Shown here: positions 1-64,000 of the stretch, one piece after another
Position numbering within the stretch: position 1 is the first letter of the stretch
How the letters are laid out: every line of letters starts with the position of its first letter
Position numbers and translations under genes: made by a program
Notes under the pieces: model-generated
Databases searched by the model: none
Told to the model about the DNA's origin: nothing
Seen by the model: the letters and a program-made list of their open reading frames with translations, nothing else
Assembly: GCF_963921235.1 (NCBI RefSeq)
Contig: NC_086097.1
Span: forward strand, 63,428,001-63,492,000
Length of the DNA stretch: 64,000 nt
From: Mobula hypostoma
Lineage: Eukaryota
Direction of reading: 5' to 3'

Positions 1-745
1 GGCCACTTGCCATCTTTAGGCTGCGTTGGGGAACCATCCCCAGTTGGAGCTGTCTTTGCAGTATGGATTTGGCTGTTTCCCAGGACAGCTGAGTAGCCAT
101 CAGCCACTCTGAGCTAGGTAGGGATCTGGCTGTTTCTGTAGCCAGCTGAGGTTGCTGGCTGTAACTGTGACTTGGAGCAAACCTGAAGCAGAGATGGAAC
201 TGTCTGTTGTTCTTTGATGTTTGTCTCTTCTTGTCTTTGCCTCTGTTGGGTAAGTCTGGCTGTTCTGCCATTACCCAATGGAGGGACCAGTCCCACCTTG
301 GTGTGGAGATAAAGTCAAATCCTGGCTTGTCTAAGGATAAGTCCCAGCTCTATGTTTATGTACTGTCCAGTCTCATGTCAGTGTCGTGTTAAAGATGAGT
401 CCTGGCTCTATGTTGATGTTCAGTTCCTAGTCTGTCTCTGAGCTCCAGCCTCTGAGTATTCAGCCCCTGCATTCCAAGACCAAGACCCCAGCCTGCAGGC
501 CTCAAGACCAAGACCCTAGCCATGTCATGTCATGTCCTTGCCTGGTCTGGGGCCCAAGCCCAGGCTCCTAGTGCATAGTTCCTTGTCTGGGTTCCCTGTC
601 TTGTCCATGTCCTAGCTCAAGTCTGTTCTTGTCCCTGCTCCTTGTCTGTATCCTGTCACGTCCTTACATGGGTCAAGTCCTGTTCCTTCTACTTCAGTGC
701 CTATGTCTTGCATTTGGGTCCATTCCCAACACCCCCATTGTGACA
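1..745 (+). mobile_element. 3' part of a Gypsy-type LTR-like repeat, cut by the window start
   Basis: Internally repetitive (CCAAGACCC, GTCATGTC) sequence ending TTGCATTTGGGTCC...TGTGACA, resembling fish Gypsy LTR 3' ends; composition shifts abruptly to AT-rich after 745. Confidence 0.45.
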
Positions 746-959
746 CTCTTCACTTTCCAAAGCAACTTAAACCTATGGATTGCAAACATAAGATAACATT
801 CTTATGAAAAGGAAGAAAACATTTGCTGGCTTCCTCAGAGCAACTTTAAAATGGCAAAGGTACATCCAAAACAAAAAGTTCATCTTTGACAAAAAGCCAA
901 ATTTGTCCTAATGGCAAAACATGCCCCAAGAAGCTGCAGAATAGTGGTAACTATCCGAA

Positions 960-2100
960 TGCTTAATCTAACATTCAAATAGCATTACTGCTTTGGGCAA
1001 TGTATAAAATATGTTTGATCTGTTTCATCAATTTAATACTTGACCCTGATGCAATTGGCCCTACAGTTTTAATATTTATCAGATCCACAGTGAAATCTGG
1101 CTCCATACTGATTTTTGTAAATCTTCCACCCAACACTCAATATCTTCAACTTTACACCAGAAACTCCCAGGCTATTCATTAACTGATGGCAGAATTTGGT
1201 GATCTTTTCTGTTAATAGAGAATTATCTTCTCTGAGAAGAATGTGCAGTAAATGATATCACCTTAGATTCAGCAGCATCTTGATCCACCAGCAAACTAAT
1301 TCCATTTGTTAATGGCTCACTTAAACTGTAAGTAGAACTGTATCTTGCAATTATTTAGCTTTTTTTTAACCTTTTCCATTTTTTTATTTGTATAAAACTA
1401 CAATTATTTATACATTCTTAAGTACACATTGAGATGATATAAAAGGAAAATAAACATTTAAATAGATAATTATGTACTGTGGTAAATCTAACCTATTAGG
1501 CTAAGTAATGAAATTAGTTGTTAAGAAAAATGGTAATAATAGTTTCCATACAACCCTTCTGGACCATTTCCACTGGTCCAAAATGTTGCATACAAGCCTA
1601 TATACCAACCATTGTACAATGGAACAACCATGGAACAATACATGCCCCAAATAGAGCGTCTCAAAGTTCAGAGGTATCTGGGACCTAAGTACCTTAACTA
1701 ATGTTCTATGAATACCTTCCCAAAATAGACTTAATTTAGGGCAATCCCAGAAAATATGAAAATGATTTGCCTCCTTGGATATTTAGCTTTTTTCAAGAAT
1801 TTTCTTGGAAAAACAAGTGGAATCAAAATTTGAATCCTGGAGAAAATGTGATTGCTTTCTCTGAGATAAATACAAAATGTGATCTTTTTTAAGCAATACC
1901 TGCCATCTATAGGATTAAATATATTCACTAATGTTGTTTTACTGTTGCTTGGAATCATATTATAAATTGATATCCATGTCTCAGAGTACTTTAAGCCTGT
2001 TACATTGAATATTTCATATTTATTTGTCAAAATTTAATTTCCATGAATATTTTAACCTAATTTATAAAACCACAAATATGATAAGCTTTTATTAACATTC
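960..2100 (-). mobile_element. highly decayed L1/Tx1-like LINE remnants
   Basis: Poly(T) run near 1359-1390 (poly-A tail on minus strand); weak RT-like peptides (DQTYFI near 1010; ORF 1731-2030). Confidence 0.3.
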
Positions 2101-2106
2101 AATCTA

Positions 2107-2920
2107 TTGACATTGTTACTTTCAATCTCAAACACTTCACTCATCCAGGCTGCTGTTCCCACATGCATCAAGTTAGCCACCATCTTGGTTGTACGAAAGA
2201 ACTCCACACCTTCAGGACAGAATCACTACCACCTGGTGGCACTGATGCCAATCATCATGAAGTACTTTGAATGGCTGGTAAAGACACACATCAAAAATGC
2301 CATTCCAGCAACATTGGACACTCACCAATATGCTTGCTGCCAGAACCACTCTGCAACACGTGCTATGACATCTGCCATGCACCTGGCCCTGACACACCAA
2401 GAAAACAAGAATATTTATGTCAGAGTGCTGTTTCTGGATTTCAGTTCCACCATTTTTCCACAGATCTTGGTGAACAAGCTCCTACACCTCGGTCTAAATA
2501 CACCATTGTGCAACTGAATGTTGGACTTCCCAATCAATAGACCTCAGGTAGTCAGGATGGACTCCTCCCTCCCTGTCATCCTCAACATGCTCTCCCCCAG
2601 GGCTGTGTACTGAGCCCACTGCTGTACACTCTGCTCAAACACGACTGCATAGCCAAACACCCAAGTAATCACATTGTCAAGTTCGCTAATGACGCAACAG
2701 TGGTAGGGCGCACCACCAACAATGAGACGGCCTACAGAGAGGAGATGGAAGAGCTTGAGGCCTAGTGCCAGGCAAATAACTTCTTCCTCAATGTCAACAA
2801 AACAAAGGACATTGATATCAGCTTCAGGAGAACTTGCACCTCTCTTTACATCGGCGAAACAGCAGTGGAAACTGCGAGCAGCTTCAAACTCCTGGGAGTG
2901 CACATCTCGCACAACCTCAC
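2107..2920 (+). mobile_element. Rex1/Babar LINE RT fragment, frameshifted
   Basis: VALMPIIMKYFEWLV, YVRVLFLDFSS, PLCNW-like and IVKFANDATVVG motifs. Confidence 0.85.
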
Positions 2921-3441
2921 ATAATGAGGTGAACAACATTACACCCCCTCTGCCTTATACTTATGATGATAAATAGACACGAGGCACTTCAAGCATGATA
3001 ACTGAAAAAATACCCATCATTTCTCAAACGTTAGTGAAGCTCACTCCTCCTCTCCACCCCCAGGAGTTTCAAGGGCCATCGGGATCAATGTGTATGCAGT
3101 CTCATGACACTGACTAGGTTCTGAAAATGAAGTTCTGTATGGAATGTGTGACTATCAATATAACTACTACAATTCAAAGCTCAAATTAGAATATTCCACA
3201 ACGCAGACTCATTTCTCATATATGCTTGACTGCCAGAGGGGTAACTTTCTCATTACACCAGAAATTCCTTTTATCTTTCTGACAGATTTAATGAGGTCAA
3301 TTTGTGTCGGAAACTGAAGGAAATGATTTATGGCTTAGCATAAGTATATGACAGGAGAAAAACTTGGGAATTAATCACTACTCCTTTGCAGTATTCCAGA
3401 TGGATTGTGAATTTTCACGATCCTGTTATCTTCCTATAGAG

Positions 3442-3520
3442 CAGGGGTTCCGAACCTTTTTCAAGCTACGGACCCTTACCATTAACCAGGGGATCTGTGG
3501 ACCCCAATTTGGAACCCCTG
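3442..3520. mobile_element. 79-bp hAT/Charlie-type MITE
   Basis: TIRs CAGGGGTTCC...GGAACCCCTG; 8-bp TSD CTATAGAG (3434-3441) / CTATAGAC (3521-3528). Confidence 0.8.
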
Positions 3521-3869
3521 CTATAGACGGATGTCCAAAACAAATGCTAATGAACAACTGCTACTCAGGAAATTGCCGATAGCGTCCATACCCATGAATG
3601 AGTGGAACGTAATTTCACTGGTGAGATGTCACCTACATTACATCACTTAAAGCTCTTGCATCTGGCAAAATATTTCACACCATTCCCATTTTACTGCGCA
3701 CTTTCATTCCCTGTGCAATAAGAGTAACTTGTATGCATAAACTAGCCTTTTCAGGTGATCAAGCTGAAAAACAGTCTCAACTTCCTTCAGCGCTCTACAC
3801 CACTTCTCTACTTGGTATCTTCTGCACATGTGCACAGGACAAGATCAAGTATTATGAGCTTCCTTATAT

Positions 3870-4345
3870 CCCAAGCCAATCACCACCAGGGTCAGGAGCA
3901 GTTATTGCCCTACAGCCATCAGGCTCCTGAACCAGCATGGATCACTCTCCACAACTCCACGCTCATTCTCTCACCTACTGCCTCACTTTCAAGGACTTTT
4001 TCACAGCTTATCTTCACAGTATGATTTTTTTTTATTTGCACAGTTTGTCCTCTTTTGCACATTAGCTGTTTGTCAGTCTTTGGTTTTGTTTCTAGTATTT
4101 CATAAATTCCATTTTATTTTTTTCAGTTTCCTCTAAATGCCTGCAAAAAAATGAATCTCAGGGATGTATGCGGTGACATAAACATAAGCTGGTAATTAAT
4201 TTACTTTGTCTTTGACTTTTCATAGATTCTACTGTATTTCTTTATTTTTCCTGTAAACGTCTGCAAGAAAATGAATCTCAAGGTAGTGTATGGTAAAGTG
4301 TACGTACTGTACTTTGATAATAAATTCACATCGAACCCTGAACTT
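3870..4345 (+). mobile_element. Rex1-type LINE 3' tails, two tandem copies of the terminal motif
   Basis: CCTGCAAGAAAATGAATCTCA...ATAAATTTACTTTG-like tail seen twice; same tail recurs near 18180-18260. Confidence 0.6.
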
Positions 4346-4660
4346 TAAAAATAGGAACACTGACAAAGTAGGACAATGAAGGGAGATCTGGTAGATTTGC
4401 TGCCCTGCAACTCCCACAACTATGTTTAGCCACTCACTGTCTACGTAGAATTTACATCCTGTGACCATGTGAACTTCAAGTTTCAAGTTTATTGTCACAG
4501 GAATAAATGCCACAGAAATTAGCTTTTAGCAGCACAGTGTATTACAAAATGATTACATAAGTTACAAAAACTTAAATTAACCTAATTACACATCATTTAC
4601 ACAACAGAATAAACACAATGACAGTGCAAGTTGAGGGAACTATAGTATGAAGTAGAACTA

Positions 4661-5402
4661 AGGCTGATTTATACTTGTGCGTCCAATGTACGCCGTAGGT
4701 GCGGCGTAGCCGCGTATCCTACACTGTACCCTACACCGAACCCTAGCCGTAGCCTAACTCGCACCTCTCCAAAATGTAACCACGCGTCGCAGCGACGCAG
4801 ACCGAAACAACTGTGATTGGTCCGCTTGGTAGCATCACATTTCCAATATCTTCCCATTGGGTGACTGAAGGGCAGGGAGGGAGCTCTGTCTGCAATGCTT
4901 TCCATAAGGCTTTACAGACCTCCAAAATTATGGAGGACACTGTGCTTGATGCCAGTTTGTAGCTAGCTGCTACAGCCTGTTGACTTCCACCTGAAGCTAA
5001 AACTCGAATGGTGACTGCCAGTCTCTGAGTATACTGTGTGTACACTGATGCGAAATAAATGGTTGGAGATGATGAACCAAATCGTCAAATCTACCTGCCG
5101 ACATCCGAAAATATTTGAAATACATTTCCTCGTCCATGTCTCTCAGTGGCCGGACAAGCACAGAAAATTCACTATCCTTCAGTTTCAGTCACCATTGTTT
5201 GAAGTTTGAGTTTCTTCGTGTTGAGTTTCAACACGAAGAAACTCAACACAGTGGCATAAAAACCTCTCCACCAACTAGCGTTTTGGCAGTGAATTGCAGA
5301 GCGACACAGAGACACCAACACACAAGTATAAATGCTTACAACAGCGTAGCCCACTTGCATAGGCTATGGCGTAAGCTAGTACGCACAAGTATGAATCAGC
5401 CT
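4661..5402 (-). mobile_element. internally deleted PIF/Harbinger DNA transposon
   Basis: ~22-bp TIRs AGGCTGATT(T/C)ATACTTGTGCGT; 3-bp flanks CTA/TTA; minus-strand transposase pieces [16 protein letters not shown] and [41 protein letters not shown]. Confidence 0.85.
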
Positions 5403-6175
5403 TTAGGGTGTTTCCAGTTGGTTCAAGACAGATATGGCTATTTTTAATTCCACATGCAGTATGTAATTCAGTTTTCAAATACCTACTTGTCATATTCTCT
5501 ATATATGGTCTGCATTTCAATTCTCTGAAAGTTGCTATTTCTCATTTGGAGAAAAATGATGGTGTTCTCATATGTAGCATCCTTTCTGGGTCCAAACAAA
5601 GGTGCAATTGTTCATCCTTTATGTGTTTTTTACAATTGAAAGACACTGTTGTACATTAAGAACATTTAAGCAAGAGTGCCCCTCCAGTAAGTTGTTGGAT
5701 ATCACTGGATCTGGACTTGTTTACTGTGTTGCAGCCTACTTCACCCACCCAGATGGTATATGATCCAAGATGCGGTGGAAACAATTGGCTTGGATTATTT
5801 TCTCAACACCCTGTTGGACATTGGTAATGTAGAGTACTGCGAGTCCAATTCTCCAGTCCATTTGGCAAGATCAAGGGCAGGGGAGCCGTGTTTCCCTGGT
5901 TGTTACACAGAGAAGGCCCTCATGCCTCAGATTTGCCTATTGTAGTCACTGCAAAGGAAATGCGAGAGCTTGTTGTGTGCTGCTGGATTCTATACTGGGT
6001 TAGGGGCGGACCCCTCCCATTGGTGCTGTCCTCTCGTACTCACTCCTGGGAAGACAAGTTGGATTGCATCCATCTGTGTGCTGCAATTCTGCAAAATGAG
6101 GATCTGCGGTGGCTCCAGGACAACATCCATCCACCATCAATCTACAGGCTGTGACACTCAGGGGTTTGGGCTACT

Positions 6176-7520
6176 CTGGAGACAGTTTATCCACTGATGT
6201 CTACTATAAGCCTACTGACTCTCACAGCTATCTGGACTATTCCTCTTCTCACCCTGTCTCTTGCAAAAATGCCATCCCCTTCTCGCAATTCCTCCGTCTC
6301 CGCCGCATCTGCTCTCAGGATGAGGCTTTTCATTCCAGGACAAGGGAGATGTCTTCCTTTTTTAAAGAAAGGGGCTTCCCTTCCTCCACCATCAACTCTG
6401 CTCTTAAACGCATCTCCCCCATTTCACGCACATCTGCTCTCACTCCATCCTCCCGCCACCCCACTAGGAACAGGGTTCCCCTGGTCCTCACCTACCACCC
6501 CACCAGCCTCCGGGTCCAACATATTATTCTCCGTAACTTCCGCTACTTCCAACGGGATCCCACCACTAAGCACATCTTTCCCTCCTCCCCCTGCTTTCCG
6601 CAGGGATCGCTCCCTTTGCGACTCCCTTGTCCATTCTTCCCCCCCCCCCCCATCCCTTCCCACTGATCTCCCTCCTGGCACTTATCCATGTAAGCGGAAC
6701 AAGTGCTACACATGCCCTTACACTTCCTCCCTTACCACCATTCAGGGCCCCAAACAGTCCTTCCCAGTGAGGCGACACTTCACCTGTGAGTCGGCTGGGG
6801 TGATATACTGCGTCCGGTGCTCCCGATGTGGCCTTCTATATATTGGCGAGACCCGACGCAGACTGGGAGACCGCTTTGCTGAACACATACGCTCTGTCTG
6901 CCAGAGAAAGCAGGATCTCCCAATGGCCACACATTTTAATTCCACATCCCATTCCCACTCTGACATGTCTATCCACAGCCTCTTCCACTGTAAAGATGAA
7001 GCCACACTCAGGTTGGAGGAACAACAGCTTATATTCCGTTAGAGTAGCCTCCAACCTGATGGAATGAACATTGACTTCTCTAACTTCCACTACTGCCCCA
7101 CCTCCCCCTCGTACCCCATCCGTTATGTATTTTTATACACACATTCTTTCTCTCACTCTCTTTTTTCTCCCTCTGTCCCTCTGACTATACCCCTTGCCTG
7201 TCCTCTGGGTTCCCCCCCCCCAACTTGTCTTTCCCCCTGGACTTCCTGTCCCATGATTTTCTCATATCCCTTTTGCCAATCACCTGTCCAGCTCTTGGCT
7301 CCATCCCTCCTCCTCCTGTCTTCTCCTATCATTTTGGATCTCCCCCTCCCCCTCCCATTTTTAAATCTCTTACTAACTCTTCCTTCAGTTAGCCCTGACG
7401 AAGCGTCTCGGCCTGAAACGTTGACTGTACCTCTTCCTAGAGATGCTGCCTGGCCTGCTGCATTCACCAGCAACTTTGATGTGTGTTGCTTGAATTTCCA
7501 GCATCTGCAGAATTCTTGTT
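6176..7520 (+). mobile_element. 5'-truncated Penelope-like retroelement (RT C-terminus, GIY-YIG endonuclease, 3' terminal repeat)
   Basis: LSTDVYYKPTDSHSYLDYSSSHP, SQFLRLRRICS, VIYCVRCSRCGLLYIGETRRRLGDRFAEH; frameshifts in C-runs. Confidence 0.92.
7389..7427 (+). ncRNA. minimal type I hammerhead ribozyme motif in Penelope terminal repeat, degenerate
   Basis: CTGACGA (7395-7401), stem II, GAAA (7415-7418), CG, UH, GACT. Confidence 0.6.
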
Positions 7521-7733
7521 GTTTGAGTATTATTATTATTATTTTTGTAACTGTATATTTTTCTGCTATCATAATGTTATGTGCTGTGTGTGACTGTTGG
7601 TGCTGTGTTGCGTACCTTGGCCCTGGAGGAACACTGTCCCGTTCGACAGTATTCCTGTGAATGGTTGAATGACAATTAAACTCGAACTTGAACTTGAAAT
7701 TGGGTGTAGACTGGCCAGAATCCAGGCCATATA

Positions 7734-8930
7734 CAAGTCAAGTCAAGTTTATTATCATTTAACTATATGCATGTATATCGTCAAACAGGACAATTTTTTC
7801 CAGACCAGGGTGTAAAGCAAAGTAGTGCACAGAGCACACAATAACTTAAGAAAGTAAGAATTAAATGTATAAATGAATCATGCATAAATAAACAAAGTAA
7901 AGTGCATAAATTAAATATTGTAAGTTTCAGAACAGTTTAGCTGGTGACATTTTGAATGCAATACAGCAGGGAGTTCAGAAGCCTAACGGCCTGTGGGAAG
8001 AAGCTGTTCCCCATCCTGACCGTTCTTGCCTTTATGCATCAGAGTCTCCTGCCTGGTTATAGAAAGTCAAAGAGGATGCTGGGTGGATGGGTGGGATCCT
8101 TGATAACACTAAGGGTCCTGATCCTGATGAATGTCCCCAGTGGATGGGAGGGAGACTCCTGTGATGCTCTCAGTCATTCTCACAGGCCTTTGTAGGGACT
8201 TTCACTCTGAGGCTCGACTGCTCCCATACCAGCTGGAGATGCAGCTTGTTAAGATAGTCTCAATGTTGCTCCTCTAAAACTTAGTTAAGATATTGGGGTG
8301 GGGGGAGCGGAATCTCGCTTACCTCAGTCTCCTCAGGAAGTGGAGGCACTGCTGTGCCTTCTTATTCAGGGAGGTGACTTTGCAGGGCTGGGTGAGGTCA
8401 TCTGTGATGTGAACTCCCAGGAACTTGGTGCACTTAACTTTCTCTATGAAGGACACATGTATACACAAAGGGGGATGGTTCATCTGCTCTTTCCTAAAGT
8501 CCACAATCACTTCCTTGGTCTTCTCCACATTCAGACAATGTAGGTTGTTGTTCTCACACCAGTCAACCAGCCACTCCATCTCCTCTCTGTACTCAGACTC
8601 ATCGTCGTTGTTGATGAGGCCAGCCACTGTGGTGTCATCTGCAAATTTGATGATGCGGTTTGAGCTGGATCCTGCGACACAGTCATGCATCAGCAGTGTG
8701 AGCGGGAGCGGGCAGAGCACACAGCCTTGGGGAGCACCAGTGCTCAGTGTAATGGGATGAGAGACGTTGCTGCCCACACAGACTGACTGTGGCCTTTCCG
8801 TTAAGAAGTGCAGGATCCAGTTACAGAGGGGGTGTGTTGAGATCCAGTGAGGACAGTTTCCCCACCTGTTTCTGAGGTACGATGCTGTTGAATCAGAGTC
8901 AATGGAATCAATTGAAGTCAACAATACCCT
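7734..8930 (-). mobile_element. Rex1/Babar LINE 3' fragment
   Basis: ORF 8319-8924: [51 protein letters not shown]; (CAAGT)n tail near 7734. Confidence 0.88.
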
Positions 8931-9762
8931 GATGACTAACTTCCTCTATCACATCTGATTTCGAGCTCCGTGTGGTATGAAAAGCATTCCTCTTGCATTC
9001 CCCTCAATCTCCTCAATTCCTCCTTCAGTACCCCCACTCTCCTCATCCCACTCAACTATCCCCACCCATCCCAACACACACATTCTCCTCACCATAAACA
9101 AATTAGGTTGCCTCCCCTCTCTCAGGCATCTAAGGAATACAAGTGCCCATATAAAGAAGTAACTACAGTTAAAGTGTACTAAAATGGGAGAACTGACAGG
9201 GAATTAAATATTATAGATGGAATACACAAATAGTATCTTTTTCCCAAGGTTGAAATATTTAATTCAAAGATTCAAAGTGCATTTACTATCAACAAATGTA
9301 TAAATAATGTTTGCTTACAGGCAGTTGCAGAGCAAGGAACCCAAAAGACCTTAATTTTTAAAAATGAGTCCAACCCCCGGTGCCCACAGAGAAATAGAAA
9401 AAAACACACAAATCATGCAAGCAATAGACACGAGCAACAACAACAACATTCTGAACCAAATTGAGTCCTTAGATCCAAAGCCCTGGAGCCGCCCGGAGTA
9501 GGCCCAAAGCCTCAGTATTCAGTTCATCATATTCATGGGGTAAATCGTTGCAAGGTTCACAAGCACAAAGCACAGCAGCCAGGGGCAGTCTCACAGTCTT
9601 AACATGGTGGAGAGAGGAACCCCCAGACTATCTGAACTGGCGTTTAAGTTGTACGGACCTCGCACTAGGACCCAGTCCCGCCATGGCAATTTGCTTCGGC
9701 CTAGATTTCGCTGCCAGAGGGCATGTACTTAAGGTGAGAGGGAATAATTTCAGAGATGTGAG

Positions 9763-9991
9763 TGTGGTAAACCATGTATATATGTTGTAACTGGGTTACC
9801 TGTCTGGACACACCCCTCTGCTGACTGCCCCTGTGGCTCCTCCCACAGAGACCTGTATAAAGGTGTTCACCTTGCCCCTCCCCCTCAGTCCAGAGGCAGA
9901 CACTCACTGTGGAGGTCGTATTGTACAGCAAATAAAAGTCTTTCAGTATTTTACCAAACCTCAGTCTTTTGGAATAATTGAAGATGCTTCA
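9763..9991 (+). repeat. Gypsy 5' LTR
   Basis: TGTGG...CTTCA; TATAAA near 9855, AATAAA near 9931; 11 substitutions versus the 3' LTR by manual count. Confidence 0.95.
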
Positions 9992-10017
9992 ATTTTATTC
10001 GCTGTACGTTTTAAAAC

Positions 10018-10425
10018 ATGGAACAGTCTCTGAGACCAGAAAAATTAGACCTCAATCCGCAAACACCTGAAGCTGGAAACGCTTTCGAACTCTGGCTGGC
10101 CTGCTTCAAAGCGTATCTAGAGGAGATTAAAGCCACCGACCCCATAGGGAAGCGCAGAGTTCTACTCTCCAGGGTCAGTCCACGGGTCTATTCGCTGATC
10201 AGAGACCAGCCGAACTACGACGGCGCGATGAACGCACTCAGAAGACAATACCTGCGGCCGATAAACAGCGTCTATGCTCGGCCTCGGCTGCAGCCAGTCG
10301 TGAGTCCGCGAAGTGCTACTTTTGTGGACTGGAGAAGCACCCCCGGAAACGCTGCCTGGCCCGACAAGCTACCTGCTCCAGCTGCGGAAAGAAGGGCCAC
10401 TTCGCCAAGATCTGTAAGTCAAAAC
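10018..10425 (+). pseudogene. gag: Gypsy gag, internally deleted and frameshifted, with two CCHC knuckles
   Basis: ATG at 10018; after a frame jump near 10280, CYFCGLEKHPRKRC and CSSCGKKGHFAKIC at 10314-10415. Confidence 0.85.
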
Positions 10426-10571
10426 CGCGAGCGGGATCGAGCAGCGCCGCGTGCGAGACGTGGGGGTCGCCATCTTCCCTGCCGCCATCTTCCCTGCACA
10501 CCACCACCACGTGCGAGACATGGGGGCGGCCATCTTGGTCGGCGCCACCTCTCACCGCCTACGACCAACGG

Positions 10572-13541
10572 GTGCTCACGGGGCACCCCACCACACCGGA
10601 CCAAGACAGCAACCCCACCCTGGCTTCCGTGACCCTCGACCAAAGCGCTCCCCACCAGCTCGCAAGGTCAATGATGGACATCCTGGTGGAGGGGCACAGG
10701 ACAAGCTGCCTGTTTGACACAGGCAGCACAGAGAGTTTTATCCACCCGGCCACGATGCAGCATTGTGGACTCATGATACGGCCGGTAAGTCGGAGGGTCA
10801 CCATGGCCTCCAGGTCGCATACAACAGACATCCGGGGGGATTGTGTAGCGACACTAGTGGTGCAGGGCACAGAATATCGGGACTTTACATTACTGGTCTT
10901 GCCTCAACTGTGTGCCCCTGTGCTGTTGGGGTTGGACTTCCAGAGCCACCTGAAAAGCATGACAATGAAGTATGATGGGCCCCTCCTGCCAATTACTGTC
11001 ATAAATCCCCTGTTTTGTAGAGATATGTCACGTACCCCGCTACTGACCACACACACACACCGACCCGCACATCCCACCCAACATCATGCCAACTACCACA
11101 CTACTGACACCACTTGCGGCCTCTCCACCCTCAAGATCCCTCCCCCACCGCTGTTCGCCAACCTGACCCCCGACTGTAAACCCATGGCAACTAAAAGCAG
11201 GAGGTACAGCGCGGGGGACAGAGCTTTCATTAAGTCGGAGGTGCAGCGGCTGCTCAGGGAGGGGGTCATTGAGGTAAGCACAAGTCCTTGGAGGGCGCAG
11301 GTAGTCGTTCGGAACGGGGAGAAAAATAGGATGGTCGTGGACTATAGCCAGACCATCAATAGGTTCACGCAGCTCGACGCGTACCCGCTACCCTGCATCG
11401 CGGATATGGTCAATCAGATAGCACAGTACAAGGTGTACTCGACCATAGGCCTAAAATCCACTTACCATCAGCTCCCCATCCGCCGGGAGGACCACCCTTA
11501 CACTGCCTTCGAGGCGGACGGCAGACTTTATCAATTCCTGCGCGTCCCCTTTGGTGTCACGAATGGTGTATCTGTCTTCCAGAGGGCAGTGGACCGAATG
11601 GTGGACCAGTGCCAACTGAAGGCCACGTTCCCATATCTGGATAACATCACCATCTGCGGTCACGACCAGCAGGATCTCGACAACAACCTCCAAAAATTTC
11701 TCCAAGCGGCCAAATCTTTCAACCTCACCTATAACAAGGACAAGTGTGTATTTGGGACCACCCGACTTGCTATCCTTGAGTGTGTCGTGGAGAGTGGAGT
11801 CATTGGCCCTGACCCCGACCGTATGCGCCCCTTGTTGGAACTCCCTCTTCCCAATACCCTCAGAGCCCTCAAAAGGTGCCTGGGCTTCTTTTCATATTAC
11901 GCCCAACTATGCAGACAAGGCCCGCCCCCTGGTCATGTCCACCACATTCCCCCTCTCTGCCGAGGCCCACACGGCCTTCAACCTCATAAAAGGGGACATT
12001 GCCAAAGCAGCAATGCATGCGGTGGATGAGGCCATTCCCTTCCAAGTAGAGAGTGACGCCTCCGACTTTGCGCTGGCTGCTACCCTCAACCAGGCAGGAA
12101 GACCAGTGGCGTTCTTCTCCCGTACCCTTCAAGGCCCTGAAATTCGGCACTCTGCAGTAGAGAAAGAGGCCCAGGCCATAGTGGAAGCTATAAGGCAATG
12201 GAGGCACTATCTTGCCGGCAAAAGATTCACCCTGCTAACTGACCAGCGCTCAGTCGCGTTCATGTTTAATAATCAGCAGCGGAGCAAATCAAAAATGATA
12301 AGATTCTGAGGTGGAGAATCGAACTCTCCACCTACAACTATGACATCATGTACAGGCCTGGGAAGCTCAACGAACCCTCCGATGCCCTATCCCGGGGAAC
12401 ATGCGCCAGCGCGCAGATCGACCGGCTATACGCCCTACATGTAGACCTTTGCCACCCGGGAGTCATCCGGCTTTTCCACTTCGTGAAAGCCCGGAACCTG
12501 CCTTACTCCCTTGAGGAGATCAGGATGATGACCAGGGACTGCCAAGTCTGCGCAGAGTGCAAACCGCACTTCTACCGACCCGAAAAGGCACAACTCATCA
12601 AGGCCACCCGCCCCTTTGAGCGACTGAGTGTTGACTTTAAGGGCCCCCTTCCCTCCATCGACCGCAATGTGTACTTTCTTAACGTAATTGACGAGTACTC
12701 GCGGTTCCCCTTCGCCATCCCCTGCCCCGACACCACTACCACGTCAGTTATAAAAGCCCTGCGCAAGCTCTTCACTCTGTTCAGATACCCATGCTATATC
12801 CACAGTGACAGAGGGTCCTCGTTTATGAGTGACGAGCTGCGCCAATACCTACTGGCTAGGGGAATTGCAACTAGTAGGACCACGAGCTATAATCCCCGGG
12901 GGAATGGACAGGTAGAGAAGGAGAATGGCACGGTGTGGAAAGCCACACTCTTAGCCCTCAGGTCAAAGGGACGGCCGGTCTCCCGCTGGCAGGAGGTCCT
13001 TCCTGAGGCACTCCACTCCATCCGCTCCCTGTTATGCACAGCCACCAATGCCACCCCTCATGAGTGGCTCTTTTCTTTTCCCAGGAAGTTGACCACCGCG
13101 ACCACCCTACCATCTTGGCTGACGTCCCCGGGGCCAGTGCTGCTCCGGAAACATGTGAGGAGCAATAAATACTCCCCGATAGTCGAGAGGGTTCACTTAC
13201 TTCATGCGAACCCCCAGTATGCCTACGTGGTTTTACCTGATGGGCGGGAGGACACGGTCTCCATCCGCGACCTGGCGCCCGCAGGAGCTCCGGGCCCCTA
13301 CCCTGAACACTCCGTGGTGACTATTGACCCCGTACCCACCAATGTATGTACCTACGAGACACCGTACACCCCAAACCCTATACAGACACCACACGACACT
13401 CCCATACCGGGCGAGACGCACACGCACGAGGGATTACCGACGCCTAACGTGCTGGCACCTGAAGTCAGGCCGGAGCCAGCACAACCGCCAACGCTGGTAC
13501 AATCACCGCCGGTGCTACGTAGATCACAGCGACGGACTTGA
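10572..13541 (+). pseudogene. pol: Gypsy pol (protease, RT, RNase H, integrase), split by two frameshifts
   Basis: LFDTGS; SPWRAQVV/RMVVDY/PFGVTNG/YLDN; VESDASD/EKEAQA/LLTDQRS; HHCC, VDFKGP, HSDRGS, GNGQVEK. Confidence 0.93.
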
Positions 13542-13617
13542 CCGCCTGATAGACTTGACCTGTAAATATACTTCTTGTAAATATTGTCAGTCACTTTTTA
13601 AAAAAAGGAGGGGTGAA

Positions 13618-13846
13618 TGTGGTAAACCATATATATATGTTGTAACTCGGTTACCTGTCTGGACACACCCCTCTGCTGACTGCCCCTGTGGCTCCTCCCA
13701 CAGAGTCCTGTATAAAGGTGTTCGTCTTGCCCCTCCCCCTCAGTCCGGGGGCAGACACTCACTGTGGAGGTCGTATTGTACAGCGAATAAAAGCCTTTCA
13801 GTATTTTACCAAACCTCAGTCTTTTGGAGTAATTGAAGGTGCTTCA
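13618..13846 (+). repeat. Gypsy 3' LTR
   Basis: Direct repeat of 9763-9991, preceded by purine tract AAAAAAAGGAGGGGTGAA. Confidence 0.95.
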
Positions 13847-14699
13847 GTGAGGCACAAGTATTTTCAAACAGAAAGTGGTGGGTGCCTGGAATGCACTGCC
13901 CGGAGCGGTGGTAGAGTCTGACACATTACAGACTTTTAAGCGGCATTTAGAAAGGCACATGAATGTGAGGAAAATGGAAGGATATGGACATTGTGAAGGC
14001 AGGAGGGATTAGTTTAGTTAGCCATTTGATTGCTAATTTAAATAGTTCAGCCCAACAGTGTGGGCTAAAGAGCCTGGTCTTGTGTTGTACTGTTCTACGG
14101 TTTCTGTCTATGTTTTAAACCATAACATTATGCAATTACACACTCACAGTTATCAGCTATGAGACGAGACACCATGTGCAAAGTAGAAGATGGGATTCTG
14201 TTAATGATATGGCCTTGAGCACAGGAGGAATAACAGCAGAGTCTGAATTGTCGCTTCTTTTCGCTCTCTCCCCTTCTCCTCCTTCCTCCAGCAGTGCTGG
14301 TTGGCCACTGATCATTTGTCCCAGTGAAATATAATGCTACACATGTCTGGTAACAACTTGTTTCTGTAGAAGCTGTGAACCTAGGAAAAATGTCCTTCAG
14401 CACTTGTCATATCAGTCCTTTGTGTATTTTTGTAATTAGGAACAATAACAGAAGGTGCCTCAGCTGTAAGGAGTTGTACCAATGACCAGAAGAAAATAAC
14501 CAGCAACTAAATGATTAATTCTCGATTATCCCTTTAAACAATGGCTGCAGCAGACTTCTCTTGAATGTTTGTTCAGATTGATGAGGTTGTATGAGAGTCT
14601 AGACTGAAGCATTGAGCTCCCTAATGGCATCAAATCAACAGGATGACATTGGATCCACAAGCTCTGCTTAACTGAGCAGATAGATGGACAGCCCGAAAA

Positions 14700-14880
14700 C
14701 TGGTGTACTCCTGCCTCCGTTTTCATTGCACACTCCAGATGGAGAGACTCAAAGTTCCCTGTGATATTCCTGATGTTCCTCCTCCACTTTGACCTGTTGT
14801 GGGCCAGCGATTCCCACAAGTCACTGGGGCTGTTACACTTTGAGAACATCCTTGAATCACTTATTCTTTCTGCTGGGTAA
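14700..14880 (-). mobile_element. RTE-type LINE C-terminal remnant
   Basis: WESLAHNRSKWRRNI matches the RTE ORF C-terminal WE.LA.DR..WR motif. Confidence 0.55.
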
Positions 14881-17529
14881 TTGGCATTTATTTCATTGAA
14901 ATAGCATTTAGAAAAGAACTGCATGGTGCAGACTCACTTTTGTTACTGATGAGGCCTGATTGGAACGATAGAGTATACTTGTCTCTAGTACTTTAGAATC
15001 AACACGTTTTATTGCTTAATGAAGCCTTATGTGTATCACTTAAAACGCAACCCATTAGAGCATCTATGGACCAGATGAAAAGCAAATTGCAACAAATACA
15101 TCAACATCCAACACAGCTAGGATCCGTTAAATAGTCAAATCACCAACATGCTGTGCTCTAAGAAGGGAAATTAATTGTTAGCCTCTAGTACTCTAAGATC
15201 TGCCAAAAGAGACCAATTGGAACATTAATCTGATGATTGCATATAGTTAAAGAATAATTTATTTGAAGTTGAGACAAGGAAATTTGCACTGCGCAAGTTC
15301 TAATCTTGGCAGGCATTTGCAGATTTGTAAAGAGTACATATAGATGACATATTGGAAATTGATAGGACAATGGGGAATTACTGAAGATTTTGCCCTGTCG
15401 TAATGCAAATTCTCCTAATTCTACATGTCTGCAAGAGAGCCTAAGAGGCTGCAAAGTGAAGTACAGCAGTCCACTATCACTTCAGTCCTACCTCTGTATA
15501 TGCCATGCTCCATGTTTTTCTGCCAGTTCACCAACTTTTCCTTCCACCTATCATTCATTCCACTTCCCAGCACACATTCTCCAGAATGTTTGGAGATCAA
15601 TGACGAAAAGCCTCTTGGTGTGCTTCAAAGTGTAAGATCAGTTCTGCTGTTCTACTGGAGAAGATACGTTGGGCTTCGTACATAGACATAGAACATTACA
15701 GCACTCAGCACTAAAAAACTAGGTGGCTTTGGAAAATATACTTACTCAAAATATGAATTAGACATGAAGTCTTCCACAATCTATGTTTTTGCACTACATC
15801 TAGCAGCCTCAATGCTTACTGGGATTGCATCACCTCTCCACGCAAATGCATATTGAATTTATGAGCGACGTTACATTTGGTTTGCCTGAATGAACAAGGT
15901 AATATTAATATTTCAGGTTGATTTGATTCTGGGGCTCATTTATCTTTGATAATCATCTAATTATTACATTTTTCTCCATTTATTATTTTTGTGTGAACAA
16001 TCAGATGATAGTTTTTTTTGTGTGTTCACCACAAATGCATTTAATAAAGTTACATCAGCAGCTGAGTTTTATTGATCGCAAGGTATTCAATTAAATGATA
16101 TTCTAAAGACTTGACTTTATACAATGCCTTGAATGATTAAATTTCCAATTTGTTTTCCTATCATCTGGAGTAGGTAATTACTAGCCCAGGAACAGTGCAA
16201 TGTAAGGTGCTATTCAAATCATTTCATATTTTGTCTGAAGGGATAAATAAATATTTGATTTTAACAGGAAGGCTAGTTTTGAGTCTGTACCGTTATCGTC
16301 TTTGGAAAGGATGCAATAAGAATGAGCGGTAAAACCTTGGCGGAGTATGTCTGGATGCTTCCCTTTATGAAGGAAGGGCTGTTCGCAGACATCAGTTGCT
16401 CAACTGGAGTGAGTTTTTAACTCACATTTAAATTTAATAGTGCAGCTATTCAGCTTGCTGAAGATCACCAGTGAAAACAGGACTGGAAGAACGGGCTGAT
16501 TATTACTCAGTAAACATTGTAGAGTCAGGGGCTTCTTAACAATGAAAGGGAAAGTAAGCTGAGTGGCTTCTTTGGCACCATAGAGGGTTTCTGAATTACA
16601 TCGGGATGGTTGTCCTCAGATTGGATGTCAGACATGCGGCAACTTTAACAGATTTCTATAGACTGCTCTGTCATGAAAGAGCAGAGAAGAGAACAGCTGA
16701 GGAATGAGCTCTTGGGAGGCACTTTCATTACAGAGTCAACAGGCAGAAGTTGCATTTCCTTGAGACATTCATACAGAATTGATTCAAAAGCCACAGCTTT
16801 TCATACCACAGGTCTTTCAAATGGCAGTAGATATCAGCACCCTGCTAGAAGGAGATCTCCTGACTGCATTAATAAAGGTAACTAATTTCGTCTGACTTAT
16901 TCGGGGTTGAAAGCATACTTGGCTGGCAAGAGACAAGGGATAACTAAATTAGACAGCAGATGACCAAGGAAAACCTACAGTGCGTAGCCAGCTGACATGT
17001 GATCAGGAAACCTATCAACCTTCTGATCGAGTTTTTTTCAACCTAGCTAACCTGTTTCAGTTGGGTCCTCCATAATGCTACGTATAATTATATTTGGACT
17101 TGCAGGCTGAACACAGTACAGAGCTCAACGCCTTTTCTAATAATGTCAGGTGAAAAAAGAGGAGGAAATTAATAAGAACAATAAGCCACTAGCTGTTCAT
17201 TATAATCCCTTTTTTAACTCAAGGTTCACATAGATTCCCCAGTGAATTTGTCTAAAGCACATGCAGTAGCTACTTACCTACATCTCTAATGCCTTGTACA
17301 CATCACCCACCACTCCTCAATCCCTCCGACCCTGTTGGGTCTCATCAGTTCATGCCTTCTCAATCAAACAAATTCAAGGCTAAATCAGCATTATGAAAGC
17401 AAGGGTAGGTAATATGAGAAAGTGAATCAGAAAATCAAAGTTGAAATGTTGCAATGATTCTTCTCCCATCTACCCACACCAGAGGCAACTTACAATTCAC
17501 CACTTAAATTTAAATTGGAAAAATCTGTA

Positions 17530-19270
17530 AATTAATTTATTATTGGCAAATGTACAGAGGTACTGTTCATACAGGTCAATTCATCACAAAAGTGTGTTGA
17601 GATAGTACAAGGTAAAACAATAACAAAATACAGAATAAAGCGTTTCAGTTACAGAGAAAGTGCACAGCAGGTAGATAATAAGGTGCAAAGTCAGAACAAG
17701 GTAGATCATGAGGTCAAGAGTCCTACAAAAAGTCTACTAAGAGTGGTGGACAAAGTGTAGTCCATCACAGGAAAAGCTCTCCCATTACTGAGCACAGCTA
17801 CAAGGAGAGCTGCCATAAGGAAGCAACATCCATTATCAAGAACTCCACCTTCCAGGCAATGCTCTCTTCTCACTGCTGCCATGGGGAAATTGGTACAGGA
17901 GCCTTAGGTCCCACACCACCAGCTTCTGGAACAGTTAATACCCTTCAATCATAAGGCTCCTGAAACAGTGTGGATAATTTCATTCATCTCAACTCTAAAC
18001 TGATTCCACAACCTATGAGCTCACTTTCAGGGATTCTGCAACTCGTGTTCTCAGTATTATTTATTTACTTTTCTCATTTGCACAGATTGTCTTCTTTTGC
18101 ATGTGGGTAACTTGTCAGTTTGTAAGTAGCTTTTCAATGATCTTAATGTATTTCCCCATTCTACTATGAGCAACTGGCGAGAAAGTGAATCTCAAGGTAG
18201 TATATGGTAACATATACTGTCCGTACTTCGGCAATAAATTTACTTTGAAATTTAAACTTTGAATTTTGATCTTATAATACTAGAGAACCACTCAAAAAGT
18301 CTTATAATAGCACTGTAGAAGCTGTCCTTGAGCTTGGTGATACATGCTTTTAAACTTTTGTATCTTCTGCTCAATGGCAGCGGGGGGAAAGAGAGAATGT
18401 CTAGCGTGGGTGAGGTCTTTGACTATGCTGACTGCTCTTCTGAGGCAGCAACAAGTGCAGACCAAGTACATGTAGGGAAGGTTTCTCTCTTATGGTCTTA
18501 TGGTCTCTCCTGAGCAGTATCCACAGCTCTCTGCAGTTTTCTTGTACAGCAGTCACAAGTAGAGCAGTTGCCATACCAAGCCATGATGCATCAATAAAAA
18601 TTGGTGAGGGTTGAGGGTTGAAAGGGACATAAATTTCTTCAGCCTCCCAAAGACGTAGGTGAGCTCTTTTGACTGTGGCACAATGTGTCTAGAGCAGAAG
18701 AGGCAATTGTTGTTCATTCCTAGAAACCTAAAGTTCTCAACCCTCCCAAATTAAGCTCTATTGTGTAAACAGGACCATGTGTACTGATGTCTTTCTGAAG
18801 TCAACCACCAGAACTTTTGTTTTCCTGACATTGAAGGAAAGTTTGTTGGCATAACAACATGTCACTAGGACCTCTACCTCTTTTTTGTACTCCAACATAT
18901 TGTTATTTGAGATAATACCACTGGTTGGGCCACATCTGCAAATTTGAAGATGCAGTTAAGGAAGAATCTGTTCACAGAGTCCTGAACATACAAGGAGTAG
19001 AGTAAAGGGCAGAGGACACAAGTTTGTGGAGCACCAATGTTGAAGATGATCGTGGCAGAGGTGTTGCAACCTCTCGTTACTTATTATGGTCTGTTATTTT
19101 GGCAGTATAGGATCAAGTTGTAGAGAGAGAGATATTGAGTCCCAGGTCTAGGAATTTGGAGATAAGTTTGCTCAAAATTAGAGTATTGAAGGCAGAGCTG
19201 TAATCAATAACCAATGATCTAACACAGGTGTCTTTACTGTCCAGAGCTGCGAGTAGGCCAAGGAGATGTT
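17530..19270. mobile_element. nested decayed Rex1/Babar fragments (plus-strand 3' end ~17735-18265 inside a minus-strand copy)
   Basis: Similarity to the Rex1 copies at 7734-8930 and 25240-27870; Rex1 tail at 18180-18260. Confidence 0.6.
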
Positions 19271-22200
19271 ATCTGCCATGGAGTTGTTTGGCATTAGACA
19301 AATTTCACTGAGCACATGGCAGGGATGTGGAAGGATACTGGAGCTCTCGGAGGAAATACAAGTGGTCACAGGGAGAATGTGCAATTCCCACTCATTTAGT
19401 ACAAGAGGCCAAAACTGAACAGGACACAGCAACTGCAAGATAGCTGATATCCTGCAATACCACTGTGCCGATTCTGCACTAAGGACAGGAGAAGCAGAGG
19501 TGAGCAAAACAACTTAAAAAACAGAAGCAGAAACAAGCCATTTACCCCCGTATGTCTGCTCTGTCACTCACCAAAACACTGACTGACCATATATTCAATT
19601 ACATTTTCCATTGCATATCCCTAAATATTAAAAAAAACTATCAATCTATGTCTCGAGTCTACTTAGTGACTAAGATTCCACATCCATCTTGGGTGAGAAT
19701 TTCAAGATTCACCATCATCAAGGTGATGAAATTTCCCTACAACTCTATCTTGAATGGATGACCACTGTCTGTCTATCTGTTCTTTGTGTTGTGGGACCAG
19801 GCTCCAACTCTCTTATGCACCCCTTCACTAATATTGGTATTATAACTCAGACCCATTTCGCTATGCTGAGTTTTACTGTGTGCTATCAAATCAATACAGC
19901 CATTCCTAAGGCCAGCTGCTCCATCTTTCTGCATTCCTGGGCAATGCCCAGAACATGTCTCAGTGCATCATGCATCCTCTGCTGCTGCTTGATAATTATC
20001 AGTCTCAGCGAAGGCCTGCAGGCTGTAGAATTGATGTCTGCTGCAGGAAGAGGGTTGTGGCCTCTGGCGCTATTTTGTCACTGCCACCATCTACTCTTGC
20101 TCACTTGTGAAGTGATTTGCCTGGTGAAAATTCAATACTCAGCCTCTGTCTAATCTCTAATGCATGAAAATGTAAGCTGAGGTGCTGGTAAGCCTGTGAC
20201 CTGTGATGGAGCACACTCAGATCGTCTGTCCATGTCCACAGACTCGAACTACAGGATAAAAGGCCTGTCGGAGATAAAATATATCAAGTTAATAGTATCA
20301 AGGGGAGAATGTCACAATGTGCAACTATGATAATCACATTTCACCCACTGTTGAAATCAACATGACTGAGATTATATTACATGCGTAATTAACATATTAC
20401 AGTTTTGCCTTGTTTTTGGGACCTTCATTCACCTATTTTCAAAACTAGGAATGTTGATTTGCCACCACCCTCCAGAACCTTAACGTTTAGCATGAACAGA
20501 TGTAAGGTCAAAGGTGACAAATCTTCTATTCTCTCCTCTTCCTCATATTCTGTGCTTCCTTCTCATAGTACAGGGTTGCAGCAGATACGCGCGACTAATG
20601 AATTAAAATGCCTTTACCGAGAGTGACAATCTAGCTGAAGAATGAGAATGAGTCGATAAACAATCAGGTTAAATGAATATGAGGAGTAAAGTGATGGAGT
20701 TGGCTTGACAATGCAGAAGGATCAGCGACAGGTGTTCATCAGGCAACTGGAGTTAATAGGCACCTGAGATTGAATGTGAATTGGCTACTCTACAGGTATG
20801 GTTATCACATTGAAGCGCTTCTCATACTAAATCAAACATATGGCACAAAACTTATGCTGCTGACCTCTTTAGGCTTCTCCATTCCATTCTCCTTTGTGGC
20901 ACCATGAGATTTTGTCTGCCAGCTGCCACCTTGGCAAAGAGCGGTGTTGCAGCACTAGATCGAAGTTAAAGTCAAAGTACATTTATTATCAAAATATGTA
21001 TACTTTATACAACCCTGAGATTCGTCTTCTTACAAGCAGCCGCAAAACAAAGAAGCCCAACAGAACTTATTAAAACAAAAGAAGACCGTCAAACACACAA
21101 CATAGGTGGAAAAAAAGTGCAAGCAGTAAAAGTAAGCAAATAGCATTCAGAACTGAAATTGACAAAAGTGAGTTCACACTGTGTTATTGCAGAGCACAAT
21201 CACAGTTTGGTGCAGAGATTAATCAACCTTGCAGAGTCACTAATCGAAGTTCAGCGCGGAGACGAGTAAGCCTCGCGGAGCAGAGATTTCAACTGGCCCA
21301 TGTCTCGCCTCCAGCCCCGTCACCCTGGCTTTTTCAATCTGGCTGGCTCAGTGCTTAAATCGATCAAACCGCGAGTCTTTCCTCGCTCTCAGGTCCAGGT
21401 CCGGGCCACGCTGCCTCAACTCTGCATCGCCTCACCTTGGTTCTGCCGAATCGAATTGCCTTCAAGCAAGGTAACATCAAATTAGCACTGACAGCTCTTC
21501 TTCTGTTGCATAGAACTACAAGCTTTTATAAAATTGTCCCTTGGATTATTCCTTGAACTGCAAGTATTCATCATGCGGTGAAACAGCAAAAATCTACAGA
21601 CATTCTGAACTTTTTTCCTAGGTTTCTTTCACTGTTGTAAATTCTTAGCCACTTTCCAGCATATACACTCCACTTAAATTAAAGTGTAGAAAACTGTGAA
21701 GCTCCTATTTGGAACGAGCAGCTGATGCCAACTGATTTTCCTGTGCTTGCTGCCCAGCATAGAAATACAACCATGAAGAGGCCATACCAGCATCTCTCCT
21801 TTCCTTTAAGGAGATTCATTTGATATTGTAGGCTCTGACAAGCTTCTAGAGATGTATAGTGGAAAGCATTCTAACTGGATGCATCATGGCCTGGTACGGA
21901 AATTCCAAAGCAGTGGTGAACTCATCCAGTCTATCACAGGTACACCATCAAGGACATCTACAAAAGGCAATGACTCTGGAAGGTGACATCCATCATTAAG
22001 GATCCCCACCATTCAGGACGTGCCCTCTTCTTATTGCAGCCATTAGGCCCCTTGTGTCTCCACCAGCCACAAGTATCCAGCCTTCCTTGTAGAGGATGTC
22101 ATAGAATATTTTACATGCATATGAAAGAACATACAGGGTGTCACATTAACTGATCTTCAACTTTTTTGACAGTATAGCAAGCCCTCAATACTTCACTGGA

Positions 22201-23512
22201 AAATCTGTTTAAAATTTTGATACTTTCCATATCTCCTTATTACATGGAAGGAGGCTTTGGGTTTATGACAATGTTACTGAACAATCCCAATCCCAATCCC
22301 AAGAGTCACTTTGCTCCCGCTGGTTAACCTACCAGATTATGATGGAAATGAGAGTAACTGTGGTCACAGAGAAAGCATGAATCCTCCACACAGAGAGCAG
22401 TGGAGGTCAGAACTGAACTTGAGACCTAAGCCAACAACTCACTAGCTGCTCCAGTGTACTCTGAGATACAGGAGCTACAGCTAACACAATATAATAAAAA
22501 TACAATAATTTTCATGAATAAGAGCCCATCTACTATGTTTGAATTCAGGGTACAAACCTGCCAAAGATGGAAAAACTTATTGTTACAAAATTACAAGTAC
22601 TCCCACGACCTTCTTGACATCCTGCACACTTTCATTGATACCACCTTGGTCTTCAATCAGGCTGTGAATGAGAACTGGGTCACCAAAATTCCAGTTATTG
22701 TTACTGATACAATTAGCACTTATTTAGATAAGGAAAGCAACAGTTCTTCCTCCTGTCATGTACAGTATTTTGAGTTGCTATTTAACATCATGATTATTTG
22801 AGTAGATTTATGTTGTAGCTATTGGCGTGGGAATTATACAATCGATTTCAACCCCGACATCAACAGATTTATGACACTTGGGTGCATATCAAGAGCTAAA
22901 GAGAGCATTAAATTTGTAAACTTATAAACAGCAATTATAAAATAACTGTGTGCATTTATGAAGTGCACAGAACAAAAGAGTAACCCTGAAGTTACACTAG
23001 CATTGCTTAATCAATGTGTGACTTTATGAGGAAAAAATAGCATCTAACTGCATCCAAATAGGGTAAGGACAGGTTAAAATAATTGCAGCCTTGACAAATG
23101 GGCTAAAATTATACCTGTAATTCTCTAGTTAATATTCAAAATAGTATTTATTTATCTATTATAGTATTTGTTTCCAACCCAAAATAATTCAGTGTAAATG
23201 TTGTGTTTCCTTTAACTAACAGTCAAAGTCCAGCTCCTCAGACTGTAACCATGGATTAATAAGCACTGGACAAGATTTGTTGGTCAAATAAGTTTTAATG
23301 CTGATAACGCCGAGAAAAGACCCTTAAGATTACAATGTGGTAAATGGCCAAGCAGTCTCTTCAAAGAGCACCACAGATAAAATCACTGGCAAGTATAATG
23401 TTGTTAATTTTATAAAATATCTATTGATATTGTGCTTGATTGTAGCCTAGTTAAAAATCATTCACCAGATGTTTCATGAAAAATTGTCCCACAAATAATT
23501 ATTCCTTATTGG

Positions 23513-24248
23513 TGTAAGGGGCTTCTTCTTTTATGTTACTGCTAAGGCTAATAAAATGGCTTCTTTGTTACATTAGAATAAAAAGGCTTTTCTGTGATGT
23601 TAACTGCTGAGACAGTGGTTCCCTCCCTAGCAGGTTGTTTGGGTTATAATTACTGATAACAAGAATTGTATTCATTTGCTAATCAATTGGGATAGATGTT
23701 ATTCTTTCTTGTGTGTCTGTAAGCTATTGTTTTTGTGGGCTTTGGGGCAGAAGGCGCGATGGGGACAGAGAGAGGAGACGCGATGCTGTAAGCTGAGCGA
23801 CGGAACGGACCCCGTGCGGGAGTCCGAGGCCCAGGTTCTTCGGCGAGGAGAGGAGACAAGGACAGACTCGTGTGGAGCATTTGGTCAATCACCGAGGGTG
23901 CTCTCATTCGTGGGTCAGCGGAGTTCAGAGGACATCGACTGGAGGAAGGGGGACCCGGTTCTGTAAGAGCTCCAACGATGTGTGCACGAACTGGTTAATA
24001 ATAATGGTGCCTTTTTCTTTTAACAATTAAACAGTTCTTATTTTGTTCCTTTACTATCTACATAGTCAAAATATGAGTTATAAAGTGTAATCATTTAATT
24101 GCATATGGAGTACTGTCTGTTATTTGGCGGGGTGGGGTACATCACACAGCATCTACACAAACTTGATTACCCAGTATGGCAGGGCCGAAGGCTGCTCTCC
24201 CTAGACGAAAGCAAGCTGAGCGAGACTGAGGCTAACCAGGGGGCTACA
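23513..24248 (+). mobile_element. solo LTR (736 bp)
   Basis: TGTA...TACA termini; 4-bp flanks TTGG/CTGG; CpG-rich interior in an AT-rich background; strand tentative. Confidence 0.7.
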
Positions 24249-24399
24249 CTGGTTTCATCAAGCAAATAAAATAATGTTTCTGAAGTTATACAAAACTTTT
24301 AATTATGATTGGACTTTGACTCATACATATATCTTGTTATTTTTTTTTGGTTGTGAATCTGCATTGATATATTGATGCAGTCATGACGTAGGTATGCCA

Positions 24400-24890
24400 G
24401 TGGCAATACTCCAGTAGGAGATTGAGGAGATTTGGAATGTCCCCAAGGACTGTAGCAAATTTCTACAGATGTACTGGGATGCCACTCAGACTGGTAGCAT
24501 CATTGTCTGGTGTGGAGGTGTCAATGTACATGATTGTAAGAGGCTTCAACCAGCTCTGTCATGGGTACAAGCTTTGCCACGATTGGGGACATCTTTAAAA
24601 GGCAGTGCCTTAAAAGGCAGCATCCCCTCACCATCCAAGACATTCCCTCTTCTCATTACTATCATCAGGGAGGAGGCACGGGAGCCTGAAGACATTTACT
24701 CAACATTTTAAAACAGTTCCTACCCATCTGCCATCAGATTTCTAAACGGTTCATGATCACTACCTCGCTATTTCTCTTTTGCATTACGTATTTATTTATT
24801 TCATAGTAATATGCTATGCTTGCACTATTCTACTGTCACAAAATAGTGAACCTCATGACTTATGGTAGTGACAATACATCTGGTTCTTTC
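24400..24890 (+). mobile_element. Rex1/Babar 3' fragment
   Basis: RRLRRFGMSPRTVANFYRC...TGSIIVWCG and 3' UTR motifs. Confidence 0.65.
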
Positions 24891-25239
24891 TGACCAGAAT
24901 AGATAAACATCTATTTTCTCAAAGCACAGTGTCCCAGTGAATAACGTCCCAGTGAATAATATTTACTATCTACTTGTAATCCAGGGAGTGTGAAGCGCAG
25001 AATCAAATATCGCTATGATGATTGTACGTTCTAGTATCAATTGTTTGGCGGCAATAAAGTATGAAGTATAAAGTATTAAAGTAATATCAAAAATATGATG
25101 GTGGTCACAAGGCACCTATAAGTGGAAATTGTTGGTATTATGGAGTCCAAAAGGCAAGTATGGGACTTCTGAGGTCCCGGCCAGGTATAGCACAATTAGA
25201 ATGCAATTATCTCAAGTAACAATGGTTACTGCAAACGCA

Positions 25240-27870
25240 TATTCAGTCTCGTAATGTCAGTTCAATGATGGGCACATGAGATTGAGTGATGTTATCCCTT
25301 CTGGTTCAAGAGCCTGATGGTTGAAGGGTAATAACTGTTCCTGAACCTGGTAGTGTGAGTCCTGAGGCTCCTGAACCTTCATCCTGATGACAGCACAAGA
25401 AGAGAGCATGGCCTTGGTGGTAGGGGACCTTGATGATGGATGCTGCTCACTGTAGATGAGCTCAATGGTGGGTTGGGCTTTACCCGTGAAGGACTGGGCC
25501 ATATCCATTACTTTTTGTGGGATTTTCTATTCAAGGGCATTAGTGTTACTGTACCAGGTTGTGATGTAACCACACAATACACTCTCCACTATACAGCTAT
25601 GGAGGTTTGTCATAGTTTTGGATGTCATGCCAAACTTTGAAGGAGAAGAGAGTAGAGGCACTTCGTGCTTTCTTTGTAATTATACTTGCATGCTGGGCCA
25701 CAAACAAGAGAAAACCTGCAAATCCGAGCAACACACACAAAATGCTGGAGGAACTCAGCAAGCCAGGCAGCATCTATGGAAAAAATGTACAGTCGACATT
25801 TCGGGCCAAGACTCTTCAGCAGGATTGGAGAGAAAAAGGTGAGGAGTAGATTTAAAAAGTGGAGGGAGGGGAGAGAGAACCACCAGGTGAAAGGTGAAAC
25901 CAGGAGGGAGAGAGATGAAGTAAAGAGCTGGGAAGTTGAATGGTGAGATGAGGTAAAAGAGGGAAAAGGGGATGGGAAATGGAGAAGGGGGAGGGGACAG
26001 TTGGAGGGCATTACTGGAAGTTTGACAAATCAATGCTCATGCCATCAGGTTGGAAGCTACTCAAACGGAATATAAGGTGTTGTTCCTCCAACCCATGCGT
26101 GGCCTCATCACAACAGCGGAGGAAGCCATGGATGGACATATCAGAATGGGAATGGGAAGTGGAATTAAAATGGGTGGCCACTGGGAGATCCCACTTGGTC
26201 TGGCAGATGGAGCATAGATGCTCAGTGTAGCGGTCTCCCGATCTACAGGAGGCCACACCAGGAGCACCGAACACAGTAAATGACCCCAACAGACTCACAG
26301 GTGAAGTGTCGCCTCACCTGGAAGGACTGTTTAGGGCCCTGGATGGTAGTGAGAGAGGAGGTGTAGGGGCAGGTGTAGCACTTCTTCCACTGGCAAGGAT
26401 AAGTGCCAGGAGGGAGATCAGTGGGGAGGGATGAATGGACAAGGGAGTCACGTAGGGAGTGATCCCTGCGGAAAGCAGAAAGTGGGAAGGAGGGAAAAAT
26501 GTGCTTGGTGGCGGCGGAAGCTTCAGAAATTGTGTGCTGGATGCGGAGGCTGGTGGGGTGAGAGGTGAGGATAAGAGGAACCCTATCCCTGGTAGAGTGG
26601 TGGGCGGATGGGGAAAGAGCAGACAGGCATGAAATGGAAGAGATGCGATTGAGGACATCATTGATGGTGGAGAAAAGGAAACGCCGTTCTTTGAAAAAGG
26701 AGGACATCTCCTTCATTCTAGAATGAAAAGCCTCATTCTGAGAGCAGATGCAGCTGAGATGAAGGAAGTGCGAGAAGGGGATGGCATTTTTACAAGTAGC
26801 AGGGTGGGACAAGGTGTAGTCCAGGTAGCTGTAAAAGTCCATGGGTTTGTGAGAGACATCGGTGTATAAGCTATCTCTGGAAATAGAGACAGTGAGATCA
26901 AGAAAGGAAAGGGAAGTGTCAGAAACGGACCCGGTGACTTTGAGGGCAGGGTGGAAATTGGAGGCAAAGTGGATGAAGTCGACGAGTTCAGCATGGGTGC
27001 AGGAAGCAGCGCCAATGCAGTTGTCGATGTAGTGTAGGAAAAGTGTGGGATGGTCACCAGTGTAGGCTTGGAACATAGACTGCTCCACGTAGCCAACAAA
27101 CAGGCAGGCATAGCTAGGAGCTATGCGAGTGCCCATAGCTACCCCTTTTACACAATTTCTCAAACTTCCGGTAATGCTCCCCCAACCAACCCCCTCCCCC
27201 ATTTCCATTTCCCACCCCTTTCTCCCACTCTCACCTCATCTCACCAACCAACTTCTCAGCTCTTTACTTCATCCCTCCCCCTCCATGTTTCACCTATCAC
27301 CTGGTGGCTCTCTCTCCCGTCCCCCCACCTTTTAAATATACTCCTCAGCTTTTTTTCACCAGTCCTGCTGAAGATGGTTCAGCCCAAAACATCGACTGTA
27401 CTTTTTTCCCATAGATGCTGCCTGGCCTGCTGAGTTCTGCCAGCATTTTGTGTGTCTTACATGCTGGGTCAGGGCAGGTCCTCTGAAATGCTAATACTGA
27501 GGAATTTAAAGTTGCCAACCATCTCCACTTCTGATCCTCTGATGAGGACTGGCTCATGGGCCCCTGGTTTCCTCCTCCTGAAGTCAATAATCAGTTCCTT
27601 GGTCTTGCTGACATTGAGTGAGAGGCTGTTGTTGTGGCACCATTCAGCCAGATTTTCAATCTCCCTCCTATATGCTGATTCGTCACCACCTTTGATTTGT
27701 CCAATAACAGTGATATTGTCAGCAAACTTAAGCATAGCATTGGAGCTGTGCTTAGTCTCACAATCTTTAGTATAAAGCAAGTAGGGCGGGGGGGCTAAGC
27801 ATACAGCCTTGGGGAGGAGATATTGCTGCCAATCCAAAATGACTGGGGTCTGCAAGTGAGGAAATCAAAC
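25240..27870 (-). mobile_element. Rex1/Babar fragment interrupted by a Penelope element
   Basis: ORF 27469-27855 KFADNITVIGQI...LNVSKTKELIIDFRR; 3' part at 25240-25700. Confidence 0.8.
25701..27455 (-). mobile_element. Penelope-like element with an inverted copy of its 3' terminal repeat at the truncated 5' end
   Basis: GVAMGTRIAPSYACLFVG, FLHYIDN, GIY-YIG region; 27150-27455 is an inverted homologue of ~25725-26025; 16-bp TSD CTT(G/A)CATGCTGGG(C/T)CA at 25685-25700 and 27456-27471. Confidence 0.92.
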
Positions 27871-30800
27871 AATCACATTTTGGATAATTTTTGACATATT
27901 TGTATCATTCATAACCTTCAGCATTCTAAAATTCTTCACAAATTTGCAAAAAAAAATTCAATATGATCTTCTCCATGACCAGTTCAATCACAAGATAAAG
28001 ATAATTAACTTTAAATTGTCTTGGGTTAGCAATCAAAATATTCTGGATACTTATATTTCTGTTTCACTATCTCCAAACATCTCAGTCCAGAATCTGAGGC
28101 TAGATGTTGTCAATAATATTTATACCATTTCAATTGTACCATTCCTTTCTAAATTCCAGTCCATCTAGCATGAACCATCGATTTCCTTGTGGACTTCATA
28201 CAAAATATTAGACCAAGGCTTGACCTCAAACTGTGCTGTTACAGACTGATTATCCTCCAAGAATTGAAATGTTTCAAAACAGTAAACCATGAATATGATT
28301 CATAAATATATATTACAGTCACATTTGGTAGTTTTTCAAAGAGGTATGTTGCCAAAACAATTTAATAAAATATATAGTTTAAGACCTTATGCGCTCCTGA
28401 GCAAATCATCCCTACCTCCCACAGGATAAACTGTACCGCAGCGCTATTGATAGCTCTGACTGATAAATAAGGACAGAAACTCAGCTACTGTAAACATAGC
28501 TGATGAAATCAAATAATGAAATTAGTTTTTCCTGGCATTATAGATCCTTCACTTCAGTGACTGATGTTCGGAAAAAACTGCAAAGTTTACTGCTATATAT
28601 CCTTTGAATGTGATCCATTTTTCAAAATCTGAAAATAGAAACACCCAAGCTACACAGGACTAGATTTTGACAAACACTCTGGTCTCCATAGATTAGTTTT
28701 ACAATTTTCATAACCTGCTATCTCACTGATATATTTGCACTTAGCTGCCACATTTATGTTATTTCCGTCTGTTAATTCATATGGATGATGTAATATAGTT
28801 TGGAATATGACCTGTAAAATGAATCAAACTCACGCTTCATGTCCCTTTAGTAAAAGAAATGAATATACAAATCACAGTAACATCAGGGTAAAGAAATGTC
28901 TTATCCTTGAAAATGAGTGTGTCTTTGAAGGTGTAACATGTTGCGTGGTTTATGACACACTGTTAGCAGCCACTATTATTGACTATCTTCAGTACAGAAC
29001 CGATTATTGGCAGTTTTGTCCTAGTTACTTGCTTTGGTGAACAGCAAACAAAGTAAACCTACCGACACTAATTTACTCAATAAGTTTGGGATTTTGCTGC
29101 CGATGACCGACAGTGCGTGTAGAAGTGCCTCAACCAGCTTGAGAAGTACAAGAGTTTATAGGTATTTCTTTTTTCAGGGCATAGGTGCAGACGGTCGTGA
29201 GAGGAAACAATATCACTGATGTCCTGAGGAGCAAACGGAACAGAGAAACAAAGCTGTATGTGTAAAGAAAGAGGCAATATCTTACTGGCACATTTTGACA
29301 AAGCACAAACAAAATGCTGTAAGATTACCAGTGCGACTAAACATGGGCAAGGTCTTTTATGAGGCGGGAAAAAGTTCTAAAAGAACATTTTAGCCCAATA
29401 CTTACAGGGACAGTCAAGAGATCGATGTTTATCATCTGCAATCTACATCTCTAATAAAGGAAGTGTAGGGTGCTCTTCCCTCCACGAGCCTGCAGGTCAC
29501 CCTTGGGCAAGGTGTAGCACCTGCTTAGCCCTCCACCCCCACCCCCACACTCTATCAGAGTCATGTGAAGCTATGGGAGTAGCTGGTGGATGGTCGTGTG
29601 AGCAGATAGTGCATATCACAAGTCCTGTTTCTGCGACCACTGATGCCAGGCAGACAATCTCTGAAGAGTATAGTTAATGGCAGAGATCACTCATCTTATA
29701 ATGACACTGCCCAGAAGACAGTGGCAAAACACTTCTGCAGAAACATTTGCCACGAACAATGGTGGCCATGGAAGGACCATGGTCTCCAAAATCTTACAAC
29801 AGGGCTCATAACGAACAAATGAATCTAGTATAAGCATGGTCACAGTTAAAGACACTATTTACTTCTAGATTGACCACTGTGAGGGCATTTGGTATGTAGA
29901 CTGGTTGATGAAAGATTTCAGGCAGAAATGCTTGATGTGGAGAACATAACAGTTGACAGGGCATGTGTGATACCAAAGGACCAAACTACATGGATCACCC
30001 AGCATGAACATGGATACCACATTTGGACATGGCAATGAGACTCCCAGCCCATTGGACCTTCTCCTGAGAATTTGAACACTTATGTTTAAATAGGGAAGAA
30101 TGTCCCAGAGACTAAATCAGCAGCAGATTGTCATAGCAACAATCATGCAGTCATGCTTAAAGATAATATTGTAGGAGGGTTGTTGTTTAGAAACCATTCT
30201 ACAGAGTACTGGTGAGGACTCATCTTGACCAGCGAGCACAGTTTTGTATGTCTTTTTTAAGAAAGGATATGCTGACATTAGAGAGAGTATAAATGAGTTT
30301 CATGTTATAATTCTCAGGAATTATCCTGGGGAAGTTGATACAAAAAAGGAGATGAGGCCTGGAGGAGATTAAGAGATTCAAAGTACATTTATTATCAAAG
30401 TATGTATGTAGTATACAACCCTGAGATTAGTCTGCCCCACAGTAAAAGGATTGGTTCAATGATGCAGCCATTACTAGAGGATGTACATTTGTAGATCAGA
30501 AGGCTTCAGAGAGCTGAAATCAGCAGATGACACACTACACTCGAGGAAAAGTAATCTGTCAAATATGAGGGTGCCTGGAATGAACCTAACCACAAATAAA
30601 ACTTTGCATTTGAGGAAATCATAATAGTAATTTAGTTAATGTACAGTAAATTTCATGGGTTTGTTACTTTCTGGAAAAGGCAAGATTTGAGTGTGTGTAC
30701 TTCTAAGAACTGTACACCATGTAGTTACTGATTCTTGATATTCTATTTTACTAATCGCTAGTCATAGTTAAGTGTTGACTATATTGTCAAAAAAAGATGA

Positions 30801-30928
30801 TTTATTGATAACCCTGTTCTTGTTACTTAAGGAAATTCAACACAAAGAAAACTTGTGAAGTAGACATTCATCATAAATAGATTTTACCAATTAACTCCTG
30901 TTTGAAATATAATCTACAAATGTACAAC

Positions 30929-33289
30929 CATAGAAACATAGAAACATAGAAAATAGGTGCAGGAGTAGGCCATTCGGCCCTTCGAGCCTGCACCGCCATT
31001 TATTATGATCATGGCTGATCATCCAACTCAGAACCCAGCCTTCCCTCCATACCCCCTGACCCCTGTAGCCACAAGGGCCATATCTAACTTCCTTTTAAAC
31101 ATAGCTAATGAACTGGCCTCAACAGTTTGCTGTGGCAGAGAATTCCACAGATTCACCACTCTCTGTGTGAAGAAGTTTTTCCTAACCTCGGTCCTAAAAG
31201 GCTTCCCCTCTATCCTCAAACTGTGACCCCTCGTTCTAGACCTCCCCAACATCGGGAACAATCTTCCTGCATCTAGCCTGTCCAATCCCTTTAGGATCTT
31301 ATACGTTTCAATCAGATCCCCCCTCAATCTTCTAAATTCCAACGAGTACAAGCCCAGTTCATCCAGTCTTTCTTCATATGAAAGACCTGCCATCCCAGGA
31401 ATCAATCTGGTGAACCTTCTTTGTACTCCCTCTATGGCAAAGATGTCTTTCCTCAGATTAGGGGACCAAAACTGCACACAATACTCCAGGTGTGGTCTCA
31501 CCAAGGCCTTGTACAACTGCAGTAGTACCTCCCTGCTCCTGTACTCGAATCCTCTCGCTATAAATGCCAGCATACCGTTCGCCTTTTTCACCGCCTGCTG
31601 TACCTGCATGCCCACTTTCAATGACTGGTGTATAATGACACCCAGGTCTCGTTGCACCTCCCCTTTTCCTAATCGGCCACCATTCAGATAATAATCTGTT
31701 TTCCTATTTTTGCCACCAAAGTGGATAACTTCACATTTATCCACATTAAATTGCATCTGCCATGAGTTTGCCCACTCACCCAACCTATCCAAGTCACCCT
31801 GCATCCTCTTAGCATCCTCCTCACTGCTAACACTGCCACCCAGCTTCGTGTCATCCGCAAACTTGGAGATGCTGCATTTAATTCCCTCATCCAAGTCATT
31901 AATATATATTGTAAACAACTGGGGTCCCAGCACTGAGCCTTGCGGTACCCCACTAGTCACCGCCTGCCATTCTGAAAAGGTCCCGTTTATTCCCACTCTT
32001 TGCTTCCTGTCTGCTAACCAATTCTCCACCCACACCAATACCTTACCCCCAATACCGTGTGCTTTAAGTTTGCACACTAATCTCCTATGTGGGACCTTGT
32101 CAAAAGCCTTTTGAAAATCCAAATATACCACATCCACTGGTTCTCCCCTATCCACTCTACTAGTTACATCCTCAAAAAATTCTATGAGATTCGTCAGACA
32201 TGATTTTCCTTTCACAAATCCATGCTGACTTTGTCCGATCATTTCACCGCTTTCCAAATGTGCTGTTATCACATCCTTGATAACTGACTCCAGCAGTTTC
32301 CCCACCACCGACGTTAGGCTAACCGGCCTATAATTCCCCGGTTTCTCTCTCCCTCCTTTTTTAAAAAGTGGGGTTACATTAGCCACCCTCCAATCCTCAG
32401 GAACTAGTCCAGAATCTAACGAGTTTTGAAAAATTATCACTAATGCATCCACTATTTCTTGGGCCACTTCCTTAAGCACTCTGGGATGCAGACCATCTGG
32501 CCCTGGGGATTTATCTGCCTTCAATCCCTTCAATTTACCTAACACCACTTCCCTACTAACATGTATTTCGCTCAGTTCCTCCATCTCACTGGACCCTCTG
32601 TCCCTTACTATTTCTGGAAGATTATTTATGTCCTCCTTAGTGAAGACAGAACCAAAGTAATTATTCAATTGGTCTGCCATGTCCTTGCTCCCCATAATCA
32701 ATTCACCTGTTTCTGTTTGCAGGGGACCTACATTTGTCTTTATCAGTCTTTTCCTTTTTACATATCTATAAAAGCTTTTACAGTCCGTTTTTATGTTCTC
32801 TGCCAGTTTTCTCTCATAATCTTTTTTCCCCTTCCTAATTAAGCCCTTTGTCCTCCTCTGCTGAACTCTGAATTTCTCCCAGTCCTCAGGTGAGCCACTT
32901 TCTCTGGCTAATTTGTATGCTACTTCTTTGGAATTGATACTATCCCTAATTTCTCTTGTCAGCCACGGGTGCACTACCTTCCTTGATTTATTCTTTTGCC
33001 AAACTGGGATGAACAATTGTTGTAGTTCATCCATGCAACCTTTAAATGCCTGCCATTGCATATCCACCGTCAATCCTTGAAGTGTCATTTGCCAGTCTAT
33101 CTTAGCTAATTCATGTCTCATACCTTCAAAGTTACCCCTCTTTAAGTTCAGAACCTTTGTTTCTGAATTAACTACGTCACTCTCCATGTTAATGAAGAAT
33201 TCCACCATATTATGGTCACTCTTACCCAAGGGGCCTCTCACGACAAGATCGCTAATTAACCCTTCCTCATTGCTCAAAACCCAGTCCAT
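30929..33289 (-). mobile_element. young 5'-truncated CR1 LINE
   Basis: Uninterrupted ORF2 fragment, 3' UTR and (TTTCTATG)n tail at 30929-30952. Confidence 0.96.
31028..33289 (-). CDS. CR1 ORF2 fragment (endonuclease end plus RT), 753 aa open
   Basis: LGKSDHN, KSPGPDG, NYRPVSLTS, YLDFQKAFDKV, GVPQGSVLGP, KFADDTK; the apparent ATG lies at the truncation point. Confidence 0.9.
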   Translation of the reverse strand: MDWVLSNEEGLISDLVVRGPLGKSDHNMVEFFINMESDVVNSETKVLNLKRGNFEGMRHELAKIDWQMTLQGLTVDMQWQAFKGCMDELQQLFIPVWQKNKSRKVVHPWLTREIRDSINSKEVAYKLARESGSPEDWEKFRVQQRRTKGLIRKGKKDYERKLAENIKTDCKSFYRYVKRKRLIKTNVGPLQTETGELIMGSKDMADQLNNYFGSVFTKEDINNLPEIVRDRGSSEMEELSEIHVSREVVLGKLKGLKADKSPGPDGLHPRVLKEVAQEIVDALVIIFQNSLDSGLVPEDWRVANVTPLFKKGGREKPGNYRPVSLTSVVGKLLESVIKDVITAHLESGEMIGQSQHGFVKGKSCLTNLIEFFEDVTSRVDRGEPVDVVYLDFQKAFDKVPHRRLVCKLKAHGIGGKVLVWVENWLADRKQRVGINGTFSEWQAVTSGVPQGSVLGPQLFTIYINDLDEGIKCSISKFADDTKLGGSVSSEEDAKRMQGDLDRLGEWANSWQMQFNVDKCEVIHFGGKNRKTDYYLNGGRLGKGEVQRDLGVIIHQSLKVGMQVQQAVKKANGMLAFIARGFEYRSREVLLQLYKALVRPHLEYCVQFWSPNLRKDIFAIEGVQRRFTRLIPGMAGLSYEERLDELGLYSLEFRRLRGDLIETYKILKGLDRLDAGRLFPMLGRSRTRGHSLRIEGKPFRTEVRKNFFTQRVVNLWNSLPQQTVEASSLAMFKRKLDMALVATGVRGYGGKAGF

Positions 33290-33619
33290 TTCAGACCATT
33301 GTGCTTAGACCGATCCAAATGGTACAAAGGTGGCTTTCAATAATTGTGATTTGTTTTGTGCCGTATAACCTTGCTGACCTCCCAAAATGAAATTTTAGAC
33401 AAAACTTTGAAAGATTAAAATCTACATTTCTTCAAGCACCTTTTGATTGCTAGAAAGCACAAAATTTTCTGGTGCCTTATTTTGTTATGAGATTTGAATT
33501 TTAAATCATTGTCTAGGAAATAGGTTTAGGTAAAATACCAGGAACAGATTCAGAGTTTCACCCTTCCAGAAATCAAGAATGCAACCTTGAAAAGAGCGGG
33601 GGGGAGGGGGGAGGGGAGG

Positions 33620-33837
33620 GAACGTCGACTCAGACCACGAGAGGCCTGCGTCGGGCATTTTCATACCTTACAATGCGCAGATTGGAAGTCTGTGTGGGGC
33701 GCCACTCCTCGCACAGACTAGAGCAATGAATGGTTAAGTGCCTTGCTCAAGGACACAAACACGCTGCCACAGCTGAGGCTCGAACTAGTGACCTTCAAAT
33801 CGCTAGATGAACGCCTTAACCACTTGGCCATGTGCCC
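33620..33837 (-). mobile_element. tRNA-derived SINE
   Basis: Minus strand: box A TGGCCAAGTGG, box B AGTTCGAGCC, then the conserved SINE core GTGTCCTTGAGCAAGGCACTTAACC. Confidence 0.75.
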
Positions 33838-34544
33838 AACACCAACAACCTTGAAAGACTGCCCCTGAAAGGTTGATAGGTGTTACTTCCTTAAAAGACT
33901 GTGTCACACAGGTCTCTCTTATAATACTCTTTGTAAATTGTGCTTCAGTTGACCACTGACTTCCAGAGTAACTAGTTGCATTCACTTAATGTTCTGTGTC
34001 AAAGTGAGTTAATGCACGTTAATGATTTTCAGCTGCAGACATCTGTTCAGGAGAACCTGCAATACACTGCAATGCAGAAAGCAAGACGAGGTGGGTTTGC
34101 AAATTTGAAAAGGTGTGATGAAACAGCATGTATTCCTTGAAGCTAACAGGTGGTAGAAACTAAGTAGTATTCAAAAATAAAGCAAAGGGTATAGATTCAC
34201 CTGCAGCTCGTTCAGTATTCTCAAAGTGACTCCCAACACATCAGTGAGACCAAGCAGAGACTATGCAACTGAGCACCTGTGCACTCTCTGCAGTAGGAGA
34301 TCTGAGTTCCTTGCTTCATGCCTTTTCCACTCACCATCCCACTCCCACTCACACACAGACAAGCTCATCCTCATTCCTCTCCATTACCAGGATATGGCCA
34401 AGCACAAACTTATTTTCATGTAGCACCATGGTCCTGAAAAACATTGTCTTGTTTTTACTGTGTACTGTACCAGCAGTTGTGGTTGAAATGACAATATAAA
34501 GAGACTTGACTTGACTTGAACTCCAGAACTGAAACATTCCAAGT

Positions 34545-35035
34545 ATTGTGTTCAATTCTGGATTATAGAAAGGATGTGGATCCTACAGAGAGGGTGCAGA
34601 GGAGCTTTACCAGGAAGCTGCCTGGATTGGAGAGCATGTCTTATGATGATAAGTTGAGCGAGCTAGGGCTTTGCTCTTTGGAGTGAAGGAAGAAAGGACG
34701 TGACTTGATAGCAGTCTAAAAGATGACAAGTGGCATAGATTGAGTGGACAGCCAGAAATTTTTTCTCAAGATGGGAAATGCTAATGCAAGGGGATATACA
34801 GTAATTTTAAGGTGATTGGAGGAAAGTATAGGGGAAATGCCAGAGGTAATTTTCTTACACAAAGAGTGGTGGGTACATGGTAGGCACGCCCATTGGTGGT
34901 AGTAGAGGCACATACATGAGGATACATTGAAGAGACTTATAGATAAGCACATGGATGAAAGAAAAATGGGGGGCAATGTGGGAGGGAAGGATTAGATTAA
35001 TGCTGGGGTAGGGCCTGCACTGTTCTATGTTCTAT
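34545..35035 (+). mobile_element. old CR1 3' fragment
   Basis: ERVQRSFTRKLPGL and 3' UTR with TTCTATG tail. Confidence 0.75.
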
Positions 35036-35165
35036 CTCATCCAATTTGCTCTCACATCTACATGATTTGTTCTATTTAGCTGCAAAACATTTAATTTTGA
35101 TGACATTGTGTCCACCTATCTTTACCATGAGACTACTAATTAATCCTTTAGTGCTGGACAATATA

Positions 35166-35710
35166 CATGCAGTGGTCACTTTGTTAGGTACAGGAGGTTC
35201 GAATAAAGTCGTCACTGTCTGCATTTCCATATGTATGTGGTCTTCTGCTGCTGTAGCTCATCCATTTCAAACTTCACACGTCATTCAGAGATGCTCTTCT
35301 GCAGACTGCAGTTGTAATGCATGGTTATTTGAGTTACTGTCGCCTTTCTGTCAGCTTGAACCAGTCTGGCCATTCTCCTCTGATCTTTCTCATTAACAAA
35401 GCATTTTCACCCACAGACTGCCACTCATTGGATGTGTTTTCTTTCACACCATTCTCTATAAACTCTAGAGACTGTAGTTGATGAAAACCCCAGAAGATCA
35501 GATACTCAAACCACTCCGTCTGGCACCATGAATTATTCCATGGTCAAAGTCACATTCCTTCCCAATTTTGGTGTTTTTTCTGAACAACTGAACCTCTTGG
35601 CAATGTTTGCATGATTTCATGTATTGATTTGCTGCCAAATAATTGGCTGATTAGATGTTTCCATTATTGAGCATATGTACACATATACCTAATAAATTGT
35701 TCACTGAGTG
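35166..35710. mobile_element. non-autonomous Tc1/mariner-type element
   Basis: Degenerate TIRs CAGTGGTCACTTTGTTAGGTA / TACCTAATAAATTGTTCACTGAGTG, TA on both sides. Confidence 0.65.
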
Positions 35711-35789
35711 TAAGTTCCTGTCACTTCCAGCTATCATCTCCCAGCTTCTTGCATCATTCCCATTCTCCCACTTCCTCATCCACCTATGA

Positions 35790-36870
35790 ACTGTATCCTT
35801 TCTGTAATACCATGGTCTTTTAACTTGTTTAGCAGCCTCATGTGTTTTTCCCTAAAGGGTTCCTTTACCTTAATCTCTCTAATCAATTACAGTTCATGTA
35901 CAAACACCACTCTAGAGTAGCTAACCCCCTTGTGGGCTCAACCATGAGCTGCTCTAAAAAGCCTTCTCATAGACATTCCAGAAATTCCCCCTCTTGGAAT
36001 CCAAGACCAACCTGATTTTCCCAATCTGTCTGCATATCCCCCATGACTATTGTTAAAATTGCACTTTGGCATGCATTTTCTATCTCTCGTAATTTGTACA
36101 TCACATCCTTACTACTGTTTGTGGTCTGTATACAACACCCATTAGGGTCTTTATACCCTTGCAGTTCCTTAGCTCTACCCCCAATGATTCAACAGCTTCC
36201 AACCCTATATCACCTCCCTCTAATTATTTGATTTCATTTTCACCAGCACAGCCACTTCACCCCCTCTGCCCACTTGCCTGTCCCTTGATGCAACGTGTAT
36301 CCTTGGACATTAAGTTCCCAGTTATGATCTTCTTTCAGCCATGATTCAGTGATGCCCACAACGTCATACATGCCAACCTACAAATGGTATACAAGTTCAT
36401 CTACATTATTCCGTCTTCTGCAGGCATTCAAATATAGCACCTTCAGTCCTGTATTCAGCCTCTTTGATTTTATCCTTTCTTTTACTTTGCAACTCATCCT
36501 GTTGGCTGCAATTTTGCCCCATTATCGGCCTCTCCTTTCTAGCAGTCTCACTACATACGGTCTCTGTTTGTAAACTCAGCACTATCACTCTGATTCACAT
36601 CCCACTGCCAAATTAATTAAATTCTCCTTAGCAACTCTAGTAAAGCTGCCCGCAAGGATAATGGTCATCCAGAGATTACTACCCTGGAGGTCCTGTTTTT
36701 CAATGTTCTACCTAGCTCCCTAAAATCTGTCTTCAGGACTTCCTCATCTTTTCTACCTATGTCATTTGTGCCTTTATGTACCAAGATTTCAATCTGCTCA
36801 ACCTCCCTCTTTAGAATGCCATGTACCTGATCCAAGACATCCTGACCCCGGCACCTGGGAGGTATCAAAC
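35790..36870 (-). mobile_element. decayed CR1 fragments including ORF1 GDSL/esterase region
   Basis: ORF 36665-36868: ILVHKGTNDIGRK...FRELGRTLKNRTSRVVISG (HIGTND-like block); endonuclease-like pieces on the left. Confidence 0.7.
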
Positions 36871-36899
36871 CACCAGGTTTTGCACTTCAGTAAGATCAA

Positions 36900-37230
36900 C
36901 CAGGGTAGGTCTTACACAGTGGATGGAGTGTGGTAGAACAAAGGGATCTGGGAATACAGAGCCATAATGCATTGAAAGTGGCATCACAGGTGGATAGGGT
37001 CATAAAGAAAGCTTTTGGCACATTGGCCTTCATAAATCAATGTATTGAGTACAGGAGATGGGATGTTATGTTGAAGTTGTATAAGACATTGGTGAGACCC
37101 AATTTGTAGTGTTGTGTACATTTGTTGTCACCTACCTACAGGAAAGATGTAAACAAGTAGGCAGTTTAAATGGCTTCGGCATGGACTAGATGGGCTGAAG
37201 GTCCTGTTTTTATGCTGTACTTCTCTATGA
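36900..37230 (+). mobile_element. CR1 3' fragment with internal deletion
   Basis: QRDLGIQ..LKVASQVDRVIKKAFGTLAFI..LYKTLVRP. Confidence 0.7.
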
Positions 37231-38280
37231 CCATCCTAGTGTCTCTACAGGGTCCGCAGAATCTTGTCTGACTATGGAATCTCCTATCACCACTGACACA
37301 CTATTATCACTGATATACATCCTAAAATTTGTTGTTTTGTGGCAGAATCACAGTGCAATACATAAAGACTTCTATAAATTACAAAACGTGTAAAAAAATC
37401 AATATATAGTGGGAAAAGAGAGCAAAATAGAGGGGTAATGTACGTAGATTCAGGGAACATTCAGAAATCTGATGGCACAAGAAAAGAAGCTGTTCCTAAA
37501 ACATTGAGTGTGCATCTGCAGACACAGGAACACATATATAATGTATTACTGCATAGAAATGAAGTTGCTATATGTGGGTTACTATCTGGTTTTGTACATA
37601 ATATTAAAGTGTATGACTTCAAACAAATCACCTTAATTTCTAACTGAATGTGTTTATATTTGTTTGAGAAATCGTAATTTATCACATTTAATATTGTCAG
37701 TAGAAACAATTTGGTACATTCAAGTTACTCTTTGATAAGTTGCACCATGCAGTGAGAAAAGCTGGCACCTGATGTGTGACACCAACTCAGTGAGAATGAG
37801 TCTAAATCATGTTGTACATTTGCCACATCATTGGTCAATTGCTGAAGTCCATTAGACGCCATTCTTCACTTTCTAATCACTTAAACCTCGTGTGCTTCTC
37901 ATGCTAAGTTCTAACAATGTTTTTCAATCAGTGATTTAAACAGAACGCACTCAGATTGCACTCATGAGAAACGGTGATTGATTCACACACAAAAAAAAGT
38001 CTTTCAGCTTTCATCAGCATGCCCTGAATCCTTTCACTGTCTCCATGGTTACAAAGCTATCAATTTTGTGAGGAACGCCATCAGTTCTCGACTGCTGTGT
38101 GTGTACCAGCATGTTCTGTACACCCACATACTGTATGCATGCACAAACACAGTAGTGCCCACTTGTTGCCAGCTGTCAGCTCTGACTGCCTTCCACAACT
38201 GCCCTCATCATGCTGCACTATGGTCAAGCAGCTCCTCCAAACAGAGAGCTGGGACCAAGGAAATTAGCCAAACTGACTGT

Positions 38281-38485
38281 AGACTAGTATAATCAATTAA
38301 AACTAGGGAAACTAGCCAAGGTGACCATAGACTAGTATAATCAATTAAACTAGGGAAACTAGCCAAGGTGACCATAGACTAATATAATCAATTAAAACTA
38401 GGGAAACTAGCCAAGGTGACCACAGACTAGTATAATCAATTAAAACTAGGGAAACTAGCCAAGGTGACCATAGTCTAGTATAATC
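38281..38485. repeat. 48-bp minisatellite, ~4.3 copies
   Basis: Unit ACTAGTATAATCAATTAAAACTAGGGAAACTAGCCAAGGTGACCATAG starting at 38283, 38331, 38378, 38426. Confidence 0.95.
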
Positions 38486-39045
38486 CACAAAACTAGTTAG
38501 GTCAGACATTTAGTCTGAGTTTACAGGAAATGATACTGTGACACCAATGCATGCTCCTGACAACATGGTTCATTAAATAGCAACTGAATATCTAACATAA
38601 GTATTGGTCCAGAGAAAGAGAAACAATATGAGGCAGATTTAATGTAACATAGGTTTCCTGCCTGTACTTCATCCACAGGGCTACATTCAAAGCTTCCCCC
38701 AAACTCATTATCTATTGAAGAGATGAGCAATGGCCCGTCTATATTGTCATCCAATTGATCAGGCTGAGAGAAGTAATTGAAAGGTCACGGCAGTGACATA
38801 ACTAACCCTCATCAGCAAGGTGCCCTTATGGTCAGCAATAACGCCACCTTTATGGTCAGCATTGGAGAACACGAACTGCAGCCAGTGATGGCCACAGCAG
38901 CAAAGGCCAACAATGAGGGCACCAAGCAAAGAGGCAGGAGACTAATATTTGTGAAGGACAGAGAAAGCAGGACACCATGAGGTCAGTAATGACACCTGTG
39001 ACCAGCACCACAGTATTGGGGAGACTTGGACACACAGATAGAACT

Positions 39046-39046
<1 letters not shown>

Positions 39047-39086
<40 letters not shown>
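39047..39086. repeat. (GT)n microsatellite
   Basis: Direct observation. Confidence 0.97.
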
Positions 39087-39091
<5 letters not shown>

Positions 39092-41624
39092 ATACTTCAT
39101 CCAGCAGATCAGGAGATCTGTGCAATCGAGACACGAGTGCAGCACACTTGCCTAGCTTACTTAAAGTTCGATATAATGCTTAATGCCAATCACATTCGAA
39201 AATTTATTTTTTTGTGAATCTATCTGGTGATGGAGAATTAGTGAATCTTAAATAGTTTCTAATGTATTTCTAAAACCACAAGGATTAGGTAGAGCTGTGT
39301 GAAAAGTATGTCACAAAGTTAAATAATAAACTTGCCACATAGATTTAAGATTGACATTCCACAAATAAGTGTCCAATTTTCATTACCAGTGATTTCAACA
39401 GAAATTAAAATCAGTCTACTCTACAATAGATCCAAGTTTTCTATCCAAATAACAGTTGAAAATGACCCTTTAGTCTTTTATTTCCCCCACATGGAAAGCT
39501 TTTATGGAAATTCACTTTGCAGTAAATAAACTAAAATCTATTTCAAAATTGTCTTCAGGTGAACAGCGTTTTTTTTAACCTCCTCTAGGTGCCATGCCTG
39601 TAAAGTCATTTTGAATTTCAAATGCTTTCATACTGGCATGTCTGTTGATAAGAAAAGTACATCTTTTGCTGAAAGCATAAATTTGACTTGATGGTTTATT
39701 TACAGGGACCTAACAAATTCAGTATAAATCTAGTCATTTATGATTGTCTGCTATTGATTAACCAGAACTGAGACTCACAATGAAGAGTGACAGCAAATCT
39801 ATTTAGCCTAGAAAGAAAGCAGCACCAGGCCCTTAAATAATATTCTTCCAAAATTCCCTAAATGTTGTACGTCAAAGAAGAAGATTCCCCTGGTTCATCA
39901 CCAAACAGCATCTGCATTCACACGTTCTCTTAGTTTCAACAGGATTCCACCAGCAAACATATCTTTTCCTATCTTTCTATAATGTAAAGGGTTAATCTTT
40001 GTGCTTGTCAAATGTCTCATCACCATTGTGGCCTTGAACTTAACAGAACTTTGAGAATACAGCCATGAGAATGCAGGAGCATGAAAGGGGGGTGAACGCA
40101 GGGTTGAGACTCTTGAAAAGTGGTTACGGATAATGATTGGTTCTGATTCAGTGCTATGTATCGGTCGCTTACTGTCACATTTCATATCAGTGGAAAGGGT
40201 TTAAACTAGGTTGGTCGGGGGACTGGGGGTGAGAGTGCTTGGTAGGAGTTCTTCAAGACCTCATGAACAGCACCATGGGAGGTGTGTGGCAGTGCAAGGA
40301 GCCTGCGCATACCTAGATAAGTATTTTAATACACAGTCATAGTCATAGTCATACTTTATTGATCCCGAGGGAAATTGATTTTCATTACAGTTGCACCAAC
40401 CAAGAATAGAGTATAAATATAGCAATATAAAACCATAAATAATTAAATAGTAATATGAAAATTATGCCAGGAAATAAGTCCAGGACCAGCCTATTGGCTC
40501 AGAGTGTCTGACCCTCCAAGGGAGGAGTTCTGTTCTGTTCTGTTCTGTTCTAAGAAACATAGTTCTGTAGTTCTAAGAAGATAATTGGAGTTTGTATCTT
40601 TCTGTGAATCTGAGCTGGATCTGAGAACCGTTTGTTGTAGCGAAACACCTTCCTTTTTAGCATTTCAAAGAGACTTCACTTTGGAACTCTCTCTTTCATC
40701 ACCACCAACCATTTCTCTTCTCACATGAAATCGCCCATCTTTTTTACCTCTGCCCGTCCCACAATTGAAGGATGCAAACAGTCCTTCCAATCATTGCTTT
40801 TGAACTTTTTCCAATCAAATGTATCACATTCAGTGTTTACAATGTGATCTCTCCAAGAAAGAAACCAACCTCAGCTTGAGTGGCAACTTTGGAGAACACT
40901 TGTATTCTGTCTGTAGGAACAACTCAGAGTTATTATGTGCCACATTCATGCTCCATTGTATTCCCACTTTGACTATCTGCCGTAAGCCTCCTGCTCTGTT
41001 ATAACAATACCTAATGTAAGTTTGAGGAATTGCACTTCATTTTCCAACTGAAGATATTGGACACAATATTGAATTCTACATCCATTTGAACAACCTGATC
41101 TTGTGGGTATGTCCCACTGCCCAGCATGTCACACCTTTCCACATTTCCTGTCCGTATTCTCAATCTCTCAATGTTTATTTCAAAGCAATTGTTCCATTTA
41201 CCTTCTGTCTAAATACTCATTAACCCATTAAACAAATGACCTCCACAGCCTATCCACAGGCCTCACCACATCAGAGACACCCTGTGTACTATCCAACCTT
41301 CCCTCACCCTCACTGTTATTTAAAAACTGATCTTGCAATTCTGACAGTCTTCAACATGAAATGTCAATTCTGTTCGCTTTTCCATCAATGTTGGCTAATG
41401 TGCTGATCTTCTATTTTTATTTCAGATTTCCGGCATCTGCAGGTTTTCTTATTTATTATTTAAGACAAAGTGAGGGGTTTGTTATGGGATCTCAGTGGAG
41501 ATGTTGGTCTGGCATAGGAATGGATTGGAGATGACATGGAGACCAGTGACAATCGCTAGAGGACTGCTGGTCAAAAGGTTCTGCAGGACAGAGAGTGTCA
41601 GTAATAGGAGGATTTCCTAATCAA

Positions 41625-42305
41625 GATTGTGGACTACAGGAGAAATGCAGACAGGCTAACGCCAATTGACATCAGTGAATCTGGGCTTGAGAGGGTGGAC
41701 AGCTTTAAGTTCCTCAGCATACACATCACTAAGGCTCTCAAGTGGTCTGTACATACCAGCTGTGTGGTGAAAAAAACACAACAGCACCTCTTTCACCTCA
41801 GGCAGTTGAAGAAGTTTAGTATGCGCCCCTAAATCCTATGAACTTTCTACAGGGGCACAATTGAGAGCATCCTGACTGGCTGCACCACTGCCTGGTATGG
41901 GAACTGTACTTCCCTCAATCGCAGGACTCTGTGGACAGCCCAGCGCATCTGTTGATGTGAACTTCCCACTATTCAGGACATTTACAGAGGCAGGTGCGTA
42001 AAAAGGGACTGAAGGATCATTGGGGACCTGAGTCACTCCAACTGCAAACTGTTCCAGCTGCTACTATCCAGGAAATGGCACTGCAGCATAAAAGCCAGGA
42101 CCAACGGGCTCCAGGACAGCTTCTTCCACTGGGCCATCAGACTGATTAACTCATGCTGATACAATTGTATTTCTATGTTATATTGACTGTCCTGTTGTAC
42201 ATACTATTTATTATAAATTGCACGTTGCACATTTAGACGGAGATGTAATGTAAAGATTTTTACTCATGTATATGAAGGATATAAGTAATAAAGGTCAATT
42301 CAATT
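41625..42305 (+). mobile_element. Rex1/Babar 3' fragment
   Basis: VDSFKFLSIHIT, VKKTQQHLFHLRQLKKF, FYRGTIESILTGCTTAWYG; AATAAA plus (TCAAT)n tail. Confidence 0.85.
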
Positions 42306-43877
42306 CTGCAAGCACAACTACAGCAGTTATCTGATCATATTATCCAATGACAGTCCATGAGCAAGTTCAGTTCCAAGGTCCAGAGCAACAGGTTTGTGAA
42401 GGGAGAACTTCGCAGCACAGCCAGGTTCACATTTCACATTTCACATTTGCAAAGCCAAGGTCACAGCTAGATTTATTCTTATGCTACTAAAAGCTTCATG
42501 ACTGCCACGTGTGATATCAGAGCTATCCTATTGTGCACTCTCGCATAAGGTTACTCAGGCTCTACGCGCTCTAAGGAAAAAGCTATTTATCATCCTCTTT
42601 TGCAAGGTGAAAGGCAAAGAGTTCTGGGACTAATCAAGAACCCAAGATAAAACTTGTTATCCAAGGAGCAGTATTATGCATTTATAATGATACATCCACC
42701 CATCCCCGAGATCCTTAAACCTTAATGCAAAATGCAGAGCTGCCAGTGAGGTGCAAGGAATAACCTATGTTGTCAAAGTTAACTGCCACCTGGAACACCC
42801 TTTGAAGATGACTGAACAATCATACAAAGAGAAGCTGAGTCACCAGGAACATCTTTAAAAGGAAAAGAATAGTCATACCTACATTGTATCTTTCACAACC
42901 TCACAATGTTCCAAGACCTTGAAGCTGGTGATGCATTTGTTCGCTGCACACAAAGTTCCCTCGAACAGCAAATAACCAGAATTTGTGATGGCACATGAGG
43001 GGTAAATATTATCCAGAACACCAATAATGTCTCCTCTTCTTCTTCAAGATGGTGTTAAGGGATCTCTTGCATCTGTCCCACAGAATATTTAGGGTATCAC
43101 TTCATTATTTAATCTGAAAGGCAACATCTCTCACAGAGCAGCATTGAGTGCTATATGAGACAGACAACCTAGACTTATGTGTTCAAGGCATTGAAGTTTT
43201 ACCAGAACCCACTACCTTCAAACTTAAAATGGCAAAAGAGGCATCACAAGCACGACGACGTTCAGGTTTACATGCCTTGACCAATGAGGAGATCCTCAGC
43301 CAAGGAGGTGTCAGCATTCATAATTTACTATAAGCTTCACAGTTTGATAACCATTAAGAACCAGTTATTAGGCATGAGCTTAAGAGCTGCAAGAGAAGGA
43401 GTAAAAGGGGGGAGACAGAGGAAAGACCAGAGGCTTCAAAGATGGCAACAGATCAGAGAAGCATTGGTCTCCTTTGGGGACTGTGTTCTAAGTTGCTACA
43501 AGTTTAATATTCCTCATTAGACTCTTAGCAGATCATAAGCACTTAATCTTTTCAGCAACATGATAAATATAATAAAAAATACCAACCAATTACCATAATC
43601 ACCATTAATGTATATTAAAAACAATTATGTAAACTTGACTGAACAACATGACTTACAAATATTAAACCACTGTATTTTTGCTGATACCGACCTTAAGTGC
43701 TTTGGAGTGTATACAGTGTTTCCATGTGCAATATAGCTTAGTTGTTCGCAGAACATCTGCTGATCAGTTCACAAAGTCCTCAAGAAGCTGGTGATGGCCC
43801 ACTTCAGCCTGACAGTTTCACACAAGCAGTCTGAGCCACTCGTCTGAGGCAGACGCAGGCCTGAATGCAAGCATGTG

Positions 43878-43880
<3 letters not shown>

Positions 43881-43915
<35 letters not shown>
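43881..43915. repeat. (CA)n microsatellite
   Basis: Direct observation. Confidence 0.97.
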
Positions 43916-43917
<2 letters not shown>

Positions 43918-43989
43918 AGCAGGAAGTCTCCCTTCATTAACGTTCATTTACTAAGGCATGATGGGATGATGTTGGCTACTTTTCACTTT

Positions 43990-44460
43990 AAGATTCATGG
44001 GGAATTTGCCAGGACTCAGGGGCCTGAGTTATATGTAGAGGTTGGGTAGGCTATGACTTTATTCGATGGAGCATAGGAATCTGAGGGGTGAACTTATAGA
44101 GGTATATAAAATCATGAGGGCCATAGATAGGGTGGATACTCGCTGTCTTCTTCCCAGTGAAAGGGAACCGAAAGCTTGAGGGCCTAGGTTTAAGGTGAGA
44201 TTTAAAAGGGACCTGAGGAGCAATTTCTTCACACAGAAGATGGTGAGCATGTGGAATCAGCCAGCAGATTTAGTAGTTGAGGTAGGTACATAACAATATT
44301 TAAAAGGCAGCTGGATAAGTACCGTATATGGAAGGAAAGGTTTTGAGAGGTACGGCCAAATGCAGGCAAATGGGACTAGCCCAGATGGGCACCTTGATTG
44401 TCATAGGTGAACTGTGCCGAAAGCCCTGTTTCCATGCTATATTACCCTATGACTCAATGA
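43990..44460 (+). mobile_element. old CR1 3' fragment
   Basis: LRGELIEVYKIMRAIDRVD, FFTQKMVSMWN. Confidence 0.75.
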
Positions 44461-44694
44461 CCACTAGGCTAGACAATGTTATTGAACATCCCTTCCTACA
44501 TAGGTGTTAACTTTAACGTCACTGTCTCTTTACACGATGCATCTGGGAATGTCACAGAAAGTCCAGTGGCTTACAGATAATCCCGACATGCACAGATTCT
44601 TCAGAGGTGCCAAGGTCATGCACACAATCTACAGGACCTCACCGTCACTACAGATAACAAGTCAAAAAGACCAAGTGAAAACTGCCACACAAGG

Positions 44695-45120
44695 GAGGCT
44701 GCATATGCTGGAAATCTAGATCAACACACAAAGTGCTGGAGGAGCTCAGCAAGTCAGGCAGCATCTATGGAGGAAAATGAATAGTCAATGGTGTGGGCCC
44801 TCACTACCTGCAAATCACCTTCAGCCTTCTCCCTCTGGTTCCCCACCTCCTTCCGTTTATTCTATGGTCTGATTCCCCTTTCCAGCTTCTCATGTTATTC
44901 CCTTTGTCCCTCCTCCCCCAAACTCCTGCCTTTCACCTCTTACCAGGATTCACCTATCACCTGCCAGATTGTGCTGCCCTCCCTCTCCTTACCCTTTTAC
45001 TCTCGATTCGAACCCTTTCCTTTCCAAAACGGATGTAGGGGCTTAGCCCGAGACATCGACTGTTCAATTTCCTCCATAGATCCTGCCTGACCCACCGAGT
45101 TCTTCCATCATCTTATGTTT
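44695..45120. mobile_element. decayed Penelope terminal-repeat inverted pair
   Basis: GCTGGAGGAGCTCAGCAAGTCAGGCAGCATCTATGG on the left; its inverted homologue at ~45070-45115. Confidence 0.7.
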
Positions 45121-48100
45121 ATTTAACAAAGTGAAAAACAACAGACCTCAGGAACAGGTAGTATCCCTGCACAAGTTGATAGAAAATAACATCAGTCACA
45201 AATTCATAATCTCACCTACTGAATGCATTCAGAGCAGGAATGATAGATTCTTAAATAATAAAGATTTCAAGGAACATGGGGGTGTGTATGCACAGGAAAG
45301 TTCTGTTGAGTGAGGAGATCAGCCACAGTCATACGAAATGGTGCAGCAGCCACAAGAGACTGAATAGACCACTCCTGCATCATTTCTGATGTTCTTCCAC
45401 ACCTGGTAAAAGAGGATAGACTAAGAGAGCTGAAGGACACCATTTTGTAACTATCTTCACTTAGGGAGACAAATTCAACTGTGGTAATGACAGTGGGTTC
45501 TCCCTCCTGTCAGCAATGATGGAAGTCGTTTTGTGCATCTTCCCCACTTGACTCATGTCAGTAACAATCGAGCTGCTCCCCCAGCAGAAATATGAATTCT
45601 CCCCATGTAACGGCACAATAAATATCTTCTTCACAATAATTCCAAAGGAAATGTAGGAAGAAGCATCAACCAGTGTATTGGGACTTTGTTTTCTGTATCA
45701 CAAAAGCCTTTGATTTAGCCAATTGAGGGCCACTGGTTAATATCCAATTGAAATTTGGTTCCCCTCAAAAATTCTTCTCCATCTTATATTTGCTTAATGA
45801 TGGCATGCAGTTTGTGATCTTAGCCTATGGGCCCCAACAGACCCTTTCCCAATGCAGGCAAGTGTAAAGGGGCGGAGCTACAGATGGTGCCAGAAGGCGA
45901 CTTCTCCCAACGCATCAGTGAAACAGTTAAATTCTTCCTAATATAATGTCTCTGTTTTCCGTTTCAGAGTCACTAGGTCCAATCGGGATCTTTGATTGAC
46001 AGCAGCACTCAAAGACCACAGTTCTGCATGATTGCATGTTGCTGTTCTTGGAGCTCACCAAGCAGCCACATTTCGGCCTGTCCTGGTTCAGCCTGAAGTC
46101 GGGCACCTTTGGGGCCTGTATGTCCCTGTGGACAAATTCTCACCAGTGTCAAGTACCAAAGTGTAGTGGGAGCTGGAACATCAAAGACAGCAATAGTGAC
46201 TCTAAGAGGGCTCTGCACTCGATAATTGATTTGCCGATTCTCGAGTCAAGGAACTCAAAATAAAAAGCAGCACTTCAGGCGGACTCTAATATCAAAGTAG
46301 TGACTGTTGTCTCCCCTGTCACTGTGGGAGAAGCGATATCTGCCTCTCTCTTGTTAGTGAGGAGAGAGCCTGTGGGATGTTGAAATGTGGGAGTGAACAG
46401 TGAGTTTTTGATGGACTGTAGACCAGGATCTCTCTTTGACGGCTTTGATTTTGCTTGCATGATGGGTGATGGGAATGCTAGAATAAGTGGGGGGGAGGAG
46501 TGAGGGGGGAAGGTTGGTGCTGCTTGTGTGTGGGGGGAGCTGGGGGCTTTCGGGTTCTTATGTTTTTTCTGTCGTTCATTCTTTGGGATTTTTTATTCTG
46601 TTTCAATTATGTCTGCAAAGGGTAAGAATTTCAGGTTGTATATTGTATGCATTGTCTGATATTAAATGGAACTTCTGAACTATTGAACATCGTCACTCTG
46701 ATCTTAGTGCTTTTCCCAGTGATGCTGCACTTCATCTTCCACAAACTTCCTACTGGTTTGGAAATAATCTAAAGGACAAATGGGAAACAGTTCACCTTAC
46801 ACCATCTCCACACCAAAAGCAAGGTCAACCAAACTTCAAAAGAATGCAACGATGCTTGTGTATGCACAGAATCTGAGTCAACTACTCATTCACCGAAGAA
46901 TGCAAAAGAAAGGACCTAACACTGAACATCTGCTAAGGTAAGTGTTCTGCATCATCCAGCTTGTGAGGGCTATTCTAAATACCTGCTGCTGGAAGAAGGG
47001 CTATTACGTTCCGGAGCTATTGTTTACAAAGAGAGGATGACCAGCTAGACACACACAGTAACAAGAGAAAGTTAGATATCCTTTCTGACTCAATTAAACT
47101 TATAAAACTATTAAACTTTTTCTAGATCTAGGATACAGTTCAGATGGCCACAGATCGGAGTAGAGGATGATTCGCTTTGGCTCTGGAATTTTGAACGTAG
47201 TGAATGCACTATCATTTTGCAAAGCCCATCTGGAGGAAACATTAAAGACAATCAGGAATATTCTGTTTTTTGCTTCTTATCCTGCCAACAATACCTAAAG
47301 TCACAGGCTATCATGCGGTAAGTTATTACTCCTTTTGAACATTCTTGTTAACCTGTGGTAAAGAGACATTTGATGCTTCCAGAGACATCCCACAACAAAG
47401 ATTCCCATCACCCCTCTACCAACAATGCCACTCAAACCTAAACATCCTATCCAAACATGTCTGCATCTGTCATTTACATCCATATTAGAGTTACACTCAT
47501 ACCTTGTCAACTAATTTGGTAACAAGATGACCTTGTAAATTCCAATAGAATTTTACTGACATGTGTACTGTAGCCTAAATAAAAGCAAAGGCTTTTAGCC
47601 TTTATACAGCAGGCAGAAATGGAGTGGCTACATTCCAGAAATCCTATCTTTCAATGCATTATGTAGGAACACTTAAGTAGCCCTTAAAGATCGAGTTAAA
47701 TATAATGCTCACTATAAAAATATAATCCTTGCAGATGTAGAGTTGGACTGCCACCTGGGGAACAGTTAATGTCTGTACAGATAACAGTAAGCTTTTTTTA
47801 TGACTACTGCCAAATATCCTTTTAAATTGCCAGTTTTCTGCTTAGTACCTAAAGGAATAGAGAAGCTGCGTGGCTGGGGTCCCGAGCTCACACTGTGAGG
47901 GCATCATCGAAAATCAGTGCAGGTGGGAATGACAAGTTTTTTTTTTGATTATCTTCCAGGCAAGGCTAGAAGATTCTTATAATTAATAGTTCATAATTTA
48001 TGGTCCATAGTTGTGCCCAAAATTTCACTCTGCACATTTATAACAGGAAGCATTTTATTCTCTTATGCCAGAGGTTAACAAGCATAGCTTTGCTCGCAAT

Positions 48101-48134
48101 GTGGATCCATCCCACGGTGAAATCTGTCACTGAA

Positions 48135-48926
48135 TTTGGTGGCAAAAATAGGAAAACAGATTATTATCTGAATGGTGGCCGATTAGGAAAAGGGGAGGTG
48201 CAACGAGACCTGGGTGTCATTATACACCAGTCATTGAAAGTGGGCATGCAGGTACAGCAGGCGGTGAAAAAGGCGAACGGTATGCTGGCATTTATAGCGA
48301 GAGGATTCGAGTACAGGAGCAGGGAGGTACTACTGCAGTTGTACAAGGCCTTGGTGAGACCACACCTGGAGTATTGTGTGCAGTTTTGGTCCCCTAATCT
48401 GAGGAAAGACATCTTTGCCATAGAGGGAGTACAAAGAAGGTTCACCAGATTGATTCCTGGGATGGCAGGTCTTTCATATGAAGAAAGACTGGATGAACTG
48501 GGCTTGTACTCGTTGGAATTTAGAAGATTGAGGGGGGATCTGATTGAAACGTATAAGATCCTAAAGGGATTGGACAGGCTAGATGCAGGAAGATTGTTCC
48601 CGATGTTGGGGAGGTCTAGAACAAGGGGTCACAGTTTGAGGATAGAGGGGAAGCCTTTTAGGACCGAGGTTAGGAAAAACTTCTTCACACAGTGAGTGGT
48701 GAATCTGTGGAATTCTCTGCCACAGCAAACTGTTGAGGCCAGTTCATTAGCTATGTTTAAAAGGAAGTTAGATATGGCCCTTGTGGCTACAGGGGTCAGG
48801 GGGTATGGAGGGAAGGCTGGGTTCTGAGTTGGATGATCAGCCATGATCATAATAAATGGCGGTGCAGGCTCGAAGGGCCGAATGGCCTACTCCTGCACCT
48901 ATTTTCTATGTTTCTATGTTTCTATG
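48135..48926 (+). mobile_element. young 5'-truncated CR1, near-identical to the 3' part of 30929-33289
   Basis: Only two differences noticed by eye, one creating TGA at 48693-48695; (TTTCTATG)3 tail; TGAAT at both junctions. Confidence 0.96.
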
Positions 48927-49094
48927 AATGCACAAATCAGTCACCATCGCTACCTAATTCCAAAACAACCACTGAATTCCATTCCCTCAGTAACCAGTGA
49001 CTGTAAATTCCACTCCCTCAGCGACTGTAAGAACTAAGGTAGCAAATCATTTAGATCAATGCTACCTTTATTATGTGGTACTCAGGGTGGTCAC

Positions 49095-49250
49095 CTGCTG
49101 ATGACATGGTTGATGACCCCAGTGTACAACCCAAACGTACACACAGGATGGATGCGATAAATATCAGAAATACAATACAGCGGAGTACCGTAACACAGGA
49201 ATAATGGCTCTCGTGTTCGGTGTGCTCTGGAAGATTTACAATGAAATGTA
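49095..49250 (+). mobile_element. ancient Harbinger transposase remnant
   Basis: WLMTPVYNP then, in another frame, KYNTA..........FGVL with the spacing of the Harbinger YN.AH..TR..IE..FGVLK.RF block. Confidence 0.45.
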
Positions 49251-50036
49251 TGATGCGTTGGAAAACCTGGATTATGCAAGTTCAGCTATCACCACCAACT
49301 ACACAGTAAGCATCTGAGGAACATGACCAAGAGGAAAGGAGAAGGCCGATTTTTCACAGGCTACAGAATGTTTGGTATTATGGCTGCTAACTGTTTGTGG
49401 AGGAAGGAAAGCATGTCGGGGCCGAGAATGCCCAGGTGCAGATTGCAACATCTCGATGTGGGGACCAGCAGTCTGAACTGATTAGTTACCACAGCAAGGG
49501 TCCTGGACAAGATGATGAATGCCACATTTCTGACGAGTACTAGAGGATTCATGCTCCATGCAAGGACAAAGATTTTCCCCTGCACCTCCGCACCCTCGTC
49601 ACCCACTGGTAAACAGAATACCAACGCGGTTATGAACTCGACATCCATGATTGCGGCACAGACACTGAGTGGGCATTCCTTGATTTTTCATTTTTGTTCG
49701 TTCGGTTTTTGAGTTGTAGCAACTGATGACAGGGCCAGCATTTTTTTCCCCATAACTAGTGGCACTCATGGTGAGCTGCTCCTCAAAGAGCTGCAGCCTT
49801 TCTCATACTGTTGGGTAGGGAGTTCCAGAATTTGGTTTCAGAGACAGCAAAGGAACAGCAATATATTCCCAAATGAAGACAGTGTACAATTTAGAGGGGG
49901 AGTGTGTAGTTGGCAATGGTCCTATTCATCTACTCTCCTTGTCTATCTTGGTGGGAAAGGATGCATAATAAATCTTTATTGTCATGGCTAAAGACAATGA
50001 CATTGCAGTGCTACACCAGTCCATGCAAAACATATA

Positions 50037-50194
50037 CAAGAGAAAATTTGCAGAAGCTGGAAATCTGAGCGACACACACAACATACTGGAGGAACTCAGC
50101 AGGCCAGCTACCATCTATGGAAAAATTCAGGGTCCATCATCCTCTAGATGCTGCCTGGCCTACTGAGTCCCTCCAGCATTCCGTGTGTGTTGTT
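50037..50194. mobile_element. mini Penelope terminal hairpin insertion
   Basis: Inverted Penelope termini; perfect 15-bp TSD CATGCAAAACATATA at 50022-50036 and 50195-50209. Confidence 0.85.
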
Positions 50195-50445
50195 CATGCA
50201 AAACATATAGTTACAATGGATGTGGTACGGCTCAATTTTTTTAAAAAACCCATGTTTTGGAAATCCCATAGATTTGGGAGGGGCTGTCAGAGTACAGTAT
50301 CCTTTTATCTGCTTGTAGGGGATAGAATGTCACATGCCATCTGCTAATCTATGCCTGAATGTTGGCAAATTCTCACTGTAGGCAGGCAAGGACTGTTGCA
50401 TTACTGGGATACTGTGAATGGAATTGGATATTGTGAAATCACAGT

Positions 50446-51219
50446 TGTTGGCCAGAAAGAATGACAATCTACAAATCAGTGAATTCATATGAATCAAGGA
50501 CAGTGGAAGCAGTCTTTGTTCTTTTCACATGCTTGGGGATGGAGGCTGCCATTTTGTGAAGTCACTTTATTCTCCATTTTGGGAGCTTGACATGCTGGGC
50601 TTGATCAGTTTTAAAGAAGACACAATGATTAATCACAAGGTAATCTGCTGGACTGGAGATCATTTCCAAATAAGAAGTGTTTTTGTGAGATGTTATTTGG
50701 TTGGCTATAACATGCAGGTTTGTGAAAGTTGGGGTTGATGCCTGCCTGAAATGATTCGAGCTGATTGAGAACAAAGAGCCATAAATTATCGACAAACCAA
50801 TAACAAGGTGTTAAAGGACAGACACATGGCCTGTGGCCAATGACACTGGAATGCGATATTTGAATTGATAAGGAATGGATATAAAAGTGGATGCTTTGTG
50901 TGTGTGCTGGTAGCGGTAACTTGGAAGAATAACCATCGCAGATACAAACGTAAGCAACCCTGTGTAGAACACATGGCGAGTGAATCGGGACAATGAGGAA
51001 CGCTTGGCCAGCATAAACTCCTTTGCCCGGGTAATACTTTTGCTATTCTTTGACTCTTCAGGAGAGTCAGGGATACTTAGTGGGTATGCACACAAGGTAT
51101 TTAGTGTATGAATTCACGTACATATTAGTTTAAACAATAAAGGTACTTGTCAGTAAATACAGATCTCTCTGTGCCTCACTAAGCATCGTTATAAGTAGAA
51201 GTAGTATTTTTTTACAACA
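50446..51219 (+). repeat. provirus 5' LTR (774 bp)
   Basis: TGTTGG...ACAACA; CCAAT boxes near 50797 and 50837; TATAAAA 50880-50886; AATAAA 51136-51141. Confidence 0.95.
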
Positions 51220-51223
51220 GAAT

Positions 51224-51245
51224 TGGTGTCCCTGGGTGGGCTCGA
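51224..51245 (+). promoter_or_regulatory. primer-binding site for tRNA-Asn(GTT)
   Basis: TGGTGTCCCTGGGTGGGCTCGA versus the complement of vertebrate tRNA-Asn 3' end TGGCGTCCCTGGGTGGGCTCGA: one mismatch, at a CpG. Confidence 0.9.
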
Positions 51246-51958
51246 GGTTAAATCTCCTGTTGAGACAGCAAGGGACTCGAGCCGGACCATGTGGGTGAGA
51301 AACAGAGAGATCGGGGAGGCTGGGTAGCTGGTTAGTACTGACCCAGGATGAAGAATTTAGGGAAACCCACAAGTCTGAAGGACTTGGATTGTTTGATTGG
51401 AGGGGATTCCTCCAGAGGTACGTATTGGGGAAATGGCCACAATACAGGGAGTATGCTGAACACACCAGCGGTGAAGGCGGTGAAGTGTTTCTTAGAATTG
51501 CCAAAGGGAAATTGTCAGATAAGGAATTTAAGCGACTACTGAAGCTAGTAGCAGTCGCCTGCCTCATTGAGGAGTTAATAAGATATCGGCAAAAAGCCGA
51601 CACTGAGCCAGATAAGTTAGAAGGCGAAAACAAAAGAATCAGAAAGGTGTTCGAAGATGAAAACAGAATGCTCCAAAAGGAGTTAGAAATCCTCAAGGGA
51701 AATTTTACAGATTTACAGGGACAAAGAAGTATGGATTTGGTGCATATGAATCAATTTCAGCTGAAATGCGAGAAACTGGTTAAAGAACAAAGTAAACGGA
51801 AAGAAGCAGCTAATTTGGCCAAGAACCAGGCAGAGGAATTAAAGAAACAGTGCAGTGATTTAAAAACAGCTATAAATGTGATACAGAAATCAGTTACTGA
51901 AAAGAGAAGTTATACTAGTGATCATACAAAGTGTTTAAACAGATACAAAAGCTGCAGG

Positions 51959-52332
51959 CAACACACTCAAAATGCTGGTGGAACGCAGCAGGCCAGACAA
52001 CATCCATAGGAAGAAACACAGTCGACATTTCGGGCTGAGACCCTTCGTCAGGATTAACTGAAAGAAGAGATAGTAAGAGATTTGAAAGTGGGAGGGGGAG
52101 GGGGAGATCTGAAATGATCCCCTTCCTGTCTTCCCCTATCATTTCGGATCTCCCCCTCCCCCCCCCCACTTTCAAATCTCCTACTGTCTCTTCTTTCAGT
52201 TAGTCGTGACGAAGTGTTTCGGCCCGAAACGTCGACTGTGCCCCTTGCTGTCTGGCTTGCTGCGTTCCACCAGCATTTTGAGTGTGTTGCTTGAATTTCC
52301 AGCATCTGCAGATTTCCTCGTGTTTGCAGTTT
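51959..52332. mobile_element. Penelope terminal-repeat hairpin inserted in gag
   Basis: ~160-bp arms in inverted orientation, homologous to 7300-7520; degenerate 15-bp flank duplication (11/15) at 51944-51958 and 52333-52347. Confidence 0.88.
52020..52058 (-). ncRNA. minimal type I hammerhead ribozyme motif, core intact
   Basis: Minus strand: AATC CTGACGA AGGGTCTCAGCCC GAAA TG TC GACT. Confidence 0.7.
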
Positions 52333-53508
52333 CATAAAAACTGCTGGACCAACTTGCTGCACAGAGAGGAATAATATGTGCTTTTGGATCTGAAAGAGGG
52401 GAGGAGAGTGAATATGCAGATACAGATTGGAACGGTTTAACAGATGATGCAACTAGATATGGTTGTGATAATGATGAAGCGCTTTTTCCTGAGTATCCCC
52501 ACCCGCATACAATGCGAAGGAATTGTCGGTGCCAACGGCACCACTAGCCCCTCTAGTTACTACTAGAGAGGGAGGAGCTGGGACAGGAAATCAAAACCAG
52601 AATATAACATACACTCCGTGTGGAGTACAGCAGCTCAGAGACATTGCCAAAGATATCGGGATTTGTGGGTTCGGAGATGACCCTCGGGAACTGTTTCAAG
52701 CAATTAATCATCAGAGAATAATACACGGCCTAGATGACACCGAGGAAAGGAAATTGATTACAATGTGTTTACATCCAAATACAGTATACACTCGGCTTTG
52801 CCAGATATACAACAACAAGGTGGGGGTACAAATAAGGAATTAAAGACGGAAATATTGACTGTTACGGGTATTAACATAGGGGACCCAGTAGAGGCGCTGG
52901 TAAAATGTTACCAGAGGAGAGGTGAACATCCCACTGCGTTTGCGTCCCATTTATGGACAGTGTTCCAAGGAGCATATGGACCAGCATTAGATCGAGACCA
53001 TTTAGGACCAGAGCCCTCAAATAGATAGTTAAGGACACTGGTGTCTCACTCCACCGATGAATCTAAAAAGGTATTAGAAATGTTTGATCCCACTGACCCT
53101 ACACATAATGAGGCATGGATACTGAGGAAAATGAGTAGAGCATGGGAAAAGGAGGCACAAAGGCCAAATAAACCCGGTAATGGGAAAGTGCTGCCTGTTG
53201 GAGGTAAGGCAACTGCCTGGAGAAATGAGGGTAGGGGACCCACCCCAAATATCATCCCACCACACTATCAAGTGACCAGGAAAACCAGAGGAGATGAAAC
53301 AGTGTCGAGAACAGGGAGACTTGGAGATGGAGTATTTAAATGCTATAACTGTGGTCAAGAGGGACACATCAAGAGGGAATGTCCAAACCTGAGAAGTGGG
53401 AGACTAGAGCAAGGAGGTTTGACCTTGGAGGGGCCAGATAGAACTAGCCCACAAAATAATGTGGTGGAGACAGCGCCATCTAGGGGATTGTACCCCAAGC
53501 TTCAATGA

Positions 53509-56500
53509 TGGTGTCAGGCCTCACCAACATGGGTGTATGACACAAGGTGGGACAAGACCGGAAGACTTCTAGTAAATGGTAGGGTCAAAGGCCGCCCTGT
53601 TACCTTCGTATGGGACACTGGAGAATCCTGAACCACCGTCAACACCACTAACGTAACTAATGTAAACTAGGAAGTACAAAGTAAAATTATCTTAAGTGGA
53701 TTTACAGGACATTCACAAGTGGGACATGTGTGTGAACCCTTAGAAGTTAGAATAGGAGACATGGAATGTTAGAACATTCCATAGTGTTAGTTGAATTACC
53801 TCGGGAGCAGGAACATATACTGGGGAGTGATTACATGGCCAAAGCAGGGCTTTGTTTTGATCCAGTTAACTGTATGATTTGGCGAATGCCATCTGGTATG
53901 TATGACATATGCCACAGTCAGATTCCAGTAGGTGAATATCAGGATAGAATATGCACCATGGGTGAAATGTGGATAAAACCAGAGGAGATGAGCAATGATC
54001 ACATGGTGCAGCAAATCATTGCACAGAACTTGGGGGCATTTGCACAGTACAAGCATAACTGCAGGAGGATGGCTGGCAGTGTGTGCATACAAGGTCCAGA
54101 CCCCAAACCACAGAAGCAATATGGGTTTCCAAAAAAACCTGAGGAAGATGTCGGTAAGATAGTACAGAGTGGCACAACAAGGGGTACTGAGGCCAGTAGC
54201 CTCAACTAATAACTCACCCATATGGCCAGTGAGGAAACCAGTTGGTAGTTGGAGACTGACAATAGACTATCGAGAGCTGAATAAAGTAACCCCTTGAACA
54301 GCCCCAACTGTAGCAACTAACCCAGAGACAGTAGTCAAACAGAATGAAAGAGCGCGATGGTTTACAGTTTTAGACATAAATAATGGATTTGGTCTATCTC
54401 ACTAGAAAGAGAGTGTGAATACAAGTTTGCATTTACTTTTTAGGGACAGCAATATACATGGACTGCCGTACCACAGGGGTTTCATAATTCCCCATCTATA
54501 TTTCACCAGCATTTAGGGGAAGGGTTAAAACAGTTCTCAAAGCCTGAATGCTTGGTCTAATACGTAGATGATCTACTCCCACAGACTGAAACCAAGCAAG
54601 AACATTATCAGCTATTGACAGAACTGCTGCAATTATTACGTGCATTGGGACTGAAAAAGCACAGGTGATGAAACAAGAAATTAGTTATTTGGGAATGACC
54701 TTGACACCGGGAACAAGAGAAATTGGTAAATGAAGAGTAGAATCAGGTATGAAACTGCCTATTCCCCAAGATGTGAAAGGGCTGAGGCTAATAGGCCACC
54801 GTAGGGATCACATTGATGAATTTTCCACCAAGACAGCTCCTTTAATGGAGCTACTGAAAAATAATGTGGCGTGGGGATAGAAATCAGAACACACCCAGAC
54901 CATCACAGACCTGGAGCAAGCACTGGTCAGGGCGCCTGCTTTAAAAACTCCAAATCCGAATGAGCCATTCTCATTGAGGTGGCTACAACTGACACCACCC
55001 TCTCAGCAGTGCTATTACAGGAGACGCATGGGAAGTTAAGAGCAGTAGCGTATGCATCGTGAATGCTCTCACCAGTAGAACAGGGGTATACTGTATGTGA
55101 AAAACACTTGTTAGCGATTTTCTGGGTGGTACAACATTTCACTTACATAGTGGGATTTAATCCATTTACAATACTGACGGAACACACCCCCATACAATTG
55201 CTGTTAGATGGAAGGATTAAAGGTGGTTCAGTAAGCCAGAACAGAATTGCCAAATGGACATTGCTGTTGCAAGGGAGAAATATAACTGTAAAACGAGTAA
55301 GTACCACCACTATGTCAGCTGACAACCTGGTGTACCAAGGTAGTGAACATGAGTGTCACGTCATGATAGCAAGTGATCCCAAGGGACCATTTGTATCAAA
55401 ATAAAAAGGAGGGGATAGAGGCAAATCAGACAAAGTAATGCCTGAGAACACAAAGGAGAAGGGAAAACCCTATTTTAAAATTTTTGTAGGTGGATCCTCA
55501 TCAGTACAGGAAGGTGGAAGAAGAACTGGGTGTAGCGTGTATATAGAGGATGAAAATGGCCAGGAAAGGTACAATATAGCTTTAAAGCTAACCAAAACCA
55601 TGAGAGCACAGAAAGCAGAATTGGCAGCTGTAGCATATGTGGTTAGCCACCCAGACTGTTTTCCACCTGGATCAGTCATACACTCTGATAGTATGTATGT
55701 TTGTAACAGCCTTACAGAACATTTGCCTCTGTGGGAAGCAAGAGGGTTTGTTTCAGTTGACAGAAAGCCCCTCCCATCTACTGCTCTGTTGCAATATAAA
55801 TTTGAAGAAGCAAAGGGGAAAGAATACAGAGTTGTAAAGGTGAAAGCCCACTCTAATTCGTCCCCTAAGGGGAATAGGAAGGCTGATGAGTTAGCAAAGC
55901 AAGGTGCTTTAAATAGGCAGGAATGGCAGCCACAGATTGGGGAGATGGGAAGGCAGAAGGAACAACAGGTTAAGGTTATGAATTTAACCAAGGAGCAGAA
56001 GAAAGATAAAGAATTTAAAAAAATAATAGAAGGAGTAGGGTCAGAAATGTATGAAGAGCACAAGGGTGTACATGTTAAGGATGGAGTAGTCCTATATGAA
56101 GGAAAGTTTGTGGTCCCAGAGGGAGGAAGAAATCAGATGATCCACTGGTACCATGATTTATGGGGACACCAGGGATCTGAAAGCACCCTGGAAAAGATAA
56201 AGGAGGCGTGTTGGTGGCCTAGGATGAAGGACGATGTGGAACACTATGTCAAGAATTGTTTGATTTGTGCACAATATAATCCTGATGGAAATGTAAAGGA
56301 ATGAGACCTCTGACATACCAGACCGGTGGAAGGGCCATGGACTAACTTGTAGATAGATTATGTTGGACCCTTGCTACCCACCACAGGAGGGTACAAATAT
56401 ATTCTTGTAGTAGTAGATACTTTCACCAAATGGGTGGAAGCTTTCCCAACTAAGACTAACACAGCCAAAGCCACCACAAAAATCTTACTAGAAAGGGTTT

Positions 56501-57416
56501 TTACTCGCTGGGATTACCTCAGAGTATAGAGTCGGATAGTGGCACACATTTTACAGCCCAGATAATGCAAGATGTCATGGCACTTTTAGGGATTAAGCAG
56601 AGATTTCATGTACCCTATAGACCACAGTCTAGTGGAATTGTGGAAAAGATGAACCAGACTTTAAAAAATATGATGGCCAAAATGGTGCAACAACATCGAA
56701 CAACATGGCAAGTATTTTTGCCTTATGTGTTGATGATAATAAGGAATACAGTGGCACCTTCGACAGGTTACACCCCTTATAAACTCATGACCCGAAGAAG
56801 CATGAGAGGGTTAAAGGAGTTGTTAGGATTAGATTCGTCAGAACCTGAAATAGATGGGATTGTGTCAGAAAAGTGGGTACAACAGTTGGTAGAGACAGTG
56901 AAGGAGGCCAGTTATGTGGCAGCCCATCAAATAGGAAAGAAGAAGCAACAGAGTAAAGCCTACTTTGACTCAAAAGTCAGTCCCATAGAATTAAACCCAG
57001 GACAAAGAGTAATGATTAGAATACACCAACCCACTTCATTTTTAAATCCAAGGTTTGCAGGGCCCTATGAACTCATAGACAAAGCAAATCCATCAGTATA
57101 CAGGGTACTAACTTCTCCAGATAAAAGTGGATGGTACCACATCAACGAGTTGAAATTGGTGGGGGAGAAACAGAAAAATTCTCATCATCCACATGTAACA
57201 ATTGATGTACATGATGGTCCAAATTTTGGAGACTTGACAATCGATGTACATGATAGTTCTGATTTGGAGGATCTGAGTTTGGAACAGTTATTCCAGGAAG
57301 ATGGCAACAGATCTGACCAAGGAGGAGTTTTTCCATTTTCTTGGTCTGAAAAACAGAGGAGGTTTGTAAAGAAAATAAGGAGAATAAATACACTGGTTCC
57401 TGCCTCCACATTCTGA
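53509..57416 (+). pseudogene. pol: provirus pol: protease, RT, degenerate RNase H tether, second RNase H, integrase; many stops and frameshifts
   Basis: FVWDTG (DTG 53614-53622); NSPIWPVRKP.GSWRLTIDYRELNKVT; PQGFHNSP; YVDD 54561-54572; AQKAELAAV/SDSMYV/VKAHS...GNRKADELAK; HHCC; IDYVGPL, SDSGTHF, QSSGIVEKMN; GPY. Confidence 0.93.
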
Positions 57417-57550
57417 AACGAAATTGGGTGAGAAAAGACAGACGACTTGAGTCCAAAGACAAATGAGAACCCAGATTGCATGGGTTGGAAAACCAGATAG
57501 AAAATATGGACTTAAAGTAATTTAAGATTGGAACTGGAAATAAGAGCAGA

Positions 57551-57573
57551 TATTACCCTTTGTGTGTTTACAG
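57551..57573 (+). promoter_or_regulatory. candidate env splice acceptor
   Basis: TATTACCCTTTGTGTGTTTACAG ending 12 nt before the env ATG at 57586. Confidence 0.6.
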
Positions 57574-58864
57574 ATTTAATTCAACATGAAGAAAATAATG
57601 TATTTTATGGTGATGGAATTGAACATGACTGGGACCTTATTTAGTTGTGCTTCAGAAACATTACTGTAGATGAACTTGTCAACAACAACTTCATTATATG
57701 AAGACTATTCGGTGATCAAAAGCAATTTTTCTCAACGGACACGGGTAATACGGGCACATGTGAAAGAAATGGAAGACTTGAATTTGTATTATGCTGGGGT
57801 AGATGGTTTGATGTGCATAGATAAAACATTAAATATTCCAGAGGGTACAAAGGTACAATTCCTATGTAATAAAATTTTAGAAGTGACATTGTTTTGTAAC
57901 CCAGAAGGGATAATTATTAGTCAGTTTTTAGGCCCAATTATTGAGCAACCTTCAGGTGATGATGGCCACAGTAAGATTACAGTTCTGTGGGATCACTCTC
58001 ATGTGAATATCGAGAGGAGTAGTGATCTACACAAGAGATATATCGATTGGGGTGGCCACATCAAGCGTTTCTCAAAGATTGGTTTTATTGTTATAAACTG
58101 TCCACAGGAGGATGTAGTACACAGGGAGAGTAGAATGGAAAGGACACTAAGGGACACGGGTAAGAGTTTCTGTCAAGGCCCAAGTCCTTTCAGGGTTTTC
58201 AAAACTAATAGGAAATTGACCACTCCACAACGCCAATTAACTGAACCTACACCAGAGCCTAAATGTAGTGAGACTCAACATAATACAAATGGGGTAGGAT
58301 TAGTGTTAGAAGATACAGCAGAACTTGTCACTTTGGTACCATCTACAACAAAACAATTATTTACTCACCTTTAGGAGACAACTAAGCCGGAGTGAATTTA
58401 GGTCGGTCAAAAATAGAAAGAAGAGAGGACTATTGGAATTAGTGGGAGCAGGTGACGCATCAGGGATAGCAACGGTCAATACCTTAGATATAGCAGAATT
58501 GGAAAATCAGATACAGTCTCTTCAGCTAAAAATGCGGGATATTACTGGGGAAAATTATCAGGATCAGATGCAAACTAGTGAAATCGGTCGGATTACATCA
58601 CAGGTAACGCTGGATTCACTTAAATTTCTGAAACCACTTCAGGATACAACGAATTTGATAATTGACCGCATAGACCTCCTATCTAAAGGAACACATAAAG
58701 CGGAGATCTGTGCTATATATACTAGTTGGTTGCTCGCTATGGTTGGTACGAATTTATTACAGCTTGATGCACGTCAAGTACCAAATTGGATATCAGATGA
58801 GCAATTGATAGAATGGGTTGTAGAAGAGGTTCCCTTATGTCATATTAGAAGTCTTACACTAACC

Positions 58865-60044
58865 CAGGGGTCCCCAACCTTTTTTGCATTGTGGACCAGT
58901 TTAATATTGACAATATTCTTGCGGACCGGCCGACCCGGTGGGGGGGTGGGGTAGAACAGACAAGAGTAGCAGTCAAATACGTTGTGTTTACCCCGAGAAA
59001 GACTACAATGACCATGACGCCTTGCGCAGGCACCAGTGCGCATGTGTGTACCTCCCGATTTTTTTCTACAAATCGTTTTTGGCGATTCTGTACGGGGGGG
59101 AGTTGTTAATCACGACCGAAATATAGGTGATAAGTGGCTAATACACTCAATTTCGTTTCTAAAAAGGTTTATCTAACGAATTTAATATTAAACACACAGC
59201 GCATATTTTCCTCGTATGAATATAATAAGAAGTCAATTATCAGGGGATCTTGAAGTAAGTGTTGAACGAACTTTCAGTAGAAGTGGTAGAGGCAGGTTCG
59301 ATATTACGATTTAAAGAAAAATTGGATAGATATATGGACTGGAAAGGAATGGAGGGTTATGGGCTGAGTGCAGGTCGGTGGGACTAGGTGAGAGTGGCGT
59401 TCGGCATGGACTTGAAGGGCAGAGGTGGCCGTTTCCATGCTGTAATTGTTATATGGTTATATAAGTCCATAGCATAACATTTTAAGTAACGTTTCAATAT
59501 TAAACACACAGCACATATTTTCCCTGTATGAACATATAAAATCATTGCAACACACCAGTATCGCTGAATTAGTTGGGAGCCCTGGGATTTTTTCCCTGCA
59601 ACAAGACGGTCCCATCGAAGGGTGACGGGAGACAGCGATACGCGAAGGGGGTTCCTTATGTCCAGTCTATTCCGCAGTTTAGTTTTCGTTGCATTCATTG
59701 CAGAGATATGTTGGAAATGGAAGCAACGTTTTCAGTGCTTTCGTGGCTATCTCAGGATATTTAGCCTTGACTTTGATCCAGAATACCGGCAGAGATGTTA
59801 TGTCAAACATACTTTTCAGCCCGCCGTCATTTGCAAGCCGGAGGAGTTGATCTCCTTCCCGTGCTGACATGGATGACGCGCGGGTAATGACCTCGCATGC
59901 GTTCAGGCTCAACAATGGGCGTGACAAGGAATGAGGAAAGGTGCAGCTGACTCCTATCGCCAAATCATATCGTTTCCTTGCAGCCCGGTAGCGCATGCTC
60001 TGCAGCCCGGTACCGGTCCGCGGCCCGGTGGTTGGGGACCGCTG
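58865..60044 (-). mobile_element. non-autonomous hAT (Charlie/Buster-like) transposon inserted in env
   Basis: TIRs CAG(G/C)GGTCCCCAACC; perfect 8-bp TSD CACTAACC (58857-58864, 60045-60052); transposase C-terminus FWIKVKAKYPEIATKALKTLLPFPTYLC...TKLRNRLD. Confidence 0.93.
59275..59462 (+). mobile_element. CR1 3' end inside the hAT element
   Basis: VVEAGSILRFKEKLDRYMDWKGMEGYG followed by a CR1-type 3' UTR. Confidence 0.75.
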
Positions 60045-60859
60045 CACTAACCAATAGAGTACTGCGTACTTGTGATGATGGTAAAAGGAGGTTTTATGTG
60101 GGTGCAGTACTCCACATTCCCCATGATGGAAATAATTTAACTTACTCCTTGAAAAGGGTTCACAATGTAGTTAAGTATCATGAGAATACTTGGATATCCT
60201 TAAGCAGCCCACCAAAACTTGCTATTGCTATGAATGGTATTGGAAAAGGGATAGATTTATCGAAATGGCATCGAGGGGGAAACCACTGGGCTTATCTAGA
60301 AGAGATGACGTGACAAAAACTTGTAGATTGTGGTTTCAATACTTATGAGAATTGTTCATTGTCTATTTTACCTGTGAATAATGATTTTTTTCTGCAGTAT
60401 GCACTGGTGGGATGAACATATTAATGGAGGAGGCAAAGGAGAGAATTCATCAGTGGACTGAACGTACAAAATTTATTAAGGCACATGCTGAGAAGGCAAA
60501 TGAAATATTGAGTGACTCAGACGTTTGGGATAAATTTTGGAATTGGGGATCAAATGTTCAGATACATCTATGGGTGAGGATAATCTCACATGCTGCTGTA
60601 ATATTAATTTTTTGTACACTGATGATTGTATTATTTAATCTGTATCAACTTAGAAGATGGAAGGCTGAAGTTATGCAAAAGGTCAAGGGTGATGATTTTG
60701 CAATACTGAAAAACCAATGGCCAGTATAAAAATTGTATGAATTTAGTAAGTAAATGTTATAATGTAAGCGCAGCACACCCGCTGGGGATCCGTGGCAATC
60801 CAATGGATGGTCAACAGAATAGAGGAGGATAGTAATCCTAAAATAAATATCTTTGGATC

Positions 60860-60872
60860 AAGAGGAGGGAGG
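60860..60872 (+). promoter_or_regulatory. polypurine tract
   Basis: AAGAGGAGGGAGG directly abutting the 3' LTR. Confidence 0.9.
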
Positions 60873-61693
60873 TGTTGGCCAGAAAGAATGACAATCTACA
60901 AATCAGTGAATTCAAATGAATCAAGGACAGTGGAAGCTGTCTTTGTTCGTGTCACATGGATGGAGGCTGCCATTTTGTGAAGTCACTTTATTCTCCATTT
61001 TGTGAGCTTGGCATGCTGGGCTTGATCAATGTTTTAAAGAAAACACAATGATTCTTCAGGTAATCTGCTGGACTGGAGATCATTTCCAAATAAGAAGTGT
61101 TTTTGTGAGATGTTCTTTGGTTGGTTATAACATGCAGATTTGTGAATGTTAGGGCTGATGCCTGCCTGAAGTGATTCAAACTCATTGCTGATTGAGAACC
61201 AAGAGCCATAAATTATCGACTGTCACTTGATCAGAAGAGGGCAATAAATTGATGCTGGCTTGGAGCAGAGCCAATAACAAGGTGTTAAAGGACTGTCACA
61301 TGGCCTGTAGCTAATGACACTGGAATGCGATATTTGAATTGATAAGGAATGGATATAAAAGTGGATGCTTTGTGTGTGCTGGTAGCGGTAACTTCAAAGA
61401 ATAACCATCGCAGATACAAACGTAAGCAACCCTGTGTGGAACACATGGCGAGTGAATCGGGACAATGAGGAACGCTTGGCCAGCGTAAACTCCTTTGCCC
61501 GGGTAATACTTTTGCTATTCTTTGACTCTTCAGGAGAGTCAGGGATACTTAGTGGGTATGCACACAAGGTATTTAGTGTATGAATTCACGTACTTGTTAG
61601 TTTAAACAATAAAGGGACTTGTCAGTAAGTACCGATCTCTCCGTGCCTCACTAAGCATCGTTATAAGTAGAAGTAGTATTTTCTTTTACAACA
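60873..61693 (+). repeat. provirus 3' LTR (821 bp)
   Basis: Direct repeat of 50446-51219, with an extra ~50-bp block at ~61221-61270. Confidence 0.95.
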
Positions 61694-64000
61694 CAGTGAA
61701 CTTTTCCACTCCTACTTTTAGTAAGGAAAGAAAGTCATTGATGAAGCAGCTGAAGGTGCTTGGTCCTAGCACACTGCCCCTAAGGAGCCTCTGCACAGTC
61801 CTGCAGGGTGTCCTGGGGCCAAATTGATTGACTTCCAACAATCACAATCATCTTCCTTCTGTTTGTGGAATGATGCCAACTCGATGGATGACAGTCACCC
61901 AAGGTGATCAAGCCTTTGAAATGCACTCATCTCAATTTACTGAAGTCCCTTCATGTCATACTCAGTCAAAATTTGCCTTGAATCAAGGTAGTTACTTCGA
62001 ACTCAGCTCTGGAATTTAACCAGGCGTCTGATGCTCTAGGGAAACCAAAAGTGGATGTAAATCAAATTTCAAGTTTAAGTTCATTGTCACAGGCATACAA
62101 ACCCAGGATATAAATTCCACGGAAGTTCCCTTTTAGCAGCAGCAGTACTGGTTGTTGGTGAGAAAGTGCCTCTAGACAGCACAATCGATGATTGCTTCCG
62201 TCACTTAAGGACTGACTGATTGGGTAGTAAGCAGCTAAATTAAGTTTTGTCCTGCTTTCTGAGAGCAAGATTTACCTGAGAATGTAGATGGGTGGATGTT
62301 TTAAATGCACTGGATCAGCTTGATCAGAGCGGCAGATTATTCTGGAACGCAGCTGTTCAGTACAACAGCTGGGATGTTGTCTGGTCCCATAGCCTTTATT
62401 GTACCAGTGCTCTCGGCTTTTCCTTGATATCAAGAGTGGTGATTTGAATTTCCTAGAGCATACCTTCTGAAATGGTGGGGAGGAAGCCAAGATCTTAATA
62501 ATTATAAAAATTATTAACCATTTAATTGTCCATGACATTAATGACCAGATGTGATAGAACTTTAGAGCTTTGACCTGATCTGTAGATTGTGCCTTTGTTT
62601 AGCTCTGTGCTGTTTTTGGTGTTTAGCATACATGTAGTTCAGACTTGAAGCTTCATTAGGCTGACACCTCAGCATATTTGCACGTGTGCTCCCAGCATAC
62701 CCTTCTGCAGTCTTCATTGCTTGATCCCCTTACTTGATAGTAATGGAGAGTGAGAGATATTCTGCACCACAAGGTTACAGACGCTGTTAGTATACATTTC
62801 TGCTGCTGTTAGTGCCCATAGTGTCTGATCAACAATGAATTTTGAGCTACCAGATCTGTTCCAAGTCCACCTCATTTAGCACAATTATAGTGTCACACAA
62901 CATAATGGAGGGTGTTCTTTGGGACTGTCTCCACAAGGACGTCTTCATCAATGAATGAATCAGCCACTTGTTAATTTATGGGCAAAGGTCACATAGGGCC
63001 TATCTATAGTGTTGCTTTATTCACCACATGCCACAGACACTGTCTGCAAGCAACTGTATGTCCTTCAGGACTCGGCCTGCTTGGCCTTTGGCAGTGCTAC
63101 CGAGTGCTTCTTAGCAACCAGACAATGAAGTCCCCACCCAAGGTATGTAATGCTCTGCCAACTTTCATGGCTTCTTCCAAGTGTTGTTTAATGTGGAGGA
63201 GCACTAGTCAGGAGGAGATAGCCTTGCTGCAGGTCTGTCCAGCTGATGGGATATAGACATGCCTAGGGATCGGAATGGAGGTGTCTTGCATAGTATCTGT
63301 AAAGTACAATTCTGTAAGATGTCAGAAGGCTAGGTACAGTACAATGACAGCCAGCCCCCGGGGTTACATATTATCCCTTTCCTGAGAATTGACCATGAGC
63401 CGATTCCTCAGGAAGTGAGAAATGCCCATTTCTAGTTTTACCCATATGATATGAAATACTATGAATCTCCAGAATACTTGCATCCAGAAATATAATGGAG
63501 CAGCCTGATGTTCTTCTGCAGTCTACAGAGATTGGATTACATTGACATGTCCAATTTTGATGTGTAAGTCAATGCTAAGAGGTCAACTGATGTTACCCTT
63601 TCTCTGTTAGAATGTCACAGTAATGCTCCAACCAAGCAGGGTGCTAAGCAATTTGATCCTTGATCCTTTAGAAGCCAAATAAGAGTCAATGGCATAGTCA
63701 ATTGTACTGGAATGGAAGCCATAATCAAATTTCTAATTCAAAATGTTTATTAGGCCCATAAATCAAAATGGTCACTGTTTCCAAGTTGGAATTGAAATTT
63801 TCCAAGTCTACTTGTGCTCTTTCTTATCCTGTCAGAGAATAGCTCCACTTTGGATGAAGTAACTATTATTGTTGAATAGCTGACAGCGTGCACGCTGTGG
63901 GAAGTGAGTATGAGGTGTAAGGCAGTACTAAAGTGTGTGAGGGGACGGTAGATTATCTGAGTGTTGAATATATCCTATGTAACAGACATAGTTAGCAGGT

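What the first reader, a model, noticed from the sequence alone, without database searches (positions are those of the whole stretch)
54973..55910. Two tandem RNase H domains; the first keeps a Gypsy-like fold with its acidic residues replaced
Domain 1 (54973-~55270: IEVATT..LSAVLLQ..AVAYAS..VEQGYTVCEKHLLAIFW..ILTEH) aligns by eye with Gypsy RNase H. Compare DAS / EKEAQA / TDQ in the Gypsy element at ~12050-12250, where this copy has VAT / EKHLLA / TEH. Domain 2 (~55474-55910) is cellular/retroviral-type RNase H1 with the His loop (KVKAHS..GN.KAD). This resembles an intermediate stage in the decay of the ancestral RNase H into the retroviral connection/tether domain.
Basis: partly seen in the sequence, partly recalled or inferred. 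Interest (0 to 1): 0.7.

Follow-up and report, generated by a model that had tools for sequence, protein, structure and literature searches.

The report
Ordinary retroviral tether in decayed provirus
The two RNase H domains are the standard tether-plus-RNase H pair of retroviruses, here in a broken endogenous retrovirus probably from a ray, whose tether is unusually little diverged but no more so than in groups already described.

Summary
Both domains are real: Pfam RT_RNaseH (E 4.5e-20) at 54976-55272 and RNase_H (E 2.8e-18) at 55477-55908. They lie in the pol of a complete but decayed provirus (LTRs 50446-51219 and 60873-61693, 4-bp TSD, gag-pro-pol-env). Domain 1 is the ordinary retroviral tether. 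It groups with all retroviral tethers apart from Gypsy RNase H (100/99). D/E/D is intact in 0 of 55 retroviral rows and 17 of 17 Gypsy rows. The closest relative shares the window's A/H/E, so the loss is inherited, not decay of this copy. RT places the element among canonical retroviruses near Ovex1-like, frog and coelacanth ERVs, not among lokiretroviruses (AU p 0.0005). What survives of the 'intermediate' idea: this tether is 30% identical to Gypsy RNase H, against 16-21% for gamma/epsilon, SnRV and foamy. Loki-type tethers reach 28-32% here, and 32% is already published. A weak lead is an env that may be F-type rather than gamma-type. Three look-ups of this scan's earlier notes found nothing comparable. 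Verdict: new member of a known kind, low interest.

The parts
50446..51219 (+). 5' LTR (TG...CA, 774 bp), preceded by TSD CAGT at 50442-50445
51224..51241 (+). primer-binding site starting TGG, 4 bp after the LTR; tRNA-Asn-like from recall only, not tested
51299..52009 (+). coiled-coil-looking open frame at the start of gag (only Pfam hit TPR_MLP1_2, E 0.057)
51955..52293 (.). inverted pair of a dispersed repeat (SINE-like) inserted in gag
   Evidence: self-blastn
52400..53508 (+). rest of gag, frameshifted; one CCHC zinc knuckle at 53338-53388; stop at 53506-53508 in frame with pro
   Evidence: (PF00098 E 1e-08)
53509..53900 (+). protease region, DTG at 53614-53622, broken; end approximate
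   Evidence: by eye
54099..54975 (+). reverse transcriptase in four frame pieces, YVDD at 54561-54572
54976..55272 (+). domain 1: tether (degenerate Gypsy-type RNase H); former D/E/D positions hold Ala 54982, His 55105, Glu 55180; stop at 55060-55062
55477..55908 (+). domain 2: retroviral/cellular-type RNase H with His loop; first acidic position lost in this copy (55489-55491)
56113..57140 (+). integrase: H2C2 zinc finger 56113-56283, rve core, C-terminal part with GPY at 57060-57068; broken; end approximate
57586..60729 (+). env: furin-like RKKR at 58415-58426, fusion-peptide/heptad region from 58427, membrane anchor near 60590-60650; start approximate; interrupted by an insertion
58865..60044 (.). 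1180-bp DNA-transposon-like insertion in env with terminal inverted repeats and 8-bp TSD CACTAACC (hAT-like by inference)
60860..60872 (+). polypurine tract
60873..61693 (+). 3' LTR (821 bp), followed by TSD CAGT at 61694-61697
12031..12306 (+). comparison only: RNase H of the separate Gypsy element, D/E/D intact (PF17917 85.0 bits)

Best explanation
The interval is the tether-plus-RNase H part of pol in a full-length, decayed endogenous retrovirus. It belongs to the unclassified basal retroviruses (neither class I nor class II) related to Ovex1 and SnRV, most likely in a ray genome. In the active virus, domain 2 would have degraded the RNA strand of RNA:DNA hybrids and handled primer generation and removal (inferred from family membership). 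Domain 1, the ancestral Gypsy-type RNase H, had lost its catalytic triad before lokiretroviruses and canonical retroviruses split. It served as the non-catalytic connection between the RT thumb and the RNase H, helping to position the substrate (inferred from the HIV-1 work summarised in PMC4408406 and PMC10508981; not tested here). This lineage, like lokiretroviruses, has diverged less from Gypsy than gamma/epsilon, SnRV or foamy viruses, so its tether still aligns by eye. This copy is dead: stops, frameshifts and insertions run throughout.
For: Shown: Pfam domains and their order. LTRs, TSD, PBS, PPT and env. RT tree: window inside the canonical retrovirus clade 100/99, loki-motif rows a separate clade 100/100; forcing the window with them is rejected, p-AU 0.00047. 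Tether tree: 60 retroviral tethers form one clade 100/99 apart from 17 Gypsy rows, with the window on a short branch beside P0007. D/E/D intact in 17 of 17 Gypsy and 0 of 55 retroviral rows; P0007 has the same A/H/E. RNase H tree: window with the SnRV and gamma/epsilon side, 98/93. Long relatives named from frogs, Xenopus and coelacanth carry PF17917/PF17919 plus PF00075. Sibling contigs from 4 of 4 organisms laid cover the whole stretch, and none of the 40 listed best-supported differences falls in the three tether codons (180 further rows not shown).
Against: The 18-row RT group holding the window and the Ovex1-like P0018 has only 87/93 support and splits in the tether and RNase H trees, so it may be a basal grade and the exact lineage is open. 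SnRV does not group with the window in the RT tree. No ERV-L, class II or Odin sequence was in the trees. The best PDB match of domain 2 is a foamy-virus RNase H (2lsn, E 2.5e-07), barely ahead of E. coli RNase HI (3.5e-07). The host is inferred from one env hit (Hypanus sabinus, 46%). The non-catalytic role of domain 1 is inferred from residues, not assayed.
Confidence: 0.88

Rival explanations
1. A lokiretrovirus, which would be the first in a cartilaginous fish: Gypsy-like tether, coiled-coil (smc-like) ORF before gag, F-like env.
For: The tether is as Gypsy-like as in loki-type proteins. There is a coiled-coil-looking ORF at 51299-52009. Atlas leads for env point to Fusion_gly and Baculo_F clusters. 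The best PDB hit of domain 2 is a foamy RNase H, and PMC7947760 groups loki RNase H with foamy RNase H.
Against: The RT tree and AU test reject it. The RT motif is PQGFHNSP, while the loki RTs read in the supplement have PFG-type motifs. The RNase H tree separates the window from the loki and foamy rows.
Confidence: 0.04
2. A true evolutionary intermediate: a lineage branching below other retroviruses whose first domain keeps partial activity or was inactivated separately.
For: Short branches and 24-33% identity to Gypsy RNase H across 18 rows. One acidic residue is kept in the window (Glu 55180), and single acidic residues in 4 of the 17 related rows. Identity to Gypsy is about equal in tether and RT here (0.29 and 0.30) but lower in the tether of gamma/epsilon rows (0.195 against 0.26).
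Against: No row keeps the triad (0 of 18). Loki-type tethers branch deeper and are as Gypsy-like. The long branch to all tethers (0.4, 100/99) shows the change came before the split. The relatives were chosen by similarity to this tether, which inflates its apparent conservation.
Confidence: 0.06
3. Domain 1 is a Gypsy RNase H captured later by recombination, or it lost its acidic residues by neutral decay of this copy.
For: The copy is heavily decayed, and a Gypsy element lies in the same window.
Against: The tether groups with retroviral tethers, not with Gypsy or the window's own Gypsy element. The substitutions are shared with P0007, whose frame is open over RT and tether. The tether codons are not among the listed sibling differences.
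Confidence: 0.02

Closest known systems
Tether + RNase H of Retroviridae (described in PMC4408406 and PMC7947760, which cite Malik and Eickbush 2001; that paper not read)
   Same: Degenerate Gypsy-type RNase H lacking DEDD, followed by a His-type RNase H, between RT and IN.
   Different: The tether is less diverged from Gypsy (30%) than in gamma/epsilon-type (17-21%), SnRV (21%) or equine foamy virus (16%).
Ovex1/SpeV- and SnRV-related unclassified ERVs (PMC2717909, PMC4299795; clade Huo of PMC6001957; CmiERV lineage I of PMC4422223)
   Same: RT groups loosely (87/93) with P0018, which carries the Ovex1 motifs quoted in PMC2717909. RT motifs resemble SnRV. Gag zinc knuckle, GPY motif and an in-frame gag-pro stop are present.
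   Different: It is not sister to SnRV (P0097) in the RT tree; 37% identity to SnRV over the RT core. The tether is much less diverged than SnRV's. The env shows no CX6CC and has a long transmembrane subunit.
Lokiretroviruses (PMC7947760) and Odin retrotransposons (PMC9040795)
   Same: Dual RNase H with a tether 27-32% identical to Ty3 RNase H; lokis also have a coiled-coil smc-like gene and an F-like env.
   Different: RT placement with loki-motif rows is rejected (p-AU 0.0005); different RT signature; RNase H not on the loki/foamy side; Odin has no env.
Plant Tat elements with dual gRNH-aRNH (PMC4408406, PMC10508981)
   Same: Degenerate native RNase H plus an added one.
   Different: Their added domain is archaeal-type with Arg; here it has His, and the RT is retroviral.
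Frog, Xenopus and coelacanth Pol proteins annotated 'NYNRIN-like' (P0005, P0153-P0155, P0008, P0006)
   Same: Closest named Pol relatives, 40-42% identity over tether plus RNase H for P0005, P0006 and P0008; same domain order and degenerate tether.
   Different: Long open frames in tetrapod and coelacanth records; the names are automatic labels, not a classification.

Membership tests
Retroviridae, endogenous (canonical clade) | LTRs with TG...CA ends, TSD, PBS and PPT | tested here: met
Retroviridae, endogenous (canonical clade) | gag-pro-RT-tether-RNase H-IN-env order | tested here: met
Retroviridae, endogenous (canonical clade) | RT inside the canonical retrovirus clade | tested here: met
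   100/99 with SnRV, equine foamy virus and gamma-type rows; no class II, ERV-L or Odin rows in the tree
Retroviral tether domain | RNase H-like domain between RT and RNase H without the DEDD core, descended with RT | tested here: met
Retroviral tether domain | RNase H fold in three dimensions | tested here: inconclusive
   single-sequence model pLDDT 35.7; sequence match to Ty3 Pol at this stretch only 13.9 bits
Retroviral tether domain | no nuclease activity | not testable with these tools
   inferred from residues
Lokiretrovirus | RT in the loki clade | tested here: not met
   loki rows identified by motif match to the PMC7947760 supplement, not by the published sequences themselves
Lokiretrovirus | RNase H grouping with foamy viruses | tested here: not met
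Lokiretrovirus | Env similar to Mononegavirales F (PF00523) | tested here: inconclusive
   no PF00523 hit; Atlas leads below the tool's bar
Odin retrotransposon | no env gene | tested here: not met
   env present
ERV3 / ERV4 (Table 1 of PMC4299795) | 5-bp TSD, no gag zinc finger, no GPY/F motif | tested here: not met
   4-bp TSD, one CCHC, GPY at 57060
Ovex1/SnRV-related unclassified ERVs | RT grouping with Ovex1 or SnRV | tested here: inconclusive
   with Ovex1-like P0018 at 87/93 only; SnRV (P0097, matched by eye to the supplement) apart
Ovex1/SnRV-related unclassified ERVs | some members have a gag zinc finger and/or GPY/F motif; gag and pro-pol in one frame | tested here: met
   the gag stop could also be a decay stop
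Tat/Chronos/Archon dual RNase H elements | added RNase H of archaeal type with active-site Arg | tested here: not met
   His in KAHS; PF00075
Ty3/Gypsy (single active RNase H) | D/E/D intact, no second RNase H | tested here: not met

The most novel reading that the evidence does not exclude
This is an undescribed basal lineage inside canonical retroviruses that keeps two ancestral states together. One is a tether still alignable with Gypsy RNase H. The other is a long F-type (paramyxovirus/baculovirus F-like) Env, known so far from lokiretroviruses and, by structure, foamy viruses. F-type Env would then span loki, foamy and this lineage. That would favour it as the original retroviral envelope, with gamma- and beta-type Env as later forms, and make the four env-origin scenarios of PMC7947760 testable. 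The tether would also give a second marker for rooting Retroviridae, which PMC9040795 found impossible with canonical tethers.
Probability: 0.3. Interest if true: 0.55.

Novelty: new member of a known kind. Interest (0 to 1): 0.25.

Why it matters
The dual RNase H is a hallmark of all retroviruses and its origin is well described, so the finding as posed changes nothing. Two modest uses remain. First, tethers of this basal group align well enough to build a tree that matches RT, which extends the lokiretrovirus observation into the canonical clade. Second, the env of the same provirus may be F-type, which would bear on where retroviral envelopes came from. That second point is only a lead.

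Tried and rejected
Lokiretrovirus was my first reading; rejected it. Recapture of a Gypsy RNase H, or copy-level decay of the tether: rejected. AlphaFold of tether plus RNase H gave pLDDT 35.7 and was not searched. AlphaFold of the env relative P0268 gave pLDDT 37.7, and its fold search found 0 matches at E <= 0.001; neither says anything. PDB and Pfam searches of P0268 gave nothing usable (GP41 E 0.21 only). A word-based search of longer proteins with the window stretch found 1 protein, a Gypsy Pol. No whole genome was held, so copy number and host could not be read directly. The cluster look-up for names of the ten closest hits could not be made; P0003, P0004 and P0007 remain unnamed. No Atlas result exists for the tether plus RNase H stretch. 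No RNA holder was listed. ARAGORN found 0 tRNAs in the window and Rfam 0 families in 49000-63000, so the PBS tRNA is untested. Look-ups of earlier scan notes gave 0, 1 unrelated and 0 findings. Literature searches for this ERV in rays or for its env type showed no paper on it in their listings; the library lacks most subscription papers, and Repbase and Dfam were not searchable. A long-branch join of P0160 with foamy P0249 was disregarded.

Full report
Verdict. The two domains are real, but they are the ordinary tether plus RNase H of a retrovirus, in a dead provirus. The only unusual feature is how little the tether has diverged, and that degree is already published for other groups.

Observation. 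Pfam gives RT_RNaseH PF17917 (72.2 bits, E 4.5e-20, 54976-55272), RT_RNaseH_2 PF17919 (50.3 bits), RNase_H PF00075 (66.9 bits, E 2.8e-18, 55477-55908) and Integrase_H2C2 downstream. The Gypsy element near 12030-12300 scores 85.0 bits on PF17917 and keeps D/E/D. The Gypsy acidic columns map to Ala 54982, His 55105 and Glu 55180. The first motif is therefore one residue further on than stated, and the third position is still acidic. The copy has a frameshift just before domain 1 and stops at 55060 and 55402. Its second domain has lost the first active-site acidic residue, which 32 of 35 aligned relatives keep (the script printed 83 of 151 proteins). In the four runs laid, 85-98% of depth differs from the window in that codon, so this lesion is particular to the copy.

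Surroundings. The interval lies in a complete provirus of about 11.2 kb. LTRs are at 50446-51219 and 60873-61693 with TG...CA ends and a 4-bp TSD CAGT, with a PBS at 51224 and a PPT at 60860. Inside are gag with one CCHC knuckle, protease, RT, tether, RNase H, integrase with a GPY motif, and env. A SINE-like inverted pair splits gag and a 1180-bp transposon-like insert splits env. The LTRs differ by 32 substitutions in 762 aligned bases (K2P 0.043). That gives roughly 10 to 100 million years using the mammal and shark rates quoted in PMC4422223, so the age is poorly fixed. The family is multi-copy: 464-754 contigs were laid per run in 4 of 4 runs from four organisms. The host is probably a ray. 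The only env hit is a Hypanus sabinus protein (46%, E 1.8e-38), and PMC11089739 reports that clade III ERVs dominate in cartilaginous fish. This is inference.

Is the substitution family-wide? HMMER over 1.84 billion representatives gave 4238 hits at E <= 0.001, of which 150 were listed. The closest tether, P0007 (69%), has the same A/H/E. In the tether alignment, D/E/D is intact in 17 of 17 Gypsy rows. It is intact in 0 of 18 rows of the window's group, 0 of 8 loki-type rows, 0 of 24 gamma/epsilon-type rows and 0 of 5 others. None of the 40 listed sibling differences falls in the three codons, though 180 rows were not shown.

Placement. I first read the element as a lokiretrovirus, because PMC7947760 describes a tether 32% identical to Ty3 RNase H, an smc-like gene and an F-like env, and found none in 3 chondrichthyan genomes. 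The RT tree (72 rows, 275 columns) puts the window inside the canonical clade (100/99) as sister to P0007 (100/97). Loki-motif rows form a separate clade (100/100), and forcing the window with them is rejected (p-AU 0.00047). The loki rows were labelled by motif match to the paper's supplement, and SnRV (P0097) by eye against the same supplement. The window falls in an 18-row group (87/93, under the bar) with frog, Xenopus and coelacanth Pols (named). That group includes P0018, which carries the Ovex1 motifs quoted in PMC2717909. The group splits in the other trees, so it may be a grade, and SnRV is not its sister. The 4-bp TSD, zinc knuckle and GPY motif exclude ERV3 and ERV4 as tabulated in PMC4299795, which leaves Ovex1- and SnRV-related ERVs unclassified. 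The RNase H tree (53 rows, 1 dropped) puts domain 2 with SnRV and gamma/epsilon (98/93), not with loki and foamy. Against that, its best PDB hit is a foamy RNase H, by a negligible margin over E. coli RNase HI. ERV-L, class II and Odin were not in any tree.

How intermediate is the tether? In the tether tree (77 rows, only 122 columns) all 60 retroviral tethers form one clade apart from Gypsy (100/99). Loki-type rows branch first and the window lies among canonical rows (97/86). Mean identity to 16 Gypsy RNase H domains is 30% for the window, 24-33% for its group, 28-32% for loki-type, 17-21% for gamma/epsilon-type, 21% for SnRV, 16% for equine foamy virus and 37-49% among Gypsy. PF17917 scores agree. 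Twelve Gypsy proteins score 100-142 bits, 9 of the window's close relatives 54-80, 4 loki-type 70-88, 12 gamma/epsilon-type 31-51, SnRV 46 and foamy 26; three unplaced rows score 27, 59 and 66. Part of this is general slowness, since RT identity to Gypsy is 30% for the group against 26% for gamma/epsilon. The relatives were also selected by similarity to this tether, which biases the comparison. So the gradient is real, but it is a gradient of drift after inactivation, not of catalytic loss.

Mechanism. Shown: domain order, loss of the triad, shared ancestry with other tethers. Inferred from family knowledge (passages of PMC4408406 and PMC10508981): the tether is a non-catalytic connection that helps orient the RNA:DNA hybrid, while the His-type RNase H does the cleavage. 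This copy can do neither.

Env lead. The window env and its relative P0268 lack CX6CC and CXXC, and P0268 has about 400 residues between the furin site (291) and the membrane anchor (about 693). That is far longer than a gamma-type TM subunit (recalled). Atlas features of the window piece scored 0.93 to Fusion_gly clusters, but with recognition 1693, below the tool's 2300 level. The Atlas model of P0268 (pLDDT 0.48) matched Baculo_F and F0 clusters at TM 0.34-0.44, under the bar. Pfam, PDB, AlphaFold and Foldseek added nothing. Foamy Env is already known to resemble paramyxovirus F (PMC12390576), so even if true this extends a known pattern.

Literature seen. PMC7947760: main text parts 1-3 of 4, supplement parts 1, 74 and 76 of 82, plus searches; the supplement was cut at 300 of 318 pages. 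PMC9040795: Results section and passages. PMC4422223: part 1 of 2. Passages only: PMC4408406, PMC6001957, PMC11089739, PMC2717909, PMC8278194, PMC4299795, PMC13524379, PMC12390576, PMC10508981, PMC5210030, PMC4131045. Malik and Eickbush 2001 was not read. Their unread supplements may already list this family. Searches showed no paper on this ray ERV or on its tether in their listings, which does not show that none exists.

Scores. Interest 0.25; new member of a known kind. Most novel reading left open: a basal canonical lineage with a Gypsy-like tether and F-type Env, probability 0.3, interest 0.55.

Noticed in passing
window 57586-60729; P0268: The env has no CX6CC and a long transmembrane subunit, with weak Atlas leads to F-type fusogens. 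Its one relative found, a Hypanus sabinus gene (LOC132401028, 745 aa), has an uninterrupted frame; whether it is a young provirus or a host-retained gene was not examined.
   Followed up: partly
window 58865-60044: A 1180-bp insertion in env with terminal inverted repeats and an 8-bp TSD, hAT-like by inference.
   Followed up: partly
window 51955-52293: An inverted pair of a dispersed SINE-like repeat (80% identity between arms) splits gag; further copies lie near 7300-7500, 25700-25900, 27300-27460, 44700 and 50054-50195.
   Followed up: partly
window 51299-52009: A coiled-coil-looking ORF at the front of gag, reminiscent of the smc-like gene of lokiretroviruses although the RT is not loki; only a sub-threshold Pfam hit.
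   Followed up: partly
window 53506-53508: gag ends in TGA in frame with pro, as described for Ovex1 and SnRV (stop suppression); it could also be a decay stop.
   Followed up: no
P0012: A relative with RT, tether and integrase but no Pfam RNase_H hit: either an element that lost the second RNase H or a gene-model artefact.
   Followed up: no
P0018: An Ovex1-like Pol with a degenerate RT active site but an intact RNase H motif is among the nearer relatives of the window.
   Followed up: partly
window 57198-57275: A 39-bp tandem duplication in the acidic tail after integrase.
   Followed up: no
window about 9900-13800: A separate Gypsy element with a single RNase H that keeps D/E/D; a repeat near 9900 and 13760 looks like its LTRs (by eye).
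   Followed up: partly
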